Made by a program: the position numbers and the translations under genes | Notes under the pieces: generated by a model | Told to the model about the DNA's origin: nothing | What the model saw: only the letters and a program-made list of their open reading frames with translations | Database searches by the model: none | Assembly: GCA_001774395.1 (NCBI GenBank) | Contig: MEZX01000002.1 | Coordinates: forward strand, 302,101 to 366,100 | From: Candidatus Berkelbacteria bacterium RIFCSPLOWO2_01_FULL_50_28 | Lineage (GTDB): Bacteria > Patescibacteriota > UBA1384 > 2-12-FULL-50-11 | DNA length: 64,000 nt | Direction: 5' to 3' | Shown here: in pieces, positions 1 through 64,000 of the stretch | Numbering within the stretch: position 1 is the first letter of the stretch | How the letters are laid out: each line of letters begins with the position of its first letter

Positions 1-18
1 GCAGCGTCATTTTGCTGG

Positions 19-897
19 TTAAGCGTCAACTAGAGCGATATTGGCTTCTTGAAGGGCTTCGATCATCGGCCCGATGGCGCCGTCCATAATAGCGTCGATA
101 TTGTGCCAGGATTTATTGATGCGGTGATCAGTGATACGGCTCTGGGGGAAATTGTAAGTCCGGATTTTGTCGCTGCGGTCGCCGGATTTAATCATCGCGC
201 GGCGGGTATCTCCGATATCTTGGTCCTGTACGGAGCGCGCTGCCTCCCAGAGTTTACTGCGCAAGACCGCCATCGCTTTAGTCTTGTTTTTCAATTGGGA
301 TCGCTCGTCTTGACAGGCAACGACGATATTCGTGGGAATATGGGTTATTCGAACAGCCGAGTCGGTGGTGTTGACGGACTGGCCGCCAGCGCCGCCGGAG
401 TGATAGACATCGATCCTCAGATCGTTTGGATTAATATGAACATCCACATCCTCGGCTTCTGGCATGACTACGACTGACGCGGCCGAGGTATGGATACGGC
501 CGGATTTTTCAGTCTTGGGAACGCGCTGGACTCGATGGACGCCGCCTTCGAACCGCAAGGTGGCATAAGCCCGAGGTGACTTAACTAACATCGTTGCCGA
601 TTTAACCCCGCCAATAGAACTGTTACTTTTGTCGACTAATTCAACATTCCAGCCCTGTTGCTCGCTGTAACGCTGATACATTCGTAGTAATTCACCGGCG
701 AAAAGTTCGGCTTCATCGCCACCGGACCCAGCACGGATCTCTACAATGGCGTTACGTTGGTTCTCCGGGCTCAATAAATCAACCTGCGTGCGCAATCTTA
801 AAATCTCTTCGCGAGCCAATTCCTTAATGTCTTTGTCTTCGGTCTGCTCAAAAAGCGTTTCGGCCTCTTTGAGCTGACGCAAGATTTCCTTATCCAT
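19..897 (-). CDS. prfA: peptide chain release factor 1 (short N-terminal domain)
   Basis: 292-aa ORF with the GGQ motif (SGGAGGQSVN). Has the RF1-type PxT tripeptide region (RVQRVPKTEKSGRIHTSA). TAA stop at 19-21. Confidence 0.9.
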   Translation of the reverse strand: MDKEILRQLKEAETLFEQTEDKDIKELAREEILRLRTQVDLLSPENQRNAIVEIRAGSGGDEAELFAGELLRMYQRYSEQQGWNVELVDKSNSSIGGVKSATMLVKSPRAYATLRFEGGVHRVQRVPKTEKSGRIHTSAASVVVMPEAEDVDVHINPNDLRIDVYHSGGAGGQSVNTTDSAVRITHIPTNIVVACQDERSQLKNKTKAMAVLRSKLWEAARSVQDQDIGDTRRAMIKSGDRSDKIRTYNFPQSRITDHRINKSWHNIDAIMDGAIGPMIEALQEANIALVDA

Positions 898-989
898 GTT
901 TACTCAAGAAGTTTAACAGAAAGAAGCCTTCTATTCTAACTTTGAACTCTTGAAGGGATATCCCAGGTTTGCTACAATAATCATCAGTC

Positions 990-1223
990 ATGAAAAAAGA
1001 AATCCACCCCCAGTACTTTCCCAACTGCAAGGTAACTTGCGCTTGTGGCAATACATTCACGCTCGGCGCAACTGTGTCCGAACTACGGGTTGAAATCTGC
1101 TCCAACTGCCACCCAATCTATACGGGCAAAGTAAAATACATCGATACGGCCGGACGGTTGGATAAGTTCAAGACGAGAATGGAAAAATCGCGCTCAATTA
1201 AGGAAGGAACAGCCAAGAAATGA
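990..1223 (+). CDS. rpmE: 50S ribosomal protein L31
   Basis: 77 aa starting MKKEIHPQY. Contains CxCG...CSNCHP zinc-ribbon motifs typical of L31. Confidence 0.85.
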
Positions 1224-1323
1224 GTTACCAGTTACCAGTTACCAAGTTTGAAAATTGTTTTATTGAAAATTTATTGAAAATTGAAAACTGTGAATTGAAA
1301 ACTGCTCAAGACGGAGGCTTGAG

Positions 1324-2202
1324 ATGATGCCAACGATAGTCGAGCTAGCCGAGGCTGGAGCGCATTTTGGTCACCGCCGATCACTCGTTTCGCCAAGGTC
1401 TAAATCTTTCATATTTGCTATAAAAAATTCTGTCGCCTTAATTAACCTCGAAGAAACGCAGCGCTATCTATCGCAAGCTCAGAAGGTTATAGCCAAGTAC
1501 CGAGCCGAAAATAAAGCGATTCTATTTGTTGGTACGAAGCGCGCCGCTCGCAACATTGTGAAGACATCTGCCGAATCGATCGGTGCGGCCTATATCAACG
1601 AACGTTGGTTCGGCGGATTTTTAACTAACTTTTCTGGAATCTTGGAAAACATTCGTCGCATTGACGAGCGAGAGGAATATTTGGCTAGCGATGAATCCAA
1701 AAATTTGAGCAAAGCGGAGAGATTGCGGGAACAGAACAAGTTGAATAAGTCGTTACGGTTTCTGCAAGGAGTTCGCTCCCTGAAGGCAGCGCCGGACTTG
1801 CTTGTTTTGGCTAGTGCTAGCGAAGACGCTGTAGCGATCAAAGAGGCAAATCAGCTAAACGTGCCAATTATTGCAATCGTCGACACTGACATTGATCCAC
1901 AAAAAATTACCTATCCGATCCCTGCTAATGATGATGCGCCGGCGGCTGTTGAGCTCATTCTGCGATCTTTGGTAAGTAAAACCGAAGAAACCGTTAAACC
2001 GAAGACCCCAGCCGTGAAGCTAGAGCTCGCTGAAGTTGAAGCAAAGCCAGTGAAGAAAACTCCCGTTAAGAAAGCAGCCAAACCGAAGCTGGAAAAGAGC
2101 GCCACTGTCAAACCAAAGGTAGCCGTCAATAAGGTCGCAGCCAAAAAAGCCGTTCCAAAAGCTAAATCAGCTCCCGTAAAGACACTAAACAAGGGGAAAT
2201 AA
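1324..2202 (+). CDS. rpsB: 30S ribosomal protein S2 with Lys/Ala/Pro-rich C-terminal tail
   Basis: Conserved S2 blocks: AGAHFGHRRS, ILFVGTKRAA, WFGGFLTNF, AIVDTDIDP. The C-terminal ~90 aa are a low-complexity KPKxAVKK tail. Confidence 0.9.
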   Translation: MMPTIVELAEAGAHFGHRRSLVSPRSKSFIFAIKNSVALINLEETQRYLSQAQKVIAKYRAENKAILFVGTKRAARNIVKTSAESIGAAYINERWFGGFLTNFSGILENIRRIDEREEYLASDESKNLSKAERLREQNKLNKSLRFLQGVRSLKAAPDLLVLASASEDAVAIKEANQLNVPIIAIVDTDIDPQKITYPIPANDDAPAAVELILRSLVSKTEETVKPKTPAVKLELAEVEAKPVKKTPVKKAAKPKLEKSATVKPKVAVNKVAAKKAVPKAKSAPVKTLNKGK

Positions 2203-2218
2203 TGCTCTCGTGTATCTT

Positions 2219-2241
2219 GAAAATTGTAAATTGTAAATTGA
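2219..2241 (+). repeat. AT-rich motif GAAAATTGTAAATTGTAAATTGA
   Basis: Identical 21-mers on the minus strand at 43467..43488 and 47682..47703, where it encodes KIVNCKL at gene starts. Partial copy at 3515..3535 before rseP. Related TGAAAATTGAAAACTG at 1260..1300. Confidence 0.8.
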
Positions 2242-2293
2242 TAGCGGCCGAGGTAAATGAGGGAGCTATGGAGGCGAAAGCCGACAAAATTGT
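2241..2293. repeat. 53-bp inverted-repeat arm (left), partner at 3371..3423
   Basis: GATAGCGGCCGAGGTAAATGAGGGAGCTATGGAGGCGAAAGCCGACAAAATTG. Its reverse complement recurs with one mismatch after frr, so the pair brackets tsf-frr. Confidence 0.85.
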
Positions 2294-2314
2294 TCAAACC
2301 GGAGGTTTGAAGTA

Positions 2315-2767
2315 ATGGCCAACGTCGAACTTATAAAAAAGCTACGCGCTCAAACTGGTTTGGGCATGCATGATATTAAGAAAGCATTGGATGAGTCCAA
2401 TGATAACGAGGCCAACGCGCTGGTGCTGTTGAAGGAGTGGGGGCTATCAACCGTCGCCAAAAAATCTGACCGTGCCACTTCTCAGGGTTTGGTTGAATCG
2501 TACGTTCACGGCGGACGGCTTGGAGCGATTGTCGAAGTTAACTGCGAGACCGATTTTGTCGCCCGTAACGATGAGTTTAAAGCTTTTGTTAAAGATATCG
2601 CCATGCAAGTGGCTTCGATGAACCCGCAAGATGTTGAAGAACTTTTGAAACAAGATTACTTCCGTGACCCTTCCAAGACTATTGAAGAGCTGTTGACTGA
2701 GGTCATCTCCAAGATTGGCGAGAACGTCCGAATTAGCCGCTTTCAGCGCTTTGAATTGGGCGTATAG
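2315..2767 (+). CDS. tsf: elongation factor Ts (short form, 150 aa)
   Basis: N-terminal UBA-like LRAQTGLGMHDIKKAL. Core block VEVNCETDFVARNDEF. Immediately downstream of rpsB, as in the canonical operon. Confidence 0.85.
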   Translation: MANVELIKKLRAQTGLGMHDIKKALDESNDNEANALVLLKEWGLSTVAKKSDRATSQGLVESYVHGGRLGAIVEVNCETDFVARNDEFKAFVKDIAMQVASMNPQDVEELLKQDYFRDPSKTIEELLTEVISKIGENVRISRFQRFELGV

Positions 2768-2815
2768 CGTCGTGCCGCTGTATTTTTCCGCTTCTTCTGC
2801 TAAATTTATTCTGTA

Positions 2816-3367
2816 ATGTCGGCAATTCTTTCCGTAAAAACAGAGATGAGTAGAGTCCTCCAGGTTCTGGAGGAGGATTTACGAACCCTGCGACCCGGCC
2901 GCGCATCCGCCGAACTTGTTACCAGCCTACCGGTGGACGTTTACGGTCAAAAAATGTCTATCCAACAGCTGGCTTCCATCTCTAACGACGAGCAGGGCAA
3001 CCTCATCTTGCAGCCGTGGGACAAGTCGACAATTGGTGCCGTAGAACAAGCAGTCCGAGTCAGCCAGCTTGGTTTCTCCGTCGTGAATATCGGGGACAGC
3101 CTAAAGCTGACGGTACCGCCGCTCTCGCAGGAACGTCGGCTGGAAATGGTAAAACTGGTTGGTCAAAAAGGAGAAGCGGCTCGAATCCAGTTGCGTCAGA
3201 TTCGGGGTGATGCTCACCAGGCGGCCACCAAAGAAAAAACCAACGGAACGATGCGCGAGGATGAGCTAAGTCGATATACCAAAGAGCTTAACGATAAAAT
3301 TGACGAGAATAATAAGCAGATAAAAGAGCTAGTAGAGCGGAAAGAAAAAGAGCTAATGACAGTATGA
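2816..3367 (+). CDS. frr: ribosome recycling factor
   Basis: 183 aa with the RPGRAS motif, VPPLSQERRLEMVK, and a C-terminal coiled-coil KEKELM. Follows tsf directly; pyrH is absent between them. Confidence 0.85.
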   Translation: MSAILSVKTEMSRVLQVLEEDLRTLRPGRASAELVTSLPVDVYGQKMSIQQLASISNDEQGNLILQPWDKSTIGAVEQAVRVSQLGFSVVNIGDSLKLTVPPLSQERRLEMVKLVGQKGEAARIQLRQIRGDAHQAATKEKTNGTMREDELSRYTKELNDKIDENNKQIKELVERKEKELMTV

Positions 3368-3369
3368 GA

Positions 3370-3475
3370 GGCAATTTTGTCGGCTTTCGCCTCCATAGCT
3401 CCCTCATTTACCTCGGTCGCTATCAGTTTTCAGTTTTGCAATTTTCAATAAATATCCAATGCTTCAATTTTCAAA
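3370..3475. repeat. ~100-bp intergenic repeat element (full copy)
   Basis: Contains the right IR arm plus GCTATCAGTTTTCAGTTTTGCAATTTTCAATAAATATCCAATGCTTCAATTTTCAA. Homologous to 59655..59750. Confidence 0.8.
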
Positions 3476-3553
3476 CATTAAAACACTGGAAACTGTAAAT
3501 TCAATGAAAATTAGAAATTGTAAATTGATAATTCTCAAAACAGCCAAAATAAA

Positions 3554-4645
3554 ATGGCTGTAACCTTGTTAGTCTTCCTGGCTGTTTTGGGCGTTATGGT
3601 CTTTGTCCACGAGCTGGGGCATTTCCTGGTGGCCAAACGTAGCGGCGTAAGAGTGGAAGAATTTGCTTTTGGCTTTCGACCGCGTCTTTGGAGTAAGACC
3701 GTCGGTGAAACGACCTACGCGATAAATCTGATCCCGCTTGGGGGTTACGTTAAAATGTTCGGCGAAGCTGATGGCCAGACTGGGCCGCGATCATTCAAAG
3801 CTAAAAAACCATCCACCCGGCTAGCAATTCTAGTGGCCGGTGCAACGATGAACTTGCTGATGGCCTGGGTGATCCTGACGATGCTATTTATTACCGGGTT
3901 CCAGCCTTTCACTCCTAACGCTTCCAAGAACCCCTTTATCGTCGAAAAACCATCAGTAGCGGTTGCTAGTGTTATAGCTAAAAGTCCAGCCGAGAAGAGC
4001 GGCTTTAAGGTAGAAGATATAATTTTAGCCGTCAACGGACAGTCGCTAGACGGCGGATTAGACTTCATCAATCAGATTCGGGCGCTCAACGGCCAAACAG
4101 CTATCGTTACGGTTACGCGCTCTGGGCAGGAGCTGAAGTTATTAGTTACCCCTCGAGTCAACCCACCGCCCGGGCAAGGAGCAATTGGGGTAGCCATCGG
4201 TCAAATTGGCCAAGTCAGGTCTACTTGGTTCAAAGCACCAGTCGCCGCCGTTTATGAAACTGGCCGAGTTATCGGTATCTCGGCAGTGGGCTTTGCCGAC
4301 TTCGTAAAAAATCTCGTTGTACGGCAGGAAGTCTCCGACGACGTTACGGGTATTGTTGGAGTTGGGCAGCTGACGGGTATCGCCAGACGAATGGGCTTCG
4401 AGTACCTGGCACAATTAGTGGCTCTGATTTCCATTGGCTTAGGGGTGATCAATCTGATGCCGATCCTGCCGCTCGATGGTGGTCATATCGCGATTATCGG
4501 CTATGAAAGAATTGCCCGTCGACCGCTAACTGAGCGACAGTTCTCTATATTTGCCAGCTTTGGGCTAGCATTCATTCTACTTATGTTTCTGGTGGTGACG
4601 TTCAAAGACTTTGTTCGCTTTGATGTAATTGGTAGAATCTTCTAA
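3554..4645 (+). CDS. rseP: RIP zinc metalloprotease RseP/RasP (site-2 protease)
   Basis: HELGHF zinc motif in the first TM segment. Central PDZ domain. C-terminal NLMPILPLDGGH motif. Confidence 0.85.
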   Translation: MAVTLLVFLAVLGVMVFVHELGHFLVAKRSGVRVEEFAFGFRPRLWSKTVGETTYAINLIPLGGYVKMFGEADGQTGPRSFKAKKPSTRLAILVAGATMNLLMAWVILTMLFITGFQPFTPNASKNPFIVEKPSVAVASVIAKSPAEKSGFKVEDIILAVNGQSLDGGLDFINQIRALNGQTAIVTVTRSGQELKLLVTPRVNPPPGQGAIGVAIGQIGQVRSTWFKAPVAAVYETGRVIGISAVGFADFVKNLVVRQEVSDDVTGIVGVGQLTGIARRMGFEYLAQLVALISIGLGVINLMPILPLDGGHIAIIGYERIARRPLTERQFSIFASFGLAFILLMFLVVTFKDFVRFDVIGRIF

Positions 4646-5868
4646 TGAAGCTTAGTCAGTTTTATATCAAAACCCGTCGGTCGATGGCCGCGCAAGAATC
4701 GATTAATTCTTATTTGCTCGAAAAAGCGGGTTTTATTAGCCAAGTGGCCGCTGGAGTTTACGCTTACTTGCCATTGGCGACGCGATCGCTGCGTAAAATT
4801 GAGCAGATTATCCGCGAAGAAATGAACAGTATCGGCGCTTCGGAAGTGGTATTTTCAACTCTGCAGCCCAAGAGTATCTGGGAGGCTTCTGGACGGTGGG
4901 ATGACAAGAACTTCCGAGAGATCGTTTATATCGACAAAGAATCTGATATGACCCTTGGGCCGACTCACGAGGAACCTATGGTAATTGCGACGCGGCAATT
5001 CATCCGTTCTTATCGCGATCTGCCGGTCAACCTGTATCAGTTCCAAACGAAATTCCGTAAGGAACTGAGGGCGAAATCTGGACTGCTGCGTGGGAGGGAG
5101 TTTAGAATGAAAGATCTCTACAGTTTTCATCCCGACGAGAAAGCGCACGATGAATTCTATGAACAGTGCGCTGAAGCCTACACCAAAGTTTTTGGTCGGC
5201 TTGGGCTAACCAGTTATCGTGTTAAAGCAACTGGTGGGGTCTTTAGCAACGAGTACTCGGATGAGTATCAGGTGATCTGCCCGACCGGCGAAGATGAGAT
5301 ATTAGTCGATCATAAGAGTCGAACTGGTTTTAATAAAGAAGTTGAAGACCAACTCAAGGAGTCTGAAAAAAAGAAACTGGAACGGGTCCGAGCGATCGAA
5401 GTGGGCAATATTTTTCACCTAGGTACCAAATATACTGATGCCTTTGACGTTAAATACGCGGATCCCAGTGGTAAATTGCGGTCAATCTATATGGGTTGTT
5501 ACGGCATCGGTATCAGCCGGTTGCTTGGAACTCTAGCCGAGCTTTACAACGATGGAAATGGGTTAAAGCTCCCCAAACAGGTGGCGCCGTTTGAAGTGGT
5601 AGTCATCGACCTAACCAGCACTAAAACCGGTTTAAAACTTCACAACGAGCTCGAAGAATTAGGGGTTGAGGTGCTATTCGATGATCGCGACGAGCCAGCG
5701 GGGACTAAGTTGGTTGACGCCGATCTAGTTGGTTACCCAATTCGCTTAGTTTACAGCACGAAAACCGCCCAAGACGGCAAGATCGAAATCAAAGAGCGCG
5801 CTAATGGCAAGGTAACGCTGGTTAATCTAGAGGACACCGTAAAAAGCGTTCAGAAATTGCTTGGTTAA
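4645..5868 (+). CDS. proS: proline--tRNA ligase (short type, no INS editing domain)
   Basis: Class II aaRS motifs (REFRMKDLYSFH, GCYGIGISRL) and an anticodon-binding C-terminus. Start ATG overlaps the rseP stop (TAATG). Order rseP-proS matches Bacillus. Confidence 0.9.
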   Translation: MKLSQFYIKTRRSMAAQESINSYLLEKAGFISQVAAGVYAYLPLATRSLRKIEQIIREEMNSIGASEVVFSTLQPKSIWEASGRWDDKNFREIVYIDKESDMTLGPTHEEPMVIATRQFIRSYRDLPVNLYQFQTKFRKELRAKSGLLRGREFRMKDLYSFHPDEKAHDEFYEQCAEAYTKVFGRLGLTSYRVKATGGVFSNEYSDEYQVICPTGEDEILVDHKSRTGFNKEVEDQLKESEKKKLERVRAIEVGNIFHLGTKYTDAFDVKYADPSGKLRSIYMGCYGIGISRLLGTLAELYNDGNGLKLPKQVAPFEVVVIDLTSTKTGLKLHNELEELGVEVLFDDRDEPAGTKLVDADLVGYPIRLVYSTKTAQDGKIEIKERANGKVTLVNLEDTVKSVQKLLG

Positions 5869-5956
5869 AGTTTGAAATAGTTTTTTGGGGCTTGCCCCGC
5901 ACCTCGAAACCTGATTGCAAATTTCTGACATCAGAATATTGCAAGAGGTTGAGCTG

Positions 5957-5970
5957 GTGCGGGGTTGACA
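5957..5970 (+). promoter_or_regulatory. GTGCGGGGTTGACA motif copy upstream of the small acidic ORF, with an inverted partner CCCCGCAC at 5895..5902
   Basis: The two sites are the arms of a ~75-nt imperfect hairpin (5895..5970). TTGACA-N17-TTACTC follows. Confidence 0.4.
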
Positions 5971-6056
5971 GGCTTGCTACCCTGTTGTTACTCTGAAGTA
6001 AGTAAGTGCCCTTTGCGGGCGGCAGATTTTTTCTGCTTAAACACAAGGAGGTTCAG

Positions 6057-6182
6057 ATGAATGATTTGAACACCGCTGTACCGGCGGCCGAGGGTGAAGA
6101 AAAACCCGAGGAAGAAACCGATACAGACAAACCCGTAGAAGGCGCTCCAGTCGAAGAGACAACACCAGAGCAGCCGCTGTAA
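6057..6182 (+). CDS. small acidic protein (41 aa, Glu/Pro/Thr-rich), possible leader or small protein
   Basis: Perfect SD AAGGAGG at 6044-6050, 6 nt before the ATG. The ORF MNDLNTAVPAAEGEEKPEEETDTDKPVEGAPVEETTPEQPL is followed by an intrinsic terminator. Not in the ORF track because it is under 60 aa. Confidence 0.4.
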   Translation: MNDLNTAVPAAEGEEKPEEETDTDKPVEGAPVEETTPEQPL

Positions 6183-6205
6183 ACTTCCCTTCTTGGGAAT
6201 ACAGA

Positions 6206-6233
6206 GAACCCGCTAAGCGCGGGTTTTTTGTTT
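6206..6233 (+). terminator. rho-independent terminator
   Basis: GC stem AACCCGC/GCGGGTT with a 5-nt loop, followed by TTTTTTGTTT. Confidence 0.6.
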
Positions 6234-6260
6234 AAGGTGAAACTTTGGTAGGCTGGTAGT

Positions 6261-7040
6261 ATGAGTAGACGATTGATCGTCGGTAACTGGAAGATGTATC
6301 CCACTCTTAGTGATGCGCTGGTACTGACCAGCTCGCTTAAGACGGCCCTAGAAGGTGTTAAGGGGGTTGAGATAGCGCTGGCCCCGCCGACGCCCTGGTT
6401 GGTCCCGGTAGTTGAGTCTTGGCATCACAAACTAGAGAACGTCCACTTTGCCGCGCAAGATATCTGGCCTCACGATCAAGGGGCTTACACCGGACAAGCC
6501 TCAGCATTTCTACTAAAGAACCTGGTCAGTTACGCTATCGTCGGCCATTCGGAGCGCCGAAGTTACGTTGGCGAAGACAATGATCTGATAAACGACAAAG
6601 TGCACGCCTGTTTACGTTGGGGTATCAAACCGATTCTCTGTGTCGGGGAAACCAAGCGCCTACTCGACGCAGACGGCAATACTGATTCTTACCAGTGGAG
6701 CCGTCTATCTATCCAGCTAATGGAAGGGTTATCTGGCATAAAAGAAGAGGACCTGGCAAAAGTCTCAGTTGCTTATGAACCTGTTTGGGCGGTTGGTACT
6801 AAGCGTCCGGCGACTCCCGAATACGCCTTGGAAGTTATCGGGAGACTGCGTGAGAAGCTAAGTGAAAAGTACCCGCGTAGAGCACTTGGCGAGCTGCGGA
6901 TCCTCTACGGGGGGGACGTCGACGTACAGAATGCAGCCGGCTTTATGAAATACCCGGAGATCGACGGCTTTTTGCTTGGTAGGGAAGCGGTTCACGCAAG
7001 AAACTTTGCCAAAGTCTGCTCGACCGCGGCCAGCTTGTAA
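6261..7040 (+). CDS. tpiA: triosephosphate isomerase
   Basis: Motifs GNWKM, GHSERR, YEPVWAVGT and CVGE. Confidence 0.9.
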   Translation: MSRRLIVGNWKMYPTLSDALVLTSSLKTALEGVKGVEIALAPPTPWLVPVVESWHHKLENVHFAAQDIWPHDQGAYTGQASAFLLKNLVSYAIVGHSERRSYVGEDNDLINDKVHACLRWGIKPILCVGETKRLLDADGNTDSYQWSRLSIQLMEGLSGIKEEDLAKVSVAYEPVWAVGTKRPATPEYALEVIGRLREKLSEKYPRRALGELRILYGGDVDVQNAAGFMKYPEIDGFLLGREAVHARNFAKVCSTAASL

Positions 7041-7043
7041 CAA

Positions 7044-8000
7044 ATGTCTCAACGAATACTAATTGTTGGTGACTCGCCGCTGTCGTACTTCATCGCTCGC
7101 TTAATCGACGCCGAGCTGTCGCGCTTGGCCCACATGCAAGTGACCCACATTACAACAGACACGGATTTGGTTTATTTTCCGACAATCTCAACTGTTCTAG
7201 GCCCAGCGGTTTTTAGGCGCAAAAAGCTGGAGAATGTCGTTCTCAAGAAGGAGACAGTGATGTCAATTAACCTTAAGGCCAAGAGAGTTGTTACAAATCG
7301 AGAAGTTTATTCGTACGATTATCTGATTCTCGACCTAATGCCGGTGATTACCGTTCAGGAGTTCTTGGCGATTCAGCGTAGCGCCAAGGAAGTTGTGGTT
7401 CATCTCCAGGCCGCCCTGAAACAGAACGAAAAGCTTAACGCTACTGTCAATTTCGCCGGCGACATTTTTGGTTGCCAGTTAGCGCTTGCCCTGGCTAGGG
7501 ACAGGACAAAATTAAGTTCCCGAACTATGCGAAAGTTAGCTATCAACGTCACAAAAACTAACAGCACATTTTTGGATAGTTTCCTAGCTTCGAACGATAT
7601 CTCTCTAGGGTGCAGCAAATCCCCGGGTTTTAATGTTGGCCAAGCCAGGGCTCAACTGTCCTGGAAGAAAATAAAGGGCTTAACTGTTGATGGAGCCGGA
7701 CATGCCCTGACCTTACCGTCTTTGAACCTGGAGAAATTTCAAGAGGTTTTTGTGCTTGACGCAGTGAATTTGCTTTCTTCTCTCTGGCGCTCGCAGTGGG
7801 TAGTGGCAAAACAGGTAGAGAAAAATATTGTAAGTACATTGGAACGCAAACCGCTCCGGGTGATCGATGGTATGCCGGCGCCAAAATATCTTACTGGGGA
7901 TAACGGGCAGATCTTACTTTGGGGCGGTATTGAAAGTCGGCGTTTGCGTGCTAGCGCAGTCGGGGCGCTCGATCGGGCGTTTGTTCGCCGGATTAGCTAA
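7044..8000 (+). CDS. hypothetical protein with degenerate Rossmann-like N-terminus
   Basis: 318-aa ORF 4 nt after tpiA. N-terminus RILIVGDSPLSYFIARLI and a later YDYLILDL resemble FAD/NAD(P) oxidoreductase folds but lack GxGxxG. No recognisable catalytic motifs. Confidence 0.45.
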   Translation: MSQRILIVGDSPLSYFIARLIDAELSRLAHMQVTHITTDTDLVYFPTISTVLGPAVFRRKKLENVVLKKETVMSINLKAKRVVTNREVYSYDYLILDLMPVITVQEFLAIQRSAKEVVVHLQAALKQNEKLNATVNFAGDIFGCQLALALARDRTKLSSRTMRKLAINVTKTNSTFLDSFLASNDISLGCSKSPGFNVGQARAQLSWKKIKGLTVDGAGHALTLPSLNLEKFQEVFVLDAVNLLSSLWRSQWVVAKQVEKNIVSTLERKPLRVIDGMPAPKYLTGDNGQILLWGGIESRRLRASAVGALDRAFVRRIS

Positions 8001-8964
8001 GTTTTACTGAAGCGGCAGCTTCGGGTTTCGATTTGTGTCGGTAGATAATTGCTAGTAACAGAGACGTCACTCCAACAATCAGCATTATCACGCTAATGTT
8101 GCCGAGGGTCGACTTAAATATTTCCAAAATCCCCGCGGAAAGGTCGATTGCTACTGGTGCAAGTTGGGATTCGCTGCCGTTAGTAAAGTTCTCGCTTATC
8201 AGTCTCCCAAGCCAGTCCCAAGCGATGAGACCAAAGCCAACCTCGAAGATCCCAACCAGGATAAACGACCAAGCTAGCGTTACGAATGCTCGCGAGCGGC
8301 TGATGAGCAGGAAAAGCCCAACTACGAGTAAGGTCACAAGCCATACGCCCTTGATAATCGATAAAGCCAACACGACTGACGGCTGCCACTGTCGGACTGA
8401 CCTGGGGGCTTCCACGACCTTCAGCTGGTTTGGAACCATCTGCGAAATCTGTTGCGATAAGTTGGCCAGGTTGCGGTTGGTATCTGTTTGACTTTCGTTT
8501 GACAGGCGACAGTTGGGTAGAGTACTTGATATCTCCCAGGTGCTTAGTTGGTTGGCCTGGCAGATCGGAAGGGCGTTATACTTCTTCTGGAGTCTTACCG
8601 TTAGCTCGTCGGCAAGTTTACTCCTGACCGGACGCAAATCGTAGGAATAGGTGAGTTTATCGGTTCGTCCGGTTAAGTAATCAAGGTAAGCGTTCGTTAC
8701 AAGCTCGGAGAAATCATAGAAGCGTTTGCCGTCCACTGTCTTTTTCACGACTTCTACAAGCTCTTTATTTGTTAACGGCAGTTCTGAGCCTACGTTCATC
8801 TCTTTCAGCACCGGTTCCAGGTTCTTGATTAGACGTTCGTACATTTTCTCCTCCCGCGCTTGCGTGACGATAAAGGACGGTGTCTGCAATTGGAAGAACA
8901 CATAGCCAAGACTGCTTAGGAAAAGCAGTAAAGTTAGAATCAGCCCAACAAAACCTCGCCACAT
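7993..8964 (-). CDS. polytopic membrane protein, unknown function
   Basis: Start chosen at the internal ATG (MWRGFVGLILTLLLF...). The longer ORF to 9189 would overlap the pgk start by 150 bp on the opposite strand. Several predicted TM helices at both ends. Confidence 0.45.
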   Translation of the reverse strand: MWRGFVGLILTLLLFLSSLGYVFFQLQTPSFIVTQAREEKMYERLIKNLEPVLKEMNVGSELPLTNKELVEVVKKTVDGKRFYDFSELVTNAYLDYLTGRTDKLTYSYDLRPVRSKLADELTVRLQKKYNALPICQANQLSTWEISSTLPNCRLSNESQTDTNRNLANLSQQISQMVPNQLKVVEAPRSVRQWQPSVVLALSIIKGVWLVTLLVVGLFLLISRSRAFVTLAWSFILVGIFEVGFGLIAWDWLGRLISENFTNGSESQLAPVAIDLSAGILEIFKSTLGNISVIMLIVGVTSLLLAIIYRHKSKPEAAASVKLS

Positions 8965-9037
8965 AAGACCACAGTATCTTGAATAAGCAGTTTCGAAAAG
9001 ATGCGCTAATCCGTCGTTTGTTTTATGATTAACCTCT

Positions 9038-10162
9038 ATGAAGTTTCTAGAAGACGGTAATTTTGTTGGTAAGAAGATTCTTGTACGGATCGATGCCGAC
9101 GTGCCGTTGAAAGCGGTGGATGGCGAGATCGTGGTGGCCGACGATTTTCGATTGCGTAAACTCTTGCCCACGCTGAACTTCTTACTCAACCGTCAGGCAT
9201 CAATTGTCTTAATCGGGCATTTGGCACGTCCGGCCGGCACCCCAGACCCCGAGCTAAGCCTACGACCGGTCTACCTGCATCTTTCGGCACTTCTAAAAAA
9301 ACCGATCCTGTTCGCCCCGAACCTCTTCTCTGTTGCTACCAAGAAAACCGTTGCTGAGTTGAAGGAAAAACAGATAGTTGGTCTGGAGAACTTACGCTTC
9401 GACCCAGGTGAAGACAACAACTCCCGAACTTATGCCAGACGACTGGCCGAGTACGGCGAGGTTTACGTCAATGAAGCTTTCGGTTCACATCACGTGGCTG
9501 CTTCGACAGTGGCAATAACTGAGTTCCTACCGTCCTATGCGGGACTTCATCTGGAGCAAGAGCTAAAAACCCTGGGTTCATTGATGAAAGCGCCAGCTCA
9601 TCCGTTTGTGGCAGTGATCGGCGGTGCAAAGATCGAAGATAAATTACCGGTAATTAAGGGGTTACTAGAGAATGTCGATCGAGTGTTAGTCGGTGGTCGG
9701 GTCGCTAACAACTTTATGGTTGCTTCGGGGATAGACGTCCAGGGCTCAACAATCCAGGCTGATATGGTCGAAGAGGCAAGAAAGCTGTTGAAGCGATCCC
9801 ACGGTAAAATAATCCTACCGGTTGATTTCATCTGGGAGGATGGACATATTCTTGATCTTGGGCCGAAGACAATCGAGCTGTTTTGCCATCACATCTGCCA
9901 TGCTAGAACCGTGCTTTGGAGCGGACCGCTTGGCAAGGTTGAAGAACCTCGTTTCTGTCGCGCTTCAACAGAAGTTGCTAAGTGCATTATTGCGTCTGGT
10001 GCTACGAGTATCATCGGTGGCGGTGACACAACTGGGTTCCTGGATAGTACGGGCATGGCACAGAAATTCAGCTTCATCTCTTCTGGTGGTGGGGCAACGC
10101 TACAACTACTATCTGGCGCTCCGCTCCCGACAATTAAGGCGCTGGATAACGCGTCGGAGTAG
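9038..10162 (+). CDS. pgk: phosphoglycerate kinase
   Basis: 374 aa with conserved PGK blocks: RxDxNVP-like N-terminus, GGGAKIEDKL, SGGGATL. Confidence 0.9.
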   Translation: MKFLEDGNFVGKKILVRIDADVPLKAVDGEIVVADDFRLRKLLPTLNFLLNRQASIVLIGHLARPAGTPDPELSLRPVYLHLSALLKKPILFAPNLFSVATKKTVAELKEKQIVGLENLRFDPGEDNNSRTYARRLAEYGEVYVNEAFGSHHVAASTVAITEFLPSYAGLHLEQELKTLGSLMKAPAHPFVAVIGGAKIEDKLPVIKGLLENVDRVLVGGRVANNFMVASGIDVQGSTIQADMVEEARKLLKRSHGKIILPVDFIWEDGHILDLGPKTIELFCHHICHARTVLWSGPLGKVEEPRFCRASTEVAKCIIASGATSIIGGGDTTGFLDSTGMAQKFSFISSGGGATLQLLSGAPLPTIKALDNASE

Positions 10163-10167
10163 GGTCT

Positions 10168-11001
10168 CTAACTTACTGGCGGTGGTTGGGTTGCGGCGTC
10201 TATTTTGTTCTCTATGGTCTTCTCTTCGACGGCAATTGCGGTTTCTTTCGTGTCAATTTGTTTCTCGAGCTGGAGAATACGTTCGAGGAGCTGTTTTTCT
10301 TTCTCCTGATCTTTTTCCCCAGCCTCAAGGATAACTCTTAATCGGCGGCTTTGTGACAGAAACACCGCCAAAAGAATTGGCCAAGCGATTATGAAGATAA
10401 AGACTATAAGAAAAAGCCAGAAAGGTATGCTTACTGATACTTTTGTGTTGACGAGCTTATCGCCGGGCTGTCCCTGTCCGGGGGGTTCAGCGGTGAAGAG
10501 AGGAACATTCAGAGGGTCTCTTCCCGGGAGAAGTGGCGGGACGGTAATAGTAATGCTAACAACATTAGAGATCGGCAACGGTGTAAAAGTTACTACTGGC
10601 TTGTCGTTGATTGTCACGGTATCAACCACTGCGGTGAAAGTTGCCTCTCCCGGGGCAGTGGAGGACGCTACGCAGCGCGCAACCCCGTCAGTATCAGTTG
10701 TAGCGGTATTGTCATTCGTTAGGCTGCTACCGTCGTAGCATCTAATCTTCTCGATTTCACCACGATTCGAGCTAACTTCAGCCGATTTGTTCGGGAGTGG
10801 CGTGCCAAATTTGTTTTTAGTCGTTAGTGTGAGAACCACCAGCGACGTCCCGTCGGCGGGCAGAGACGATAAGTCGCTCACAAATGTCGAAATACTCGGG
10901 CTAACTGACGAGACGACAGTGGCGCTGATCGTTGAGCTTTGAGCCAAGGCGATTGTTGGGGCGAATATAAAAAAGGAGAGGAGCGCTAGTTTGAGCTTCA
11001 T
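10168..11001 (-). CDS. secreted Ig-like-domain surface protein with C-terminal TM anchor and coiled-coil tail
   Basis: Signal peptide (MKLKLALLSFFIFAPTIALA). Thr/Ser-rich Big-like beta domain. TM segment FWLFLIVFIFIIAWPILLAVFL followed by a basic/coiled-coil tail. ATG at 11001, 1 nt after the upstream stop. Confidence 0.55.
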   Translation of the reverse strand: MKLKLALLSFFIFAPTIALAQSSTISATVVSSVSPSISTFVSDLSSLPADGTSLVVLTLTTKNKFGTPLPNKSAEVSSNRGEIEKIRCYDGSSLTNDNTATTDTDGVARCVASSTAPGEATFTAVVDTVTINDKPVVTFTPLPISNVVSITITVPPLLPGRDPLNVPLFTAEPPGQGQPGDKLVNTKVSVSIPFWLFLIVFIFIIAWPILLAVFLSQSRRLRVILEAGEKDQEKEKQLLERILQLEKQIDTKETAIAVEEKTIENKIDAATQPPPVS

Positions 11002-11003
11002 CA

Positions 11004-11972
11004 CTAGCGCATAACAATTTTTGGTGGCATCGGTTTTGGAGTAGCAGGCGGTATAACAGCTTGCCTCTTCCGTCGTTTCTTGAAAATCCCAAAAGCAATT
11101 CGCAAGACTACCAGCCCAAAGGCGACGATAAACCAGATTGGAATGATAATAAAGCTACGGGTGACAATCATTTGCTTCTCCTCGGTACCGTAGTAGAGAG
11201 CGGTAGTAGCGGTGTATTTCCCGAATGCTTTCCAGTCGAAGCCCCAGCTGGTTTCAAAACGTCGCTTGCTGTCGGGCAGAACATTGCCTTCACCTTCGTT
11301 AATCTTAATGGCGGCGGAAGTATCACCAAACCAGTTTCTAATCTTCAGTTCACCTGCAGGCCGAAGATGAATATTGCCGGTATTAGAAAATAGAACCGAA
11401 AAATTAGCTGGAGGTGAAATTAATATTCTAGGAGCAATGAATTCGTCCATTGTTAGTCTTTCTAAAATCTCTCCCGGGACTTTCGCTAGTAATAACGTTC
11501 CTACCAGGCCTACTACTCCAACCTGGCTAACGTTCTCGTCTAATTTTGGCGCTTCCGTGGAAAACAGCACGGCGGCGTAATGGCCGCCTGGATCGGCATT
11601 CTCAGGGACGGTTATGGTGACATCGAATTTCTCGTCCTCGCCGGGAGTTACGCGTATAAATGGCTTGGAAAAAGTAATCCACTGGGACATCGTCCAGCGA
11701 GACGTTTTGTCTTTGGGGGTAAAAAAGTTTGGTTGACCCTTGTCGTTGTCGGTATGAAAGTCTAACACTCTCGGGTAGAGGGTAATCACTTTGGCCACGG
11801 GGTTAATCACCCTAAGCGTCCGGGTTGTTATCTTGCCGGGTATAACATTAAAGATGTCAGTTACTGGGGTGACAGTAATTCCGGCGGCGTCTTGCGCCCT
11901 AAGACTTGATTGGGGCAAAATCAAAACAGCCGCTAAGACTCCTAAGAGTAACAACCGACTAAAAACCATCAT
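11004..11972 (-). CDS. DUF916/DUF3324-like cell-surface protein (CscA-like architecture), copy A1
   Basis: Signal peptide, beta-rich domain with TITVPENADPGGHYAAVLF, C-terminal TM (IIIPIWFIVAFGLVVL) and a basic tail KKRRKRQ. Paralogous to 42517..43491 and 46771..47721. Confidence 0.55.
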   Translation of the reverse strand: MMVFSRLLLLGVLAAVLILPQSSLRAQDAAGITVTPVTDIFNVIPGKITTRTLRVINPVAKVITLYPRVLDFHTDNDKGQPNFFTPKDKTSRWTMSQWITFSKPFIRVTPGEDEKFDVTITVPENADPGGHYAAVLFSTEAPKLDENVSQVGVVGLVGTLLLAKVPGEILERLTMDEFIAPRILISPPANFSVLFSNTGNIHLRPAGELKIRNWFGDTSAAIKINEGEGNVLPDSKRRFETSWGFDWKAFGKYTATTALYYGTEEKQMIVTRSFIIIPIWFIVAFGLVVLRIAFGIFKKRRKRQAVIPPATPKPMPPKIVMR

Positions 11973-11973
11973 G

Positions 11974-13146
11974 CTAATAGGTCGCTGTGCAGACGTAAGT
12001 AATCGTGTCGGTATACGATCCGGCTGGTGCCAAACCAGAAACAGCCGCTTTATGGACGATGGTCAGAATTCTGCTGGCTAAGGCACCGCTAGCGGCAGCG
12101 ATGGATATTGCCGCACCAGCGCCGACCTCTAAACCTCCCATTTCGTTAGCACCACCGGAAGCATCGAACCGCCCGTCGACCGTTAAGGCCGCACCCGAAC
12201 CACCGCCACTGGAAGCGGATACTCCAAAACCGTCAGTCGCCGCTGCTAGGGTGACGATGTTACCATAAGCTCCATCGGCTGAACCAATTAAGTATGTTGT
12301 GCCAGCTGACTTATACAGTCCTGGGTTGACCGCATTACCAGCATCGTAAACAATAATATTTAAACCACCCTGGCCGTTGGAGCTGGCAGTGATGGTAGTG
12401 CTGGTATCAGATGTTGAGATTGCACCAGTTGTCAAAGAAGAAAAAGTTGTTGTCATGCCAGTAAAAGTACAGGTAATAGAAGGGTCAACGGTGGCGTTAA
12501 CCGTCACATCGTTGTCGGCGATGACTTCTAGAGCCAGTGTGCCAGTGTCAGTGAAACCACCGCCACCGGCCAGGGTAACTTTCGCGTCAGTCACATTTTC
12601 GGCCGCCGTTTGGTTGGTGATTTGGTCGTTACCAGCGGCGCCGCTAGTAGCGTTGGTGCCGATTTCAATCGTGACGATCGATCCAGCCGCGATGGTCGCA
12701 TCAGTTGCACAACGAGTGAAGGTGAAACCGATCGGATCAACAATATCAGCCGTAGTAATTTCGATTTCAATGGCCGCTCCCGAGCAGCCACCGCTAGCGA
12801 CCATGGTTTGATCAACACCGTCGTCAGTGACATCGAAATCTTCCGGTTCACTATTCAGAAAACCCGCTCCCGTAAATCCGGCCGGAAAAGCCAGCGCCAA
12901 GGTCTCACCGGCCGCCCAGCCATCAGTAATGGTAAAGGTAAAAGTATGGTTTGCCACGACAGACTCCTTCATCGTCGACAGAACGTCAGAAAACGATGTA
13001 ACTGGAGCGGCAAAAGCCGAAGGCGTATAAGGTAGAAGTAGACTAAGTATCGCGACCGAGACTATCAGTCGTGCTAATCTAACCCGCAAACCCTCTTTTC
13101 CCTCTCGTCGCATTCTTAGTTTAGCTTCTCTCGCTTTGTAATACAT
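11974..13146 (-). CDS. secreted ~390-aa protein sharing the C-terminal domain of the giant proteins (WxL-like?), copy B1
   Basis: Starts MYYKAREAKLR..., like 43995..45182. Has a TM/signal anchor and a Thr/Gly/Ala-rich beta body. C-terminus ...YTDTITYVCTATY. Start is 10 nt after the giant-gene stop. Confidence 0.55.
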   Translation of the reverse strand: MYYKAREAKLRMRREGKEGLRVRLARLIVSVAILSLLLPYTPSAFAAPVTSFSDVLSTMKESVVANHTFTFTITDGWAAGETLALAFPAGFTGAGFLNSEPEDFDVTDDGVDQTMVASGGCSGAAIEIEITTADIVDPIGFTFTRCATDATIAAGSIVTIEIGTNATSGAAGNDQITNQTAAENVTDAKVTLAGGGGFTDTGTLALEVIADNDVTVNATVDPSITCTFTGMTTTFSSLTTGAISTSDTSTTITASSNGQGGLNIIVYDAGNAVNPGLYKSAGTTYLIGSADGAYGNIVTLAAATDGFGVSASSGGGSGAALTVDGRFDASGGANEMGGLEVGAGAAISIAAASGALASRILTIVHKAAVSGLAPAGSYTDTITYVCTATY

Positions 13147-13156
13147 GTCAAGCCAA

Positions 13157-16100
13157 TCAAAAGGTTCCCGTCAATATATACAGCACCTCGGTTGTGTAAG
13201 GGTTGGCTTCTTGAAGCTCGCTAACGGAGACTTTGTGCGTAATGGTAAACGCTTCGTTGGTAACTGGGCCGCTCGTGCCGTCAACGGCCGTCGTGTGATC
13301 GGCGACAATATCCCCGAATTCAGTCAATCTCAAAGGCGCATAAAGCGTGCCGCCGCTAAAAATGTTGACGCCTTGAATTGTCGTGTCGTCGGAGGTGTAG
13401 CCGTAACCGCAATTGGTGCTCGGGGTACAAGTGCCACCTGGCCAAGCCCCGGGGGAAGCGTACGAGCCGCCCTCAAACATCGGGATGGTTTTAATGCCCT
13501 TGGTTAGGAGTGAGCTGGCGTACTGGCGGATAACATAACCGCCATAAGCATTAGTGCTGGAGGTCAGAGTAAGAGTCTTGGAGTCGGTTCGGTTATTACC
13601 GTTGTTAAGATTTGCAAAAGTTATCGTGACAGCGCCGAGCGACAAGCTAATCGTTGGTAGAACCGATTGGCCGTTGGAGGAAGTGACGCCCGAAGTGTTA
13701 GTAGCGTTATCAACCGCTCGGACATTGAAGAAGTAATTCTGGTTGGTTCGCAATATTAAACTAGTTGAGGTGACCGATTCGGTTGTTGAATTATCGGTCC
13801 AGGTTTTAATATCGGTCCCACCGGCTGTGGTACCAATTGAATATTGATACTTATTTAGTCCCGAGGCATCGCAGGTGTAAGCATCCCAGTTAGCCGAGAC
13901 GGAAGTGAGGGAGCCGTCATTATACGATGCGTCAACATCCTCAACCGTGCCGTCGTAAATGCTAGAACCGTAAGTGCAAGCGGTGGTGTCGACACCAAAA
14001 TCCCGATCAGCCGGGTTGGTTGGTGGGTTTTCAGTGTTACCGCCGTAACCGGTCCAGCTGGAGTAGGCCGTGGCGGCGTCTTTCACCTGGGCTTGCCAGT
14101 GATATTGGGTACCATCAACCAAACCGCTAATAGTTACGGTTACCGTGACTGGCGTACCAGTGTAGGCAACTCCCGAACCGCATAAGTCCCCGCCGTCAAC
14201 TGAAGATAGGGCAGTAGCGACGGGATCTTTTTCAACACAAAGATAGAGTGTGTCAGCGGCGTCAGGGTCGGAAGCCAGAGCGGTAAATTTGACTGAAGCT
14301 TCGTTGGTCCAATCGCCAGTAGCTAAGACTGTATCGTCGGTTTTCATTTGAACTAAACTTGATGGGGCAATTGGTGCGCTTGTCCAGTGCAGGAAACCGA
14401 GAGTATCGCTGCCACCGTCACCAGTGTCGGAATCGGACGCCTCGCAGGATGCCCAGCCGGTACAAGTGGCCGGATAGAGAACCCAGTAGTTACCAGCGGC
14501 CGGAGCCCCAGTGGCGATTTGAGTGACGGAGTATTCTGGCACATTGTCTGAAGCTTCGAGGAAGATCATGTTGTCCCAGGTCTTGGCTGGAGCACCGGTC
14601 CCGATTAACGATCCGTGAACCTTCATATATGTATCGGTGGCTCCAACATTCTGGAAGTTGTCGAACTGACCGTCATCAAGATTAGTGAGGGTTGCTCCAC
14701 TTTGAAGATCCAGGCCGGTACCGCCGCTGGTGCCACCGAGGTAACTGAATTTGTAGTACTGGGCGTCGATGGTTCCCGCCACATCGAAGTGATATCCACC
14801 ACTAGCGCCACGAGTAACAGTAGAGAGATTTGTCGAAGTAGTTTGACCCTTCATCTCCAGGGTTTTGCCACTGCCAACCGTGAAGATGTCACCGTCTTGC
14901 ATCATCGTCATCGGTTTGATGACTGAAGTAGAGTTGTCAGCATCAAAGGCGGTAAAGGTGTAAGTGGCATTCAAGGCATACGGAGTGGCGCCGCAATCAA
15001 CAGTGAATTTGGTGTTAACAGCCCCGGTACTGTCGGTAAACAGAGTGCCCGTTGTTAGGTCACCAACATCGGTACCGTTGCGGTAAACATCCATTACCGC
15101 TTGGCTTGTTACACAACTAGCGCCGACGCCAGCGGTTTTGGTGACGAGTTTGTAAGCGTACGGGCCTCCAGACAGATCGGCCGGAGCGGACAGGTCGTAA
15201 GCGAGGTTAGTGTCTTCGGTGCCGGTCCCAGAATACCCGTGAGCGGTAACAGATTTCTCCCAAAGATTATTGGCGTAGTTAAACTTGTCAGTCGATTCCA
15301 CTTGCGGACTCTCGGCCGTATCGGCCGGAATGGCATATTCGCCCCAAATCTTCGTTGCGCCAGCCGAGGTGTCGTGCTTACGGGAGACGATGTACGCCCC
15401 AGCGACAGTCACCCCAGTCACTTCGGTGGAGGAAGAGAGGGTAGTGTTGTAGAGCGAGAGGGTGTGAGCGCCAGCACCAGCGAAAAGAACATCTGCCGAG
15501 GTGTTAGGAGCAGTGCCGTAAACATCACTAATCACCACATTGCCGGTGGCGGTGGTATTATCAACAGCTAAGCCATACGACTGCCCACCACTCTGATTGC
15601 CGGTAAAAGTGTTGTTGGAGACGCCGTAAATAAGGATGCCGTAGGTACCGTTGTCATTGGTGGTGTTGGAAGTGAAGGTATTTCTGCTAGCGCTGGTAGT
15701 AAGTGCGATACCATATGTCCCGTTACCGGTAACGGTATTAGATGTAAAGGAGTTATTAGTGACATTGTTGACATTGAAACCGTAGCCACTATTACCAAGG
15801 GCGGAGTTAGAAGTGAAGGTGTTGCTGTTGGCGCTGTTTTGCGTTAAAAAGCCACCGCTAGCATTACCAATAGCGGAGTTGGAAGTGAGGGTGTTATTGG
15901 TACTGGAGGAGAGGAGGTAGAAGCCGTAACTAGTATTACCGGTGGAGACATTGGAAGTCAGGGTGTTATTGGCAGAGCTGGCGTTGAAATAGAAACCATA
16001 GCCAGCGTTACCGGTGGTAGTGTTGGAAGTGAAGGTGTTGCTGTTGGCGGTGGAATTGAGGAAGAAGCCACTTGCAAGGTTACTGCTGACTGCGTTAGAG

Positions 16101-19100
16101 GTGAAGGTGTTGCTGTTGGCGCTGTTGAGGAGTTGAAAGCCATAGCTAAGGTTGCTGGTAGACGAGCTATTGGTGATGCCCTTGCTGTTACCCGTGTTGT
16201 TGTTGGTGGCGCCGTTCAAGTAAGTACCGTAGTAGTTACTGCGCAGGCGCGATCGATCAATCGTCACGCCTTCACTGGCGTTAGTGCCGTTAACAGTATC
16301 GAACTGCACTCCATACTTACTGGTGGCATTTCGTCCTAAATTACAGACATCGGCGTAATTCATAGCTGTTTCCGAACCAGCAATGGCGCGGATGTAGCTT
16401 TCGCCGGCTTCATTGGCAGTCGCCGTGCAGGCGACACCATCTTCGGCGGTGACATTGGCGTAGTCATAAATTTCAAACTGATCGCCGGGGCGGACACCAT
16501 CACTGATGTCGACTGTGTCGCCAGCGGTGAAACCAGAGAATGCATCGGGGGAAGCAATAACTTTTAGATAGTCGTTAGTACCACTACACCCTGCATAGTC
16601 GTTGACCGAATCGGTAATTTGGAAGTAACCCTTAGTGCCGGTGAAATCGCGCATATACGAACCGATCTTTTGGTTGTCGGCGGTGATCGAATCAGGAATA
16701 CATACAGTCATAATTGTGTTTCCGACGGAAATAGCTTTGCTAGCGCTAACGACGGAGGCGGTTGAGGTGTCGGCGCGGGTGATGGAGTCGTGGGTAGAGG
16801 TGTCACATTGGGCATCGTCAACAGTCGTGTCGGTAATGGGATAAATCTGCCCGATCGCTAATCCAGAAGTAGCTCGGACATTCAAACTATTGTATTGGTC
16901 GGTTGTAAATGTCGCGTTAGCACAGATCTTTGTTTCGCGGATGTCGTAGTCGGTAATGGCGGTCGAGGTGGTAGCGGCCAGCGACAGCGCTCCGATGACA
17001 TTGAGCTTACCGGTCGAGGCGACTTCGACACCGGTATCTGATGCAGTCGCAGAAGATTTGGGAATCAGCTTGAGAATGCCGTTTTCATTGATGGTTAGTG
17101 TCCCTTGACCGCTTCCTGACGACGCTCCAACATCAACAATACAGTTGGCGCATTGAGTCGAGGTGTCTTTGTTGACTTGCAGAGTAATGGTTGACCCTTC
17201 AGCCAGAGCATCCATTGTTTGGAGAATGCCGGTTTCATTGGCATTAACGGCAATGTCTATCCCACCGTAAACGAGTAAGTTATCAGCACTACCATCGCCA
17301 ATTGTTACTGTCCCGTTGCCGATCACCAAGGCATCGGCCGCCGGTGTGCCGGAAGTAGTATCCACTAGCAGCCTGTTTTGGCTAGTCCAACCGCCTCCAC
17401 CGGAAGCGTTATGGAATTTAAGTTTGTAGAACGCGGGGTCGGATTGGATGGTTTTACCGGAAGCTGTTGAGTTCATGGTGACGGTGCCGGAGTTAGGGGC
17501 GAAGTTAGAAACATTAGTTAAGTTACCACCGACTGTCAGAGCGTAATTGGAAGCCGTGACATCGAGACTACCCGTCCGCACTCCGAGGTTATTAGTAACG
17601 GTGGTGTCGGCTTCTAAGACATATGTTTCGTAAGTAGGATGGTTACCAGCATCCATGTCTGTTCTTTCAGTTGTCCCTAGAACTCGATTATAGACTCGAA
17701 CATCATCAATCTTGCCTTCGAAGTAGTAATTAGGTGATCCTTCTGTAGCGCCTGCTCCAATTCTTAAGTCTCTCACGGTATTTTGAGTCAATGTACTAGC
17801 AGTCGGTCCGTATGAGGTTCCGTCAACAAATAAGTACATATTTACTCCGTCGTATGTTGCAATCAGGTGATACCAAACGTTATCAGTAATAGTCGGGCCA
17901 GTGACAACCTTCCATGTTCCGGCACCTGTCCAAAACTGCCACTTGTTATCTGAACCGGCATAAATTATATATCCCGCCGGAGTGCTGTCTCTGCTCGTAA
18001 TAACAGATCTCCAAGTACCAGCACCACCCTCAACCCTCGCCCAAGCAGATATTGTAAATGCACTAGGATTAAGGGCTGCATTATATGAACCTTGAATGTA
18101 TTGAGACGAGGCTACCGAAAAATCTAAGCCGTACGGATCAGAGCCGCTGCCACCGTAATAGTTATTGTTATTGACTGCAGTTGTCCATGTCGGTGAATTA
18201 TAGAGTGTCCCAGTTGCTCCGGTTCCAGAAATGTCGGCCGTCGTTGATGTCCCTGTTCCCTCGTCCATCTTCCAGTATCCAACTAGGCCGTCGTTAACTT
18301 CCAGATTGTAGTACGACCCTGATGTGGATTGGATCGTTGTGTTGCCACCAGCGTTGTTACCGGTGTATTTGAAAGTTGAGGTGGCGCCGGTCAGTACGCC
18401 TAATGGAGAGGCGAGTATCTGGAACGGATCGCCAGCCGTGCCAGACAGAGTCCAAGTTCGGTTACCAGCGTTCAGAACAGTGATATATGTGTCACCACTT
18501 TTACCAACTCTAAGAACTCCACTAACCGTGATACCGCCCGTAGCACCTGTTTGGGTGGTGACTGTATTCTGGGGATTGCATATTGAAGTACATGAATTAG
18601 AGAAAGTTAAATCACTAAATGTCCAAGCTGTTGAACCGCTTGTGGTCCCGAAATTCTTGTCGGCAATCACCCTTTGTTCGAAAGTCCCCCCAGTCAAAGA
18701 AATGATCCCAGCCGTACCAGCAACACTGCCGTTAACAGTGACATTCTGCGTACCCGAAAGAGTTCCTGCGGTCATTGTCAAGTCGTTGGTAGCAACAAGA
18801 GCATCTTGGGGAGTCCAAGCACCACCAGAACCGTTGAAGGTGAGATTGTAGAAAGAATCACCGGCCGAAGTAATAGTCTTGCCAGTGGTTGTAGAAGTGA
18901 AATTGACTGTCGATGTGTTAGCCGTAAAAACAGCTCCAGCAACATTTGTAAAGTTTCCACCAACATTTAATGTTGCCGCACCCATAGTCAGAATTGCGGT
19001 AGTAGTGTTGAAAGTAACATTACCACTAACCGTGACTGTTTGACCGCTGAGGTCGAATTCAGAAGCGCGACTACAGCAACCGATTGATAGGTTGCCATTT

Positions 19101-22100
19101 ATTATTGTTGTACCCTGGAAAGTAGTTTTTGAGCCGGTGCTTTGATTCGTCTGAACGCTGGAGTTGTAGGTGAACGCTGGCAGATTGTAATTGGTAGTAG
19201 GGTTAGAATCATTAAAAACATAAAGAGTCCCACTACTTGTTCCCCATGTGCCAGCTGGATTGAGAGAGAATGGAGTTGTGATTAATGAGTCAATTTGCAT
19301 TGAAAAAGTATTTAGGTCGAAGGTTCCCGTACCCAATGATATTGTCCCATTCATCCCTGTATTTGAGAGTAGCTGTGTGGTGTTACCGCTCTGGCCTACA
19401 TTCAAATTGTAAAACCGAGCAAGCCAAGTGCTGGTAGCACCGGTTTTAAGAGTTTTTGTACCAGTCCCGTTCATCACCACGGTTGAGGTGCCCTCGACGA
19501 TCGAGGTGCTATCAGTCGCCACGGCCGAGGTATCCCAGTTACCGGAAACTGTAATCGTTGAGGCCCGTTCAGTCAGAGTCCAGGTGCCGGCGTTACCGGT
19601 TAGGTTGCCACCAATGGTCAGGGCGTAGTTGAAGGTTGTGTTGGTGTCGAAGGTGCCGTTGGTGATACTGAAGTTATTGGTGACGCTCATTGCATCTTGT
19701 AGTGTCCAGCCGCCGCCAACACCATTGAAGACTAAATTGTAGAAACTCTGGGCGTTGGAAGTGATGGTTTTACCGGTGGCAACGGCGCTCATCGTAAGAG
19801 TGGATGTACCAGGGGTTACCGCAATGGTGCCGGTACCGTTAACGAATGTTACATTTCCCTTAACATCAACGGTTGAGGTTTGCATATTAAGTGTGTGGGT
19901 GCCGCCGTTGCTGGCGACCTGAAGATCACTAGTAAGGGTAATCACGCTAGATCCGAAACTTGCGGCGAAAGCACCCGTAGCAACATAACCAAAAGTAAAG
20001 TTTGCTGCATTAATGGCGTAGTTTTGGGTACTAAAAGTATTGCCTGTTCCACTGTTTGGTGCTCGCAGTCTGAAGCTTGAAGTAGTTGTCAGATCTCCAC
20101 CAAGGATATATGCCGTATTGTTAGTGTTGGAGTTTGTAGATACTTGCCATGAACCATAATTACCTCCAGCAATAGTCATATTAAAACTTCCAGCGTCAGC
20201 TTCGTAATAAACGGTCATTGTGCCGGTTAGGGAGGTTGGCGATGCAAAGACAAACGGTGTGCAAGTTGCCACACAGTGAATGACGACAAAGTTACCACCT
20301 CCGGCGACCGTACCACCATTAACCGTCATTGTGCCCCCGCTCGTTATTCCGAAAGTAGTATTTGGCAATGTTGTCGTGAACCCTGAATATCCAATCGAAA
20401 GATTGTAAAACAGGAGATACGCAAATGCCATTGTTCCCGTTCCGTTCAAAGCCACTGTTGATGTCCCGGATACAAACTTTGCTCCGCTATCGGTCCAGTG
20501 GCGGCTGACGGTAATAGTCGAACTTCCCGCTGTGTAGCTGACCCCAGAAGTATTGGCCAAGGTAAAGTCGCGGGTGACGGTCAGGGCTAAGTTGTTGGCC
20601 GTGACGGCGCCGTTAGTAACCGTATAGTCGTTAGTTGCCGCAACGGCGTTACTGTATGTCCAACCCCCAGCGACACCATCAAAGACAAGATTGTAAAAAC
20701 TTGATGCTCCCGTCATGGTGCCGGCTAAGGTATTACCCGTAGCCGTGTCGGTGAAGGTGGTGGTGTTACTGCCGGAGGTAAAGGTGCCGGAGTTGGAGTA
20801 ATTACCGCCGATGGAGAGGGCATTACCAGCCATGTCTAAGACGGAGGAAGCGTCAATCCCGACTTGACCTTGGTAGGAAGAGCCACCAGCGGGGGAGGTG
20901 GTGATGGTGCCGCCAGGAGCAAAGGTATTGTTCGTGACTTTCAGCTTCCAGTCACTGTCGACTACTAAGTTACTGGTGGTAACGGTGGCATGGATGTCGG
21001 TGTCGTTACCTTTGTCCCAGTTGTCGATATTGGCATTAGTCAGGGAACAGGTATTGTCACACCTGGTGGTTAAGCGGCTCTGGTAGATATGGATATTTGA
21101 TAGAGCTGAACCAGTCGCTTTAGTAACAGTCAGGCCGCCGATACCACCAGCCGTGTCCAGGTAGATGGAAAGGACATCGTTAGCATTAGCGCCAGTGGTG
21201 AAAGTAAAGACGCCGGAACCGTTGGCAACGGCAGTTTCGGTGGTTGTGCCGTTAATATACATCCGAACGGTTGGGCCAGTGGCCACAGCGGTTGTTTCAT
21301 CAGTCCCGTAAACCGTTCCCGTGACCGTGCCGCTAAAGGTCCAATTAGTGTTGTTTTGAGCGTTGAAGTTAGTGCCGTCCGAAGCAACGATGGCACTACC
21401 AGAGGAAGCGTCCGAACGGGAGACATTAACATACGAGACGGCGGTTTGAATGCCGGAAACATTCAGGAGCCAAGTACCGGTGATGGCACTGTTTCTAAAG
21501 TAAATTCTGGTGCCGATGGCGGCACCGTTCCAGTTGATATTAGCAATGGTGTAAGTTGAACCGGAGTTGTACTCGACCCGGACATTGGCGGTCGTGATGA
21601 CATAGTTATTAGTCACCGTCGCCGAGGCATTGAAGTCTATCCCTGCTACCCAACCAGTCCTCTCATTGTCAGAAGGCGAAGTGCCAGAAGAGTTGGTGAG
21701 GGTGAGATTGTAGAAAGCCGAGGTAGTGGTCATTGTGCCGGAGAGGGTTTGGGTGGCCGAACCGTCCAGAGTGACTGTGCCCGAGTTAGCCGTAAATGTA
21801 CCGGAGTTGGAGTAGTTACCACCGATCGTCAGAGTTGTAGACGGAGCAGTCACGGTGCCGTTGGTGATGGTCAGGTCATTGGCAAATGTGACGGCATTTG
21901 CGCCAAAACTCCAATCTCCGGCCACACCATCGAAAGTTAGATCGTAGAACGCCGAAGCGCCGGTCATGGTGCCGCCGAGGGTATTACCGGTATCAGTGGC
22001 GCTCATTATCACGGAAGCTGAGTTGTGGGTAAAGGTGCCGGAGTTGGAGTAAGAGCCGCCAATCTTTAAGCCGTAGAAGGACGAGGTGACGGTGCCGTTG

Positions 22101-25100
22101 GTAATCGTTAAATCGTTACTGATAAACATTGGACCGTCGTTGCCTAATTCCCAAGCGCCACCAACACCGTTAAAGGTAAGATTGTAGAAAGGTGTGTTAT
22201 AGATTCCCTGACCGCCCAGGGTTTTGCCGGTACTCGTCGAGTCGAAAGTTACCGTCCCGGTACCGGCGGTGAGAGTACCGTCGTTGATATACGAACTACC
22301 GATAGTGAACGAGGCGGTTGATGATGCTTGCAAGACGCCGAAGCCAGTAATCGTCACATCGCCGTCGGCGTCGATGATTCGATCGTTCGTTTCGTTGTCT
22401 AAGGTGGTGCTGAAGGAGTCAGTGGCTTTACCGATCGTTAGAGTCCCACTGGTGATGATTGAGCCAGTATTAGTGCCGTTAGTGGTAACGGTTTTAGTGG
22501 CGCCAGATGCATTTTCAAATTTCAAATCCTGGAGAGTCCAACCATTGGAACCAGCGCCGGAATTGCCGAAAGTCTTAGAAGCGGCAATGACTCGCTGGAT
22601 TAAAATTGAGCCGGTTGTCATGGAATAGGTGCCATTACTGCCGTTAACACTGCCGGTGACGGTTAAGTCGTTGTAACCACCGGAGATCGTGCCGCTGTTA
22701 GTTAGGTCAAAGCTCATCGAAGCCGGGGTCAGCACGGCCAGAGTGGAGCGATTAGAAACTCCGCCGTCAAACTGCATTGTCCCACCAGATGGCACAGTAA
22801 TAATATCGCCGTCTTGCTGAACAGTAACAGTTTTGGTGGCGGTTGAAGTTGAGTTATCGGCGTCAAAGGCGGTAAAGGTGTAGGTAGCGTTCAAGGCATA
22901 CGGAGTAGCACCGCAATCGACAGTGAACTTGGTGTTAACAGCACCAGTGGAATCGGTAAACAAAGTTCCAGTCGTTAAGTCACCGACATCAGTACCATTA
23001 CGGTAGACATCCATCACTGCTTGGGAGGTGACACAGCTGGCGCCGACCCCAGCGGTCTTGGTAACTAAACGATACGCGTACGGGCCGGCCGACAAGTCGG
23101 CCGGAGCCGTCAGGTCATAGCTCAAATTGGTGTCTTCGGTACCGGTCCCAGAATACCTGTGAGCAGTAACAGATTTCTCCCACAAATTGTTGGCGTAATT
23201 GAACTTGTCGGTGTCTTCGTCCTGCGGCGTCTCGGCAGTGTCAGAAGGAATGGCGTACTCGCCCCAAATCTTGGTTGATCCCGCTACACCATCGTGCTTA
23301 CGAGAGACAATATACGATGCGGCAAGAGTCACCCCCGTTACTTCGGTACTGGAGGAGAGGGTGGTGTTGTAAAGCGAAAGGGTATGAGCGCCAACATTAC
23401 CAAAAACAATGTCAGCGACAGTGTTGGGGCTAGTACCATAAACATCGTCAATCACCACATTGCCAGTAGAGACTGTGCCCTCAACAGCTAAACCACGTGA
23501 TTGGCCTCCGCTTTGATTGCTGGTTAGGATGTTGTTGTTTGAGCCGTCGTAAAGACGGAAGCCATAATTAGTGTTATTGGTTGCGGTATTGGATTTAAAA
23601 GTGTTGTTATTGGAACTTAGATAGATAAAGAATCCCTCATCGGTGTTACTGGTGGAAGAATTGGAGCTCAAGTAATTATTAGAGGCGGAGACCAAGATAA
23701 TTCCATCGCTGCTGTTAGCGATGGCGCTGTTACTTGTCAGGGTGTTGTTGTAGGCATTAATGAGCTGAATGCCAACATCAACATTGCCGATGGCGGTATT
23801 GCTTGTCAGGGTGTTGTTGTATGAGCTGGTTTCAATAAGGATTCCTTTGGAAATATTACCGACAGCGCTATTACTCGTTAGGGTATTGTTGGAGCTGGTA
23901 GTGAGATTGATGCCACGCTGAGTATTATTATTAGCCGTATTGCTCGTCAAGATATTGCTGTTGCTGGAGTCGAGACGGATACCATAGAGAGTGTTATTGC
24001 TGGCCGTATTGCTCGTCAAAGTATTGCTGTTGGCACCTGAGATGAGACGAAAACCGTAATCAGCGTTGCCAGTGGCCGAACTGTTGGTGATACCCTTGGA
24101 ATTGCCAGTGTTATTGTTGGTAGTGGCGGACAGGTAAGCACCGTCGTAACCGTTACGCAAGCGCGACCGGTCGATCGTGATTCCTTCATTGGCGTTAGTG
24201 CCGTTGAGAGTGTAAAGCGATACCCCGTTTTTACTGAAAGTATTGCGACCTAAATTACAGATATCAGCATAAGTCATAGCTATTTCCGAGCCGGCGATGG
24301 CGTAGATATAGCTTTCGCCAGCTTCGTTGACTGCTGCTGTGCAGGCGACACCGTCTTCAGCTGTGACATTAGCGTAGTCGTAGATTTCAAACTGATCGCC
24401 GGGTCGGACACCATCAGAGATATCTACTGTGTCGCCGGAGGTAAACCCAGAGAAGACATCGGGTGACTCGATCACTTTGAGTAAATCGTCGGTACCAGTA
24501 CAGCTGGCGGAATCGTTGGCGGAGTCAACAATTTGGAAGTAGCCCTTAGTGCCGGTGAAATCTCGCATATACGAACCGATCTTTTGGTCGTTAGCGGTGA
24601 TGGAGTCGGGAATGCAGACAGCCATAATTGTGTTATTGAGGGAGAGAGTTCTGCTGGCGGAAACAACACTAGCAGTGGATGTATCTGCTCTGGTTATCGA
24701 GTCGTCGGTGGCGGTGTCGCATTGGGCATCGTTAACGGTGGTGGCAGTAATCGGGTAGATCTGGCCGATGGCTAGACCAGTCGTGGCTCGGACATGTTTA
24801 CTGGTATATCCGGCCGAGAAGTCAGCCGTCGCACAGAGCTTTGTTTCCCGGTTGTCGTAGTCGGTAATGGCAGTCGAGGTGGTCGCGGCCAGCGAAAGAG
24901 CGCCGGTGACATTGAGTTTGCCAGTCGAGGCAACTTCCACACCGGTATCTGATGCTGTCGCGGAAGATTTGGGAATCAGCTTAAGAATACCGTTTTCGTT
25001 AATAGTCAGCGTTCCTTGTCCGGAACCGGAAGACGCTCCAACATCAACAATACAGTTAGCACATTGAGTTGAAGTATCTTTGTTGACCTGCAGGGTGATG

Positions 25101-28100
25101 GTACTGCCTTCAGCCAGAGCATCCATTGTTTGGAGAATGCCGGTTTCGTTAGCATTAACGGCGATATCGATTCCGCCGTATACAAGGAGGTTATCCGCAT
25201 TACCATCACCGATTGTTACTGTCCCATTCCCAATTACTAAGGCATCGGCCGCCGGAGTGCCGGAAGTGGTATCTACCAGCAGCCGGTTTTGACTTGTCCA
25301 GCCCCCGCCGCCAGAGGCGTTATGGAATTTAAGTTTGTAAAATGCTGGGTCGGATTGGATGGTTTTACCGGAAGCAGTGGAATTCATAGTGACTGTGCCA
25401 GAATTAGGGGCGAAGTTAGAAACATTAGTTAAGTTACCACCGACAGTCAAGGCGAAATTAGAAGCGGTCACATCTAAAGCCCCCGTTCGAACGCCGAGGT
25501 TATTGGTAACAGTGGTATCTGCTTCCAATACATATGTTTCGTAAGTGGGGTGGTTACCAGCGGCTAGAGCGGAGGCTTCGGTCGAACTTAGTAGTCGGTT
25601 GTAAATACGGACATCATTAAAGGATCCTGCCGTTGCCTGACCAGCATCCAACCCGCCACAGACCGAGTCTTGTTCTTGACCAATCTCCAAGCAACCACCG
25701 CCAAGAATAACTGCACTAGCAGCAAAAGTGTTGGAGTAGCCAGATACACCATCCTTATAAACATCTAGCTGGCCATCGCTTGATCTCCAAGTAACAACGA
25801 CATGATGCCAAGCGTTATCATTAATATCTACCCCTGTTGCTCGCGATGAACCGTTGATGTAGACAGTAATGTTATTACTGTCAAATAGGAGGAAGGCGTT
25901 ATCTGACCCACTTGAAGCGTAAGAAATCATCCCATTACTCGTATCAGAGGTTTTTATCCAGAACGCCGCCGAGATTACAGTAGTTGGAAATCCACTATAA
26001 CTACTTTTTTCCATCTTATCGTCGTTACCGTCAAGGGTTACTCCATATGGGTCTGAGCCACTACCACCGTAATGATTGTTGCTACTTACCGATGTTGTCC
26101 AGGTGGGCAATCCGCCCGTTGCTCCTCCCAAGGTTCCGTCGTTACCGTTTCCAGACACATCAACCGCATTCGTACCCGTTCCTTCGTCCATTTTCCAATA
26201 TCCTTGCAGGCCATCATTGATTTCCAGATTGTAGTATGATCCTGAAGTAGATTGAATTGTGGTATTGCCACCAGCGTTGTTACCGGTGTATTTGAAGGTT
26301 GAAGTGGCGCCGGTCAGAACACCTAACGGCGAAGCTAAGATTTGGAACGGATCGCCACCGGTACCAGAGAGAGTCCAAGTTCTGTTTCCAGCATCGAGCG
26401 TGGTCGTTGCTCCGGCCGAGTCGCCAGACTTGCCGACTTTCAGGATATCCGAAACGGTAATGCCGCCCGTTCCACCAGTTTGGGTGGTAACGGTGAAAGG
26501 TGACGAGCCGTGAGAATTGGAGAATGTCAGGTCGTAAAAGGTCCAAGCCGCACTACCGGAAGTCGTCCCAAAGTTTTTGGCCGCCCCGACTCGTTGTTCG
26601 AAAGTTCCACCCGTCAATGATATTATCCCCGCTGTCCCTGCCACGGCCCCGTTAACAGTCACATTCTGCGTACCATTCAAAGTCCCGGCGGTCATCGTTA
26701 GGTCGTTGGCGACGATCACAGCAGCGTCGGGCGTAACTGTTCCGCCACTGCCGTTAAGAGTGATGTTGTAAAGCAATTGCCCATTCGGAGAATAAGTCTT
26801 AGTTCCGGAGGTGTTAGTCCAAGTGAGAGTGGAAGTACTAGCAGTAACCGCAATTGTGCCCGTGCCGTTAACGAATTTAACATTTCCTTTCACATCTATG
26901 TTCGCACTACCCATATTGAGAGTATGGGCACCGCAGTTACTTTCGACATATAACCCATCGCCAGTACCGCTCAAGGTGATCGTACTCGAACCCCAGTTGG
27001 CGGCTGTGCTTAGACAGCTACTGCCTGTCTGACCGAATTGATAAGTGGGTGAGGTAATATTGTAATTCTGAGTGTTGAAAATCGAATCTCCACCAGATGA
27101 ATTAGCTTGTCGGAAGTAGAAGGAGGTAGTGAGATTGCCTCCAAGCTGGAAAGTAACGCCAGTGTTGGCACCGTACAGGTTGATACCCCACGAACCGTAG
27201 TTACCTCCAGCAACAGTGACAGTATACGGTCCTGCCGAGTTTGAATTGATGCCGATTGAGTTAATACCCGTAATAGTTGTAGGGCTAGCAAAAACTACAG
27301 GAGTATTATTAGTGCCGTTTACCCTGATATGAAACCAAGTTCCACCGCCACCATTAGTAACCGTTCCACCGTTGAAGGTAAGCTGACCCATCATTTGCCA
27401 GCCACCAGACCCAGAAGGAAATGTTGTGGTGAAAGTGGAGTACCCAACAGATAAGTGATTAAAGGATGCTGCGGCAGCAACAGCAATAGTACCAGTGCCA
27501 TTCAACGCCACAGTCGAAGTGCCGTAGACAAACTTCGTGCCGGTATCGTTCCAATGCCTTGATACCGTTATTGTTGAGCTTCCAGCCGTATAACTAACCC
27601 CAGCGGTATTGGCCAGAGTGAAGTCGCGGGTGACGGTCAGGGCGAGGTTGTTAGCAGTGACCGCTCCGTTAGTAACCGTAAAGTCGTTAGTGGCGATAGT
27701 CGCATCCTGGAAAGTCCAACCGCCACCGACACCGTTAAAGACGAGATTGTAAAAACTCTGCCCGTTGGAGGTGATCGTTTTGCCGGTGGTAGTGGCTGTC
27801 ATATTGACCGTCGAGGTGCCGGGTGATAAAATTAATGACCCTGTTCCATTTAAGTTCTGCCAGTTACCGCCAACATTTACGGTAGATGTATTCAGGTTCA
27901 CTGTGTGATTTCCTGCACTTGCATCGGCGTAAAAATTACCGGTCACATTTATAGTGCTTGACCCGAAGTTAGCTGTGGTATTTTGCAGCAACCACCCCGC
28001 AGAGCCAAATGTAAATGCGCCAACATTCAAAGTGTAATTCTGAGTATTAAACACTAAGCCAGTATTGTTACTGTCCAACCTAAAGGTTCCGGTGGTTGTT

Positions 28101-31100
28101 ACGGTGCCCCCTAATTGATAGGTTGCACTATTAGTATAAGAAGTGGTATTGAGATTCCAGTTTCCGTAATCACCGGCGGCAATGGTTTTCGTTGGGGTTG
28201 TTCCACCAGCTTGTTGATAAAAAGTCCCCCCTCCGGTCATTGCAGTCGGAGCGGCAAACACCATCGGTGTACAGCTACCACTACATTGAAGGTTTATCCA
28301 GACCGAGCCCGACTTGGTTAGTGTCCCACCGTTAACGGTAAAAGTATTACTTACCCGGATTTGGCTAGCGACAGTCGAAGTGAAAGTGGTATAAGCTAGC
28401 GAAATGTTATAGAACAACGAGCTATTGTTTAGTGCCGTTAATGTTCCCGTTCCGTTTAGTATCAGCGTCGAGGTTCCGTAGGCATATTTATATCCTGTGT
28501 CAGTGAAATGCCGGCTGACGGTGAGTGTTGATGAGCCGGCGATGTAGCTAACCCCTGAAGTATTGGCCAGCGTAAAGTCGCGGGTGACGGTTAGGGCGAG
28601 GTTGTTGGCCGTTACTGCACCGTTGGTAACGGTAAAGTCGTTGGTGGCGGCGACGGCGCTACTGTATGTCCAGCCGCCAGCCACACCATCAAAGACAAGA
28701 TTGTAGAAACTGGAGGCGCCGGTCATCGTGCCAGCTAAAGTGTTACCCGTCGCGGTGTCGGTGAACGAGGTGGTATTAGAGCCGGAGGTGAAAGTACCGG
28801 AGTTGGAGTAGTTGCCGCCGATGGAGAGGGCGAAGCCAGCCATATCCAAGACAGATGAGGCATCAATCCCCACTTGGCCTTGGTACGATGAGCCACCAGC
28901 GGGGGAGGTGGTGATTGTACCACCAGGCGCGAAGGTATTGTTGGTAACTTTTAGTTTCCAGTCGTTGTCGACAACGAGGTTACTGGTGGTAACGGTGGCG
29001 TGGATGTCGGTGTCGTTACCTTTGTCCCAGGAGTCGATATTAGTGTTAGTCAGTGAGCAGGTATTGTCGCATCTGGTAGTGAGACGATCTTGGTAGATGT
29101 GGATATTAGACAAAGCCGAACCAGTCGCTTTAGTAACAGTTGATCCAGTAATACCGCCAGCCGTGTCAAGGTAGATGGACAGAACATCGTTAGCGTTAGT
29201 GCCAGTGGTGAAAGTAAAGACGCCGGAACCGTTGGCGGTGGTAGTTTCTGTGGTCGTGCCGTTGATATACATGCGAACGGTTGGGCCGCTTACGACAGCA
29301 GTAGATTCGTCAGTCCCGTAAACAGTTCCCGTGACCGTGCCACTAAATGTCCAGTTAGTGTTGTTTTGAGCGTTGAAGTTCGTGCCGTCACTGGCAACGA
29401 TGGCGCTACCAGATGAAGCGTCCGAACGAGAAACATTGACATACGAGACAGCGATTTGAATGCCGGAAACATTCAGGAGCCAAGTACCGGTGATGGCACT
29501 GTTTCTAAAGTAAATTCTGGTGCCGATGGCGGCACCGTTCCAGTTGATATTAGCAACAGTGTAAGTGGCGGCTGATTCGTATTCCACCCGAACATTAGCA
29601 GTGGTGATGACATAGTTATTTGTCACCGTGGCCGCGGCATTGAAGTCTATCCCTGCTACCCAACCCGTTCGTTCGTTGTCAGAAGGAGAGGTACCAGAGC
29701 TGTTGGTGAGGGTGAGATTGTAGAAAGCCGAGGTAGTGGTCATTGTGCCGGAGAGGGTTTGGGTGGCCGAACCGTTCAAAGTGACAGTTCCGGTCCGGGC
29801 CGTAAATGTACCTGAATTACTGTAATTGCCACCGATCGTTAAGGCATACGGGGCGGCACTGACATCAAATGTTCCGGAAGTAATTGTAAAGTTGTTGGTA
29901 AAAATGGCCGCGCCGCCAAGAGTTAAACTGTTAGCTCCGGCCGCGATATTGCCGTTATAGAGCGAGAAGCCAGCTGGGGTGTAAGTCCGGGTCGAGTTGC
30001 TATTGAAATTAACGGTCGATGATCCACCGTCTAGGACCGCAATCTGGGCATGAGCGCTAGCAGTAAAGTCAACATTGGTCGTGAAGTTGAGTGTGGAAGA
30101 TTCTAAATTGAGAGTCCAACTTTCCAGGCCAGCACCCGCCGAGGTGATTAAGAAGCTACCAGAATTAACCGTACTGGCACCAAAGTTGACCGTCGCACTA
30201 CCAGTTGATCCTCTCGCACCCAGTGAAATGCCGGCAGTTGCAGTGACGGTGTTGCCGTTAGTATTGTAAACTCCGCCGGTGTAGGCATATGTTCCAAAGC
30301 TCCACCACTGAGAGGTGATAGTGGCGCCGGTTTGAGTGTAGGTCTGGTTGTTATTAGTGAAAGCAAAGTTCATCGACCAGTTGCCGTAGTCCCCAGCAGG
30401 AATAGTCATAATAGCTGAAGCACCAACGGGCCAGAAGTAAAACACGCCACCACCGTTAATTGTCGTCGCAGAGTTGAAGACGATCGGTGTACAAGTGCCG
30501 GTGCAGCCAGTGTTGACATAGCTTGCTCCGTAAGTCATCGTCCCACCGTTAAGTGCTAGCTGATTGGTAGTGCTGTTGCCGCCATTAATGCCCGAGCTAG
30601 TCGTAACAAATCCGGTGTACGCGACGCCCAAGTTGTAAAAACCGCTAGCACTTGCCAGTGTGCCAGTGCCGGTCATATTGACGGTTGAAGTGCCTTCAAC
30701 AAATTTATCGCCGTTATTAGTGAAGTGCCTCGAAACCGTAATCGTGCTACTTCCCGCCGTATACGAAACGCCGGAAGTATTGGCTAGCGTAAAGTCTCTC
30801 GTTACAGTCAGGGCGAGATTGTTAGCTGTGACAGCACCGTTGATGACCGTAAAGTCGTTGGTAGCGGCGACGGCGTTACTATAAGTCCAGCCACCAGCCA
30901 CCCCATCGAAAACAAGGTTGAAGAAGGCTGAACCGCCGGTCATGGTGCCGGCGAGTGTATTGCCGGTATCAGTGGCGTTGAAAGTAACGGTGCCAGATTG
31001 AGCAGTGAATGTGCCACCAGCGTTCGAGTAGTTATTACCAATTGTCAGGGCGAAGTTACCGGCTGTGACATCAAGCGTTCCGAGAGTGATGGTGAGATTG

Positions 31101-34100
31101 TTAGTAACAACGGTTGCTTCTTCAAGTACAAAGGCGTCGTCGGCGTTAATTTCAAGGTCGTAATACGAACCAGAGGTAGATTGGATGGTGGTATTGCCGG
31201 CGCCGTTAGCACCGGTGTAATAAAACTTCGATGTTCCGCCTGCCAGAACGCCGAGCGGAGAGGCTAGCAGTTGGAACGGATCGCCGGCAGTGCCACTCAA
31301 TGTCCAAATGCGATTACCGGCGTTGAGAGTTGTTGTTGCGCCAGCGGCGTCACCACTTTTACCAACCCTCAAGATACTACTAACGGTTATCCCCCCGCTT
31401 CCGCCAGTTTGGGTGGTGATCACAAATGGGGAGGATCCGTGAGAGTTAGAGAAAGTTAGCTCGTAAAAAGTCCAGGCATTTGAGCCAGACGATGTGCCAA
31501 AGTTTTTATTCGCCGCCACCCTGTTTTCAAAGGTACCACCTGTTAGAGTAATTATCCCTGCGGTACCTGCCGCAGTACCGTTAACGGTAACATTCTGGGT
31601 GCCGAGCAAAGTTCCGGCGGTCATGGTTAGATCGTTAACTACTTCGACGGCGGCGTTCGGCGTCCATTCGCCACTGGAACCGTTGAAGATTAAATTATTG
31701 AATTTACCGGTCGAACCGCTAAGCGTGCCTTGAATCGTGTTGCCGGTATCGGTGGCATTAAAGGTGACGGTGCCTGAATTGTGAGTAAATGTACCGGAAT
31801 TGGAATAGTTACCGCCAACAGTCAGGGCACCGCTAGTACTGGTAAGCTTGGCGCTGGCACTAATGGTTAGATCGCCCTGGGCATTAATAGTCGGGTTGTG
31901 TGTTGAACCGATACCGTGACCATCAACGGTTAGAGTGCCAGTGGCAGTAATGGTTTGGCTACTACCGGTGCCGATCGGGGTTTGAGAGAGACCGAGGCGA
32001 ACTTTTATAACTTTCCCAGGAGTGGTAAGCGTTCCGAAATAAGCCAAACCATTCGGTTGGTCGATTACGGCACTTATTGCACCCAATTCACCGCTATCAA
32101 ACGTGATCGCTCCGACGCGCGTAAAATCACTTAACTGGACTTTTACGACTCTGCCAGCGGTTTGACTTAGATCGTCGTAGGTTCCGAAGTAGGTCAGACC
32201 GTTAGGTTGGTCGATTACAGCGGAGTAAACCCTACTTTCCCCGGCACTGAAGGTTATCGCTCCGACGCGCGTAAAATCACTTAACTGGACTTTTACGACT
32301 ATGCCAGTGGTAGTAGCAGTGCCGAAGTAAGCAAAGCCGTTCGGCTGGTCTATAACTGCGCCAAATTGGAGATTATCTTCCCCGGCACTGAAGGTTATCG
32401 CTCCGACGCGCGTAAAATCACTTAACTGGACTTTTACGACTCTGCCAGCGGTTGTGTAGGTTCCAAAATAAGCGAAGCCGTTCGGCTGATCGATGACGGC
32501 GCTACGAATGCTGTTCTCACCAGTGTCGAGGGTTATGGCTCCAACGCGAGTAAAATTACTCAAGTTTATCTTTACTATTTTCGCGGGACTATCGTTAGTG
32601 CCGAAGTAGATAAAACCATTGGGCTGGTCAATGACACCTGGGGCGTAAATACTGCCCTCACCAGAGTTAAGAATAATTGATCCGACTCGCGTAAAGTCGC
32701 TTAAACGATACTTTATGATTCGTGAGGGGCTGTCGTTGGTGGCGTAGTAGGCGAAGCCATTAGGCTGGTCGATAACGGCGCCGAAATTATTGGTTTCACC
32801 GCTATTATTATTCAGCCCAGCAGCCCGAGCTAGGCCGTTGTTACCGCCGATTTTTAGTTGATTGTAATTAATGGACGGCGCTACAGCCCCTTCACCGGCG
32901 TAAACTACTGTTGATGTATCAGCCTGGAAAGTACCCTTGCTGGTTACATTTAACGGTGTAGTTGAGGGCGATCCAGATAAAGTGAGCGTGGTACTGCTGG
33001 CGGCAAAAGTATCGCTGACACTGGAAGAAGCGTTGCCGATTGTTAATTTCTGTTGAACGGTCGAGTTACCAACGGCCGTAAAGGTGGTAGCGTTACCGTC
33101 AGCGTTATTGCCAACAAGCAAGTTGTAATAAGTGGCGGCGGTAACATTTGTCGCACTGGTGCCGGCGTAGGAAACAGATGAGGTGCTGGGAGTGAAGGTA
33201 CCTGTCACAGTAAGCGGCGTCCCGCTGGCGGTTAAGGTGACGATTGAGCTACCGGCCGTCAGAGTACCGCCAGTAACAATGTTTAAGTTACCAGTGGATA
33301 GGTTGTAATTAGTCCAACCTGGAGCCAAAACCAGATTAGCGGTGTTGCTAGTAGTCCTGGTTATAGTTGTAGTTTTTCCAGATGCGACCGTTAAATTACC
33401 ACTGACATTGGCCGTCAAAACCGACGATCCCGAAGCAATAGTAGGATTGATCGTTAGATCACCGTTAACTGTTAGGCCAGGCGAGGCGGCATGATCAGTC
33501 CAGGTAATTAAATCAGTAGATTCCCAAACAACAGCGTCAGCAACCTGGTTGGTGGCGTCATGTCTTCCCCCAACAACATATTTTGCGCCATCATAGATTA
33601 TTGAATATGCCCATTGTTGTTCTACTCCAGCGGAAACGATCCGTGGCGTCCAGGTAATTAAATCAGTCGATTCCCAAGCAAAAGCATCCAAGGTCCCCAT
33701 AATATTGTCATAGCCTGTGGCAACGTATTTAGAACCTCCATAGATAACTGAATATAAAACCTGACCGCTCGTACCAGAAGCGACAGTTCGTGGTGTCCAG
33801 GTAATCAAGTCACTTGATTCCCAGACCAGACCGTCGCCGCTTCCAACACCTAAATCGTACCCAGCGACAACATATTTTGCGCCGTCGTAGATAATAGACA
33901 GTATATCTTCGGACCCTGCGCTATTTGCGACAGTCCGTCGCGTCCAGGAAATCAAGTCGGTCGATTCCCAAATATAAGCGTCGCAATTACCGAATCCACA
34001 AAAACCAGGAGTGACGGAGCTATCAGTACCGGCGGCAACGTACTTAGATCCGCCATAGGTGAAGGCATTTATTACTTGATGATTCGCGCCATTTGCGACA

Positions 34101-37100
34101 GTTCGTGGCGTCCAGGAAATCAAGTCGGTTGACTCCCAAACGACAGCGTCGTTAGTTCCAGAGGCGTCATCATTTCCTGCGACGATGTATTTTGAACCTG
34201 TGTAGATGATCGAAACTAGATTTTGACCTCCGGCGCCAGAAGCGACAGTTCGTGGTGTCCAGGAAATTAAATCCGTCGATTCCCAAACATAAGCGTCGTA
34301 AGTTCCAGAGGCAGCGTCCCCACCAGCAGCGACATATTTTGTGCCATCGTAGATCAGGGAAGATATAGTCTGGTTACCTGTGCCACCGGCCACGGTTCGC
34401 GGTGTCCACGAAACCAAGTCAGTCGATTCCCAAATAACAGCGTCAAAAGTCCCGGAGGCGTCGTCAAATCCCATGGCAATGTATTTGGAGTTTGCGTACA
34501 CAAATGAATTCACTCTCTGATTAGATGAACCGAGAGTATAGGTTCGGTTGGCAGTCAGAGTAGGCGTAATCTGGAGGTTACCGTAAACTGGTGCCTGAGA
34601 AACGGTTTGGGCAACATCAGAAAGATAACGCGTAGTCGAGGCGGAATTGAAAGCGTAGGTCTGGAAAGTAGGCATATTTCGAGTAGTAGTTTGAGTGGCA
34701 CCGGAATTGCAGGTGGCGTTAGTTGAGCCAGTTGTACCGCCAAGACAAAGCGTTGCGCCCGAAGCGATTGTTAGAGTACCGTTGGTCGCACCCGGACCGG
34801 TGATATTATTAGCATCAACATTGAAAACTCCAGCAGTGATAGTTAGGGCAGCTCCGGAAACATTATTTATCGTAACTGCCCCGCTCATATTAATAACGGT
34901 AGCGGTCGAATTGATTGTTAATTTATGAAAAGTGGTGGCGCCGGAAAGGAAAGTCGGTGTTCCGGAAGCGCTAGTAACTTTTACTTCTGATGTACCAACG
35001 GTGAAAGTACCAGCGCGAGTGAATAATGTACCAGAGATGCTCGTGAGGGTGATAACTGAAGACGCACTGGCGGCGTCAAGTGTTCCACCGGTAGCAATAT
35101 TAAGTCGACCGGTTGTGAGATTATAATCGGTTGAGCTTGGACGTACATCGATCTTAGAAGTGGCGGTGCCGGTTCGGGTGATAGTGGTCGCTTTAGTTGC
35201 GGCGACCGTGATATTGGCGCCCATGTTAACCGTTAGTAACTGGGTCCCGCTGGGCGAGATAGTAAAATTCCCGTTTATAGTTAGGGCGCTAGTACCGAAG
35301 GTGTATGTTCGCCCCGAAGTGGAAATGGCTGGGCTCAAAGTGAGGTTATAAAAAGTAATTGGGTTGTTGGAGGTGATTCCTCCAGAGGCATCTTTGTTCA
35401 TAACGACCGTTGAGGTGCCGGCATTAAAAGTACCAGTTTGAGTCCAGGAGCTTGCTGTTGAAGTGATAGTGGAGTTATTAGCAGTTAGCGTTCCTCCCGA
35501 TCCTGTGTTATCTATGTCCATCGTTCCAACCGATAGTGCGTAACTATTAGAGGCAGTTGTATTAACAACTGAAGCTCCGGTGCCGGTGCCAGTGATAGTT
35601 AAGGTTCTATTGGCCGCAATAGTAGTGGTACCGCCCAAATTGACGGTGAGAGTTTTAGTTGTCGAGCTGGCGGTGGGGTTAACTTGCATGCCACCGTTGA
35701 CGGTCAATGTACCGGTAGTGAGGGTGTAGGTTCGGTCGGCGGTGATAGTTGGAGTAATATAGAGGTCGGTGTAAGTGGTGTGTTGAATATCAGCAGTGCC
35801 ATCGCCGCTAAATACGGTCGTCGCCGGTGAAGTGAAGGTGCCTCCATCAATGTAAAGCGGTCGAGCGGTACCAGTGCCTGACTCATTTAGTGTTAGAGTT
35901 GCCGAGAAATCTCCGGGGATGCCTGTATAGGTACCCTTGATATGGAGCTTGGGCGTAGTTACTGACCCGCCGGGAGCAAAGGCTTTACTAGTTGGGATGT
36001 GCAGTTCGATACCCGACTCAAGAATCAAAGTGTCAGTGGCGGCATTTTCGGCGTCGTAAAGCATATCGGTATTGTTCTGGTCAGAGTCGTAATCAGTGAG
36101 GTTATCTATGACAATCGAGGAGCCAGTGGTGTAAGTAACTGATACTCGGTTTTCATAGAGATCTATACTGTAGGCGCCGTTGCTCTGAGCGACTAAAACA
36201 GTATTGGCTTTCATCGTTGAAGTCAGATATATCGTGACGCGGTCGCCGGAATTGACGGTTAGGCCGGTGAAGCTGAAAACAGCGGTAGTGTTACTGCAAG
36301 AGGCCGTGTTCTCGGCACCACCGTTGACGCGCAGACTAACATTTGTCGCCGCACCATCGCACGGCCCGCCATTACCGGATGTGCCGATAGTGGTTTCGTT
36401 GGCCATGTAAACCGTACCGGTAATAACGGCGGTAAAGCTCCAATTGGTATTGTTATTACCATCGTAGTTAGTTCCATTACCGGCGCTGATCGTACTACCT
36501 GAGGAAGCGTCTGAGCGTGAAACATTGACATAAGCTACATTGGTTTGAGTGCCGGAAACATTTAAAAGCCACGAACCACTAGCGGCCGAGTTTCTAAAGA
36601 AAATCCTCGTACCAACAGCCGCACCGTTCCAGTTAATATTGGTCATGGTGTAGGTCGAGCCGGTGTTGTATTCGACTCGTACCGATGCGACTGCGATAGT
36701 GTAGTTGTTGGTAACAGTGGCTGAAGCAGCAAAATCTATTCCGGCGACAAAATTTGTTCTTTCATCATCAGTTGCATCAGCCCCAGAAGCGTTAGTCAGA
36801 GTTAAATTGTAAAACGCCGAGGTGGTTGTCATCGTACCGGACAGGGTTTGGGCGGCCGCGCCGTTCAAAGTTACGGTACTGGTGCTAGCGGTGAAAGTGC
36901 CGTTGTTAGTGTAATTTCCCCCGACATTATAAGTAGTAGCACCACCCGAAGTGAGTGTGCCGTTAACTGTTAAGTTTAGGGTGGTTAGAGTTTCACTGCC
37001 ACCAACAGTCAAACTATTACTAGATAAAATGTCTAAGGTTTCGTCGGCATAACTACTAGTGGCATCAACCGAAATAGTGTTAGAGATCGCCTTGTACATA

Positions 37101-40100
37101 ACATCTTCATCAGCATCGTTATCGTATAGAGTCAACTCCGAATAAGTTTTGGTTTGGTTATCGGCCGACCCCACCGAAAAAGTATGGGCGGTCAGCACCA
37201 TGCCCGTGATGTTACCGCTCCCATCGTAGTTGGTAATACCGGTAGACTCGTTGGCGTCACTGGCGCCGTCGTGCCAAACTATCACCACTCGCCCCTTACC
37301 GACAAAAACCGAAGAGATCGTCCAAGCTGAGGAGGCAACCGTGGCGTTTTTATTCACTTGCAAAACCCCATCCACCGCTACGGCGACGGTCGCGGCGTCA
37401 ACCGATGACGACCCAGATATATCGATCGTTGAGCCGATCTCAATCCACTGAATGCTGGCCATGGCAAAATCCCAGACGACTGTTACATCACCGGCCGCAC
37501 TTCCTGGTGTGGTGGGACGAAGACGAAGGTTCATCTTGTTATTGGCGGTATCAATTAGGTCTTCGGGGTTGATCTGCTGGCCGTAGACTGATATCGACAG
37601 ATTGCTTATAGAGTCAGCGTAAGCTAGCGTGGCGGAGTTAGAAGTGGGGTTGAGTTGAAGCCAACCACCAGTGGCCTGGTTGAAGCCGCTATAGTCTTTG
37701 AAACCAAATTGAGCGGTCAGCGCCGTTGCACCACAAGGATTCCCGAAAGCCCCGCAACCGGAAAATCTGGTCGCAAAATGTTGGCCGACAATCGAGCTAT
37801 TAGACGGTTGGGTAACGGGGAAGGAGATATTAGAACTTGCTCCTTCTTCAACGGTGGTGTCAGGTGTCGACTCGTTATCAAGGGCGTAGAAAGCGTTAGC
37901 ATCGCCAGTGCCCATGGTAGTGGACTCATCTTCGGTTTCGACGTCAAAGGTGTTTGGTGAGGCAGGGCCGACTAGATTTCTGGTGTTGGCACAGTCTGAA
38001 GCAGTGCCGGAGCCAAACGAAATCTGGCAGTCGCTACTGTCGGTATTCGTTGAACCGACAACCAGATAGGCAAAGTCGAGCCGAAGAGTAGTGGTGCTGT
38101 TTAGATCGCCGTAAAAGCGAATTCTCGTCTCACCCCCATTAATATAATCGGTGGGTGAGATATTATTCTTTGCCCAGGCGTTGGTGGCATCAGCCGTCGC
38201 ACAGGCAATGGCAGCGGAGTTAAGGTTCTCCCATGATGTTGTTGTAAAGTTATAAATCGCAAATTGGTGATCGAGTCCGGCCGTGGCCGCCGAGCAATTG
38301 TAGTCTGCCTTGAAGTAGAAGGTATTCATACCGGCATATGTTTTGATGTTTTTAAAACTTAAATAGTAGTCGGCAATTGAACCAGCGGTGCCAGCTCCAG
38401 CGAGATAAACACCGTCGGCTGTGGTTGTCGATTGTTGGCCACTAGCCGAGTTACCAACCACGTGAGTATTGGCATAGGTGCCGGCTAGAGCACCGCCACT
38501 ACCATTCAGGTTTGTGACTCCAGCAGGATGGTAAACTGTGTCAATGATTGGCTGAATTCTAAGAAAATCAACATCGATGGCAGTGGCTGTTTGAACGGTA
38601 TTATACAAACGGATCTTAACGCCGTTACTGGCGTGAAAGAAATTTGTTAACGGTGTTGAAATGGCTGTTCCACCGGTGGTTCCAGTCGTAAAGTAGCCAT
38701 CGAAAATTTGCCATTGAAGTGAGATTACGCCATTTGTCGTAAAATCAACGTCAACGTTTGAGGCGTTTTGCGAGTTTACCGAGCGCCAGCCGCCCGTGGT
38801 ACAGTCGCCGTCAGCCGCCACATCGACCGAGGTTGACGAAACCCAGTCGCAGATTTGAACCTTTACTGCCAAAGCGGCATCGGTATCGAACTCAGTTTGA
38901 ATGAGTAATTTATTGGCGCCATTTTGTTTGGCGGAAGTGAAATTTAACTGCATATTGTGATTCGTGCCCACAACATTAGCGCCGTTAATCGACCAGTGGT
39001 AGTTATCATCACCGAGCGTTCCTTGCCAACCACCAGTGTTGACGCCGGTGTTAACGGCGGCGGTTTGACCGAGCCTGGCAATTTCGGTTCCGGCGCCCAG
39101 AGTGTCGCCAGTGGGTGCAAATTGGTAGTTACGAGTTGGATGCGAACTATCTACCACCCAAGAGATGCTGACCATGGCGAAATCCCAGTTGGTGACAGCG
39201 TTATTGCTGGTTAAGCCGGAGGCAGTTGTGCGCAGGCGAACATTCATCACATTATTATTGGTATCGATATGGTCGTCAGGGTTTGTTTGGTTGCCGTATG
39301 TACCGATGGCTAATGCGGTAATCGAATCTGTATAGGCTTGGGTAGCAGTAGCCGACGTAGCACCGACTGCCGTCCAGCCCCCGGTTGCCGCCGTGCTGGT
39401 TGGTGTACCGGAATAATCGCGCAAGCCCATTTGTACCGTCAGGGCAGTGGTGGTGCAGACGCTACAGCCGGAGAATCGTCCAGCATAATGGTTGGCGACC
39501 ACTTGGGCGTCAGAGGGGACTGTCACGGGAAAGTTAATGTTGGCGGCTGTCGCTTCCTCGAGAGTGGCGTCACCGTCATTATCAAGAGCATAATAATCGT
39601 TATTAACAGTGTTAGATTCGTCCTCGGCGGTATTGGCGAAGGCGACTGCCGTAGCTGGTCCAATTAAATCTCGAGCGTTGGTGCAGTCAGTCGCCGTACC
39701 CGTGCCCCAAGTAATCTCACACTGAGCACTATCGGAATTGGTTGAGCCGACCATCAAATAGGCGAAATCTTGACGAAGGGTGACGGTGGAGTTTGCGCTA
39801 CCGTACATCCTGATTCTAACTTCATCACCAGAAGCTTCGTCAATATAATCAGCGGGAGTAATGTTGTTTTTGGACCAGGCATTAGTGGCCGCTGATCCAG
39901 AACAGGCGATAGAAGCAGAGGTTAAGTTCTCCCAAGTTCCGGCGGTAAAATTACGAATAGCATAGTCAAAGTTTATCCCCGTGGTACTGCAGTAGTACTC
40001 AGATTTAAAGTAAAAGGCATTCATACCAGTGTAGGTTTTGACATTCTTGAAGGTTAAGTAAGAATCAGAGATTGACCCAGCGGTGCCGGCAACATCGATC

Positions 40101-41050
40101 GAAACTCCGTCAGCACTCGTCACATTCTGCTGACCGGTGGCGGTATTACCGACGATGTGAGTATTGGCATATATACCAGTGACTGTGCCAACTCCAAGGT
40201 TGGTAAAGCTCGAGGCTTGATATACCGGATCAACCAAGGCATTAGCTCGCAAAAAGTCGACAGCGACATCAGCAGAGCCAACAACATCGCTATCCGACCA
40301 GTAACGAACACGAATTGGTTGGGTATCGCTAGAGGTAAAGTTGGTTAAGGGAGTTGATATGGCCGTTCCGCCGCCAGTACCACTTGAGAAGTAGCCATCA
40401 TATATATGCCACTGGAAAGCGGCTGGACTCGTTAGGGCTATATCGACATCGACGTTGGAAGCATTTTGACTCATCAACGATCGCCAACCACCGCCGGTAC
40501 ACTGGCCGTCCGTGGTCGCATCGACCGAAGTCGACGAAACCCAATCGCAAATTTGAATCTTCAAAACTCGACTAGCCGAATCAAGGTCAACTTCTGTTTG
40601 AATGATGAGTTTATTAGCCCCTGCCAGTTTAGCGATTCCTAAATCAAGCTGCATATTGAGGTTCGGCGTCGCGGCATCGGCCGCTGTTACCTGCCAGTGA
40701 AAGTTGTCGTCGGACAGAGTTCCTTTCCAGGAACCGGTGTTAACGCCTTCGGTGGCTCCTGCCAACAGTGAGTTGGCATTTTGCCCTGTCCCGACTACTA
40801 GATTTCCGGAAGTTGGGACAAACTGATAGGTGCTGGCCAATGCCTTTGGGGGATTTTGGTTAATTGAAGATCTGGGGTTAATAAGCCAACTGGCTGAGCT
40901 GGTTACGGTGAGGAGGATCAAGATCATTAAGATCGGGATTCGGAACGGGTTATTTTTCCAGGTATCCCAAACTAGAGTCACGCTCTGGCGGTAGAGATTA
41001 CGATAGATACCGTCCAGGCGTTTTTTGGCTTTTTCAACCCGCGCGGTCAT
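13157..41050 (-). CDS. giant membrane-anchored modular surface protein (~9,297 aa)
   Basis: Single uninterrupted 27.9-kb ORF. ATG at 41050 is preceded by GGGAG; the track's first 'M' at 41068 is a TTG. N-terminal cytoplasmic motif KKRLDGIYR plus a TM helix. Internal domains listed as separate features. TGA stop at 13157-13159. Confidence 0.7.
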   Translation of the reverse strand: MTARVEKAKKRLDGIYRNLYRQSVTLVWDTWKNNPFRIPILMILILLTVTSSASWLINPRSSINQNPPKALASTYQFVPTSGNLVVGTGQNANSLLAGATEGVNTGSWKGTLSDDNFHWQVTAADAATPNLNMQLDLGIAKLAGANKLIIQTEVDLDSASRVLKIQICDWVSSTSVDATTDGQCTGGGWRSLMSQNASNVDVDIALTSPAAFQWHIYDGYFSSGTGGGTAISTPLTNFTSSDTQPIRVRYWSDSDVVGSADVAVDFLRANALVDPVYQASSFTNLGVGTVTGIYANTHIVGNTATGQQNVTSADGVSIDVAGTAGSISDSYLTFKNVKTYTGMNAFYFKSEYYCSTTGINFDYAIRNFTAGTWENLTSASIACSGSAATNAWSKNNITPADYIDEASGDEVRIRMYGSANSTVTLRQDFAYLMVGSTNSDSAQCEITWGTGTATDCTNARDLIGPATAVAFANTAEDESNTVNNDYYALDNDGDATLEEATAANINFPVTVPSDAQVVANHYAGRFSGCSVCTTTALTVQMGLRDYSGTPTSTAATGGWTAVGATSATATQAYTDSITALAIGTYGNQTNPDDHIDTNNNVMNVRLRTTASGLTSNNAVTNWDFAMVSISWVVDSSHPTRNYQFAPTGDTLGAGTEIARLGQTAAVNTGVNTGGWQGTLGDDNYHWSINGANVVGTNHNMQLNFTSAKQNGANKLLIQTEFDTDAALAVKVQICDWVSSTSVDVAADGDCTTGGWRSVNSQNASNVDVDFTTNGVISLQWQIFDGYFTTGTTGGTAISTPLTNFFHASNGVKIRLYNTVQTATAIDVDFLRIQPIIDTVYHPAGVTNLNGSGGALAGTYANTHVVGNSASGQQSTTTADGVYLAGAGTAGSIADYYLSFKNIKTYAGMNTFYFKADYNCSAATAGLDHQFAIYNFTTTSWENLNSAAIACATADATNAWAKNNISPTDYINGGETRIRFYGDLNSTTTLRLDFAYLVVGSTNTDSSDCQISFGSGTASDCANTRNLVGPASPNTFDVETEDESTTMGTGDANAFYALDNESTPDTTVEEGASSNISFPVTQPSNSSIVGQHFATRFSGCGAFGNPCGATALTAQFGFKDYSGFNQATGGWLQLNPTSNSATLAYADSISNLSISVYGQQINPEDLIDTANNKMNLRLRPTTPGSAAGDVTVVWDFAMASIQWIEIGSTIDISGSSSVDAATVAVAVDGVLQVNKNATVASSAWTISSVFVGKGRVVIVWHDGASDANESTGITNYDGSGNITGMVLTAHTFSVGSADNQTKTYSELTLYDNDADEDVMYKAISNTISVDATSSYADETLDILSSNSLTVGGSETLTTLNLTVNGTLTSGGATTYNVGGNYTNNGTFTASTSTVTLNGAAAQTLSGTMTTTSAFYNLTLTNASGADATDDERTNFVAGIDFAASATVTNNYTIAVASVRVEYNTGSTYTMTNINWNGAAVGTRIFFRNSAASGSWLLNVSGTQTNVAYVNVSRSDASSGSTISAGNGTNYDGNNNTNWSFTAVITGTVYMANETTIGTSGNGGPCDGAATNVSLRVNGGAENTASCSNTTAVFSFTGLTVNSGDRVTIYLTSTMKANTVLVAQSNGAYSIDLYENRVSVTYTTGSSIVIDNLTDYDSDQNNTDMLYDAENAATDTLILESGIELHIPTSKAFAPGGSVTTPKLHIKGTYTGIPGDFSATLTLNESGTGTARPLYIDGGTFTSPATTVFSGDGTADIQHTTYTDLYITPTITADRTYTLTTGTLTVNGGMQVNPTASSTTKTLTVNLGGTTTIAANRTLTITGTGTGASVVNTTASNSYALSVGTMDIDNTGSGGTLTANNSTITSTASSWTQTGTFNAGTSTVVMNKDASGGITSNNPITFYNLTLSPAISTSGRTYTFGTSALTINGNFTISPSGTQLLTVNMGANITVAATKATTITRTGTATSKIDVRPSSTDYNLTTGRLNIATGGTLDAASASSVITLTSISGTLFTRAGTFTVGTSEVKVTSASGTPTFLSGATTFHKLTINSTATVINMSGAVTINNVSGAALTITAGVFNVDANNITGPGATNGTLTIASGATLCLGGTTGSTNATCNSGATQTTTRNMPTFQTYAFNSASTTRYLSDVAQTVSQAPVYGNLQITPTLTANRTYTLGSSNQRVNSFVYANSKYIAMGFDDASGTFDAVIWESTDLVSWTPRTVAGGTGNQTISSLIYDGTKYVAAGGDAASGTYDAYVWESTDLISWTPRTVASGAGGQNLVSIIYTGSKYIVAGNDDASGTNDAVVWESTDLISWTPRTVANGANHQVINAFTYGGSKYVAAGTDSSVTPGFCGFGNCDAYIWESTDLISWTRRTVANSAGSEDILSIIYDGAKYVVAGYDLGVGSGDGLVWESSDLITWTPRTVASGTSGQVLYSVIYGGSKYVATGYDNIMGTLDAFAWESTDLITWTPRIVSAGVEQQWAYSIIYDGAKYVVGGRHDATNQVADAVVWESTDLITWTDHAASPGLTVNGDLTINPTIASGSSVLTANVSGNLTVASGKTTTITRTTSNTANLVLAPGWTNYNLSTGNLNIVTGGTLTAGSSIVTLTASGTPLTVTGTFTPSTSSVSYAGTSATNVTAATYYNLLVGNNADGNATTFTAVGNSTVQQKLTIGNASSSVSDTFAASSTTLTLSGSPSTTPLNVTSKGTFQADTSTVVYAGEGAVAPSINYNQLKIGGNNGLARAAGLNNNSGETNNFGAVIDQPNGFAYYATNDSPSRIIKYRLSDFTRVGSIILNSGEGSIYAPGVIDQPNGFIYFGTNDSPAKIVKINLSNFTRVGAITLDTGENSIRSAVIDQPNGFAYFGTYTTAGRVVKVQLSDFTRVGAITFSAGEDNLQFGAVIDQPNGFAYFGTATTTGIVVKVQLSDFTRVGAITFSAGESRVYSAVIDQPNGLTYFGTYDDLSQTAGRVVKVQLSDFTRVGAITFDSGELGAISAVIDQPNGLAYFGTLTTPGKVIKVRLGLSQTPIGTGSSQTITATGTLTVDGHGIGSTHNPTINAQGDLTISASAKLTSTSGALTVGGNYSNSGTFTHNSGTVTFNATDTGNTIQGTLSGSTGKFNNLIFNGSSGEWTPNAAVEVVNDLTMTAGTLLGTQNVTVNGTAAGTAGIITLTGGTFENRVAANKNFGTSSGSNAWTFYELTFSNSHGSSPFVITTQTGGSGGITVSSILRVGKSGDAAGATTTLNAGNRIWTLSGTAGDPFQLLASPLGVLAGGTSKFYYTGANGAGNTTIQSTSGSYYDLEINADDAFVLEEATVVTNNLTITLGTLDVTAGNFALTIGNNYSNAGGTFTAQSGTVTFNATDTGNTLAGTMTGGSAFFNLVFDGVAGGWTYSNAVAATNDFTVINGAVTANNLALTVTRDFTLANTSGVSYTAGSSTITVSRHFTNNGDKFVEGTSTVNMTGTGTLASASGFYNLGVAYTGFVTTSSGINGGNSTTNQLALNGGTMTYGASYVNTGCTGTCTPIVFNSATTINGGGVFYFWPVGASAIMTIPAGDYGNWSMNFAFTNNNQTYTQTGATITSQWWSFGTYAYTGGVYNTNGNTVTATAGISLGARGSTGSATVNFGASTVNSGSFLITSAGAGLESWTLNLESSTLNFTTNVDFTASAHAQIAVLDGGSSTVNFNSNSTRTYTPAGFSLYNGNIAAGANSLTLGGAAIFTNNFTITSGTFDVSAAPYALTIGGNYSNSGTFTARTGTVTLNGSATQTLSGTMTTTSAFYNLTLTNSSGTSPSDNERTGWVAGIDFNAAATVTNNYVITTANVRVEYESAATYTVANINWNGAAIGTRIYFRNSAITGTWLLNVSGIQIAVSYVNVSRSDASSGSAIVASDGTNFNAQNNTNWTFSGTVTGTVYGTDESTAVVSGPTVRMYINGTTTETTTANGSGVFTFTTGTNANDVLSIYLDTAGGITGSTVTKATGSALSNIHIYQDRLTTRCDNTCSLTNTNIDSWDKGNDTDIHATVTTSNLVVDNDWKLKVTNNTFAPGGTITTSPAGGSSYQGQVGIDASSVLDMAGFALSIGGNYSNSGTFTSGSNTTSFTDTATGNTLAGTMTGASSFYNLVFDGVAGGWTYSSAVAATNDFTVTNGAVTANNLALTVTRDFTLANTSGVSYIAGSSTLTVSRHFTDTGYKYAYGTSTLILNGTGTLTALNNSSLFYNISLAYTTFTSTVASQIRVSNTFTVNGGTLTKSGSVWINLQCSGSCTPMVFAAPTAMTGGGTFYQQAGGTTPTKTIAAGDYGNWNLNTTSYTNSATYQLGGTVTTTGTFRLDSNNTGLVFNTQNYTLNVGAFTFGSAGWLLQNTTANFGSSTINVTGNFYADASAGNHTVNLNTSTVNVGGNWQNLNGTGSLILSPGTSTVNMTATTTGKTITSNGQSFYNLVFNGVGGGWTFQDATIATNDFTVTNGAVTANNLALTVTRDFTLANTAGVSYTAGSSTITVSRHWNDTGTKFVYGTSTVALNGTGTIAVAAAASFNHLSVGYSTFTTTFPSGSGGWQMMGQLTFNGGTVTNGGGGTWFHIRVNGTNNTPVVFASPTTITGINSIGINSNSAGPYTVTVAGGNYGSWGINLYGANTGVTFQLGGNLTTSFYFRQANSSGGDSIFNTQNYNITSPTYQFGQTGSSCLSTAANWGSSTITLSGTGDGLYVESNCGAHTLNMGSANIDVKGNVKFVNGTGTIAVTASTSTLTWTNTSGTKTYSPNGQLLYNITLNGSGGTVTPDAAVIVANDLTMTAGTLNGTQNVTVNGAVAGTAGIISLTGGTFEQRVGAAKNFGTTSGSAAWTFYDLTFSNSHGSSPFTVTTQTGGTGGITVSDILKVGKSGDSAGATTTLDAGNRTWTLSGTGGDPFQILASPLGVLTGATSTFKYTGNNAGGNTTIQSTSGSYYNLEINDGLQGYWKMDEGTGTNAVDVSGNGNDGTLGGATGGLPTWTTSVSSNNHYGGSGSDPYGVTLDGNDDKMEKSSYSGFPTTVISAAFWIKTSDTSNGMISYASSGSDNAFLLFDSNNITVYINGSSRATGVDINDNAWHHVVVTWRSSDGQLDVYKDGVSGYSNTFAASAVILGGGCLEIGQEQDSVCGGLDAGQATAGSFNDVRIYNRLLSSTEASALAAGNHPTYETYVLEADTTVTNNLGVRTGALDVTASNFALTVGGNLTNVSNFAPNSGTVTMNSTASGKTIQSDPAFYKLKFHNASGGGGWTSQNRLLVDTTSGTPAADALVIGNGTVTIGDGNADNLLVYGGIDIAVNANETGILQTMDALAEGSTITLQVNKDTSTQCANCIVDVGASSGSGQGTLTINENGILKLIPKSSATASDTGVEVASTGKLNVTGALSLAATTSTAITDYDNRETKLCATADFSAGYTSKHVRATTGLAIGQIYPITATTVNDAQCDTATDDSITRADTSTASVVSASRTLSLNNTIMAVCIPDSITANDQKIGSYMRDFTGTKGYFQIVDSANDSASCTGTDDLLKVIESPDVFSGFTSGDTVDISDGVRPGDQFEIYDYANVTAEDGVACTAAVNEAGESYIYAIAGSEIAMTYADICNLGRNTFSKNGVSLYTLNGTNANEGITIDRSRLRNGYDGAYLSATTNNNTGNSKGITNSSATGNADYGFRLISGANSNTLTSNTASNNTLYGIRLDSSNSNILTSNTANNNTQRGINLTTSSNNTLTSNSAVGNISKGILIETSSYNNTLTSNTAIGNVDVGIQLINAYNNTLTSNSAIANSSDGIILVSASNNYLSSNSSTSNTDEGFFIYLSSNNNTFKSNTATNNTNYGFRLYDGSNNNILTSNQSGGQSRGLAVEGTVSTGNVVIDDVYGTSPNTVADIVFGNVGAHTLSLYNTTLSSSTEVTGVTLAASYIVSRKHDGVAGSTKIWGEYAIPSDTAETPQDEDTDKFNYANNLWEKSVTAHRYSGTGTEDTNLSYDLTAPADLSAGPYAYRLVTKTAGVGASCVTSQAVMDVYRNGTDVGDLTTGTLFTDSTGAVNTKFTVDCGATPYALNATYTFTAFDADNSTSTATKTVTVQQDGDIITVPSGGTMQFDGGVSNRSTLAVLTPASMSFDLTNSGTISGGYNDLTVTGSVNGSNGTYSMTTGSILIQRVIAASKTFGNSGAGSNGWTLQDLKFENASGATKTVTTNGTNTGSIITSGTLTIGKATDSFSTTLDNETNDRIIDADGDVTITGFGVLQASSTASFTIGSSYINDGTLTAGTGTVTFDSTSTGKTLGGQGIYNTPFYNLTFNGVGGAWELGNDGPMFISNDLTITNGTVTSSFYGLKIGGSYSNSGTFTHNSASVIMSATDTGNTLGGTMTGASAFYDLTFDGVAGDWSFGANAVTFANDLTITNGTVTAPSTTLTIGGNYSNSGTFTANSGTVTLDGSATQTLSGTMTTTSAFYNLTLTNSSGTSPSDNERTGWVAGIDFNASATVTNNYVITTANVRVEYNSGSTYTIANINWNGAAIGTRIYFRNSAITGTWLLNVSGIQTAVSYVNVSRSDASSGSAIVASDGTNFNAQNNTNWTFSGTVTGTVYGTDETTAVATGPTVRMYINGTTTETAVANGSGVFTFTTGANANDVLSIYLDTAGGIGGLTVTKATGSALSNIHIYQSRLTTRCDNTCSLTNANIDNWDKGNDTDIHATVTTSNLVVDSDWKLKVTNNTFAPGGTITTSPAGGSSYQGQVGIDASSVLDMAGNALSIGGNYSNSGTFTSGSNTTTFTDTATGNTLAGTMTGASSFYNLVFDGVAGGWTYSNAVAATNDYTVTNGAVTANNLALTVTRDFTLANTSGVSYTAGSSTITVSRHWTDSGAKFVSGTSTVALNGTGTMAFAYLLFYNLSIGYSGFTTTLPNTTFGITSGGTMTVNGGTVAGGGNFVVIHCVATCTPFVFASPTSLTGTMTVYYEADAGSFNMTIAGGNYGSWQVSTNSNTNNTAYILGGDLTTTSSFRLRAPNSGTGNTFSTQNYAINAANFTFGYVATGAFAASFGSSVITLTSDLQVASNGGTHTLNMQTSTVDVKGNVTFVNGTGTIAVTPGTSTLTMSAVATGKTITSNAQSFYNLVFNGVGGGWTLQDAMSVTNNFSITNGTFDTNTTFNYALTIGGNLTGNAGTWTLTERASTITVSGNWDTSAVATDSTSIVEGTSTVVMNGTGTKTLKTGATSTWLARFYNLNVGQSGNTTQLLSNTGMNGTISLGTGTFDLNTFSMQIDSLITTPFSLNPAGTWGTSSGTLYVFNDSNPTTNYNLPAFTYNSSVQTNQSTGSKTTFQGTTIINGNLSIGCCSRASEFDLSGQTVTVSGNVTFNTTTAILTMGAATLNVGGNFTNVAGAVFTANTSTVNFTSTTTGKTITSAGDSFYNLTFNGSGGAWTPQDALVATNDLTMTAGTLSGTQNVTVNGSVAGTAGIISLTGGTFEQRVIADKNFGTTSGSTAWTFSDLTFSNSCTSICNPQNTVTTQTGATGGITVSGVLRVGKSGDTYITVLNAGNRTWTLSGTAGDPFQILASPLGVLTGATSTFKYTGNNAGGNTTIQSTSGSYYNLEVNDGLVGYWKMDEGTGTSTTADISGTGATGTLYNSPTWTTAVNNNNYYGGSGSDPYGLDFSVASSQYIQGSYNAALNPSAFTISAWARVEGGAGTWRSVITSRDSTPAGYIIYAGSDNKWQFWTGAGTWKVVTGPTITDNVWYHLIATYDGVNMYLFVDGTSYGPTASTLTQNTVRDLRIGAGATEGSPNYYFEGKIDDVRVYNRVLGTTERTDMDAGNHPTYETYVLEADTTVTNNLGVRTGSLDVTASNYALTVGGNLTNVSNFAPNSGTVTMNSTASGKTIQSDPAFYKLKFHNASGGGGWTSQNRLLVDTTSGTPAADALVIGNGTVTIGDGSADNLLVYGGIDIAVNANETGILQTMDALAEGSTITLQVNKDTSTQCANCIVDVGASSGSGQGTLTINENGILKLIPKSSATASDTGVEVASTGKLNVIGALSLAATTSTAITDYDIRETKICANATFTTDQYNSLNVRATSGLAIGQIYPITDTTVDDAQCDTSTHDSITRADTSTASVVSASKAISVGNTIMTVCIPDSITADNQKIGSYMRDFTGTKGYFQITDSVNDYAGCSGTNDYLKVIASPDAFSGFTAGDTVDISDGVRPGDQFEIYDYANVTAEDGVACTATANEAGESYIRAIAGSETAMNYADVCNLGRNATSKYGVQFDTVNGTNASEGVTIDRSRLRSNYYGTYLNGATNNNTGNSKGITNSSSTSNLSYGFQLLNSANSNTFTSNAVSSNLASGFFLNSTANSNTFTSNTTTGNAGYGFYFNASSANNTLTSNVSTGNTSYGFYLLSSSTNNTLTSNSAIGNASGGFLTQNSANSNTFTSNSALGNSGYGFNVNNVTNNSFTSNTVTGNGTYGIALTTSASRNTFTSNTTNDNGTYGILIYGVSNNTFTGNQSGGQSYGLAVDNTTATGNVVISDVYGTAPNTSADVLFAGAGAHTLSLYNTTLSSSTEVTGVTVAGAYIVSRKHDTSAGATKIWGEYAIPADTAESPQVESTDKFNYANNLWEKSVTAHGYSGTGTEDTNLAYDLSAPADLSGGPYAYKLVTKTAGVGASCVTSQAVMDVYRNGTDVGDLTTGTLFTDSTGAVNTKFTVDCGATPYALNATYTFTAFDADNSTSVIKPMTMMQDGDIFTVGSGKTLEMKGQTTSTNLSTVTRGASGGYHFDVAGTIDAQYYKFSYLGGTSGGTGLDLQSGATLTNLDDGQFDNFQNVGATDTYMKVHGSLIGTGAPAKTWDNMIFLEASDNVPEYSVTQIATGAPAAGNYWVLYPATCTGWASCEASDSDTGDGGSDTLGFLHWTSAPIAPSSLVQMKTDDTVLATGDWTNEASVKFTALASDPDAADTLYLCVEKDPVATALSSVDGGDLCGSGVAYTGTPVTVTVTISGLVDGTQYHWQAQVKDAATAYSSWTGYGGNTENPPTNPADRDFGVDTTACTYGSSIYDGTVEDVDASYNDGSLTSVSANWDAYTCDASGLNKYQYSIGTTAGGTDIKTWTDNSTTESVTSTSLILRTNQNYFFNVRAVDNATNTSGVTSSNGQSVLPTISLSLGAVTITFANLNNGNNRTDSKTLTLTSSTNAYGGYVIRQYASSLLTKGIKTIPMFEGGSYASPGAWPGGTCTPSTNCGYGYTSDDTTIQGVNIFSGGTLYAPLRLTEFGDIVADHTTAVDGTSGPVTNEAFTITHKVSVSELQEANPYTTEVLYILTGTF
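13160..13700 (-). other. C-terminal ~180-aa domain shared by both giant proteins and the three ~400-aa secreted proteins; ends YILTGTF
   Basis: Shared pattern W..G.C....GYGY..DDTT ... RL ... Y....Y(I/V).T(G/A)TF at the extreme C-terminus of 5 proteins. Confidence 0.5.
15580..16275 (-). other. parallel beta-helix (PbH1/NosD-like) repeat array, copy 2
   Basis: GVTIDRSRLRSNYYG followed by ~10 TSNxxxGN(A/T)xYGFxL repeats. Confidence 0.6.
17660..18290 (-). other. LamG-like jelly-roll domain, copy 2
   Basis: GLVGYWKMDEGTGT...ISAWARV...WYHLIATYDGVNMYLFVDG...DDVRVYNRVL. Confidence 0.65.
23490..24190 (-). other. right-handed parallel beta-helix (PbH1/NosD-like) repeat array, copy 1
   Basis: About 10 consecutive 22-aa repeats of the form TSNTAxxNTxYGIxL, beginning GITIDRSRLRNGYDG. 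Confidence 0.6.
25600..26215 (-). other. LamG-like (concanavalin A-like lectin/glucanase) jelly-roll domain, copy 1
   Basis: Signature GLQGYWKMDEGTGTNAVDVSGNGNDGTL ... FWIK ... WHHVVVTW ... LDVYKDG ... NDVRIYNRLL. Matches the Laminin_G_3 pattern. Confidence 0.65.
31990..32810 (-). other. second propeller-like array: 7 repeats of ~41-47 aa (AVIDQPNGFAYFGT...VVKVQLSDFTRVGAITF)
   Basis: Highly regular protein repeats. DNA copies include 45-bp perfectly identical cores. Confidence 0.5.
32105..32440. repeat. tandem DNA repeat, 3 perfect 45-bp cores (ATCGCTCCGACGCGCGTAAAATCACTTAACTGGACTTTTACGACT) at 140-150 bp period
   Basis: Cores start at 32105, 32255 and 32395. Coding, inside the giant gene. 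Confidence 0.85.
33460..34520 (-). other. propeller-like array of ~9 repeats of ~47 aa (consensus WESTDLISWTPRTV...KYVAAG.D.ASG)
   Basis: Read directly from the translated repeats. Reminiscent of BNR/Ycf48-type beta-propeller blades. Confidence 0.45.
37400..40835 (-). other. two tandem ~570-aa N-terminal modules of the giant protein (internal duplication)
   Basis: Protein blocks YQFVPTSGN...ICDWVSSTSVD...GGWRS... recur as YQFAPTGDT...ICDWVSSTSVD...GGWRS. Corresponding DNA is ~75% identical. Confidence 0.6.
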
Positions 41051-41061
41051 CGTCTTACAAT

Positions 41062-41121
41062 CTCCCAATTACCCAATATCAAATGACTCAATTGTGGAAT
41101 TGGATATTGGGATATTGAGTA
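41062..41121. promoter_or_regulatory. ~60-bp imperfect palindrome overlapping the giant-gene RBS/start (CCCAATT-ACCCAATATC...CAATTG...GATATTGGGATATTG)
   Basis: Nested inverted repeats centred on CAATTG at ~41091. The SD GGGAG (complement of 41062-41066) lies in the left arm. Confidence 0.35.
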
Positions 41122-41174
41122 ATTCACCGTGGTTTTCTCCCATTCGGAGCTTGACAAGTTAAAGCTATTTGTTA

Positions 41175-41837
41175 TCATTTCTTTACACGCCCGGTACCTT
41201 TTGTACCGGGCATTGTTATATTCTTAATCTCAATAGCTAGGCGTCTGACGATTACTTTATTGGAGAGAAAAGAGAATTTTGATAAGACCTTTTGCTTGAA
41301 ATGGTCATCGAGATCGAAAAGCAAACTACTTTGAGATTTTAGAGCGATTGTTAAGGGTAAGCGCGAGCTAAGCGAAACTAGATGAACCTTCTTGTTGAAT
41401 CTCTGAGCGGTCTCGATAGCGTAGAGTAAGTCAGCGTCACCGGTGATAATTAATGCTTCGTCGTAACTATCAGTAGCCGCACCTACTGCCATATCAATCG
41501 CGAGGTGCACATCAACGCCCTTCTCTTTGCCTGTGGTCTTGGAGAAGTGTCCTTGGTAAAAAATGGTTTTGTGGTTTTTCTTGACGCTGTCGAAAAACTT
41601 CCTTTGGGTTAGCGCTAAGGTTCGCTTGGCCTTGGAATCAGTTGAGAGGTGACGCATATAGGTTCCGTAAAAGTAAATTTTCTCTAGTGAAAAATCTTGC
41701 TCCAATTGCCCGACAAAGTCAGAAAAGTTAAAGTATTGACCAGAATTCAACATCTCGGCCATCCCACCGAAAAGATTGGAGCCGTCAACGAAGGCGACGA
41801 CTCGCCCGCTATCTGATTTAGCTTTGGCACCAGCCAT
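41175..41837 (-). CDS. NYN/LabA-like (PIN-like) domain protein
   Basis: VAFVDGSNLFGG, GVDVHLAIDM and ITGDADL motifs typical of the NYN (DUF88) domain. Confidence 0.7.
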   Translation of the reverse strand: MAGAKAKSDSGRVVAFVDGSNLFGGMAEMLNSGQYFNFSDFVGQLEQDFSLEKIYFYGTYMRHLSTDSKAKRTLALTQRKFFDSVKKNHKTIFYQGHFSKTTGKEKGVDVHLAIDMAVGAATDSYDEALIITGDADLLYAIETAQRFNKKVHLVSLSSRLPLTIALKSQSSLLFDLDDHFKQKVLSKFSFLSNKVIVRRLAIEIKNITMPGTKGTGRVKK

Positions 41838-41844
41838 ACTCTAA

Positions 41845-41889
41845 AACTCCCCCTCTCCCCTGTAAGTGGATAAAAAGTAACCCTCCATG
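41845..41889 (-). promoter_or_regulatory. conserved 45-nt leader/promoter-proximal element, copy upstream of the NYN gene
   Basis: ACTCCCCCTCTCCCCTGTAAGTGGATA...AACCCTCCATGT (plus strand). Near-identical to 60990..61034. On the coding strand it gives a purine-rich GGGGAGAGGGGGAG tract just 5' of the ATG. Confidence 0.5.
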
Positions 41890-42038
41890 TGATTTCAATA
41901 TGAAATATTAACAGTTAAATGTCAAAGAGTACCGAACCTGGGGAAAATGGCAAAAATTAAGACTAAGAGTCAGAGATAATTTAATCTTATGTAAATAAAG
42001 TAACTTTTAGTTGAGGCACAGTAGATCAGCTCAAAGAG

Positions 42039-42410
42039 TCAACGACGGTTTTTGAGAGTAAGAACGCTTGCACCAAGGATATTTGCAATTTCTTTGAGTT
42101 CAATTGCTAAAGATGCGATTTGTTCCTTGTATTCCACGGTAGTTTGATCGATGATAATTAACCAGTAGTCTGTCTCGTTGGCTGACTTGAGGGCGATTTG
42201 AAAAAAGCGAAGATAATCCCGCCTTGAGCTTGAAGACTTTGCTTCGTGAACGTTGGCTCCTATCGAAGTAGCGCTCCGTAGTAGTTGGTCGGCAATCGAT
42301 CGAAGATATGGCTTCCGGTTAATCAACTCACATAACTTTACAGTTCTAACGGAAAAAGCAATCAATCTCTTATAAAACTGCTCTTTAAATTTTTGTTTAT
42401 CATTTTCCAT
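42039..42410 (-). CDS. four-helix-bundle protein (TIGR02436 / 23S rRNA intervening-sequence protein family, Avd-like)
   Basis: 123 aa with LLRSATSIGANVHEA...RRDYLRFFQIALKSANETDYWL, the hallmark motif of this family. Confidence 0.75.
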   Translation of the reverse strand: MENDKQKFKEQFYKRLIAFSVRTVKLCELINRKPYLRSIADQLLRSATSIGANVHEAKSSSSRRDYLRFFQIALKSANETDYWLIIIDQTTVEYKEQIASLAIELKEIANILGASVLTLKNRR

Positions 42411-42441
42411 TTTCGTATTTACATTTTAATTTTACCACTAG

Positions 42442-42468
42442 GTCGTCAAGAAAATTAACAGGTTCAAA
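42442..42468 (-). promoter_or_regulatory. shared upstream box TTTGAACCTGTTAA-N6-TTGACGAC (coding-strand view), copy before the four-helix-bundle gene
   Basis: Same box at 61062..61089 upstream of the 13-kb giant gene. Contains a -35-like TTGACG. Confidence 0.4.
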
Positions 42469-42516
42469 TCGCTTTGAGGTTTTACGAGATCCTACCGGAA
42501 GAAAACGATCAAGTGT

Positions 42517-43491
42517 CTAACCCATTCTCCGGATAGATCGGGGGGCTTTGGCGGCTCGGAGGAGTTTGGCGAATTTGCGTTTCTGACGCTTGCGGTAGAT
42601 GAATAAGAGGACAAACAGGATTAGTAGTGCGATGCAAAGAATAATTAGCCACATCGGGAAGACATAGAAAACTAACTCCGAGCTCAGCTGGTCGCCTTTT
42701 TCGCCGTAGAGGATATTTAGGGTGGCGACATAACGACCGATCTTCAACGGCTGATCGTAGGATTGAGTAATTAAACGATCGGCCTTCGGAAAAATGTTTT
42801 TCTGATCGAAATCGATGCTGGCGGTCTTACGGCCGAAGATGTTAGTCAGGGTGATAAAGCCTTTTGGTTTGATATGGACAGAACCGTTGTTGTGGATTCG
42901 GGAATTGAACGTGATAGGTGAGTGTTCAAAACGTATTTTATCGACTTTAAATTCTTTAACATAAGCCGAGTAGCTGATATCACCAGCCACAGCTACCAGA
43001 ATTAAGCTACCAACCTTTGTTCTCGTAACGGCACCCGTGCCGCTAACTTTGTCGTTGTTTGCTAAATAGGCCAGAATTGAGCCGTATTGACCGCCTGGTT
43101 CAGCGTTGACGGGGATAGTGATAACGAACTTAACGACTTGTGTCTGTAAGGGGGTTAGGGTGAACTTCGACGGCGTAATCTTCGTCCAGTTTTTTAGGAA
43201 ATAAATTGAGTCATCTTCCGCGACGATTTTAGCTTGTCCGAGTTCGTTGCCAACGAACGGCTGGATTCCCATCTGATATTTTTGGACAATCCCGCTGGTG
43301 TTAACAACTTTCATTGAGCTCTTTATGGTATCGCCGGGCTTGGCAGAGAGCTCAAAGAGCGGTGGAGAAATGGAAACTTTTGCTTGGTCTACAGTCGCTT
43401 CCTGAGCCCGGATATTGGCTGGCAAGACAGAAAAAACTAATACCAAGACCACCAGCGCTAAAATTCTCAATTTACAATTTACAATTTTCAT
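42517..43491 (-). CDS. DUF916/DUF3324-like cell-surface protein, copy A'
   Basis: Signal peptide MKIVNCKLRILALVVLVLVF. Block ITIPVNAEPGGQYGSILAYL. C-terminal TM plus tail RKRQKRK. The first 7 codons are the intergenic-type AAAATTGTAAATTGTAAATTG motif. Confidence 0.55.
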   Translation of the reverse strand: MKIVNCKLRILALVVLVLVFSVLPANIRAQEATVDQAKVSISPPLFELSAKPGDTIKSSMKVVNTSGIVQKYQMGIQPFVGNELGQAKIVAEDDSIYFLKNWTKITPSKFTLTPLQTQVVKFVITIPVNAEPGGQYGSILAYLANNDKVSGTGAVTRTKVGSLILVAVAGDISYSAYVKEFKVDKIRFEHSPITFNSRIHNNGSVHIKPKGFITLTNIFGRKTASIDFDQKNIFPKADRLITQSYDQPLKIGRYVATLNILYGEKGDQLSSELVFYVFPMWLIILCIALLILFVLLFIYRKRQKRKFAKLLRAAKAPRSIRRMG

Positions 43492-43886
43492 TAAATTTTC
43501 AATTTATCAATTTTCAGTGTACCCGTATTTTGGCGTAAGCTCGATGTTATTTTCTGAAAGATTAGGGTTAACTCCTGACATTCGCTGACGATGGGCTCAG
43601 GTGGTTCAGCCAATGATGGCAGTGCTGTCCTAAGCATTCGGAGCCAATGTCTAGTTTCTTGAGCCTCTTTTTTACAGATGAAGATCTTATTACTAAAGTC
43701 TTTGCGCGAGCTAGCAGCGTTGGCTTCAGAGTAGTTTGCCCCGATGCTGGTTGCAGAGCGAATCAGCTGATTAATAATAGGGCTACAAATAGAGTCCTGC
43801 TTAATCGTTCGGCACAAAATAATCACCGATTCGCCAAACTGCGCCGTTCTTTCCTCTAAATCATATTTGCTTGATGGTTGTGTCAT
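43491..43886 (-). CDS. four-helix-bundle protein (TIGR02436 family, Avd-like), second copy
   Basis: LIRSATSIGANYSEANAASSRKDF...AQETRHWL. Confidence 0.7.
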   Translation of the reverse strand: MTQPSSKYDLEERTAQFGESVIILCRTIKQDSICSPIINQLIRSATSIGANYSEANAASSRKDFSNKIFICKKEAQETRHWLRMLRTALPSLAEPPEPIVSECQELTLIFQKITSSLRQNTGTLKIDKLKI

Positions 43887-43994
43887 CCAATTGATAATTA
43901 GCTCATTGTAAATTTATTGTAAATTGCAAAATTGAGAACTGAAAATTATTACCCATTTTCAAACTATACACCCCAGTTGTCTCAACTCAACACG

Positions 43995-45182
43995 CTAAAA
44001 CGTTCCGGTCGTAATATAGTCGGCGGTACCAGTATAGGCACCAGCGGCCTGAGTAGCGTCAGCCGAAAGCCGCCAACCGGCATAGGCGACATCACTTGAG
44101 ACACCAACGATGCTCGACATAATAGTTGACGGAGCTTCAGATGCGCCTATATCGGCAACAAGCTCAAATTTTTGAGTGCCACCGCCGCATTGCTCGGCCG
44201 CCGTATCCCAGCCAGCGTTAGCTGTGGCTGCGGCATCCCCGGTGGTGTCGTCCATACAGACAGCATAACCGTTGTTAGTAGCTGTAGCCCAGGCATTTGG
44301 GGTTGTTAGGTTACATGCTCCGTCACAGGTACCAACCGCAAAAGCATTGGCGCCACTGTCTAAGCCCGCTACTGTGTAGACTGTTACTGTGTAACCGGTG
44401 CCAGCGTTGGTTACCACGGTCAGTTGTTGGCAGATATCGTAAAAAGCTTCTGTCGAGATTACTGCGTAGGGAATTGTTGTGGAGGTTGAAGTAATTTTTG
44501 TTCCGCCGGTAGTTGTACAAGAACCGGACGTAACAGCGGCAACAGCAAGAGTTAAAACCTCGTCAAGAGCGGCCGAAACGGCTATGGCCGCGGTTACGAC
44601 AATGATTGTGTCTTGGGAATCTTCGTCGGTGGAATCTACCGCTAGATTGTAAGTGGCGGCTGTTGAGTTAACAATTTGCGTATTACCGGTGCCACCGCTG
44701 GTGGCGTGCGTTCCGATTTCGATGACGATTACAACACCCGCCGCCTCACCTGCATAAGTCCCACAAGCAGTAAAAGTGAAAACATCTGCGGCCACAGTGG
44801 TAATCTCGATCGTGTCGCCAGCGCAAGCGTCGGACGAATCTACAATCGTCTCTTCAACAGCGTTAACGGTGATGTCGTAATCAAGCGCATCAGTACTGGC
44901 AAAGCCAGATGTGTCAAAGCCTGAAGCAAAGGTGAGAACGAGCGTATCGCCGGCGCTAAAATCACCGCCGGTGGCTTGGTCTAAGGTGATGGTGTGGTTT
45001 GCGGCAGTCGAAGGGCGAGAATCGGTAATGACATCCTTTAGGCTGTCTGGTCGGGCGGCAAAGGCTTTTGGCACAGAGAAGCCAGACAACACGATGGCGA
45101 CGATGGCCAAAAATATTAACCCCCGCTCAAGCTTTACCCTCTGCGAGGTGAACACCTGAACTGATTTTGCTAAATAATACAT
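43995..45182 (-). CDS. secreted ~395-aa protein with shared C-terminal domain (WxL-like?), copy B'
   Basis: Start set at the internal MYYLAKSVQ..., parallel to the MYYKA start of 11974..13146. Signal peptide ...KAFA/ARP. C-terminus AGWRLSADATQAAGAYTGTADYITTGTF. ATG is 4 nt after the upstream gene's stop. Confidence 0.55.
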   Translation of the reverse strand: MYYLAKSVQVFTSQRVKLERGLIFLAIVAIVLSGFSVPKAFAARPDSLKDVITDSRPSTAANHTITLDQATGGDFSAGDTLVLTFASGFDTSGFASTDALDYDITVNAVEETIVDSSDACAGDTIEITTVAADVFTFTACGTYAGEAAGVVIVIEIGTHATSGGTGNTQIVNSTAATYNLAVDSTDEDSQDTIIVVTAAIAVSAALDEVLTLAVAAVTSGSCTTTGGTKITSTSTTIPYAVISTEAFYDICQQLTVVTNAGTGYTVTVYTVAGLDSGANAFAVGTCDGACNLTTPNAWATATNNGYAVCMDDTTGDAAATANAGWDTAAEQCGGGTQKFELVADIGASEAPSTIMSSIVGVSSDVAYAGWRLSADATQAAGAYTGTADYITTGTF

Positions 45183-45186
45183 GTCT

Positions 45187-46350
45187 TTAGAATGTCCCCG
45201 TTGTAATATAGTCGGCAGTACCGGTGTAGGCACCAGCTGCCTGGGCACCGTCAGCCGATAATCTCCAGCCTATCTTGGAGATATCCGTTACCCCAACGGC
45301 ACTCTGCATAATCGTTGAGGGCGTTTGAGGACCAGATAGATCGGCAACTAGTTCGAACTGCTGAGTACCTCCGCCGCACTGCCCAGCCGCTGCCCAGTCG
45401 GCGTTAGCAGTTTCAGCAGCGTTTCCGGTCGTGTCGTCCATACAGATAGCGTACCCATTAAAGGTGGCAGTTCCCCACGGAGCAGGATCGGTTAAAGTAC
45501 AAGCGCCATCGCAGGAACCAACTGCAAATGGATTAGCACCAGCATCCAAACCAGTGACAGTGTAAACGGTGACTGTATAACCCGTACCGGCATTGGTAGC
45601 TACGGTCAGTTGTTGGCAGATATCGTAAAATGTTTCTGTGGATATTGTCCCGTAAGGAATTGTTGTTGCCGTACTCGCAGCGGGTTTCGTGCCACCGGTG
45701 GTTGTGCAGTTTGCATCCGCGGCCAGACCGGCCACTGTTAGGGTCAAAACTTCATCGATTGTGGCCGAAATTGCTACACCTGCTGTTAGAACCAAGACAG
45801 TATCCTGAGAGTCATCGCCGTAACTGCCGGCCACATTCAATTGAGAGGTGCCCGCTGTGGTGTTGACAATCCGGGTGGTCCCGCCAGCGGCGTTGGAACC
45901 GAACTTCATGGTGATGGCCGTACTGGCCGCCTCAGCGGTGTAGCCACTACAGGCCGTGAAAGTCACCACCTGGGAAGCAAGCACATACTCGACACTATCC
46001 GTTGCGGTACAAGAAGCTATTAGTGTTTCGCTAGTGGCGCCGTTCACAAAGTCAACATCAGTCAATGTTAAGGTCGTCAAGTTGTACCCAGCCGGGAAGG
46101 TAACAATTACAGTTTCACCAGCAATGAAAGTAGTGCTTCCAGAGAGATCGAGAACTATCTCGTGGTTAGACGCAGTCGAAGGGCGAGAGTCACTCAATGT
46201 ATCCTTCAAACTGGTTGGGCGAACGGCAAAAGCGGATTGAATCCCGAAGGGCTGGGCAATTATAGCAATTAAGCTTAACACCGCTAAAACAACGCGGTAG
46301 CGATTAGCTAATTGCTTAGTTTTAGGGGCTACAAGGTAACCACGAACCAT
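45187..46350 (-). CDS. secreted ~387-aa protein with shared C-terminal domain, copy B2
   Basis: Paralogous to B'; N-terminal SLKDTLSDSRPSTASNHEI, C-terminal IGWRLSADGAQAAGAYTGTADYITTGTF. Start ambiguous between GTG at 46395 and ATG at 46350; ATG preferred. Confidence 0.5.
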   Translation of the reverse strand: MVRGYLVAPKTKQLANRYRVVLAVLSLIAIIAQPFGIQSAFAVRPTSLKDTLSDSRPSTASNHEIVLDLSGSTTFIAGETVIVTFPAGYNLTTLTLTDVDFVNGATSETLIASCTATDSVEYVLASQVVTFTACSGYTAEAASTAITMKFGSNAAGGTTRIVNTTAGTSQLNVAGSYGDDSQDTVLVLTAGVAISATIDEVLTLTVAGLAADANCTTTGGTKPAASTATTIPYGTISTETFYDICQQLTVATNAGTGYTVTVYTVTGLDAGANPFAVGSCDGACTLTDPAPWGTATFNGYAICMDDTTGNAAETANADWAAAGQCGGGTQQFELVADLSGPQTPSTIMQSAVGVTDISKIGWRLSADGAQAAGAYTGTADYITTGTF

Positions 46351-46431
46351 TAGAGCGACCTGATTTAACAATGATTTTATTTTTCCCCCTCGCACATACT
46401 ATATATACATTGAAGCGTATCCAACAGATGT

Positions 46432-46444
46432 GTCAACCCCGCAC
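46432..46444 (-). promoter_or_regulatory. GTGCGGGGTTGAC motif copy (minus orientation), just downstream of the GIY-YIG gene and upstream of the B2 gene
   Basis: Plus strand reads GTCAACCCCGCAC. Contains a -35-like TTGACA. A TATATA lies 23 nt downstream on the coding strand. Confidence 0.4.
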
Positions 46445-46447
46445 TTT

Positions 46448-46705
46448 TCAACCGTCTTGAAGGCAATGCCCAATACGCTTTTTCAACCTTGCGTAAGACT
46501 GACCAAATTGTTTGAGCTTCTTCTCTCGATCGAGCGCATCTAGTCTCGAGGCATAACCTTCAAGGTAGACAATCTTCCACGGTCGGTAAGGTTTTGTCGC
46601 AACTGACTTACCTTCGTTGTGATCGAGTAGTCTTTTCCGCAAGTTGTTCGTCTGCCCGAAGTAAAGTCGCTGTTCTTTTCCGAGTAGTACATACACCCAA
46701 TGCAT
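46448..46705 (-). CDS. GIY-YIG nuclease-family small protein (YhbQ/UPF0213-like, ~85 aa)
   Basis: MHWVYVLLGKEQRLYFGQTNNLRKRLLDHNEG...RPWKIVYLEGYASRLDALDREKKLK. Start trimmed to the family-typical M-x-W-V-Y-V-L. Confidence 0.7.
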   Translation of the reverse strand: MHWVYVLLGKEQRLYFGQTNNLRKRLLDHNEGKSVATKPYRPWKIVYLEGYASRLDALDREKKLKQFGQSYARLKKRIGHCLQDG

Positions 46706-46738
46706 AAGTTGATTGTAGCAACTTGCGACGGTTGAATA

Positions 46739-46758
46739 GTGCGGGGTCAACCCCACAC
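46739..46758 (-). promoter_or_regulatory. GTGYGGGGTTGACCCCGCAC palindromic copy of the motif, upstream of the GIY-YIG gene
   Basis: Near-perfect inverted repeat GTGTGGGG-TTGA-CCCCGCAC in the coding-strand view. Confidence 0.4.
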
Positions 46759-46770
46759 TAATTTTTCCGA

Positions 46771-47721
46771 TCATCTGCTCATAGCTCGCAAAAGTTTAGC
46801 TCGACGCCGGCGGAAGTACACGGTTGAACCAACCGCCAGAATTGCCAATAGCAGGACTATAATAATGAAGGGCCAGGGGATGGAGACAAATCGAGAACTG
46901 GCCACTAAGATTTTTCCGTCTTGCTTAAGAGTGAATTTGGCGTCGTAGACCCCGGGCCAGATTGTGCCGGTATAGGCGCTGATATATTGCCTCGAAGACT
47001 CGGGCATTAGGACCGAGCTCGCTAACTGGGTGACCATCTTTTGCTCACCCCAGGTTGGCGTTAAAGTCAGATCGCCATCAGCGAAAAAGAAAAATCCGGT
47101 CGGGTTACTAATTTCGGCCAGGAACGGTACCGGTGTGCTAACAACTATTTTCGGTGTCTGGAACGAGCTGATGCTCAAGCTTTCAATGGTTGGCTTCGTG
47201 GTCGAATCGACCGAAAGCAAAAACGAGGTGCTTAATGCTGGAATAATTCGGGTATTGGCGTTTTCGTCAAAATAATTTGCTGGTAGGCGAGCCTGGAAAA
47301 TCAGGGCGGCGCTGTAACCACCCGGGACAGTACCCTTGGGCGCTAGGATGGTTACCTGAACTTCTTTACTGCCTTGGGCGTCCAAAATGAGGTCTGGACT
47401 GTCGAGCGTTAGCCATTCAACACCTGAGTGTGGCCTTGGCTCGGCCGTAAATTCGGGTGATCCGAGGTTGTTAATGCCACTAATACTAAATTTAGAAGCG
47501 GACAATGGGATTGGTTCCTTCCCAAGATTGGTAACTTTAATCTTCACGATCGTTTTCTCGCCTGGTTTAACGGTCTGCTGAACTAAGCCAGGGCTAATTG
47601 ACAGTGTCGGGCTAATGGCGCCTTGGCCTGACGCTGACAAGGTGAATGCAAATACCGACATTAAGATTGCCAGCGTTAGAATTTTCAATTTACAATTTAC
47701 AATTTTATCGCGTTCGCTCAT
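46771..47721 (-). CDS. DUF916/DUF3324-like cell-surface protein, copy A2
   Basis: Start set at MSERDKIVNCKLKILTLAILMSVFAFTLSASG (signal peptide). Upstream ORF extension is AT-rich repeat sequence. Block VTILAPKGTVPGGYSAALIF. C-terminal TM plus tail RRRRAK. Confidence 0.5.
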   Translation of the reverse strand: MSERDKIVNCKLKILTLAILMSVFAFTLSASGQGAISPTLSISPGLVQQTVKPGEKTIVKIKVTNLGKEPIPLSASKFSISGINNLGSPEFTAEPRPHSGVEWLTLDSPDLILDAQGSKEVQVTILAPKGTVPGGYSAALIFQARLPANYFDENANTRIIPALSTSFLLSVDSTTKPTIESLSISSFQTPKIVVSTPVPFLAEISNPTGFFFFADGDLTLTPTWGEQKMVTQLASSVLMPESSRQYISAYTGTIWPGVYDAKFTLKQDGKILVASSRFVSIPWPFIIIVLLLAILAVGSTVYFRRRRAKLLRAMSR

Positions 47722-47892
47722 TTTTCGTTCTGGCGAACTCAAAATCATTGAATTTTCAATCATCAAATTTTAATTTATCGGTTTTACCACATTCTGTCAT
47801 TTGAAATTCAATCGAAATTTGAAATTCGCCTCTCGACTCCGCTCGAGGCGACCTGAGCACCGTCGAATGGTCGAAATTTGAAATTACTTTTC

Positions 47893-50800
47893 TCATGGAA
47901 AAGTTGCTGTTATCACATAAACGACGTCAGCTGTGTAATCGCCGTTAGCTTGGGTGTTCGATGGGTAGAGGCGGTAAGTAATATCGTTGGTGGCGCCTGT
48001 GGCCGGTGCGGTTCGGTCGGCAACTGGGTCGCCCGGGCCGGTGTGAGAAAAGCCAGCAAATTTAGCCCCGCCGTTGGTAAAACGATCAGCCGTGCCGCCG
48101 GTTAACGATGAGTCGTCGGTTGAATAGCCAAAGCCGTAAGACCCAGCACTGAAGGTTGTCGGAGTCGCGTTCGTACCCGTCCAATCGGCTAGTGTCACCC
48201 CACCGAAGCGGACATTAGTCATCGCTTGGGTTGACCAAGCGTAAACGACATAGCCGTTCAAGGCATTACTAGAAGCGGTCAGCGTCGATGTTTGATCACT
48301 GGGGTTGGAGCCGGGGTTAATGGTACCGAAGTCTTTCGAAGTGGAGTCCAGGCCTAGGGTTAGTGTCTGACCAAAAATCCAGTTAACGGTGTTACCGCAG
48401 TCGGTGTTGGTGCCGTCGCTAGCGATAATTGTTGATCCGCCAGAGGCATCAGATCGAGAGACATTAACATACGAGGTTTTTATTTGGTCGTTACCAACGG
48501 CAGCGACATTTAGGAGCCAACTACCGGTAATGGCGGAGTTTCTGAAGTATAGTCTCGTTCCAACCGCTTGCCCGTTCCAGTTCATATTGTTAATCGTATA
48601 GGTGGCGCCGGATTCGTATTCTACTTTCACACTAGCTGTGGTGATGGTGTAGTTGTTGGTGACGGTTGCGGCGGCGTTAAAGTCGACTCCTGCCACCCAG
48701 CCCGTTCGTTCACAGTCGGATGCAATCGTGCCGGAGCTGTTAGTAATGGTCAGGTCGTAAAACGCGTTGGTTGTCAGCATCCCACCAGACAAGGTTTGGG
48801 TACTGGTGCCACTCAAAGTGGTCGTGCCGGTATTAGCGGTAAAGGTACCCGAGTTAGCGTAGTTGCCTTTAATTGCAAATGTTGCGGCTGAGGAAGCTTG
48901 GTAAGTTTGATTAGCTCCGATAGTAAGGTTGCCGGTAACGGTGATGGCAGGATCACTCGTTTCAGCATTAACAACGGCTGATCCAGCGCCAGTCAGGGTG
49001 AAATTGCCTAAAACTTCAGTTCCAGCACATGCGTTATGTACTAAGTAGCTATTAGCATAGAAAAGGTTGTAGGTGTCAACTTCGATATCGTATACAGTTA
49101 CGGTCTCACTCACTTTTTGGATACTTGTAATAGGTTCCGTTCCAGAATAGGTGGCAAGCAGATCGCCAACCCGCAGTTCCTCAACAGCTTTTGAGCTGTG
49201 GTCAGCCATAATAAAGACGTGATTTGCTGTGGCCTGCACCTGGTTGTTAATGATGTAGTACGCATCTTTAGTCCCAATAACTGTTCCAACAACTGGAGAT
49301 ATGACTACTTGGTTACTACTGAGGTCGTAGGATTTGACAAGGTCACCTTCTTTAAGCTCTTCAATTGGCGTACTTCCCGTGGGGGTAAGTACTTGGGTCC
49401 CAGCAAGGAAGGACGTGGCCGAAGTGGTCATTGTGTAGGTCGGTGTACCAGAGGCCGGGCTGGTTTGGAGGTTGTAATAAGCTCTCGTGCCACAACCACT
49501 AGTGATGTTGGCGCTAGTGGTATTCTCGTAGCTAATCGTGGAAGCGTTGGCTGTAAATAACCCGGTCTTTGAGAAAGGAGTACCGCTACCAGTTAAGTGG
49601 TAAGTGCGATTGCCACCATCAAAGGTGGTGGCGGCCGAAGAAATACTCATGACGCTACTAACCGTAATATCTCCGGTTCCACCAGTTTGAGTGGTAATGG
49701 TAGCGGCGGGAGAAGCGGTAAACGTAAGGCTACTAAACGTCCAAGCGGTTGAGCCAGAAGTGGTGCCAAAGTTTTTAGCGCCTGCCACACTTTGGGTGAA
49801 TGTGCCGCCGGTGAGGTTGATGATACCTGCAGTTCCGGCGACGTTACCATTGACAGTAATATTCTGAGTACCGAGCAGCGATCCGGCAGTCATCGTCAGG
49901 TCGTTGGTAACAACCAAGGCGTCCTGAGGTGCCCAGCCACCGCCCGAACCGCTGAAAGTTAGGTTGTAGAATGAGTCACCAGCAGATTGGATAGTCTTAC
50001 TAGTGGCGGTTGCGTTAAAGATAAAAGTAGATGTCCCAGCGTTAAACACCGCATTACTTTCATTCGTAAAATTTGTTCCGACATAGACTGTTGAGGATCC
50101 GGCGGTAAAAATCGGTGCCCCGGTATTACCAGCTACTATAAAAGTCCCGACAGTAAGAGTTTGGTTGGCGGTGTCAAACTCACTATTTCGAGAGTTTCCC
50201 CAGCCAAACCGTAACGATCCGGTGATGGTAGTTGTTCCTGCCAAGGAGATTTTATAGCCGGTGCTGATATTGTCTGTAATGGTGGTATTGTAGGTAAACG
50301 CCGGGAGGGTGAAGTTGGCAGATCCGCTGAAGTCGATGCTTCCATTACCGAGTCCAAAAGTTCCAGCAGGGTCAAGACTGAAACTCCCCCCAGTTTTGTT
50401 CATACCTTTTGAATTAAAGTCAAAGGTTCCTGTCCCGAGAGTGAATGTGCCGTTATGGGCAGCACCGTTGTTTGTTATCAGTTGTGTGGTGTTGCCACTT
50501 TGGCCAACGGTCAAGTTGTAAAATCTGGGCTCCCAAGCATTTGTCGAGCCATTTTTGATAGTTTTTGTACCCGTCCCATTCATCACAACCGTTGAGGTAC
50601 CTTCGACGATACTGACACTGTCTTGAGCAACTGCACTAGTATCCCAATTACCGGAAACCGTAATAATTGAAGCCCGTTCTGTGAGAGACCAGGTGCCGGC
50701 GTTACCTGTCAGGTTGCCGCCAATAGTTAGAGCGTAGTTAAAGGTAGTATTGGTATCAAAAGTGCCGTTAGTAATATCGAAATTGTTAGTGACGCTCATC

Positions 50801-53800
50801 GCGTCTTGGAGCGTCCAGCCCCCACCCGAACCGTTGAAAATAATATTATATAATGCTGAGCCGCCAGTCATGGTTCCAGTGAGGGTTCGGCCGGTACTCG
50901 TTGAGCTGAAGGTCACTGTCCCTGTGCGAGCGGTAAAGGTACCGGAATTTGACCAGTTACCCCCAACTGTTAAGGCATAAGGAGTGGCCGTCACATCAAA
51001 CTCACCCGCGGTGATAGTGAGATTACCACCATTATCTGTAAGGGTTGCTTCCTCTAGCACATAAACCTCGGAACCGTTATTAACGGTTAGGTGGTGGTAG
51101 GTAGCGGACTGAACGGTTGAGTTGCCACCAGCGTTGTTGCCGGTGTAGGCGAAAGTGGAGGTAGCGGCAGTTAAGGCTCCAGCCGGGGAGGCGAGCAGTT
51201 GGAATGAGTCACCGGTTGTGCCACTTAAAGTCCAGGTGCGGTTACCAGCATCTAACGTTGTGGTGGCTCCAGAAGAATCACCGGATTTTCCAACCCTCAA
51301 AATGTCACTGACGGTTATTCCACCACTTCCACCTGTTTGGGTGGTAATAGTTCTTCCTGCTGCTGGGGCACCGAGCGAGTTAGAAAAAGTTAGATCATAA
51401 AATGTCCAAGCAGTACTGCCACTTGTTGTGCCAAAGTTTTTATTAACCCCTACCCGCTGTTCAAACGTCCCCCCAGTTAAGCTGATAACCCCTGAGGTTC
51501 CAGCGACATTGCCGTTGACGGTGATGTTTTGGGTACCGTTCAAGGTGCCAGCGGTCATCGTGAGGTCGTTAGCAATTGCCACGGCTGCATCAGGTTGGAC
51601 GGTTGCGGCTCCGTTCACGATCACGTTGTAAAGGGTCTGGCTGTTAGGAGAGTATGTCGAGGTACCAGTCGACGGGGCAAAGGTGAATGTTGAAGTGCCG
51701 TCATCGACCGCTAATGTTCCGGTGCCGTTGACGAACTTAACATGGCCGGTTGCTGAGATGAAAGCGGTTTGGAAATTGGCAGTATGAGTTCCGCCATTGG
51801 AGTTGACGTAAAAAGTGTCGGTAGCACTCGCGCGATTGAAGGTGGCGGTGCTTGATCCCCAATTCGAACTCGTGGCGCCATTGTCGGTTGAGTCGCCCTG
51901 GACCCATTTATCTGCGTTAATGGTGTAGTTTTGGGTATTAAAGGTTGCCGTTCCCGTAGCGTCTGCTTTTACCTGCGTGTATCCGCTGGTAGTAATATTA
52001 CCCCCGACATTAAAAGTCACCAGTCCCGCGACATCGCTGTGCATCAGGATACTCCAGGTGCCGTAGTTGGTGGCACCAGTGACGGTAACAGTCGCGGCGC
52101 TTAGTTTACGCAACTGGAAGGTGGCATTAGAACCAGATAGGGTTGCTCCTGTTCCTAATACTAAGTCGGCTCCAGCTGTTCTAAACAGTTCAAATTCACA
52201 GGTGACCGAACACGTCATCGTGCCGCCACTGGCATCACCGATGGTTAAAATGCCAAAGACATCGGTTCGGGCTCTGGTCATCGTGGTTGTTTTGGTGTTG
52301 TAGGCAACGGTCAGGTTTTCAAACTGGGTCGTACCCGTACCTGCGATATTGCCGTCACCATTAAGCTGAACGGTTGAGCTGTCGCGGGTGAAGACACCGT
52401 TTAGGTCCACCGTCCAGTGGCGACTGACGGTGATTGTTGAAGTCCGGGCTCGGAAAACAGCACTAGCACTACCAGCGATTGCGACATCACGGGTAACGTT
52501 AACGGCGTGGTTACTAGTAGTGGTGTCAAATGTTCCGAGAGTAATAGTAAGATCGTTAGTGATGATGACCGCGCCACTAGGTGTTACTGTTCCCCCAGAG
52601 CCGTTCAAGATCACGTTATATAGAGATTGACCATTCGGAGCGTAAGTCTTAGAACCGGAAGTATGGACCCAGGTAATTGTCGAAGTTCCAGGGGTTACCG
52701 TTATAGCGGGAGTGCCGTTAATAAACAGAACGGCGCCGGAAACCGTCACTGACGAGCTACCAAGATTAAGGGTACTGCTTGTTCCGCCGTAGGTAGCGTG
52801 AGGAAGGATGGAGTTGGTTGTACTACTCAAAGTAACGGTGCTAGAGCCGAAGCCAACAGCAACCGGGCCATCACGCCCAGCATTGCCATCACCGAACTGC
52901 AAAGTAGCCGCGGTTAGAGCGAAGTTTTGGGTGTTGACAGTTGTTCCAGTTACAGCCGTATTGGCCGCAACATAGACACTTCCGGTAGTTGTAATATCAC
53001 CAGCGAAATTATAAATGCTGTTATTAGCAGTTGCGTACGGTTCAATGGCCCAGTTCCCGTAATTGCCACCGGCCATTGTGAAAGTGGAGCCAGCCCCTCC
53101 GTTAATAAGGAAGCTCATTACAGAGCCACCAGTGAGCGTGGTAGCGGCGCCAAAGACGAGAGGAGTTTTGCTAATACTACCAGCGAGGTTAATGTACGAG
53201 GCGGCCTGACTGACCGTTCCCCCATTCAGGGTCATCACTCCATTAACTTGGTTCATACTGGTGCCGACGGTAATCGTTTTACCCGAGCCGGCCAACTGAA
53301 GGTTGTACATCTGGCTAGCAGAGTTGAGGGTACCGGTGTTGTCAGCCGTACCAGTCATATTAACCGTTGAGGCAGTGCCTTCGGTGAATTTGTTGCCAGT
53401 ATCGTTAAAATCGTTACCAACAGTAATTGTTGAACCGTTACCAATCAGAACAACGCCGGCAGTGTTAGCTAGCGTCAGGTCTCGAGCGACGTTAACGGCG
53501 TAGTTTGAGCCGGTCGTATCAAGCGATCCGTTGGTAACTGTCAGGTCTCGGCCGGTGCCGGTTGTACCTTCAAGGACGAAGGTTTCGGAGGAGTTGTTGG
53601 GGATTAGGTCGTAGTAAGTTGCCGACTGAATAGTTGTACTGCCAGCACCGTTATTGCCGGTGTAGGTGAAGGTTGAGCTGGCGGCGGTTAGTGATCCGGC
53701 GGGGGAAGCAAGTATTTGGAAAGAGTCACCAGTAGTACCAGACAGAGTCCAAGTGCGATTGCCGGCATCGAAGTAAGTGCCACAACCGTCAGCGGCCTTA

Positions 53801-56800
53801 CCTATTCTCATAACATCGCTAACTGTTATTCCCCCTGATCCGCCGGTTTGAGTCGTGATGAAAAATGCGGCACAGATTGGGGAGTTAGGATTCGAAAATG
53901 TCAGATCGTAGAATGTCCAAGCGGTTGAGCCGCTCGTTGTCCCGAAGTTCTTGGCCGCCCCAACTCTTTGCTCAAAAGTCCCACCCGTCATAGTAATCGT
54001 TCCTGCGGTGCCAGCAACGTTACCACTAACAGTTACATTTTGTGTTCCATTCAAGTCACCAGCCGTAATAGTAAGATCATTAGTAACGGTTAGAGCGTCA
54101 ACAATAGTGATATCGTCGCCAGTATCGTCAATAATAAGGTTGTAAAAACTCTGGCCGGCAGAGGTCATGTCGCCATCGGCAGTTGCGTTACCCATTGTTA
54201 CAGTTGATGTCCCAGGGGTGATCACGGCGGTATCGAGATTTTCCCAGTTACTACCTATGGCGTAGCTCGCCGAGCCCAAACTCATTGCAACTGTGCCGGC
54301 AGTGGATGTAAAACGGAAAAGTGCTGTCACGATCCAGGCAGTATTGTTGACGGTATTATCAATTGTTAGTGCACCGGTAATATTATTAGTAGTTACAAAT
54401 GTATAAACATTCATTGTTCCGGCTCCGATTGTGTAGGTTTGAGTTCCAGACGCTGGGCGGAAGTAGAGGTTACCAGCATAAGTATAGGCAGGGATGGTGG
54501 TGCTGCCAGTCATGGAATAATAGAAGTTGGGGACACTAATTGTGCCAGTGTATGAATAGGTAGGAGTTGCATTAGTAACATGGAAGCAACCTCCACTGCC
54601 GCCAATAGTACCCGCAATTGTTAATGTGGTGCCGGTACCGCCGTCGTAATAAATCGCTTGGGCGCAGCCGGCAACGCTGTTGAGCGTTCCTTGGATGTTG
54701 AGATCACTGATGACATGGATATCTGTTGCTGTCTGTGTGTAAATAGCTCCACCAGAAATAGTTAATTTGTTAAAGTGAGTGCCCGAACCGCCGTTGGTGG
54801 TAATCGTCTTAGTTGTTCCCGAAAGGACGACTATTGAAGTCCCATAGCCAGTGGCCTGAGTTGTCCAAGTTGAGTTGCTTTGCGTCCAGTTGCCGCTAAC
54901 AGTAATAGTTGAGGCCTGGGCTTTATAGGTAGTGCCGGAGGAAAATGTTAGATCGCCTGCAACCGTTAGGGCGTAGTTACCAGTTGAATCGGCATCTACC
55001 GTGCCATTAGTTAAGTTGAAATTACTGGCAGTCTCAACTGCTGCGCCGTACGTCCAGCCACCACCGACGCCGTTGAAAGTGAGAACATAAAACTTGCCTG
55101 TTGCACCAGTCATTGTCCCAGTGAGAGTTTTACCGGTAGTAGTGGCGTTGAAAGTGACGGTTCCAGAATTAGCTAAGAATGTTCCAGAGTTAGAGTAACT
55201 ACCGCCGATGGTTAAGGCGAAGTTGCCGGCAGTCACGTCTAATGTACCGGCCGTAATAGTTAGGTTGTTCGAAGTGATTGTTGCGGCTTCTAGGACGTAG
55301 ATCTCAGAGCCGTTGTTCGGAGTTAGATTGTAGTAAGTGGTTGATTGAATGATTGTGTTGCCAGCGCCGTTATTGCCAGTGAAGGTAAAAGTGGATGTAG
55401 TGGCCGTAAACGTTGGACTGGCGGTGAACACAAAAGGATTACCGTTGGTTCCCGAAAGAGTGTATGTTTTTGCGTCAGCGTCAAATGAAAGCGTATCGGC
55501 GGTGGCGTCAAGCGTAAAAATACCTGAAACGGTAATCCCGCCACTTCCGGTCGCTGCGATTGCTGTTCCTGCTGAGTACGAAGCAGTTAGGGAAAGGTTG
55601 TTGAAAGTCCAAGCAGTGTTGCCCCCAAATAAAACGGCTCCTGATCCACCAAGAGTAAGAGTTCCGCCGGTTAAATTGATCGTCCCGTTACCTGTTAGGT
55701 CGGGATCGGCACCACCGTCGCCGACGCTAAGGTCTTGGGTCCCCAGTAACGATCCCGCCGTCATGGTTAAATCGTTGGTAGCCGTAACCGCCGCGCTTGG
55801 TGTCCACTCGCCGCCCGAACCGTTAAATGTAAGGTTGTAGAAAGCCGAAGCACTGGTCATGGTCCCCGCTAGAGTATTGCCAGTATCGGTCGCGTTGAAT
55901 GTTATGGTACCGGATTGAGCGGTAAAAGTGCCGGAGTTAGAATAATTGTTGCCGATCGTCAGGGCGTAGTTAGAAACTGTCACATCAAGAATGGCACTAG
56001 CGTGAGTGATGGTGAGATTATTTGTTACAACAGTGTCTCCTTCCAAAACGAAGGTATCAGCGGCGTTTAGCTCCAGGTCATAATACGAGCTGGTCATTGA
56101 TTGGATGGTCGTATTCCCTCCAGCATTAGCTCCGGTGTAATAGAGTTTAGAAGTACCACCTGTTAAAGCTCCGGCGGGGGAAGCCAAAAGTTGGAACGGA
56201 TCACCGCCAGTACCAGATAGGGTCCAAATTCTATTGCCGGCGTCCAAGGTTGCCGTACCTGCGTCACCGCTCACACCAACTTTCAAAATCCCACTAACTG
56301 TAATCCCGCCAGAGCCGCCTGTTTGAGTAGTAAAGGTAATTCCTGACACACCGGTGTTGGAAAAAGACAGACTACTAAACGTCCAGGCCGTAGAGCCCGA
56401 CGTGGTACCAAAGTTTTTAGAGGCAGCCGCAGTTTGAAGAAATGTTCCACCAGTTAAGCTAAAAGCTCCGGCTGTGCCAGCGACGTTACTATTAGCCGTG
56501 ACGTTTTGAGTTCCAAGGAGCGTTCCGGCCGTCATCGTTATATCGCCATTTATGTTAACGGCCGCGCTTGGTGTCCACTCACCGGCAGCGCCGTTAAAGA
56601 TGAGGTTGTAGAAAGACGACGAACCGCTCAGAGTTCCTCCGAGCGTATTGCCCGTATCTGTGGCGTTGAAGGTGACGGTGCCACTACGAGCCGTGAAGGT
56701 GCCGGAGTTAAGGTAATTGCCGCCGATTGTGAGGCCCCAGTTGGAGCCACTAACCGCATCCAAAATAGCAGATGCCTGAATGGTTAAGTTTCCAGTTGCT

Positions 56801-59800
56801 GTAGTAGCTTCCTCTAAAACATAGGTGTCGAAGGAACAGATCGCGGAGCAGCCTATATCAAGATTGAAATATGAGCCAGCCCCGCCTCTTTCTATAGTTG
56901 TATTTCCCGCCCCGTTCTCACCCCGATAAGCAAAGGTTGATGTCGAACCAGTTAACGACCCTGCTGGAGAAGCCAGGACTTGGAAGGGATCACCAGCAGC
57001 GCCGCTTAATGTCCAAGTACGGTTACCGGCATTGAGAGTTGTTGTCGCTCCGGCGGCGTCGCCGGACGCACCGACTCGAAGAATTGAAGAGACGGTGATA
57101 CCGCCAGAACCACCGGTCTGGGTGGTTACAGTAAACGGACTGGAAGCGTGAGAATTAGAGAAGGTCAGACTAACAAAAGTCCAGGCACTGGAACCGGAAG
57201 TCGTACCAAAATTCTCCGCTGCCGCTACCCTTTGCGTAAAGGTACTTGAGCCGCTCATGGTAATTGCTCCAACTCCAGTGGCGCTACCGTTTACTGTCAC
57301 ATCAACCGAACCGCTCATCGTCCCGCCAGTATTGGAAAGATCATTGGCAACCTGAACAGCATTAGTGCTTAGCGAGAGCGTACTGGCGCCAGAATGAGTG
57401 AGGTTATAGAATTGCTTCGTACTGCCGGTACCGCCGGAAATGATCGTTTGGGTACCGCTGGTGGCGGCAAAATCAACTGTGCCGGTGTCAGCGTTAAAGG
57501 TGCCACCGATACTATTTGTCCAGCTACCTTTGACGGTTAAATTGGCGGCGCCCATCGTCAGTATCCCCTGGGATTGTGAAAACGTGACACTGCCGTTGAA
57601 CGTGACAGTTTGGCCGTTAAGATTGGTAATATTGGCTCGACTACAGCAGTCGCTTACCGTCAGATTGCCGGTAAAGGTTGTAGTCCCTTGGAAAATAAGA
57701 CTATAGGTATTTGGGAGGGAGTTAACCAGGCCGGAGTTATAGGTATAGGCGAGTAGGTTAACGTTGGCAGAGCCGCCGTGGAAGTAGAGCGAGCCGTTAC
57801 CAGTTCCCCAAGTTCCCGCAAGAGAAAGTGGATTTGTCGGCGGAGAAGCCATAAAGAAGGTTTTTGAATTCAGGTCAAAGGTACCGGCCCCTAAGGTCAG
57901 CACGTTTTCAACAGCGAACGATTGTTGCATCTGGGTTGTTTTACCGACGGCCTGACCGACGTTCAAGTTCCAAAAACGGCCTTCCCACGTATTAGTTGCC
58001 CCTGTCGTTATCGTCTTCGTTCCGGTTCCGTCCATGATAACCGTCGAGCCACCCTCAACAATATTGACGCTATCTTGGGCAATCGCTGATGTATTCCAGT
58101 TCCCTGAAACAGTGATAGTCGAGTTACGCTCATTGAGTGTCCATGTTCCTGAGTTACCGGTAAAATTGCCGCCGACAGTTAGGGCATAGTTAAAAGTACT
58201 GTTAGTGTCGAGGGTCCCATTAGTAATATCGAAGTTGTTAGTGACACTCATCGCATCTTGGAGGGTCCAACCACCACCAGAGCCGTTGAAGATGATGTTG
58301 TAAAAAGATTGGGCGTTGGAGGTAATGGTTTTGCCGGTGGCGACGGCATTGAATGTGACAGTGGAAGTTCCAGGCGTAACGGTTATTACCCCGGTGCCGT
58401 CTTTGTATTTTAGGTTGCCTGCTATCGAGACCGATGAAGATCCCAAGTTCAAGGTATGTGTGCCACAGTTCGGACCAACATAAAGTGCGTCGGTAGTGCT
58501 TGTTAGCGATACTACAGATGCATTGAAACTAACTGCCCACGAGCCGGTTCTCGTTGGTGCACAGTCAGCGATAGAAAAAAGGAGAGCAGTAATAGAGTAG
58601 TTACTAGCAGTTGTTGTAAAAGCACTTCCCGTTACACCGTTAGCCGCTTGGAGTTTCATTACCCCCGTCGTGGTAACGTTTCCGCCAAGTTGCCAAGTAT
58701 TGCTGTTGGATGCCGTGTAAGTGTCAACACCCCAGGATCCGTAGTTTCCTCCGGGGATCGTTATCGTCAAGCTAGCAGCATCCGGTCGGAAATACAGATC
58801 TCGATTACCTGTAAGTGTCGTTGCTGAGGCAAAGACTACCGGCGTGCAAGAAATAGTGCAATGAAGATTCAACCAAGACGAGCCTCCTTCGGCGACTGTT
58901 CCGCCATTGAAAGTTAAAACATTATAAACATCGAAGCTGTTGGTTGAGATAGTTGTTGTGAAACCCGATGACCCCCACTGGAGATTATAATACTGACTAC
59001 CACTTGCAGATGTGAACGTCCCGGTACCGGACATAATTACTGTTGAAGTATCGTGGGCAAACTTGTCGCCCGTATCATTGTAATGTCGGGCGATATTGAG
59101 TGTCGAGCTACCAGCGGTGTAAGAAACTCCAGCCGTGTTAGCGAGTGTAAAGTCACGAGTAACAGTTAGATTTTGGTTGCCGGCCGTGATAGCGCCGTTG
59201 GTGCCATTAAAATCATTGGCCACCTCGACAGCGTTACTGAATGTCCAGCCACCAGCGGCGCCATTAAATGTTAGGTTGTAGAATTTGCCAGTCGCGCCGG
59301 TCATCGTGCCGCCGAGGGTTTTGCCGGTGGCAGTGGAGGAGAAAGTTACCGTGCCGCTGGCGGCGGTGAAAGTGCCGGAATTGCTCCAGTTGCCGGAAAC
59401 GGTGATGGCGTTGGTGGTGGAGACGGTCAAAGTGCCGCCGTTATCAATGGTGACCCCAGCGACCGTGACCGAAGCGGTGTCCTCGGTGATATTGTGGGTG
59501 TTAAGAATTTGAACCGTATCGCCCGCTTGAGGCGTAGTGAACCCACAGTTCGTCCAGGAAAGGGCGTCGCTCCAGTTACCGGTGGCGGCTGATTGACAGG
59601 CGTTGTCGGAGGCGATTAACCACGACCTGGGTTCCACCCACTTCGTGGAATTTTCAATTTTCGAATTTTGTCGGACTTCGCCTCCATAGCTTCTTCGCTG
59701 CGCTTCGTCGCTATCAGTTTTCAATGAATTTTCAATGCTTGAATTTTCAATTTCCGCGGGCTTGCCCGCCGTAGTTGCCTCCTTCGCCGAAGTGGCTACG

Positions 59801-60981
59801 GAAGCCGAGTCAACGGAGGCGGGGCCGAGTTCAAATAAAAACGGTGAGATGTTAGGGGTTTTGAAGGAATAAGTGAGGGAGTAAGTTTGACCGGCCTTGG
59901 CATCGATTGTCCAGTGTAGTTTAGTTGGGCTATCTGCGGTCTTTGTTACCTTCGCTTCTGTATCTTTAATCTCAAAATTATTTGGTACAAATTCATCCAA
60001 ACCGTAACTGCCGTCTTTGGTGGCTTCGAAATTGAGGGTGTAGTCGTAATCGACGGGTGGATAGGTTCGGGTGGCGCCGACGCGTTGGAGATAGAAATCT
60101 TGATTGGCTTTGACGCTAAACTGGTCGTGGAGGGTGCGAGTGCCTTCTCCGGCCTTAGCAATGATTTTAACTTTGTAGTTGCCCTCAGCTTTTGGTTGAT
60201 AGTTGGCCTCGTAGTCGGGGCGATCAGTTTTACCGTAAACTTCACAGTCTTTATTGACTCGAACGGTGCCGTTGGCAGTGTCGAGGGTGGTGATTTTGCC
60301 GTTTGGGTCAGTGACCTCAACGGTCATTGCGGCCGTACAAACCATTTTGCCCCTATCGTCGAGCACGGCCAGGCTAAAGAAAGCCTCTTTGCCAACTGGA
60401 TAGACGGCGTAGTCAGGGTTGAAAGCTAACACGCCCCAGAGAACTTTTTGGTCGTTGACCACTTGATCGGTATTTTTCTTGAGGGTTTTGATATCGTAGG
60501 CGCCGGGTGAAAGCTGCTGATTGTTGTCGCTAATCTTTATTTCATCTGGGCTAGCAGTGTCAATCTTGACTTGGTCAGTGATTGTCTCGCCACCAACAGC
60601 TTTAGTTAGAGAGATTTCGGTTTCGCCGACGGCTGTCTTCGGTTGCTCTAATTTAACAGTGTCTTCGGCCGAAACAACTTCGTAATTACCCTTGAAATAC
60701 TCGTTGGGTTGGCTACTACGAGCGGCGACCTCCGCAACGGGAATAAACTGCGGATCAAGTTGGATAGTCTCGGCAACCGTGGTCTGGCTGACGTTGTTAG
60801 AATTAACAACTTCGTTAAGTTGGGCGCGAATTGGTCCAAAGAAGGCCAGCACCCCCAAACCGATGACGAGGGCGAACAGAAAAGAGAAAAACCTGACCGG
60901 TCGAAGGGCATATTCAGACAACACAGTTGCCCGCGTCTGTCGGAATATTCCGTCAAGTCGAGTTTTTCCTGGTATTGGCAT
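47893..60981 (-). CDS. giant membrane-anchored modular surface protein (4,362 aa), paralog of the 27.9-kb gene
   Basis: ATG at 60981, preceded by GGGGAGAGGGGGAG. N-terminal KTRLDGIFR motif plus TM. Same beta-helix-like repeat vocabulary as the larger giant (GGNYSNSGTFTA..., LTGGTFEQRVGAAKNFGTTSGS...). Shared C-terminal domain ending YVITATFP. Confidence 0.7.
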   Translation of the reverse strand: MPIPGKTRLDGIFRQTRATVLSEYALRPVRFFSFLFALVIGLGVLAFFGPIRAQLNEVVNSNNVSQTTVAETIQLDPQFIPVAEVAARSSQPNEYFKGNYEVVSAEDTVKLEQPKTAVGETEISLTKAVGGETITDQVKIDTASPDEIKISDNNQQLSPGAYDIKTLKKNTDQVVNDQKVLWGVLAFNPDYAVYPVGKEAFFSLAVLDDRGKMVCTAAMTVEVTDPNGKITTLDTANGTVRVNKDCEVYGKTDRPDYEANYQPKAEGNYKVKIIAKAGEGTRTLHDQFSVKANQDFYLQRVGATRTYPPVDYDYTLNFEATKDGSYGLDEFVPNNFEIKDTEAKVTKTADSPTKLHWTIDAKAGQTYSLTYSFKTPNISPFLFELGPASVDSASVATSAKEATTAGKPAEIENSSIENSLKTDSDEAQRRSYGGEVRQNSKIENSTKWVEPRSWLIASDNACQSAATGNWSDALSWTNCGFTTPQAGDTVQILNTHNITEDTASVTVAGVTIDNGGTLTVSTTNAITVSGNWSNSGTFTAASGTVTFSSTATGKTLGGTMTGATGKFYNLTFNGAAGGWTFSNAVEVANDFNGTNGAITAGNQNLTVTRDFTLANTAGVSYTAGSSTLNIARHYNDTGDKFAHDTSTVIMSGTGTFTSASGSQYYNLQWGSSGFTTTISTNSFDVYNVLTFNGGTVAEGGSSWLNLHCTISCTPVVFASATTLTGNRDLYFRPDAASLTITIPGGNYGSWGVDTYTASNSNTWQLGGNVTTTGVMKLQAANGVTGSAFTTTASNYSITALLFSIADCAPTRTGSWAVSFNASVVSLTSTTDALYVGPNCGTHTLNLGSSSVSIAGNLKYKDGTGVITVTPGTSTVTFNAVATGKTITSNAQSFYNIIFNGSGGGWTLQDAMSVTNNFDITNGTLDTNSTFNYALTVGGNFTGNSGTWTLNERNSTITVSGNWNTSAIAQDSVNIVEGGSTVIMDGTGTKTITTGATNTWEGRFWNLNVGQAVGKTTQMQQSFAVENVLTLGAGTFDLNSKTFFMASPPTNPLSLAGTWGTGNGSLYFHGGSANVNLLAYTYNSGLVNSLPNTYSLIFQGTTTFTGNLTVSDCCSRANITNLNGQTVTFNGSVTFSQSQGILTMGAANLTVKGSWTNSIGGTFNADTGTVDFAATSGTQTIISGGTGSTKQFYNLTHSGASTLSLSTNAVQVANDLSNTGGTMSGSVDVTVNGSATGVGAITMSGSSTFTQRVAAAENFGTTSGSSAWTFVSLTFSNSHASSPFTVTTQTGGSGGITVSSILRVGASGDAAGATTTLNAGNRTWTLSGAAGDPFQVLASPAGSLTGSTSTFAYRGENGAGNTTIERGGAGSYFNLDIGCSAICSFDTYVLEEATTATGNLTIQASAILDAVSGSNWGLTIGGNYLNSGTFTARSGTVTFNATDTGNTLGGTLSGSSSFYNLIFNGAAGEWTPSAAVNINGDITMTAGTLLGTQNVTANSNVAGTAGAFSLTGGTFLQTAAASKNFGTTSGSTAWTFSSLSFSNTGVSGITFTTQTGGSGGITVSGILKVGVSGDAGTATLDAGNRIWTLSGTGGDPFQLLASPAGALTGGTSKLYYTGANAGGNTTIQSMTSSYYDLELNAADTFVLEGDTVVTNNLTITHASAILDVTVSNYALTIGNNYSNSGTFTAQSGTITFNATDTGNTLAGTMTSASAFYNLTFNGSGGEWTPSAAVTATNDLTMTAGSLLGTQDLSVGDGGADPDLTGNGTINLTGGTLTLGGSGAVLFGGNTAWTFNNLSLTASYSAGTAIAATGSGGITVSGIFTLDATADTLSFDADAKTYTLSGTNGNPFVFTASPTFTATTSTFTFTGNNGAGNTIIQSTTYYNLTPNNGSEIYVLEAATITSNNLTITAGTLDVTAGNFALTIGGSYSNSGTFLANSGTVTFNATTTGKTLTGTMTGATGKFYVLTFNGVGGGWTYGAAVETASNFNLTNGTVDADSTGNYALTVAGDLTFSSGTTYKAQASTITVSGNWTQSNSTWTTQATGYGTSIVVLSGTTKTITTNGGSGTHFNKLTISGGAIYTQTATDIHVISDLNIQGTLNSVAGCAQAIYYDGGTGTTLTIAGTIGGSGGCFHVTNATPTYSYTGTISVPNFYYSMTGSTTIPAYTYAGNLYFRPASGTQTYTIGAGTMNVYTFVTTNNITGALTIDNTVNNTAWIVTALFRFTSTAGTVAMSLGSASYAIGSNWENLDTAVITPGTSTVTMGNATADGDMTSAGQSFYNLIIDDTGDDITIVDALTVTNDLTITAGDLNGTQNVTVSGNVAGTAGTITMTGGTFEQRVGAAKNFGTTSGSTAWTFYDLTFSNPNSPICAAFFITTQTGGSGGITVSDVMRIGKAADGCGTYFDAGNRTWTLSGTTGDSFQILASPAGSLTAASSTFTYTGNNGAGSTTIQSATYYDLIPNNSSETFVLEGTTGTGRDLTVTNGSLDTTGSNYAVNVARDLTLANTAGVVLIGNGSTITVGNDFNDTGNKFTEGTASTVNMTGTADNTGTLNSASQMYNLQLAGSGKTITVGTSMNQVNGVMTLNGGTVSQAASYINLAGSISKTPLVFGAATTLTGGSVMSFLINGGAGSTFTMAGGNYGNWAIEPYATANNSIYNFAGDITTTGSVYVAANTAVTGTTVNTQNFALTAATLQFGDGNAGRDGPVAVGFGSSTVTLSSTTNSILPHATYGGTSSTLNLGSSSVTVSGAVLFINGTPAITVTPGTSTITWVHTSGSKTYAPNGQSLYNVILNGSGGTVTPSGAVIITNDLTITLGTFDTTTSNHAVNVTRDVAIAGSASAVFRARTSTITVSRHWTVDLNGVFTRDSSTVQLNGDGNIAGTGTTQFENLTVAYNTKTTTMTRARTDVFGILTIGDASGGTMTCSVTCEFELFRTAGADLVLGTGATLSGSNATFQLRKLSAATVTVTGATNYGTWSILMHSDVAGLVTFNVGGNITTSGYTQVKADATGTATFNTQNYTINADKWVQGDSTDNGATSSNWGSSTATFNRASATDTFYVNSNGGTHTANFQTAFISATGHVKFVNGTGTLAVDDGTSTFTFAPSTGTSTYSPNSQTLYNVIVNGAATVQPDAAVAIANDLTMTAGTLNGTQNITVNGNVAGTSGVISLTGGTFEQRVGVNKNFGTTSGSTAWTFYDLTFSNSLGAPAAGRTITTQTGGSGGITVSDILRVGKSGDSSGATTTLDAGNRTWTLSGTTGDSFQLLASPAGALTAATSTFAYTGNNAGGNSTVQSATYHHLTVNNGSEVYVLEEATLTDNGGNLTITAGEFDVTATPYALTVGGNWSNSGTFTARTGTVTFSSTSTGRTLTGTMTGGSALYNIIFNGSGGGWTLQDAMSVTNNFDITNGTFDTNTTFNYALTIGGNLTGNAGTWSLTERASIITVSGNWDTSAVAQDSVSIVEGTSTVVMNGTGTKTIKNGSTNAWEPRFYNLTVGQSGNTTQLITNNGAAHNGTFTLGTGTFDFNSKGMNKTGGSFSLDPAGTFGLGNGSIDFSGSANFTLPAFTYNTTITDNISTGYKISLAGTTTITGSLRFGWGNSRNSEFDTANQTLTVGTFIVAGNTGAPIFTAGSSTVYVGTNFTNESNAVFNAGTSTFIFNATATSKTIQSAGDSFYNLTFSGSGGGWAPQDALVVTNDLTMTAGSLLGTQNITVNGNVAGTAGIINLTGGTFTQSVAGAKNFGTTSGSTAWTFSSLTFTASPAATITTQTGGTGDITVSSVMSISSAATTFDGGNRTYHLTGSGTPFSKTGLFTANASTISYENTTSANITSGCGTRAYYNLQTSPASGTPTYTMTTSATSFLAGTQVLTPTGSTPIEELKEGDLVKSYDLSSNQVVISPVVGTVIGTKDAYYIINNQVQATANHVFIMADHSSKAVEELRVGDLLATYSGTEPITSIQKVSETVTVYDIEVDTYNLFYANSYLVHNACAGTEVLGNFTLTGAGSAVVNAETSDPAITVTGNLTIGANQTYQASSAATFAIKGNYANSGTFTANTGTTTLSGTSTQTLSGGMLTTNAFYDLTITNSSGTIASDCERTGWVAGVDFNAAATVTNNYTITTASVKVEYESGATYTINNMNWNGQAVGTRLYFRNSAITGSWLLNVAAVGNDQIKTSYVNVSRSDASGGSTIIASDGTNTDCGNTVNWIFGQTLTLGLDSTSKDFGTINPGSNPSDQTSTLTASSNALNGYVVYAWSTQAMTNVRFGGVTLADWTGTNATPTTFSAGSYGFGYSTDDSSLTGGTADRFTNGGAKFAGFSHTGPGDPVADRTAPATGATNDITYRLYPSNTQANGDYTADVVYVITATFP
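49034..49413 (-). other. Hint (hedgehog/intein) domain embedded in the giant protein; bacterial intein-like (BIL) domain or mini-intein
   Basis: S-FLAGTQVLTPTG...IEELKEGDLV...VYDIEVDTYNLFYANSYLVHN, followed by A-C. About 128 aa. Interrupts the YYNL...TYT...LT(V/G) repeat unit. Local GC is visibly lower than the flanks. Confidence 0.6.
59655..59750. repeat. copy of the ~100-bp intergenic repeat element, lying in-frame inside the giant CDS
   Basis: AATTTTGTCGGACTTCGCCTCCATAGCTTCTTCGC...GCTATCAGTTTTCAATGAATTTTCAATGCTTGAATTTTCAAT aligns with 3370..3475. Encodes a low-complexity linker with three IENS units. Confidence 0.7.
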
Positions 60982-60989
60982 ACCCTAAT

Positions 60990-61034
60990 ACTCCCCCTCT
61001 CCCCTGTAAGTGGATATAAACAAACCCTCCATGT
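60990..61034 (-). promoter_or_regulatory. conserved 45-nt leader/promoter-proximal element, copy upstream of the 13-kb giant gene
   Basis: Near-identical to 41845..41889. Followed upstream by the TTTGAACCTGTTAA...TTGACGAC box at 61062..61089. Confidence 0.5.
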
Positions 61035-61061
61035 AGATTAACAATGCCTAATTTCTGTGGG

Positions 61062-61089
61062 GTCGTCAACCTGATTTAACAGGTTCAAA
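61062..61089 (-). promoter_or_regulatory. shared upstream box TTTGAACCTGTTAA-N6-TTGACGAC, copy before the giant gene
   Basis: Matches 42442..42468. A -35-like TTGACG lies 17 nt before CATTGT. Confidence 0.4.
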
Positions 61090-61146
61090 ATTAGTTGACG
61101 ATTGATCAAAAAAAAGCTGTCTGGTTGGGTCTTGAGAGTTGGCTAT

Positions 61147-61695
61147 TTACTTCTTTTCCACCCGGGTGTAGCTGGCGGTGAGTTTGGTTTTGGCAATCGA
61201 GTTGTCTTCGATTTCTTTCTTCGCTTCGGCCAGGCCGGCATCGGAAGTAATTGAGAGAGAATTATTTTCGATGGCGTAGAGGGTGAAGGTGTAATCGTGG
61301 GCTTCGCCTTCTGGCGGGCAAGGTCCGCCGTAAGCAAAGTTGCCAAAAATGTTACGACCGATCGTGCCAGGTGGACGAATACCTTGGGTAAATTTCGTGG
61401 TTCCGATCGGAATATTCCAAACCGTCATATGGGCTAGAAAAGGGGAGTCCTTGTACTGGTTCTTATCCAAGTCTTGGTCTTCGACGATAAAGGCTAAAGA
61501 CTTGGCTTTTTTGGGGATATTGCCGATAGTGAACTCCGGGCTAAGATTGTCACCGTCACAGGTAAACTGGGTGGGCAGTTGATCACCAGTTTTGAAAGAA
61601 GGGCTCCGGAGCTTGAAACTAGTCTCGGATCTGGCGACGCGCTGACTATTCCAAGCTAAGCCGGAGATTCCAATTATCACTAGCAAAATCAGCAT
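61147..61695 (-). CDS. YbhB/YbcL (PEBP/Raf-kinase-inhibitor-like) family protein with N-terminal TM anchor
   Basis: FTCDGDNLSPEF, AKSLAFIVEDQD, GRNIFGNFAYGGPCPPEG..HDYTFTLYAI. Start trimmed to MLILLVIIGISG; the longer ORF to 61851 is possible. Confidence 0.6.
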   Translation of the reverse strand: MLILLVIIGISGLAWNSQRVARSETSFKLRSPSFKTGDQLPTQFTCDGDNLSPEFTIGNIPKKAKSLAFIVEDQDLDKNQYKDSPFLAHMTVWNIPIGTTKFTQGIRPPGTIGRNIFGNFAYGGPCPPEGEAHDYTFTLYAIENNSLSITSDAGLAEAKKEIEDNSIAKTKLTASYTRVEKK

Positions 61696-61904
61696 GGCGA
61701 TGTTGTAAGGGTTCCGTAGAAAGTGCCCAATCCATCTCTGTGGTCGTCTGGGTCGCCAGGTCAAAAAAACGGTTAGGCGTGTAAGTCTCGGTAGCGTTAG
61801 TTTTGGAAGCCTTATTCTTGGCAACTGCATAACTTCAAGTAACCCGAACACGCAAAGAAGTTCAAGCTTTATGGTTGGAACATTTTCGGGTAAAATTAGG
61901 CGCG

Positions 61905-63095
61905 ATGAAACTTATGAGCCAAAGGTTGGCGAAAAGTCGCCTGAAGTTTGACGTAGAACTAACCGCCGAGGAAGTGGCGGTGCATTTTAAACACGCCCTT
62001 GAGCACTTAGCCACAACGGTCAAGGTCTCTGGTTTTCGTCCAGGCAAAGCGCCGGCCAATTTAGTTAAAGAACAGATTGACCCCTCTAAGTTACGTGAGG
62101 AAGCCTATAGCTTAGCGGTGCAGTCCGCCTGGCGCAAAATACTCGAAGATCTCAAAGAGCTTCCGATCCAGGACCCTGAAGTTGACTTGGTTGAGTTTGT
62201 GGAAGGGAAGAGCGCCAAACTTGCTTTGGAATTCGACATCCGCCCAGAGGTGAAAGTCGGAAATTACTCTAAAATAAAACTACCGAAAATTAAGGGTGAA
62301 GAGGCGAGTGACAAAGAGGTAGAGGTGCTGATGAACTCGTTGCGACGAGCGCACGCTAAAACTGTTGCCAAAATGGCGCCGGCAAGTTTGGGTGATAAGG
62401 TTCATGTGGACTTTGGGGGCTCTATAAAAGGGGTGCGCAAAGACAAGCTGACCAGTAAAAATTTCCCACTGGTTTTGGGCCACGCTAACACCATTCCCGG
62501 GTTTGACCAGCAGCTAGTGGGATTGAAAAAGGGTGACAAAAAAACTTTTACGCTCCACTTTCCAAAAGACCACTTCGATAAAGAGCTTGCTGGCCAAGCG
62601 GTAGATTTCAATGCGGAAATCCAGGAGGTATTTGACGTTATTCTACCAGAGATAGACACGGAGTTTGCCAAGAGCTTCGGCCATACAAAACCCGAACAGC
62701 TAACAAAAGCAATGCGTGAAGATATCACCCGAAGAAAGACCGAAGAAAACTTCACTCTCCAGAAGGCGAAGTGGCTCTCCGAATTTGAAAAGTTAGTGAA
62801 ATGCGAGCTACCAAAGACGTTAGTTGAGGCAGAAGTGGATCGTTCACGTGAGGCTTGGCAGAAGTTTCTAACAGATCGGCTTCTCAAACAGGATCAATGG
62901 CTTAAAGACAGGGGAATGACGCTGGAACAGCTGGAAACCGACTGGACCAAGGCAGCTCAAGCTTCAGTAAGAATTGGTTTGGGTCTGGCCGAAGCGGCGA
63001 AAGCGATGAAAAGAGAGCTCAAATCGAACGAAGAGTTCCAGGGCTTGCTCGATGAGTTAGTGAAGAAAGCAATTGACCCCGCACTAAACAGCTAA
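61905..63095 (+). CDS. tig: trigger factor
   Basis: GFRPGKAP motif ~43 aa from the chosen start MKLMSQ. PPIase-like middle and C-terminal domains. Followed by clpP. Confidence 0.8.
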   Translation: MKLMSQRLAKSRLKFDVELTAEEVAVHFKHALEHLATTVKVSGFRPGKAPANLVKEQIDPSKLREEAYSLAVQSAWRKILEDLKELPIQDPEVDLVEFVEGKSAKLALEFDIRPEVKVGNYSKIKLPKIKGEEASDKEVEVLMNSLRRAHAKTVAKMAPASLGDKVHVDFGGSIKGVRKDKLTSKNFPLVLGHANTIPGFDQQLVGLKKGDKKTFTLHFPKDHFDKELAGQAVDFNAEIQEVFDVILPEIDTEFAKSFGHTKPEQLTKAMREDITRRKTEENFTLQKAKWLSEFEKLVKCELPKTLVEAEVDRSREAWQKFLTDRLLKQDQWLKDRGMTLEQLETDWTKAAQASVRIGLGLAEAAKAMKRELKSNEEFQGLLDELVKKAIDPALNS

Positions 63096-63204
63096 ACTTT
63101 TGCCCCCAACTCTTAGCTAGCTCAGCGGACTTGGCTCCATTTCTGGAGATTCCATAGGAGTATCGTCTAAACAAAAGTAAGGGTGAAGAGTTGTTAGTTG
63201 TTAA

Positions 63205-63217
63205 GTGCGGGGTTGAC
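63205..63217 (+). promoter_or_regulatory. GTGCGGGGTTGAC motif copy ~30 nt upstream of clpP
   Basis: Exact 13-mer shared with 5957..5970. Contains a -35-like TTGACT. Confidence 0.4.
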
Positions 63218-63248
63218 TTCTGTAAAGGGAACTTTACAATTTCTGTAA

Positions 63249-63854
63249 ATGTCTAGAGAAATCCAGAACCAAATACTCGTACCCATGGTTATCGAGAAAA
63301 CGCCGTTTGGTGAACGGGCGTATGACATCTATTCGCGGTTGCTTAAAGACCGAATTATTTTTGTTGGCGGTGGTATCGATGATCACGTTGCGAACCTTAT
63401 TATGGCGCAGCTTCTCTTTTTGGAGAGCGAGAACGACAAGAAGGATATTCAGATTTACGTTAACAGTCACGGCGGCTCGGTGCCGGCAGGTTTGGCAATT
63501 TACGACACGATGCAGCATATCAAGCCAGATGTATCGACGATTTGTATCGGCATGGCCGCTTCGATGGGAGCGTTTCTGCTTGCCGGCGGCGCTAAGGGCA
63601 AGCGCTTTGCTTTGCCGAACGCTCGGATAATGACGCATCAGCTTATGGTTTCCGGCCTTGAGGGCCAGGCGAGTGATATAGAGATTGAAGCCCGCGAAGT
63701 GCTGCGAATGAAAAAACTCATGAACGAAATCCTGGCCAAAAACACCGGTCAAAAACTCGAGAAAATCGAAAAAGACACCGACCGAAACAACTGGATGAGC
63801 CCTGACGAAGCCAAATCCTACGGTTTGATCGACAAAGTTCTCCAGAGCCCTTGA
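63249..63854 (+). CDS. clpP: ATP-dependent Clp protease proteolytic subunit
   Basis: Ser-His-Asp triad context: [24 protein letters not shown]. Arranged as tig-clpP. Confidence 0.9.
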
Positions 63855-64000
63855 CGCCCGCCGTCGCGATCTATAGAATTAATATTACAATTTGTCTCTT
63901 TAACAACTGACACAACCGTCAGGTGAATATTTGGCGGTTGCAAGAATGCTACGGCGCGAGAGCGTCGTAGAGAGTTGACTCCACTGGGGTCAACTCAAGC

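Follow-up and report, generated by a model that had tools for sequence, protein, structure and literature searches.

A probable in-frame mosaic interspersed repeat in a giant surface-protein gene of a Berkelbacteria-like bacterium

The giant surface-protein gene of Candidatus Berkelbacteria bacterium RIFCSPLOWO2_01_FULL_50_28 contains, between its last Ig-like domain and its beta-helix body, a short block related to a repeat that otherwise lies in the spacers between genes. We consider this block to be an in-frame mosaic interspersed repeat that was inserted, or copied through recombination, into the gene, and not the scar of a gene fusion, a reading to which we assign a probability of about 0.8. 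The features on which the argument turns are listed below by their coordinates and strand in the window, by which we mean the whole 64,000-nucleotide stretch of contig MEZX01000002.1 that was analyzed.

47893..60981, minus strand: giant open reading frame (ORF), 4362 aa, uninterrupted (ORF list, translation, Pfam, AF2 model, Foldseek)
59827..60981, minus strand: N-terminal region of the giant protein, aa 1-385, with a TM helix (aa ~28-59) after a cytoplasmic tail, followed by tandem beta-sandwich domains
about 59653..59811, minus strand: whole in-frame inserted block, aa 391-443 (53 aa; protein alignment, orthologue linker DNA, model coil)
59754..59823, minus strand: module 2, GC-rich, reads as (V)DSASVATSAKEATTAGKPA, with imperfect inverted arms at 59765-59781 and 59807-59823
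59716..59753, minus strand: A/T-rich heptamer array 5' of core 1 in gene sense, AAATTGAAAATTCAAGCATTGAAAATTCATTGAAAACT, reads as EIENSSIENSLKT
59670..59715, minus strand: core 1, 46 nt, GC-rich, GATAGCGACGAAGCGCAGCGAAGAAGCTATGGAGGCGAAGTCCGAC, reads as DSDEAQRRSYGGEVR
59647..59669, minus strand: downstream heptamer array, AAAATTCGAAAATTGAAAATTCC, reads as (Q)NSKIENS
3379..3424, minus strand: core 1 downstream of frr, in the spacer, adjoined by a heptamer array at 3425-3475
2240..2285, plus strand: core 1 between rpsB and tsf, in the spacer, with heptamers ahead of it at 2216-2239

The repeat inside the gene and in operon spacers

From its N terminus, the giant protein comprises a TM helix, tandem Ig/MG-like beta-sandwich domains (aa ~109-393), the linker insert and a beta-helix-type repeat body, with a Hint-like domain close to the C terminus. 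Its nearest homologue in a protein search is annotated Candidatus Berkelbacteria, and a search with the N-terminal domain recovered 320 related loci in GTDB representative genomes, the domain family being common across CPR bacteria and DPANN archaea. An AF2 model of residues 1-620, built from a shallow alignment of 6 sequences and with a mean pLDDT of 52, places the TM helix at residues 28-59 and the beta-sandwich domains at 109-393 (pLDDT 60-90); Foldseek matches these domains to tandem MG/Ig-like domains, at low TM-scores.

The first-pass annotation had described an intergenic-type repeat of about 100 bp lying in frame within this gene and homologous to an element after frr. The repeat is real: when 59655-59750 is aligned locally to the frr spacer, the score is 72, whereas shuffled queries average 16.2 +/- 2.5 and reach at most 33. 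The two copies agree at 35/46 positions of the core (59670-59715 versus 3379-3424) and have flanking heptamers in common, the giant-gene flank and the frr copy both containing TTGAAAATT[C/G]AAGCATTG and the array at 59716-59753 sharing TTGAAAATTSAAGCATTG with the frr copy. The inverted copy reported after rpsB is likewise present, at 2240-2285, with 34/46 matches to the giant-gene core. The translation given for the element, ...AEIENSSIENSLKTDSDEAQRRSYGGEVRQNSKIENS..., is correct and in frame (aa 409-445). Because the similarity runs into the flanking heptamers, about 100 bp is a fair size for the repeat itself; the inserted block, at about 59653-59811, is larger and includes module 2, which had gone unrecognized.

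Read in gene sense, the order is module 2, heptamers, core 1, heptamers, with module 2 adjoining the heptamers on their upstream side, and the block is a mosaic because module 2 matches an in-frame insert of the homologue P0005, described below. The array words within the ORF are of the "TTGAAAA" type on both sides of core 1 and follow an imperfect 7+8 = 15-nt register (AAAATTGAAAATTCN, read as KIENS). Direct reading of the sequence shows what this register does: a perfect GAAAATT tandem gives TGA in every frame, and the 15-nt register avoids that TGA. Core 1 of the giant gene is open in the frame used, in which both spacer copies of the window carry a TGA. The tryptic peptides TDSDEAQR, SYGGEVR and EATTAGKPAEIENSSIENSLK are unique to the insert. 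Its residues (aa 391-443) coincide with a coil segment of the AF2 model (394-444) that has a pLDDT of about 27, below 50 (shallow alignment), and the insert is probably a disordered spacer in the protein.

The remainder of the window sets the gene copy in the context of spacer repeats. The two spacer copies of core 1 are 98% identical to each other, and a repeat finder pairs 2228-2292 with 3372-3436 (94%) and 59664-59725 with 2230-2291 (77%). A 25-nt block of the core, TTTGTCGGCTTTCGCCTCCATAGCT, occurs with 3 or fewer mismatches at exactly three sites in the window and at none in 100 shuffles. Words of the AATTTTCAAT type number 36 in the window (6.2 expected) and, four isolated single matches excepted, cluster in or at the edges of spacers and at one site inside the giant ORF.

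Beyond the window, a metagenome scan for the core returned 21 stretches, 3 of them real and the rest explained by chance agreement at the 19 bases specified. Two further core-1 sites emerge from it, both on one 309-kb contig: one (L011) lies between groES and groEL, in a region of which an identical copy is found on a second contig (L023), and the other (L014) is flanked by a membrane-protein gene and a tRNA. In total, five copies of core 1 are thus known from two genomes (3 in the 64-kb window, 2 on the contig of the second genome). All five are 46-47 nt long, have sharp ends (TGATAGCG...CCGACAAAATT) and stand in one orientation relative to the heptamers; their consensus reads TGATAGCG(A/G)C, a variable interior of 13-14 nt, and GAGCTATGGAGGCGAA(AG/GT)CCGACAAAATT, with the giant-gene copy reading GAAGC where the others read GGAGC. 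Of the six reading frames, core-1 copies leave four open. The element is therefore small, dispersed and multicopy (a core of 46-47 nt, about 100 nt with its arrays). No match to core 1 was found in the genome_contigs collection, viral contigs gave only chance matches to core 1 and none to module 2, and the roughly 10 kb and 3 kb beyond the two window ends hold no more copies. With only five copies recovered, either the copy number is modest or the family is narrow.

At the protein level, word-index searches with the insert peptides returned no other carrier, although this may reflect how such an index treats low-complexity queries, since P0005 has 10 residues in common with the first query and was missed as well. 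In a full HMMER search with the insert peptide, the giant protein itself was the only match among 1.84 billion representatives.

Filled, empty and differently filled sites in orthologues

Six loci of close relatives were compared, four to five of which have the order ClpP-trigger factor-PBP-giant gene in common with the window and are therefore positional orthologues. Identity to the window in the N-terminal region is 76% for L025, 66% for L026, 63% for L027 (the same as L001), 49% for L028 and 39% for L030. The first-pass annotation had proposed comparing such orthologues for presence or absence of the element, and at the linker they do differ in this respect (L025, L028, L001/L027 and L030). 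The closest orthologue, L025, has LETN (4 aa) at the site of the 53 aa of the window, where TTAGAAACTAACAATCCC may represent a seed of two units; L028 has a short linker and no insert. L001/L027 carries a homologous heptamer array without core 1, which appears as a clean 45-nt gap in the DNA alignment: the empty site of L001 reads CGAAATT followed directly by CAAAATTC, the filled site reads GAAAACT, then GATAGC...GTCCGA, then CAAAATTC, and the flanks are themselves heptamer repeats. L030 has the same arrays around a different GC core, core 3 (TCTGCCTGCCCCTCCTAGCCCAGAGAGCGAAGTGGGGGAC). One orthologous site shows, as a natural series, alleles that are empty, hold the array alone, carry core 1 or carry core 3.

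The downstream array at this site, AAAATTCGAAAATTGAAAATTCC, is identical to that of L030 at 23/23 positions and to that of L001 at 21/23, and the coding DNA that flanks it is 62-63% identical to L030 and 76% identical to L001. For the window and L030, an array identity above that of the flanks is not what simple vertical descent would predict.

Related modules also lie in frame at other places in the same protein family. Core 3 of L030 recurs with heptamers in L026, at 88% identity over 34 nt, within another loop of the N-terminal domain, and L001 has a second heptamer block in the loop where L026 carries core 3. In module 2, 36 nt (59776-59811) are 94% identical to L002 11381-11416, which in the homologue P0005 (30% protein identity to the giant protein) forms an in-frame insert (SDSASVATSAKGAALAKEG) within a further loop. 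Related cores or modules are thus in frame at three sites of one protein family, and the same cores are found in spacers. On the shallow AF2 model (6 sequences, mean pLDDT 52), all three sites fall between strands or domains, those of the homologues (after residues ~199 and ~341) between strands; this placement agrees weakly with survival limited to permissive sites.

Origin of the block and competing explanations

We propose that the genome carries a family of short mosaic repeats in which TTGAAAA/TTGTAAA heptamer arrays enclose a GC-rich core of about 40-60 nt, and that the usual home of these repeats would be transcribed operon spacers (rpsB|tsf and frr|next gene here, groES|groEL and upstream of a tRNA in the second genome). 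One composite (heptamers, core 1 and heptamers, beside a second GC module) would have come to lie where the last Ig-like domain gives way to the beta-helix body, either by insertion or by copying through recombination between heptamer arrays. Only arrivals with a length divisible by three and without a stop codon would have survived, so that the block would now be translated as a 53-aa spacer, presumably tolerated as a linker. The cores, or composites of core and array, would be mobile or copied by recombination. We read the direction of change as gain rather than loss, and some orthologues may have lost the block.

The suggestion of the first-pass annotation that a mobile MITE-like repeat was retained as a linker holds in substance. 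The filled, empty and differently filled orthologue sites, together with modules in frame elsewhere, speak for such a repeat, but it is without terminal inverted repeats: a search of all three window copies found no inverted arms at core or element boundaries, and in the rpsB-tsf copy it returned 0 pairs. The scanned ORFs of the window gave no transposase. Two candidate mechanisms were set aside. One was a DGR, suggested by Avd-like genes nearby and by the variable interior of core 1; it was rejected for want of any reverse transcriptase in the scan and because the copies do not differ specifically at adenines. The other was IS200/IS605-type targeting (there is no constant tetranucleotide 5' of the core).

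A serious alternative to transposition, in our estimate less likely than not, is that nothing transposed: the heptamer tract would have arisen in place by slippage or duplication, and the GC cores would have entered by gene conversion between spacer arrays and the gene array. Gene conversion between arrays would explain both the fixed orientation of the cores, which always lie within heptamer arrays, and the absence of terminal inverted repeats (no target-site duplication is demonstrable either). It is also in keeping with flank similarity that runs into the arrays, with arrays that are alike in three orthologues at the site while their cores differ, and with the possible two-unit seed TTAGAAACTAACAATCCC of L025 at the same place. 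Further in its favor, a 55-nt GC module in a nearby spacer has a tandem duplication that differs between two assemblies of the same population, so that these modules are dynamic over short timescales. Gene conversion alone, however, leaves unexplained both the array-plus-core blocks in three different loops of the family and the spread of arrays to new sites, and no donor identical to the giant-gene core was found.

It is improbable that the block is kept for a role at the level of nucleic acid (an internal promoter, an RNA element, a protein-binding site or a phase-variation tract) and not tolerated as a passenger. Such a role would fit arrays that adjoin gene starts elsewhere in the window, where they read as the n-region of two signal peptides, and seven-nucleotide repeats in surface-protein genes are classic contingency loci; the repeats here resemble contingency loci in that both place short, A/T-rich tandem units whose length is not divisible by three within surface-protein genes or at their 5' ends. 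The tract here differs from those loci in being imperfect (the 7+8 register within the ORF), in containing complex GC cores and in having no variation in length or repeat number among 5 assemblies (0 mismatches in 13,089 nt). Scans for sigma-70 promoters and terminators gave no enrichment and did not call the arrays. Rfam, applied at gathering thresholds to the window and permissively to the copies, returned only a chance match to a Dictyostelium RNA (E = 0.22). Folding of both strands of every copy, of module 2 and of core 3 gave no significant stability: z is +0.18 for core 1 alone, +0.35 and +0.93 for the whole element, and between +0.9 and -2.1 for whole core-1 copies on either strand, and module 2, with 17-nt arms that are 76% complementary, reaches -0.4 to -0.65. 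An alifold analysis of the five copies showed no covariation.

The other origin raised by the first-pass annotation, in which recombination at the element joined a separate gene for a TM-anchored region of ~400 aa to a giant beta-helix gene, is refuted by homologues and retains very little probability. An intergenic-type element does lie exactly at a domain boundary, and its spacer copies do have a stop in the frame used by the giant gene. In all homologues that reach past the junction, with or without the element, however, the N-terminal domain is contiguous with the body. In those that lack it, the last N-terminal strand (...PNISPxLFxLGP...) runs directly into the conserved body start W-x-E-x-R-x-W-x-I-A-x-D, an arrangement that holds down to about 30% identity, and N-terminal region and body were therefore one gene before the repeat arrived. 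Synteny marks these homologues as the same gene, and neither a start codon nor a signal peptide follows the element.

Least probable of all is an assembly artefact, in which a metagenomic contig misjoined or collapsed at a short repeat, a classic point of misassembly, would have produced a chimeric ORF: the exact 4362-aa protein is present on 13 contigs from several samples (NCBI GCA_001776175.1 and assemblies from ENA and JGI among them), the 13,089-nt gene matches the window with 0 mismatches in the five loci compared (at least five assemblies, from different samples and assemblers), which makes a chimeric join not credible, and orthologues of other genomes share this architecture on either side of the junction.

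Relation to known repeats and significance

REP/BIME elements of enterobacteria are mosaics of short modules in intra-operon spacers and are associated with RAYT (Y1) transposases; to our knowledge, REPs are strictly extragenic. The repeats described here resemble them in being mosaics of short modules in such spacers, and module 2 is REP-like in that GTAG is followed by an imperfect (weak) palindrome, features that core 1 lacks. No Y1_Tnp gene was seen in the window; one is present in the related genome L001, where it is flanked by a different hairpin repeat (CCATAAAGGCCAGGCCTTT).

Correia elements are small intragenic repeats of the MITE type. ERIC/RU elements are small nonautonomous repeats found mostly in transcribed spacers, with occasional in-frame fusions to ORFs (PMC2759123, PMC2229807), and the QMITEs of Coxiella are intragenic MITE-type repeats that also occasionally fuse in frame with ORFs (PMC5896051). 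All of these have terminal inverted repeats and usually target-site duplications, whereas no terminal inverted repeat was found here. Having neither terminal inverted repeats nor a significant fold nor an Rfam match, the elements are not classical MITEs or REPs, and since core 1 is, in addition, not palindromic, we assign them to none of the MITE, REP and palindromic-element families.

By analogy, the closest counterparts in behavior are the palindromic elements of Rickettsia, along with the occasional intragenic insertions of ERIC/RU, Correia elements and Coxiella QMITEs. The Rickettsia elements are short spacer repeats that also occur in frame in protein genes whose products remain intact (Ogata et al. 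2000, as reviewed in PMC10969869). The repeats here resemble them in size (about 100-150 bp), in an interspersed distribution over spacers and in-frame sites with the host protein left intact, and in the presence of several families per lineage; the Rickettsia insertions fall in loops or linkers of host proteins, and a shallow model suggests a similar placement here. The differences are that core 1 lacks both a palindrome and a significant fold, that the elements are mosaics of A/T heptamer arrays and interchangeable GC cores, that the host is a CPR (Berkelbacteria-like) bacterium, and that in-frame copies are so far found in one protein family, versus many housekeeping genes in Rickettsia.

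A search of one full-text library, in part by the name of the Candidate Phyla Radiation, turned up no account of comparable elements in CPR bacteria. Proteins with in-frame "selfish" repeats are familiar chiefly from Rickettsia and from a small number of other pathogens, and the same behavior in a CPR lineage would make this route from repeats to new protein segments more general. In the present case the elements are structurally different mosaics, and filled, empty and differently filled alleles exist among orthologues. For annotation, low-complexity linkers of the KIENS/ENS type and odd N termini of CPR proteins may be translated spacer repeats.

A more speculative extension, which we hold to be unlikely, is that the heptamer arrays serve as landing pads or recombination substrates through which GC cassettes (core 1, core 3 and module 2) are swapped into permissive loops and linkers of surface proteins in CPR bacteria and DPANN archaea. 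If true, this cassette swapping would amount to a repeat-driven remodeling, lengthening or possibly switching of giant adhesin-like proteins in ultra-small symbiotic bacteria, and the same arrays would also supply the signal-peptide n-regions of other secreted proteins. For the in-frame mosaic repeat itself, the gene offers a concrete locus at which to study how giant surface proteins diversify in episymbiotic bacteria.

Heptamer arrays at the starts of secreted-type genes

The A/T-rich heptamer arrays of this genome, which lie mostly in spacers between genes, are found at two places in the N-terminal codons of a pair of paralogues.

43469-43500, array at gene 42517..43491, minus strand
47680-47706, array at gene 46771..47766, minus strand

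Overall identity between the two gene products is only 25%, and both carry the N-terminal peptide KIVNCKL[RK]IL, encoded in each by the same array, AAAATTGTAAATTGTAAATTGA[GA]AATT, and immediately preceding a hydrophobic signal or transmembrane segment. A spacer-type array seems to be translated in these genes as the positively charged n-region of a signal peptide.

The lower-GC island and its substitution patch

A lower-GC island (0.42) is situated between the two giant genes.

41175-47766, island containing an NYN-domain gene, two Avd-like (23S rRNA IVP) genes, a GIY-YIG gene and two paralogue pairs
46234-46355, minus strand, substitution patch in the N-terminal part of ORF 45187..46395

The island yielded no reverse transcriptase. 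Assemblies L107 and L109 match the window perfectly along 15-17 kb, if a short run of N in L107 is set aside, except in the patch, where they depart from it by 19 substitutions clustered within roughly 120 nt. The substitutions are not adenine-specific, and the patch could be hypervariable or a gene-conversion tract with the neighboring paralogue 43995..45248. A run of N in L107 falls in the penicillin-binding protein (PBP) gene, at the position (window 61268-61359) where a short gap replaces about 90 nt in GCA_001776175.1 (MEZW01000023.1; L105/L118); because of this gap, the PBP is left without annotation in that assembly.

GC-rich modules and other repeats

Several further repeats are present in the window and in the compared loci.

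47820-47880, minus strand, GC hairpin (GCCTCGAGCGGAGTCGAGAGGC) directly past the giant-gene stop, with GAAATTT repeats on both sides
16214-16323 in L113 and 16214-16268 in L114 (assemblies of the same population), 55-nt GC-rich spacer module (AATTTCCCCCTCGACTTCCCTCGGCTCCGCTCGGGACAGGTCGCTCGGGGTAAAC), some 5.3-5.4 kb outside the window on its start side
47690-47745, repeat of about 60 nt, upstream of ORF 46771..47766
15735-15805 in L113, repeat of about 60 nt, in the spacer adjoining gatB
3030-3075, 3770-3805 and 5885-5925 in L001, flanks of the Y1_Tnp gene with hairpin repeats

The 55-nt module, a relative of the window's hairpin module at 47828-47852, is present in two tandem copies in L113 versus one in L114, and the two assemblies are 100% identical apart from this copy number. 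Among the modules, only the hairpin GCCTCGAGCGGAGTCGAGAGGC has a significant fold (z = -2.75), and it is plausibly the terminator of the giant gene. The repeats of about 60 nt, GATTTTGAGTTYG..AGAACGAAAAATGAGCG...GCGATAAAATTG plus heptamers, form a separate family.

At the orthologous locus L001 (GCA_024654065.1), trigger factor and PBP are separated by an inserted Y1_Tnp (IS200/RAYT-like) gene (3098-3766), which has CCCCATAAAGGCC(A/T)GGCCTTT hairpin repeats on either side; a third copy of the repeat is located upstream of the giant gene. The sequence of this REP/RAYT-like system is unrelated to core 1, the 46-nt GC-rich core lying in-frame in the giant gene of the window.

The two giant proteins

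The 4362-aa giant gene (47893-60981) has a larger counterpart in the window.

13157-41068, second giant ORF, 9303 aa

The two have DNA-level beta-helix-type repeats (families D1-D15) in common and differ in their N-terminal regions, and the heptamer/ENS insert is absent from the 9303-aa ORF. Near the C terminus of the 4362-aa protein (aa 3857-3983) lies a Hint/pretoxin-HINT-like domain (Hint_2, E = 1e-6), which is suggestive of a C-terminal cassette of the autoproteolytic or polymorphic-toxin type.

Follow-up and report, generated by a model that had tools for sequence, protein, structure and literature searches.

The locus and its two leader copies

The window analysed here, the whole 64-kb stretch of DNA taken from Candidatus Berkelbacteria bacterium RIFCSPLOWO2_01_FULL_50_28 (CPR/Patescibacteria, an aquifer genome whose NYN, ClpP and S2 proteins are identical to those of the window), holds two giant genes, of 13 kb and 28 kb, and its flanks are occupied by housekeeping genes (RF1, rpsB, tsf, frr, rseP, proS, tpiA, pgk, tig and clpP). 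The 28-kb gene, with a conserved start, ATGACCGCG, at about 41050, lies behind a gene for a NYN-domain protein, and the domains of its product are beta-helix, ConA/laminin-G-like and pentaxin; among the small neighbouring genes there are weak matches to surface domains of the Ig-like and WxL-interacting types. The 13-kb and 28-kb genes are paralogs with many repeat families in common. Housekeeping flanks combined with surface-type domains point to chromosomal operons for giant surface, adhesin-like proteins.

Immediately ahead of the 13-kb gene (copy B) and of the NYN gene (copy A) stands a near-identical 45-nt repeat, as a first-pass annotation of the window had reported. Its core is an exact 27-mer, ACTCCCCCTCTCCCCTGTAAGTGGATA (plus strand, 41846-41872 and 60990-61016), and the 45-mers have 42 of their 45 positions in common; one lies at 60990-61034, exactly where that annotation placed it, and the other at 41846-41890, a single position away from the 41845-41889 it gave. 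No further match to ACTCCCCCTCTCCCCTGTAAGTGGATA with up to three mismatches occurs in the 64-kb window (expectation from shuffles, 0.00), and an nhmmer profile built from 13 leader versions detected no additional copy there. Read on the minus strand, the shared block extends over about 57 nt, ACATGGAGGGTT..GGGGAGAGGGGGAGTnTTAGnGTATG, from ACATGG up to the start codons, its 3' ends being the ATG of the 13-kb gene in copy B and the ATG of the NYN gene in copy A. On the coding strand the block can be written as ACATGGAGGGTT[TG/AC]TTT[A/T]TATCCACTTACAGGGGAGAGGGGGAGT[A/T]TTAG[G/A]GTATG. Promoter and leader together make up a cassette of about 105 bp, present in two copies in the window, with the following features.

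Copy B, ahead of the 13-kb gene
61070-61086, minus strand: upstream block GAACCTGTTAAATCAGG, just 5' of the -35 box
61064-61069, minus strand: -35 box TTGACG, its TTG invariant in 11 aligned sequences
61041-61046, minus strand: -10 box CATTGT, a weak TATAAT match with invariant A2 and T6
61034, minus strand: predicted transcription start, an invariant A 7 nt past the -10 box
60985-61032, minus strand: mini-ORF of 15 codons (MEGLFISTYRGEGEY) plus stop
60991-61005, minus strand: purine tract AGGGGAGAGGGGGAG, codons 10-14 of the mini-ORF, SD-like in the anti-SD duplex scan
60979-60981, minus strand: start codon of the 13-kb gene, 3 nt past the mini-ORF stop and in the same frame
47893-60981, minus strand: 13-kb gene, 4362 aa

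Copy A, ahead of the NYN gene
41920-41925, minus strand: -35 box TTGACA, from the consensus scan
41897-41902, minus strand: -10 box CATATT, 10/12 consensus matches for the two boxes, spacer 17
41890, minus strand: predicted transcription start (A), placed by the geometry of copy B
41841-41888, minus strand: mini-ORF of 15 codons (MEGYFLSTYRGEGEF) plus stop
41847-41861, minus strand: purine tract, SD-like site in the anti-SD duplex scan
41835-41837, minus strand: start codon of the NYN gene (41175-41837, 220 aa, PF01936)

Third promoter copy
42411-42470, minus strand: promoter copy (GAACCTGTTAATTTTCTTGACGACC...) without a leader, before a 123-aa PF05635 gene (42039-42410)

A predicted promoter of fixed geometry

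Both copies carry TTGACR-N17-CATWKT at an identical offset, 6 nt before ACATGG, and the proposal of a duplicated promoter and leader module is supported. A simple consensus scan called the promoter of copy A and did not call that of copy B, and the -10 variants encountered (CATTGT, CATATT and CATGGT) match TATAAT at just three to four of six positions. The backing for the -35 and -10 boxes that the first-pass annotation had suggested comes instead from comparison with relatives, since the -35 TTG, A2 and T6 of the -10 box and the A located 7 nt past it are invariant in an alignment of 11 sequences, three versions added later retain these positions, and the spacer between the boxes is exactly 17 nt in every version. 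The cassette promoter is best explained as sigma-70-type, with a -35 box TTGACn, a 17-nt spacer and a -10 box CAnnnT.

Across the versions the 8 nt between the -10 box and the ATG of the mini-ORF vary freely, and strong conservation sets in at the predicted +1 A. So sharp a conservation boundary at this position points to a function at the level of RNA; it fits a transcript that would start at ACAUGG and whose RNA would be the object of constraint, with +1 taken as the predicted 5' end. We consider that the cassette is very probably a promoter joined to a transcribed leader that acts as RNA.

Upstream of the -35 box, the block GAACCTGTTAAATCAGG is common to five related loci (L012, L018, L024, L025 and L030) and to the third promoter copy of the window, which was itself recognised by comparison with the promoters of L024, L025 and L030; the block is a possible UP-element or factor site. 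A palindromic operator, AACCTG..CAGGTT, considered at the copy B -35 box was rejected, as the palindrome is not kept in relatives.

Distribution among related bacteria

Beyond the window, related CPR bacteria carry the leader in another 12 genomic contexts (L011, L012, L015, L017, L018, L021, L024, L025, L026, L028, L030 and L031), giving 14 distinct leader versions in all. The relatives were found via homologs of the NYN protein and their contigs, and also via two degenerate-pattern scans, one of species-representative genomes, which yielded four other species with one copy each, and one of metagenome contigs. Orthologous regions thus do carry the motif, where the first-pass annotation had counted their lacking it as an outcome that would speak against its proposal.

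In every context the leader has a constant length and sits behind TTGACn-N17-CAnnnT, which lies 8 nt before the ATG. Behind the leader stand genes of two NYN subfamilies (one of about 215-256 aa, the other of 196 aa), in L021 a DUF3800 gene in place of NYN, in L024 the 56 codons that are left of the 196-aa NYN gene, with the leader nonetheless kept, and, in the window only, a giant gene without any gene in between. The identical junction before these five kinds of downstream gene marks the cassette, at the level of sequence comparison, as portable. A NYN gene or NYN remnant comes first in 12 of the 14 versions and, on contigs that extend further, the next gene is a giant one with the N-terminal motif ..RLDG[IV]YR..RA..SEYA; the 13-kb gene of the window has this motif, common to the giant genes of relatives, in its N-terminus, MPIPGKTRLDGIFRQTRATVLSEYA. 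At NYN homologs that do not adjoin a giant gene (L027 and L029) the leader is absent.

Each related locus has one leader copy, and the nhmmer profile revealed no diverged extra copies in the window or the related loci. Viral contigs, phage records and plasmid records gave no match to the leader, and an origin from a mobile element or phage was rejected on this basis. Another origin for the repeat would be a recent segmental duplication or gene-conversion tract devoid of any function of its own, which could draw on the paralogy of the giant genes, with their many common repeat families, and on the presence of the promoter three times in the window. Against this, at least 12 other contexts retain the element, although the genomes concerned are 25-35% different in their housekeeping genes at the DNA level, and L024 retains it ahead of a decayed gene; we regard the chance of this explanation as negligible.

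Conservation of nucleotides rather than peptide

The leader is, as judged by alignment, strongly conserved among related groundwater Berkelbacteria (CPR). Its identity to the window copy is 93-97% in L017, L021 and L026, and the DNA identity of comparison genes, in the genomes where they are comparable, is 65-67% for tig, 74-77% for clpP, 67-74% for the gene encoding the penicillin-binding protein (PBP) and 65-80% for NYN. Leader identity thus exceeds clpP identity, which indicates a constraint stronger than that acting on a highly conserved protease gene. Over all versions the mean pairwise identity is 0.89 and the minimum 0.745, the latter due to L011, which is the most diverged (9 changes in 45 nt) though its NYN gene is the closest relative, and which still retains length, frame, TAG, spacing and purine richness. 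The conserved region is laid out as ACAUGGAGGG, a variable, U-rich stretch with a constant length of 11 nt, and about 40 near-invariant nucleotides, AUCCACUUACAGGGGAGAGGGGGAGUUUUAGGGUAUGGCU; past the main ATG the similarity dies away after a few codons.

The leader opens with a short reading frame, which in copy B reads ATG GAG GGT TTG TTT ATA TCC ACT TAC AGG GGA GAG GGG GAG TAT TAG and whose consensus peptide is M-E-G-[LYC]-[FKNIV]-[ILV]-[STI]-T-[YWIF]-R-G-[EG]-G-[EG]-[FYVL]. The substitutions within it do not resemble those of a coding sequence. Variable sites fall on codon positions 1, 2 and 3 in the ratio 6:7:7, without periodicity; invariance extends over all three codon positions; a hand count gives about seven synonymous and about 20 nonsynonymous variants over about nine and about 33 sites, respectively, for a pN/pS of about 0.9; and residues 4, 5, 7, 9 and 15 vary freely (L/Y/C, F/K/N/I/V, S/T/I, Y/W/I/F and F/Y/V/L). 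Given the lack of codon periodicity and a pN/pS of this size, the comparative data provide no positive evidence for translation, and a functional peptide or leader peptide was rejected on the same pattern. The peptide sequence itself appears not to be the target of selection. Retained are the AUG, a UAG followed by 3 nt, a constant length and frame, richness in purines and the greater part of the nucleotides. Five versions have out-of-frame (+1) stop triplets in the variable stretch and none has a stop there in the frame of the mini-ORF, which weakly favours a maintained reading frame.

Constraint that acts on nucleotides in a leader that outranks clpP in conservation could also reflect recognition of the RNA itself, with an untranslated, single-stranded leader serving as a sequence-specific platform for a trans-acting factor and the ORF being incidental. 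Candidates for the factor are the co-encoded NYN nuclease, which would then regulate itself, a GGA-binding protein like CsrA, or a small RNA; any of them would set how well the giant-gene mRNAs are translated or how stable they are. In favour of this, the leader lacks structure, is rich in purines and has three GGA/GGAG sites, a NYN gene or remnant is the first gene in 12/14 versions, and the two copies in one genome would share their regulator. Against such a factor are the replacement of NYN by DUF3800 in L021, the NYN genes that lie outside giant-gene operons and have no leader, and the result that no sequence complementary to the leader, as an antisense or other partner, occurs elsewhere in the window. 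Recognition by any of these factors would also leave unaccounted for the placement of the AUG, which matches that of leaderless genes (see below), and overall we hold a trans-acting factor to be unlikely, if well worth keeping in view.

High conservation, a 5' leader position and the G-runs might also suggest a cis-regulatory RNA with a fold of its own, such as a riboswitch, a ribozyme or a thermometer, or else a switch based on a G-quadruplex. The first-pass annotation, which had raised an RNA element bound by a regulator, named structure prediction and covariation among its checks, and these speak against a fold. Single-sequence folding of five versions was no better than that of shuffles (z from +0.88 to -0.91), RNAalifold on 13 versions gave -2.4 kcal/mol with five pairs and 0 compensatory changes, Rfam at gathering thresholds had no match in the window and nine related loci, and a permissive Rfam scan of the leader (E <= 10) returned chance-level matches only (E >= 3.7). 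Riboswitch, ribozyme and thermometer were rejected on these folding scores and null results, and a G-quadruplex is unlikely given the fourth G-run, which is not conserved and is GGG or GAG depending on the version. The class as a whole is, in our estimation, most improbable.

A mini-ORF at the predicted 5' end

The geometry of the leader is the same in 14/14 versions, an ATG followed by 14 codons, TAG, 3 nt and the main ATG, with no indels; the junction is TAG-NGT-ATG throughout, the gap being GGT or AGT and the main ATG in-frame. The ATG of the mini-ORF lies 2 nt past the predicted transcription start and 8 nt past the -10 box, with no SD upstream of it. The first-pass annotation had called the leader a 5'-UTR, a description that does not capture the AUG near its predicted start or the 15-codon ORF present in all 14 versions. 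More generally, that annotation was largely right on the promoter and the SD and missed the ORF at the predicted 5' end of the mRNA.

Towards the end of the mini-ORF the purine tract offers the strongest anti-SD pairing in the leader (-10.5 to -11.6 kcal/mol, assuming a canonical anti-SD) and ends 9 nt before the main AUG, and its earlier designation as the SD of the main gene is accordingly plausible. Its codons include AGG and GGG, the rarest Arg and Gly codons of the window genes, alongside GGA and GAG. A second strong site, GGAGGG, comes right behind the AUG of the mini-ORF (-9.8 kcal/mol, with the same assumed anti-SD); its GGAGG occupies +5 to +9 of the predicted mRNA and is invariant in all versions, and in 13/14 versions no ATG, GTG or TTG is found 5-10 nt past it, the one case being a GTG at 8 nt in L011.

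The mini-ORF stop is TAG in 14/14 versions. Neither use of this TAG as a sense codon nor a read-through fusion to the in-frame main ORF is supported, TAG being an ordinary stop here that ends 7/25 window genes; it also ends the NYN gene in L015, and the RF1 gene lies within the window. Programmed read-through may nonetheless occur. An RF2-like +1 frameshift at GGGGGAG-UUU-UAG was rejected as well, as the +1 frame does not enter the main ORF.

An AUG so close to a -10 box is not peculiar to the cassette. At clpP, the window, L012 and L024 all show TACAAT with the ATG 8 nt behind it; tig and the PBP gene have a -10 box 6-7 nt ahead of the ATG, and tpiA and pgk in the window have a similar leaderless-like layout. 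SD-led genes are present too, namely rpsB and tsf in the window (GGAGG 8-10 nt before the ATG) and intra-operon genes, including the giant genes behind NYN, with GGGAGG-type SDs. With housekeeping genes sharing the same distance from -10 box to ATG, leaderless initiation looks routine in these genomes; the placement of the mini-ORF ATG looks like that of their leaderless-looking genes, and the pattern suggests that leaderless initiation may be the default in the Berkelbacteria lineage.

Proposed coupling of a leaderless mini-cistron to the main gene

The reading we put forward, tentatively and at somewhat less than an even chance, is that the cassette is a portable promoter with a leaderless mini-cistron whose translation is coupled to that of the gene leading a giant-adhesin operon. 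Transcription would start at the AUG, or 2 nt before it, to give an mRNA that opens with the leaderless 15-codon mini-cistron. Ribosomes would load at the 5' end of the mRNA, on the 5' AUG, as they seem to on many other messages of these bacteria, and pass the U-rich stretch and then AGG GGA GAG GGG GAG, which is the putative SD of the next gene. While they terminate at the UAG, the purine tract would be open to pairing with the anti-SD, and translation would resume at the main AUG, 3 nt further on, as a case of translational coupling. On such a scheme the cassette would be a context-independent module of expression or control heading giant surface-protein operons, and in the window it is carried by both giant-gene units. 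The co-regulation of first and last transcription units that the first-pass annotation suggested is conjectural, and a third promoter copy, lacking the leader, stands before the gene at 42039-42410.

Two kinds of known system come close to this arrangement. In Mycobacterium, leaderless short ORFs head operons (Shell et al. 2015, PMC4633059), and polycysteine leaderless uORFs are described as attenuators (bioRxiv 10.1101/834739). The Berkelbacteria mini-ORF resembles them in being a short ORF at or near the transcription start (here a predicted one), without an SD of its own, as the first cistron of a polycistronic mRNA and placed to influence the next gene. Unlike the attenuators it is not enriched in any one sensor-like amino acid, and it differs from the mycobacterial uORFs further in that its peptide is under no detectable selection while its nucleotides are nearly frozen, that both its translation and its start are predicted, and that it belongs to a CPR bacterium and precedes a giant-adhesin operon. 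The second parallel is the bicistronic design (BCD) of expression cassettes, among them the leaderless one built for Corynebacterium glutamicum (PMC10367133), in which a promoter is likewise combined with a short fore-cistron that holds the SD of the second cistron and whose stop adjoins the second start, and the module works before unrelated genes. In the Berkelbacteria leader, too, the SD-like tract of the second cistron is embedded in the first (codons 10-14), the stop of the first lies within a few nucleotides of the second start in 14/14 versions, and the identical junction recurs before its five downstream gene kinds. Whereas the BCD is synthetic, the Berkelbacteria element is natural, and its context-independence would follow from its distribution.

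Several observations weigh against coupling of the mini-cistron to the main gene. The copy B -10 box, CATTGT, is weak and was missed by the consensus scan; a start at the A two nucleotides before the AUG would produce an mRNA that is not strictly leaderless; and the substitution pattern is not coding-like. The near-freezing of roughly 40 nt at the nucleotide level is not explained by coupling and the SD.

Other possible roles for the leader in long transcripts

The GGAGG near the predicted 5' end could act in mRNA stability. A 5' stabiliser of the STAB-SD type, known from the cryIIIA mRNA of Bacillus thuringiensis (reviewed in PMC4113751), with hbs as a further precedent (PMC5737220), would block 5'-to-3' decay through the GGAGG at +5 to +9, a ribosome on the 5' AUG, or both, and so protect the message over the many minutes of transcribing and translating genes of 13-28 kb. 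Here the core is perfect and invariant at the predicted 5' end with a predicted pairing of -9.8 kcal/mol to the assumed anti-SD, it is unused at normal SD spacing in 13/14 versions (the GTG of L011, 8 nt after it, being the case apart), and the leader is tied to exceptionally long genes; the likeness to cryIIIA thus includes a GGAGG near the mRNA 5' end (here a predicted one), its disuse at normal spacing and a heavily expressed or long mRNA. Unlike the cryIIIA element, the GGAGG lies inside a putative ORF right behind its AUG, and it covers just the first 10 of about 55 conserved nucleotides, leaving out the 40-nt second block. Stabilisation is compatible with coupling and does not exclude it; we find it improbable.

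Long operons elsewhere are described as using leader elements for antitermination, with ops elements for RfaH and LoaP leaders as examples and put RNA acting likewise. By analogy the leader might be a site at which the elongation complex is recruited or modified for processive antitermination over units of 13-40 kb. Nucleotide-level conservation that comes without secondary structure, in an element of the initially transcribed leader of extremely long operons, would suit such a role. By inspection, however, the ops consensus GGCGGTAGnnTG is not visible in the leader, the window ORFs scanned with Pfam include no NusG/KOW-type protein, and no hairpin of the LoaP or put kind is predicted, which together make antitermination very unlikely.

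The NYN gene that so often follows the leader invites comparison with Rae1, a YacP-type NYN endoribonuclease of Bacillus subtilis that targets spyA and bmrX, ORFs of 17 or 26 codons, and cuts mRNA behind ribosomes paused at the stop of a very short ORF (UAG in spyA), thereby controlling an operon, cleavage being dependent on the peptide sequence (PMC12407103). The mini-ORF is similarly a 15-codon ORF ended by UAG and lies directly before a NYN gene in most contexts. It could then be a translation-dependent switch read by the co-encoded LabA-type NYN RNase, or by DUF3800 where that replaces NYN: ribosomes would pause either on the purine tract, with its rare codons and SD-like sequence, or on reaching the UAG that all versions have, and the nuclease would cut the leader beside the paused ribosome, setting its own level and that of the giant adhesins. 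Unlike Rae1, the adjacent NYN protein is of PF01936 (LabA type) and has no YacP/Rae1 match, its best PDB match being a weak one to LabA-like 2QIP (E = 0.02), and unlike that of the Rae1 targets the peptide sequence of the mini-ORF is not conserved. The parallel is a lead of the 'works-like' kind and does not imply membership, and we would call the switch a long shot. If true, it would tie both giant genes of this genome to one nuclease, and the Rae1 principle would then have a second, independent case, involving another NYN family and a CPR host.

Significance and history of the cassette

CPR/Patescibacteria are largely uncultured and their gene regulation is almost unexplored. The giant surface proteins behind the cassette probably mediate the attachment of episymbionts to their hosts, and a compact, sharply bounded element of about 105 bp, conserved beyond clpP, offers a handle on how such cells start and control the expression of genes of 13-28 kb. 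It may also serve as a natural portable expression module in heterologous or cell-free systems. The extreme conservation of its nucleotides, set against the lack of RNA structure and of selection on the peptide, is a question in its own right; a search of databases and literature found no Rfam family or paper describing the leader cassette.

As to how the window came by two copies, the region upstream of copy B, which lies behind a PBP gene, has its ortholog in the promoter region of the L024 and L025 NYN genes, also PBP-adjacent, and L030 shares the copy B promoter block. The start of the 13-kb gene is closer than that of the 28-kb gene to the giant gene that follows NYN in L012, L024, L025 and L026. 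Upstream orthology and the matches of the giant-gene starts together point to an ancestral order of tig, PBP, promoter with leader, NYN and giant gene; in this genome the cassette is, on the same comparisons, duplicated, and a giant gene stands directly behind one of the copies.

The leader without an intact first gene, and the promoter block without the leader

The leader, a conserved 15-codon mini-ORF usually followed by a gene of the NYN (PF01936) type, is fully conserved in the related Berkelbacteria MAG locus L024 despite the decay of its first gene.

L024 4654-4824: 56-codon ORF, immediately 3' of the leader

This ORF retains an NYN-type N-terminus (MASAKLDK..) and C-terminus (..NKQAPGKPGVALL), is followed by an intact 214-aa NYN gene and, judged from its sequence, looks like a gene of the 196-aa NYN type reduced to a remnant by internal deletion. 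The promoter block, for its part, occurs in the window in a third copy from which the leader is absent.

window 42411-42470 (-): third promoter-block copy (GAACCTGTTAATTTTCTTGACGACC...), no leader, immediately 5' of the 123-aa PF05635 gene
window 42039-42410 (-): 123-aa PF05635 gene (23S rRNA IVP / Avd-like four-helix-bundle)

The upstream block of this third copy is also found in the related loci L024, L025 and L030. In window 42039-47766 (-), the interval separating the giant genes, surface-protein accessory genes are mixed with a GIY-YIG gene and two of the PF05635 (Avd-like) kind; as no reverse transcriptase was detected, there is no evident diversity-generating retroelement here.

Leaderless-looking starts

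At many first genes, the ATG stands 6-8 nt 3' of a -10 box and has no SD, which suggests, from sequence, that this CPR lineage commonly has leaderless mRNAs; rpsB and tsf carry clear GGAGG SDs.

window 63249: clpP start
window 9038: pgk start
window 6261: tpiA start
L012, L024 and L011 (relatives): tig starts
L024 and L025 (relatives): PBP starts
L011 1100-1130: start region of a 1222-aa gene, the first large gene 3' of tig, leader cassette absent

The N-terminus of this 1222-aa protein (MAGKTNQRFDGI..) resembles that of the 13-kb gene, and its start lies in the same TACATGG context as that of the mini-ORF; the gene itself looks leaderless (TTTAAT-AGTAC-ATGGCGGGG).

Conserved sequences downstream of the leader

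Two further conserved elements lie 3' of the leader, one of them recurring between the NYN gene and the giant gene.

window ~41069-41174 (-), also L012, L017, L024, L025 and L026: NYN-to-giant-gene intergenic motif
L018 ~1-280 (-) and L021 ~2140-2410 (-): conserved block 3' of the leader-driven gene

The intergenic motif reads TTGTCAAG...CGAA.GGGAG(A/G)A and leads to the giant-gene start ATGAC(G/C)GC(G/A)C(G/A)GGTTGAAAAA, giving the N-terminus MTARVEK or MTAQVEK; in the window, about 60 extra nt lie between motif and start. There, the listed ORF of the 28-kb gene opens with a TTG (41068), whereas the conserved ATG is at ~41050. The L018/L021 block (CCTCCGTACCGTCA.GCATTTCAGCC..GGGCAGAGGGAGG.ACAACCTATGC.GTCTTGCGACAACCA.CCACCC.ATACGGGCAGTATTC.GTTGCTATTTCCC) includes a GGGAGG SD and a short ORF beginning M(P/L)SCDNHPP.TGSI.LLFP, and has no match in Rfam.

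Possible rearrangement of the neighbourhood

In two relatives, a Y1 (IS200/IS605-type) transposase gene adjoining the PBP gene lies just upstream of the promoter-leader cassette, its orientation and position differing between them.

L024 3048-3716: Y1 transposase gene
L025 882-1472: Y1 transposase gene

In L008 (1-2600), a metagenome contig of the same species as the window, groES-groEL is directly upstream of the 387-aa gene, the position held in the window by the GIY-YIG, 331-aa and 13-kb genes; the difference reflects either rearrangement between strains or a join made in assembly.

A possible processing domain in the 13-kb protein

Near the C-terminal part of the 13-kb protein (window 47893-60981 (-)), residues ~3857-3983 give weak Hint_2 and intein-splicing matches (E = 1e-6 and 1e-4), and could be a Hint-type autoprocessing module.
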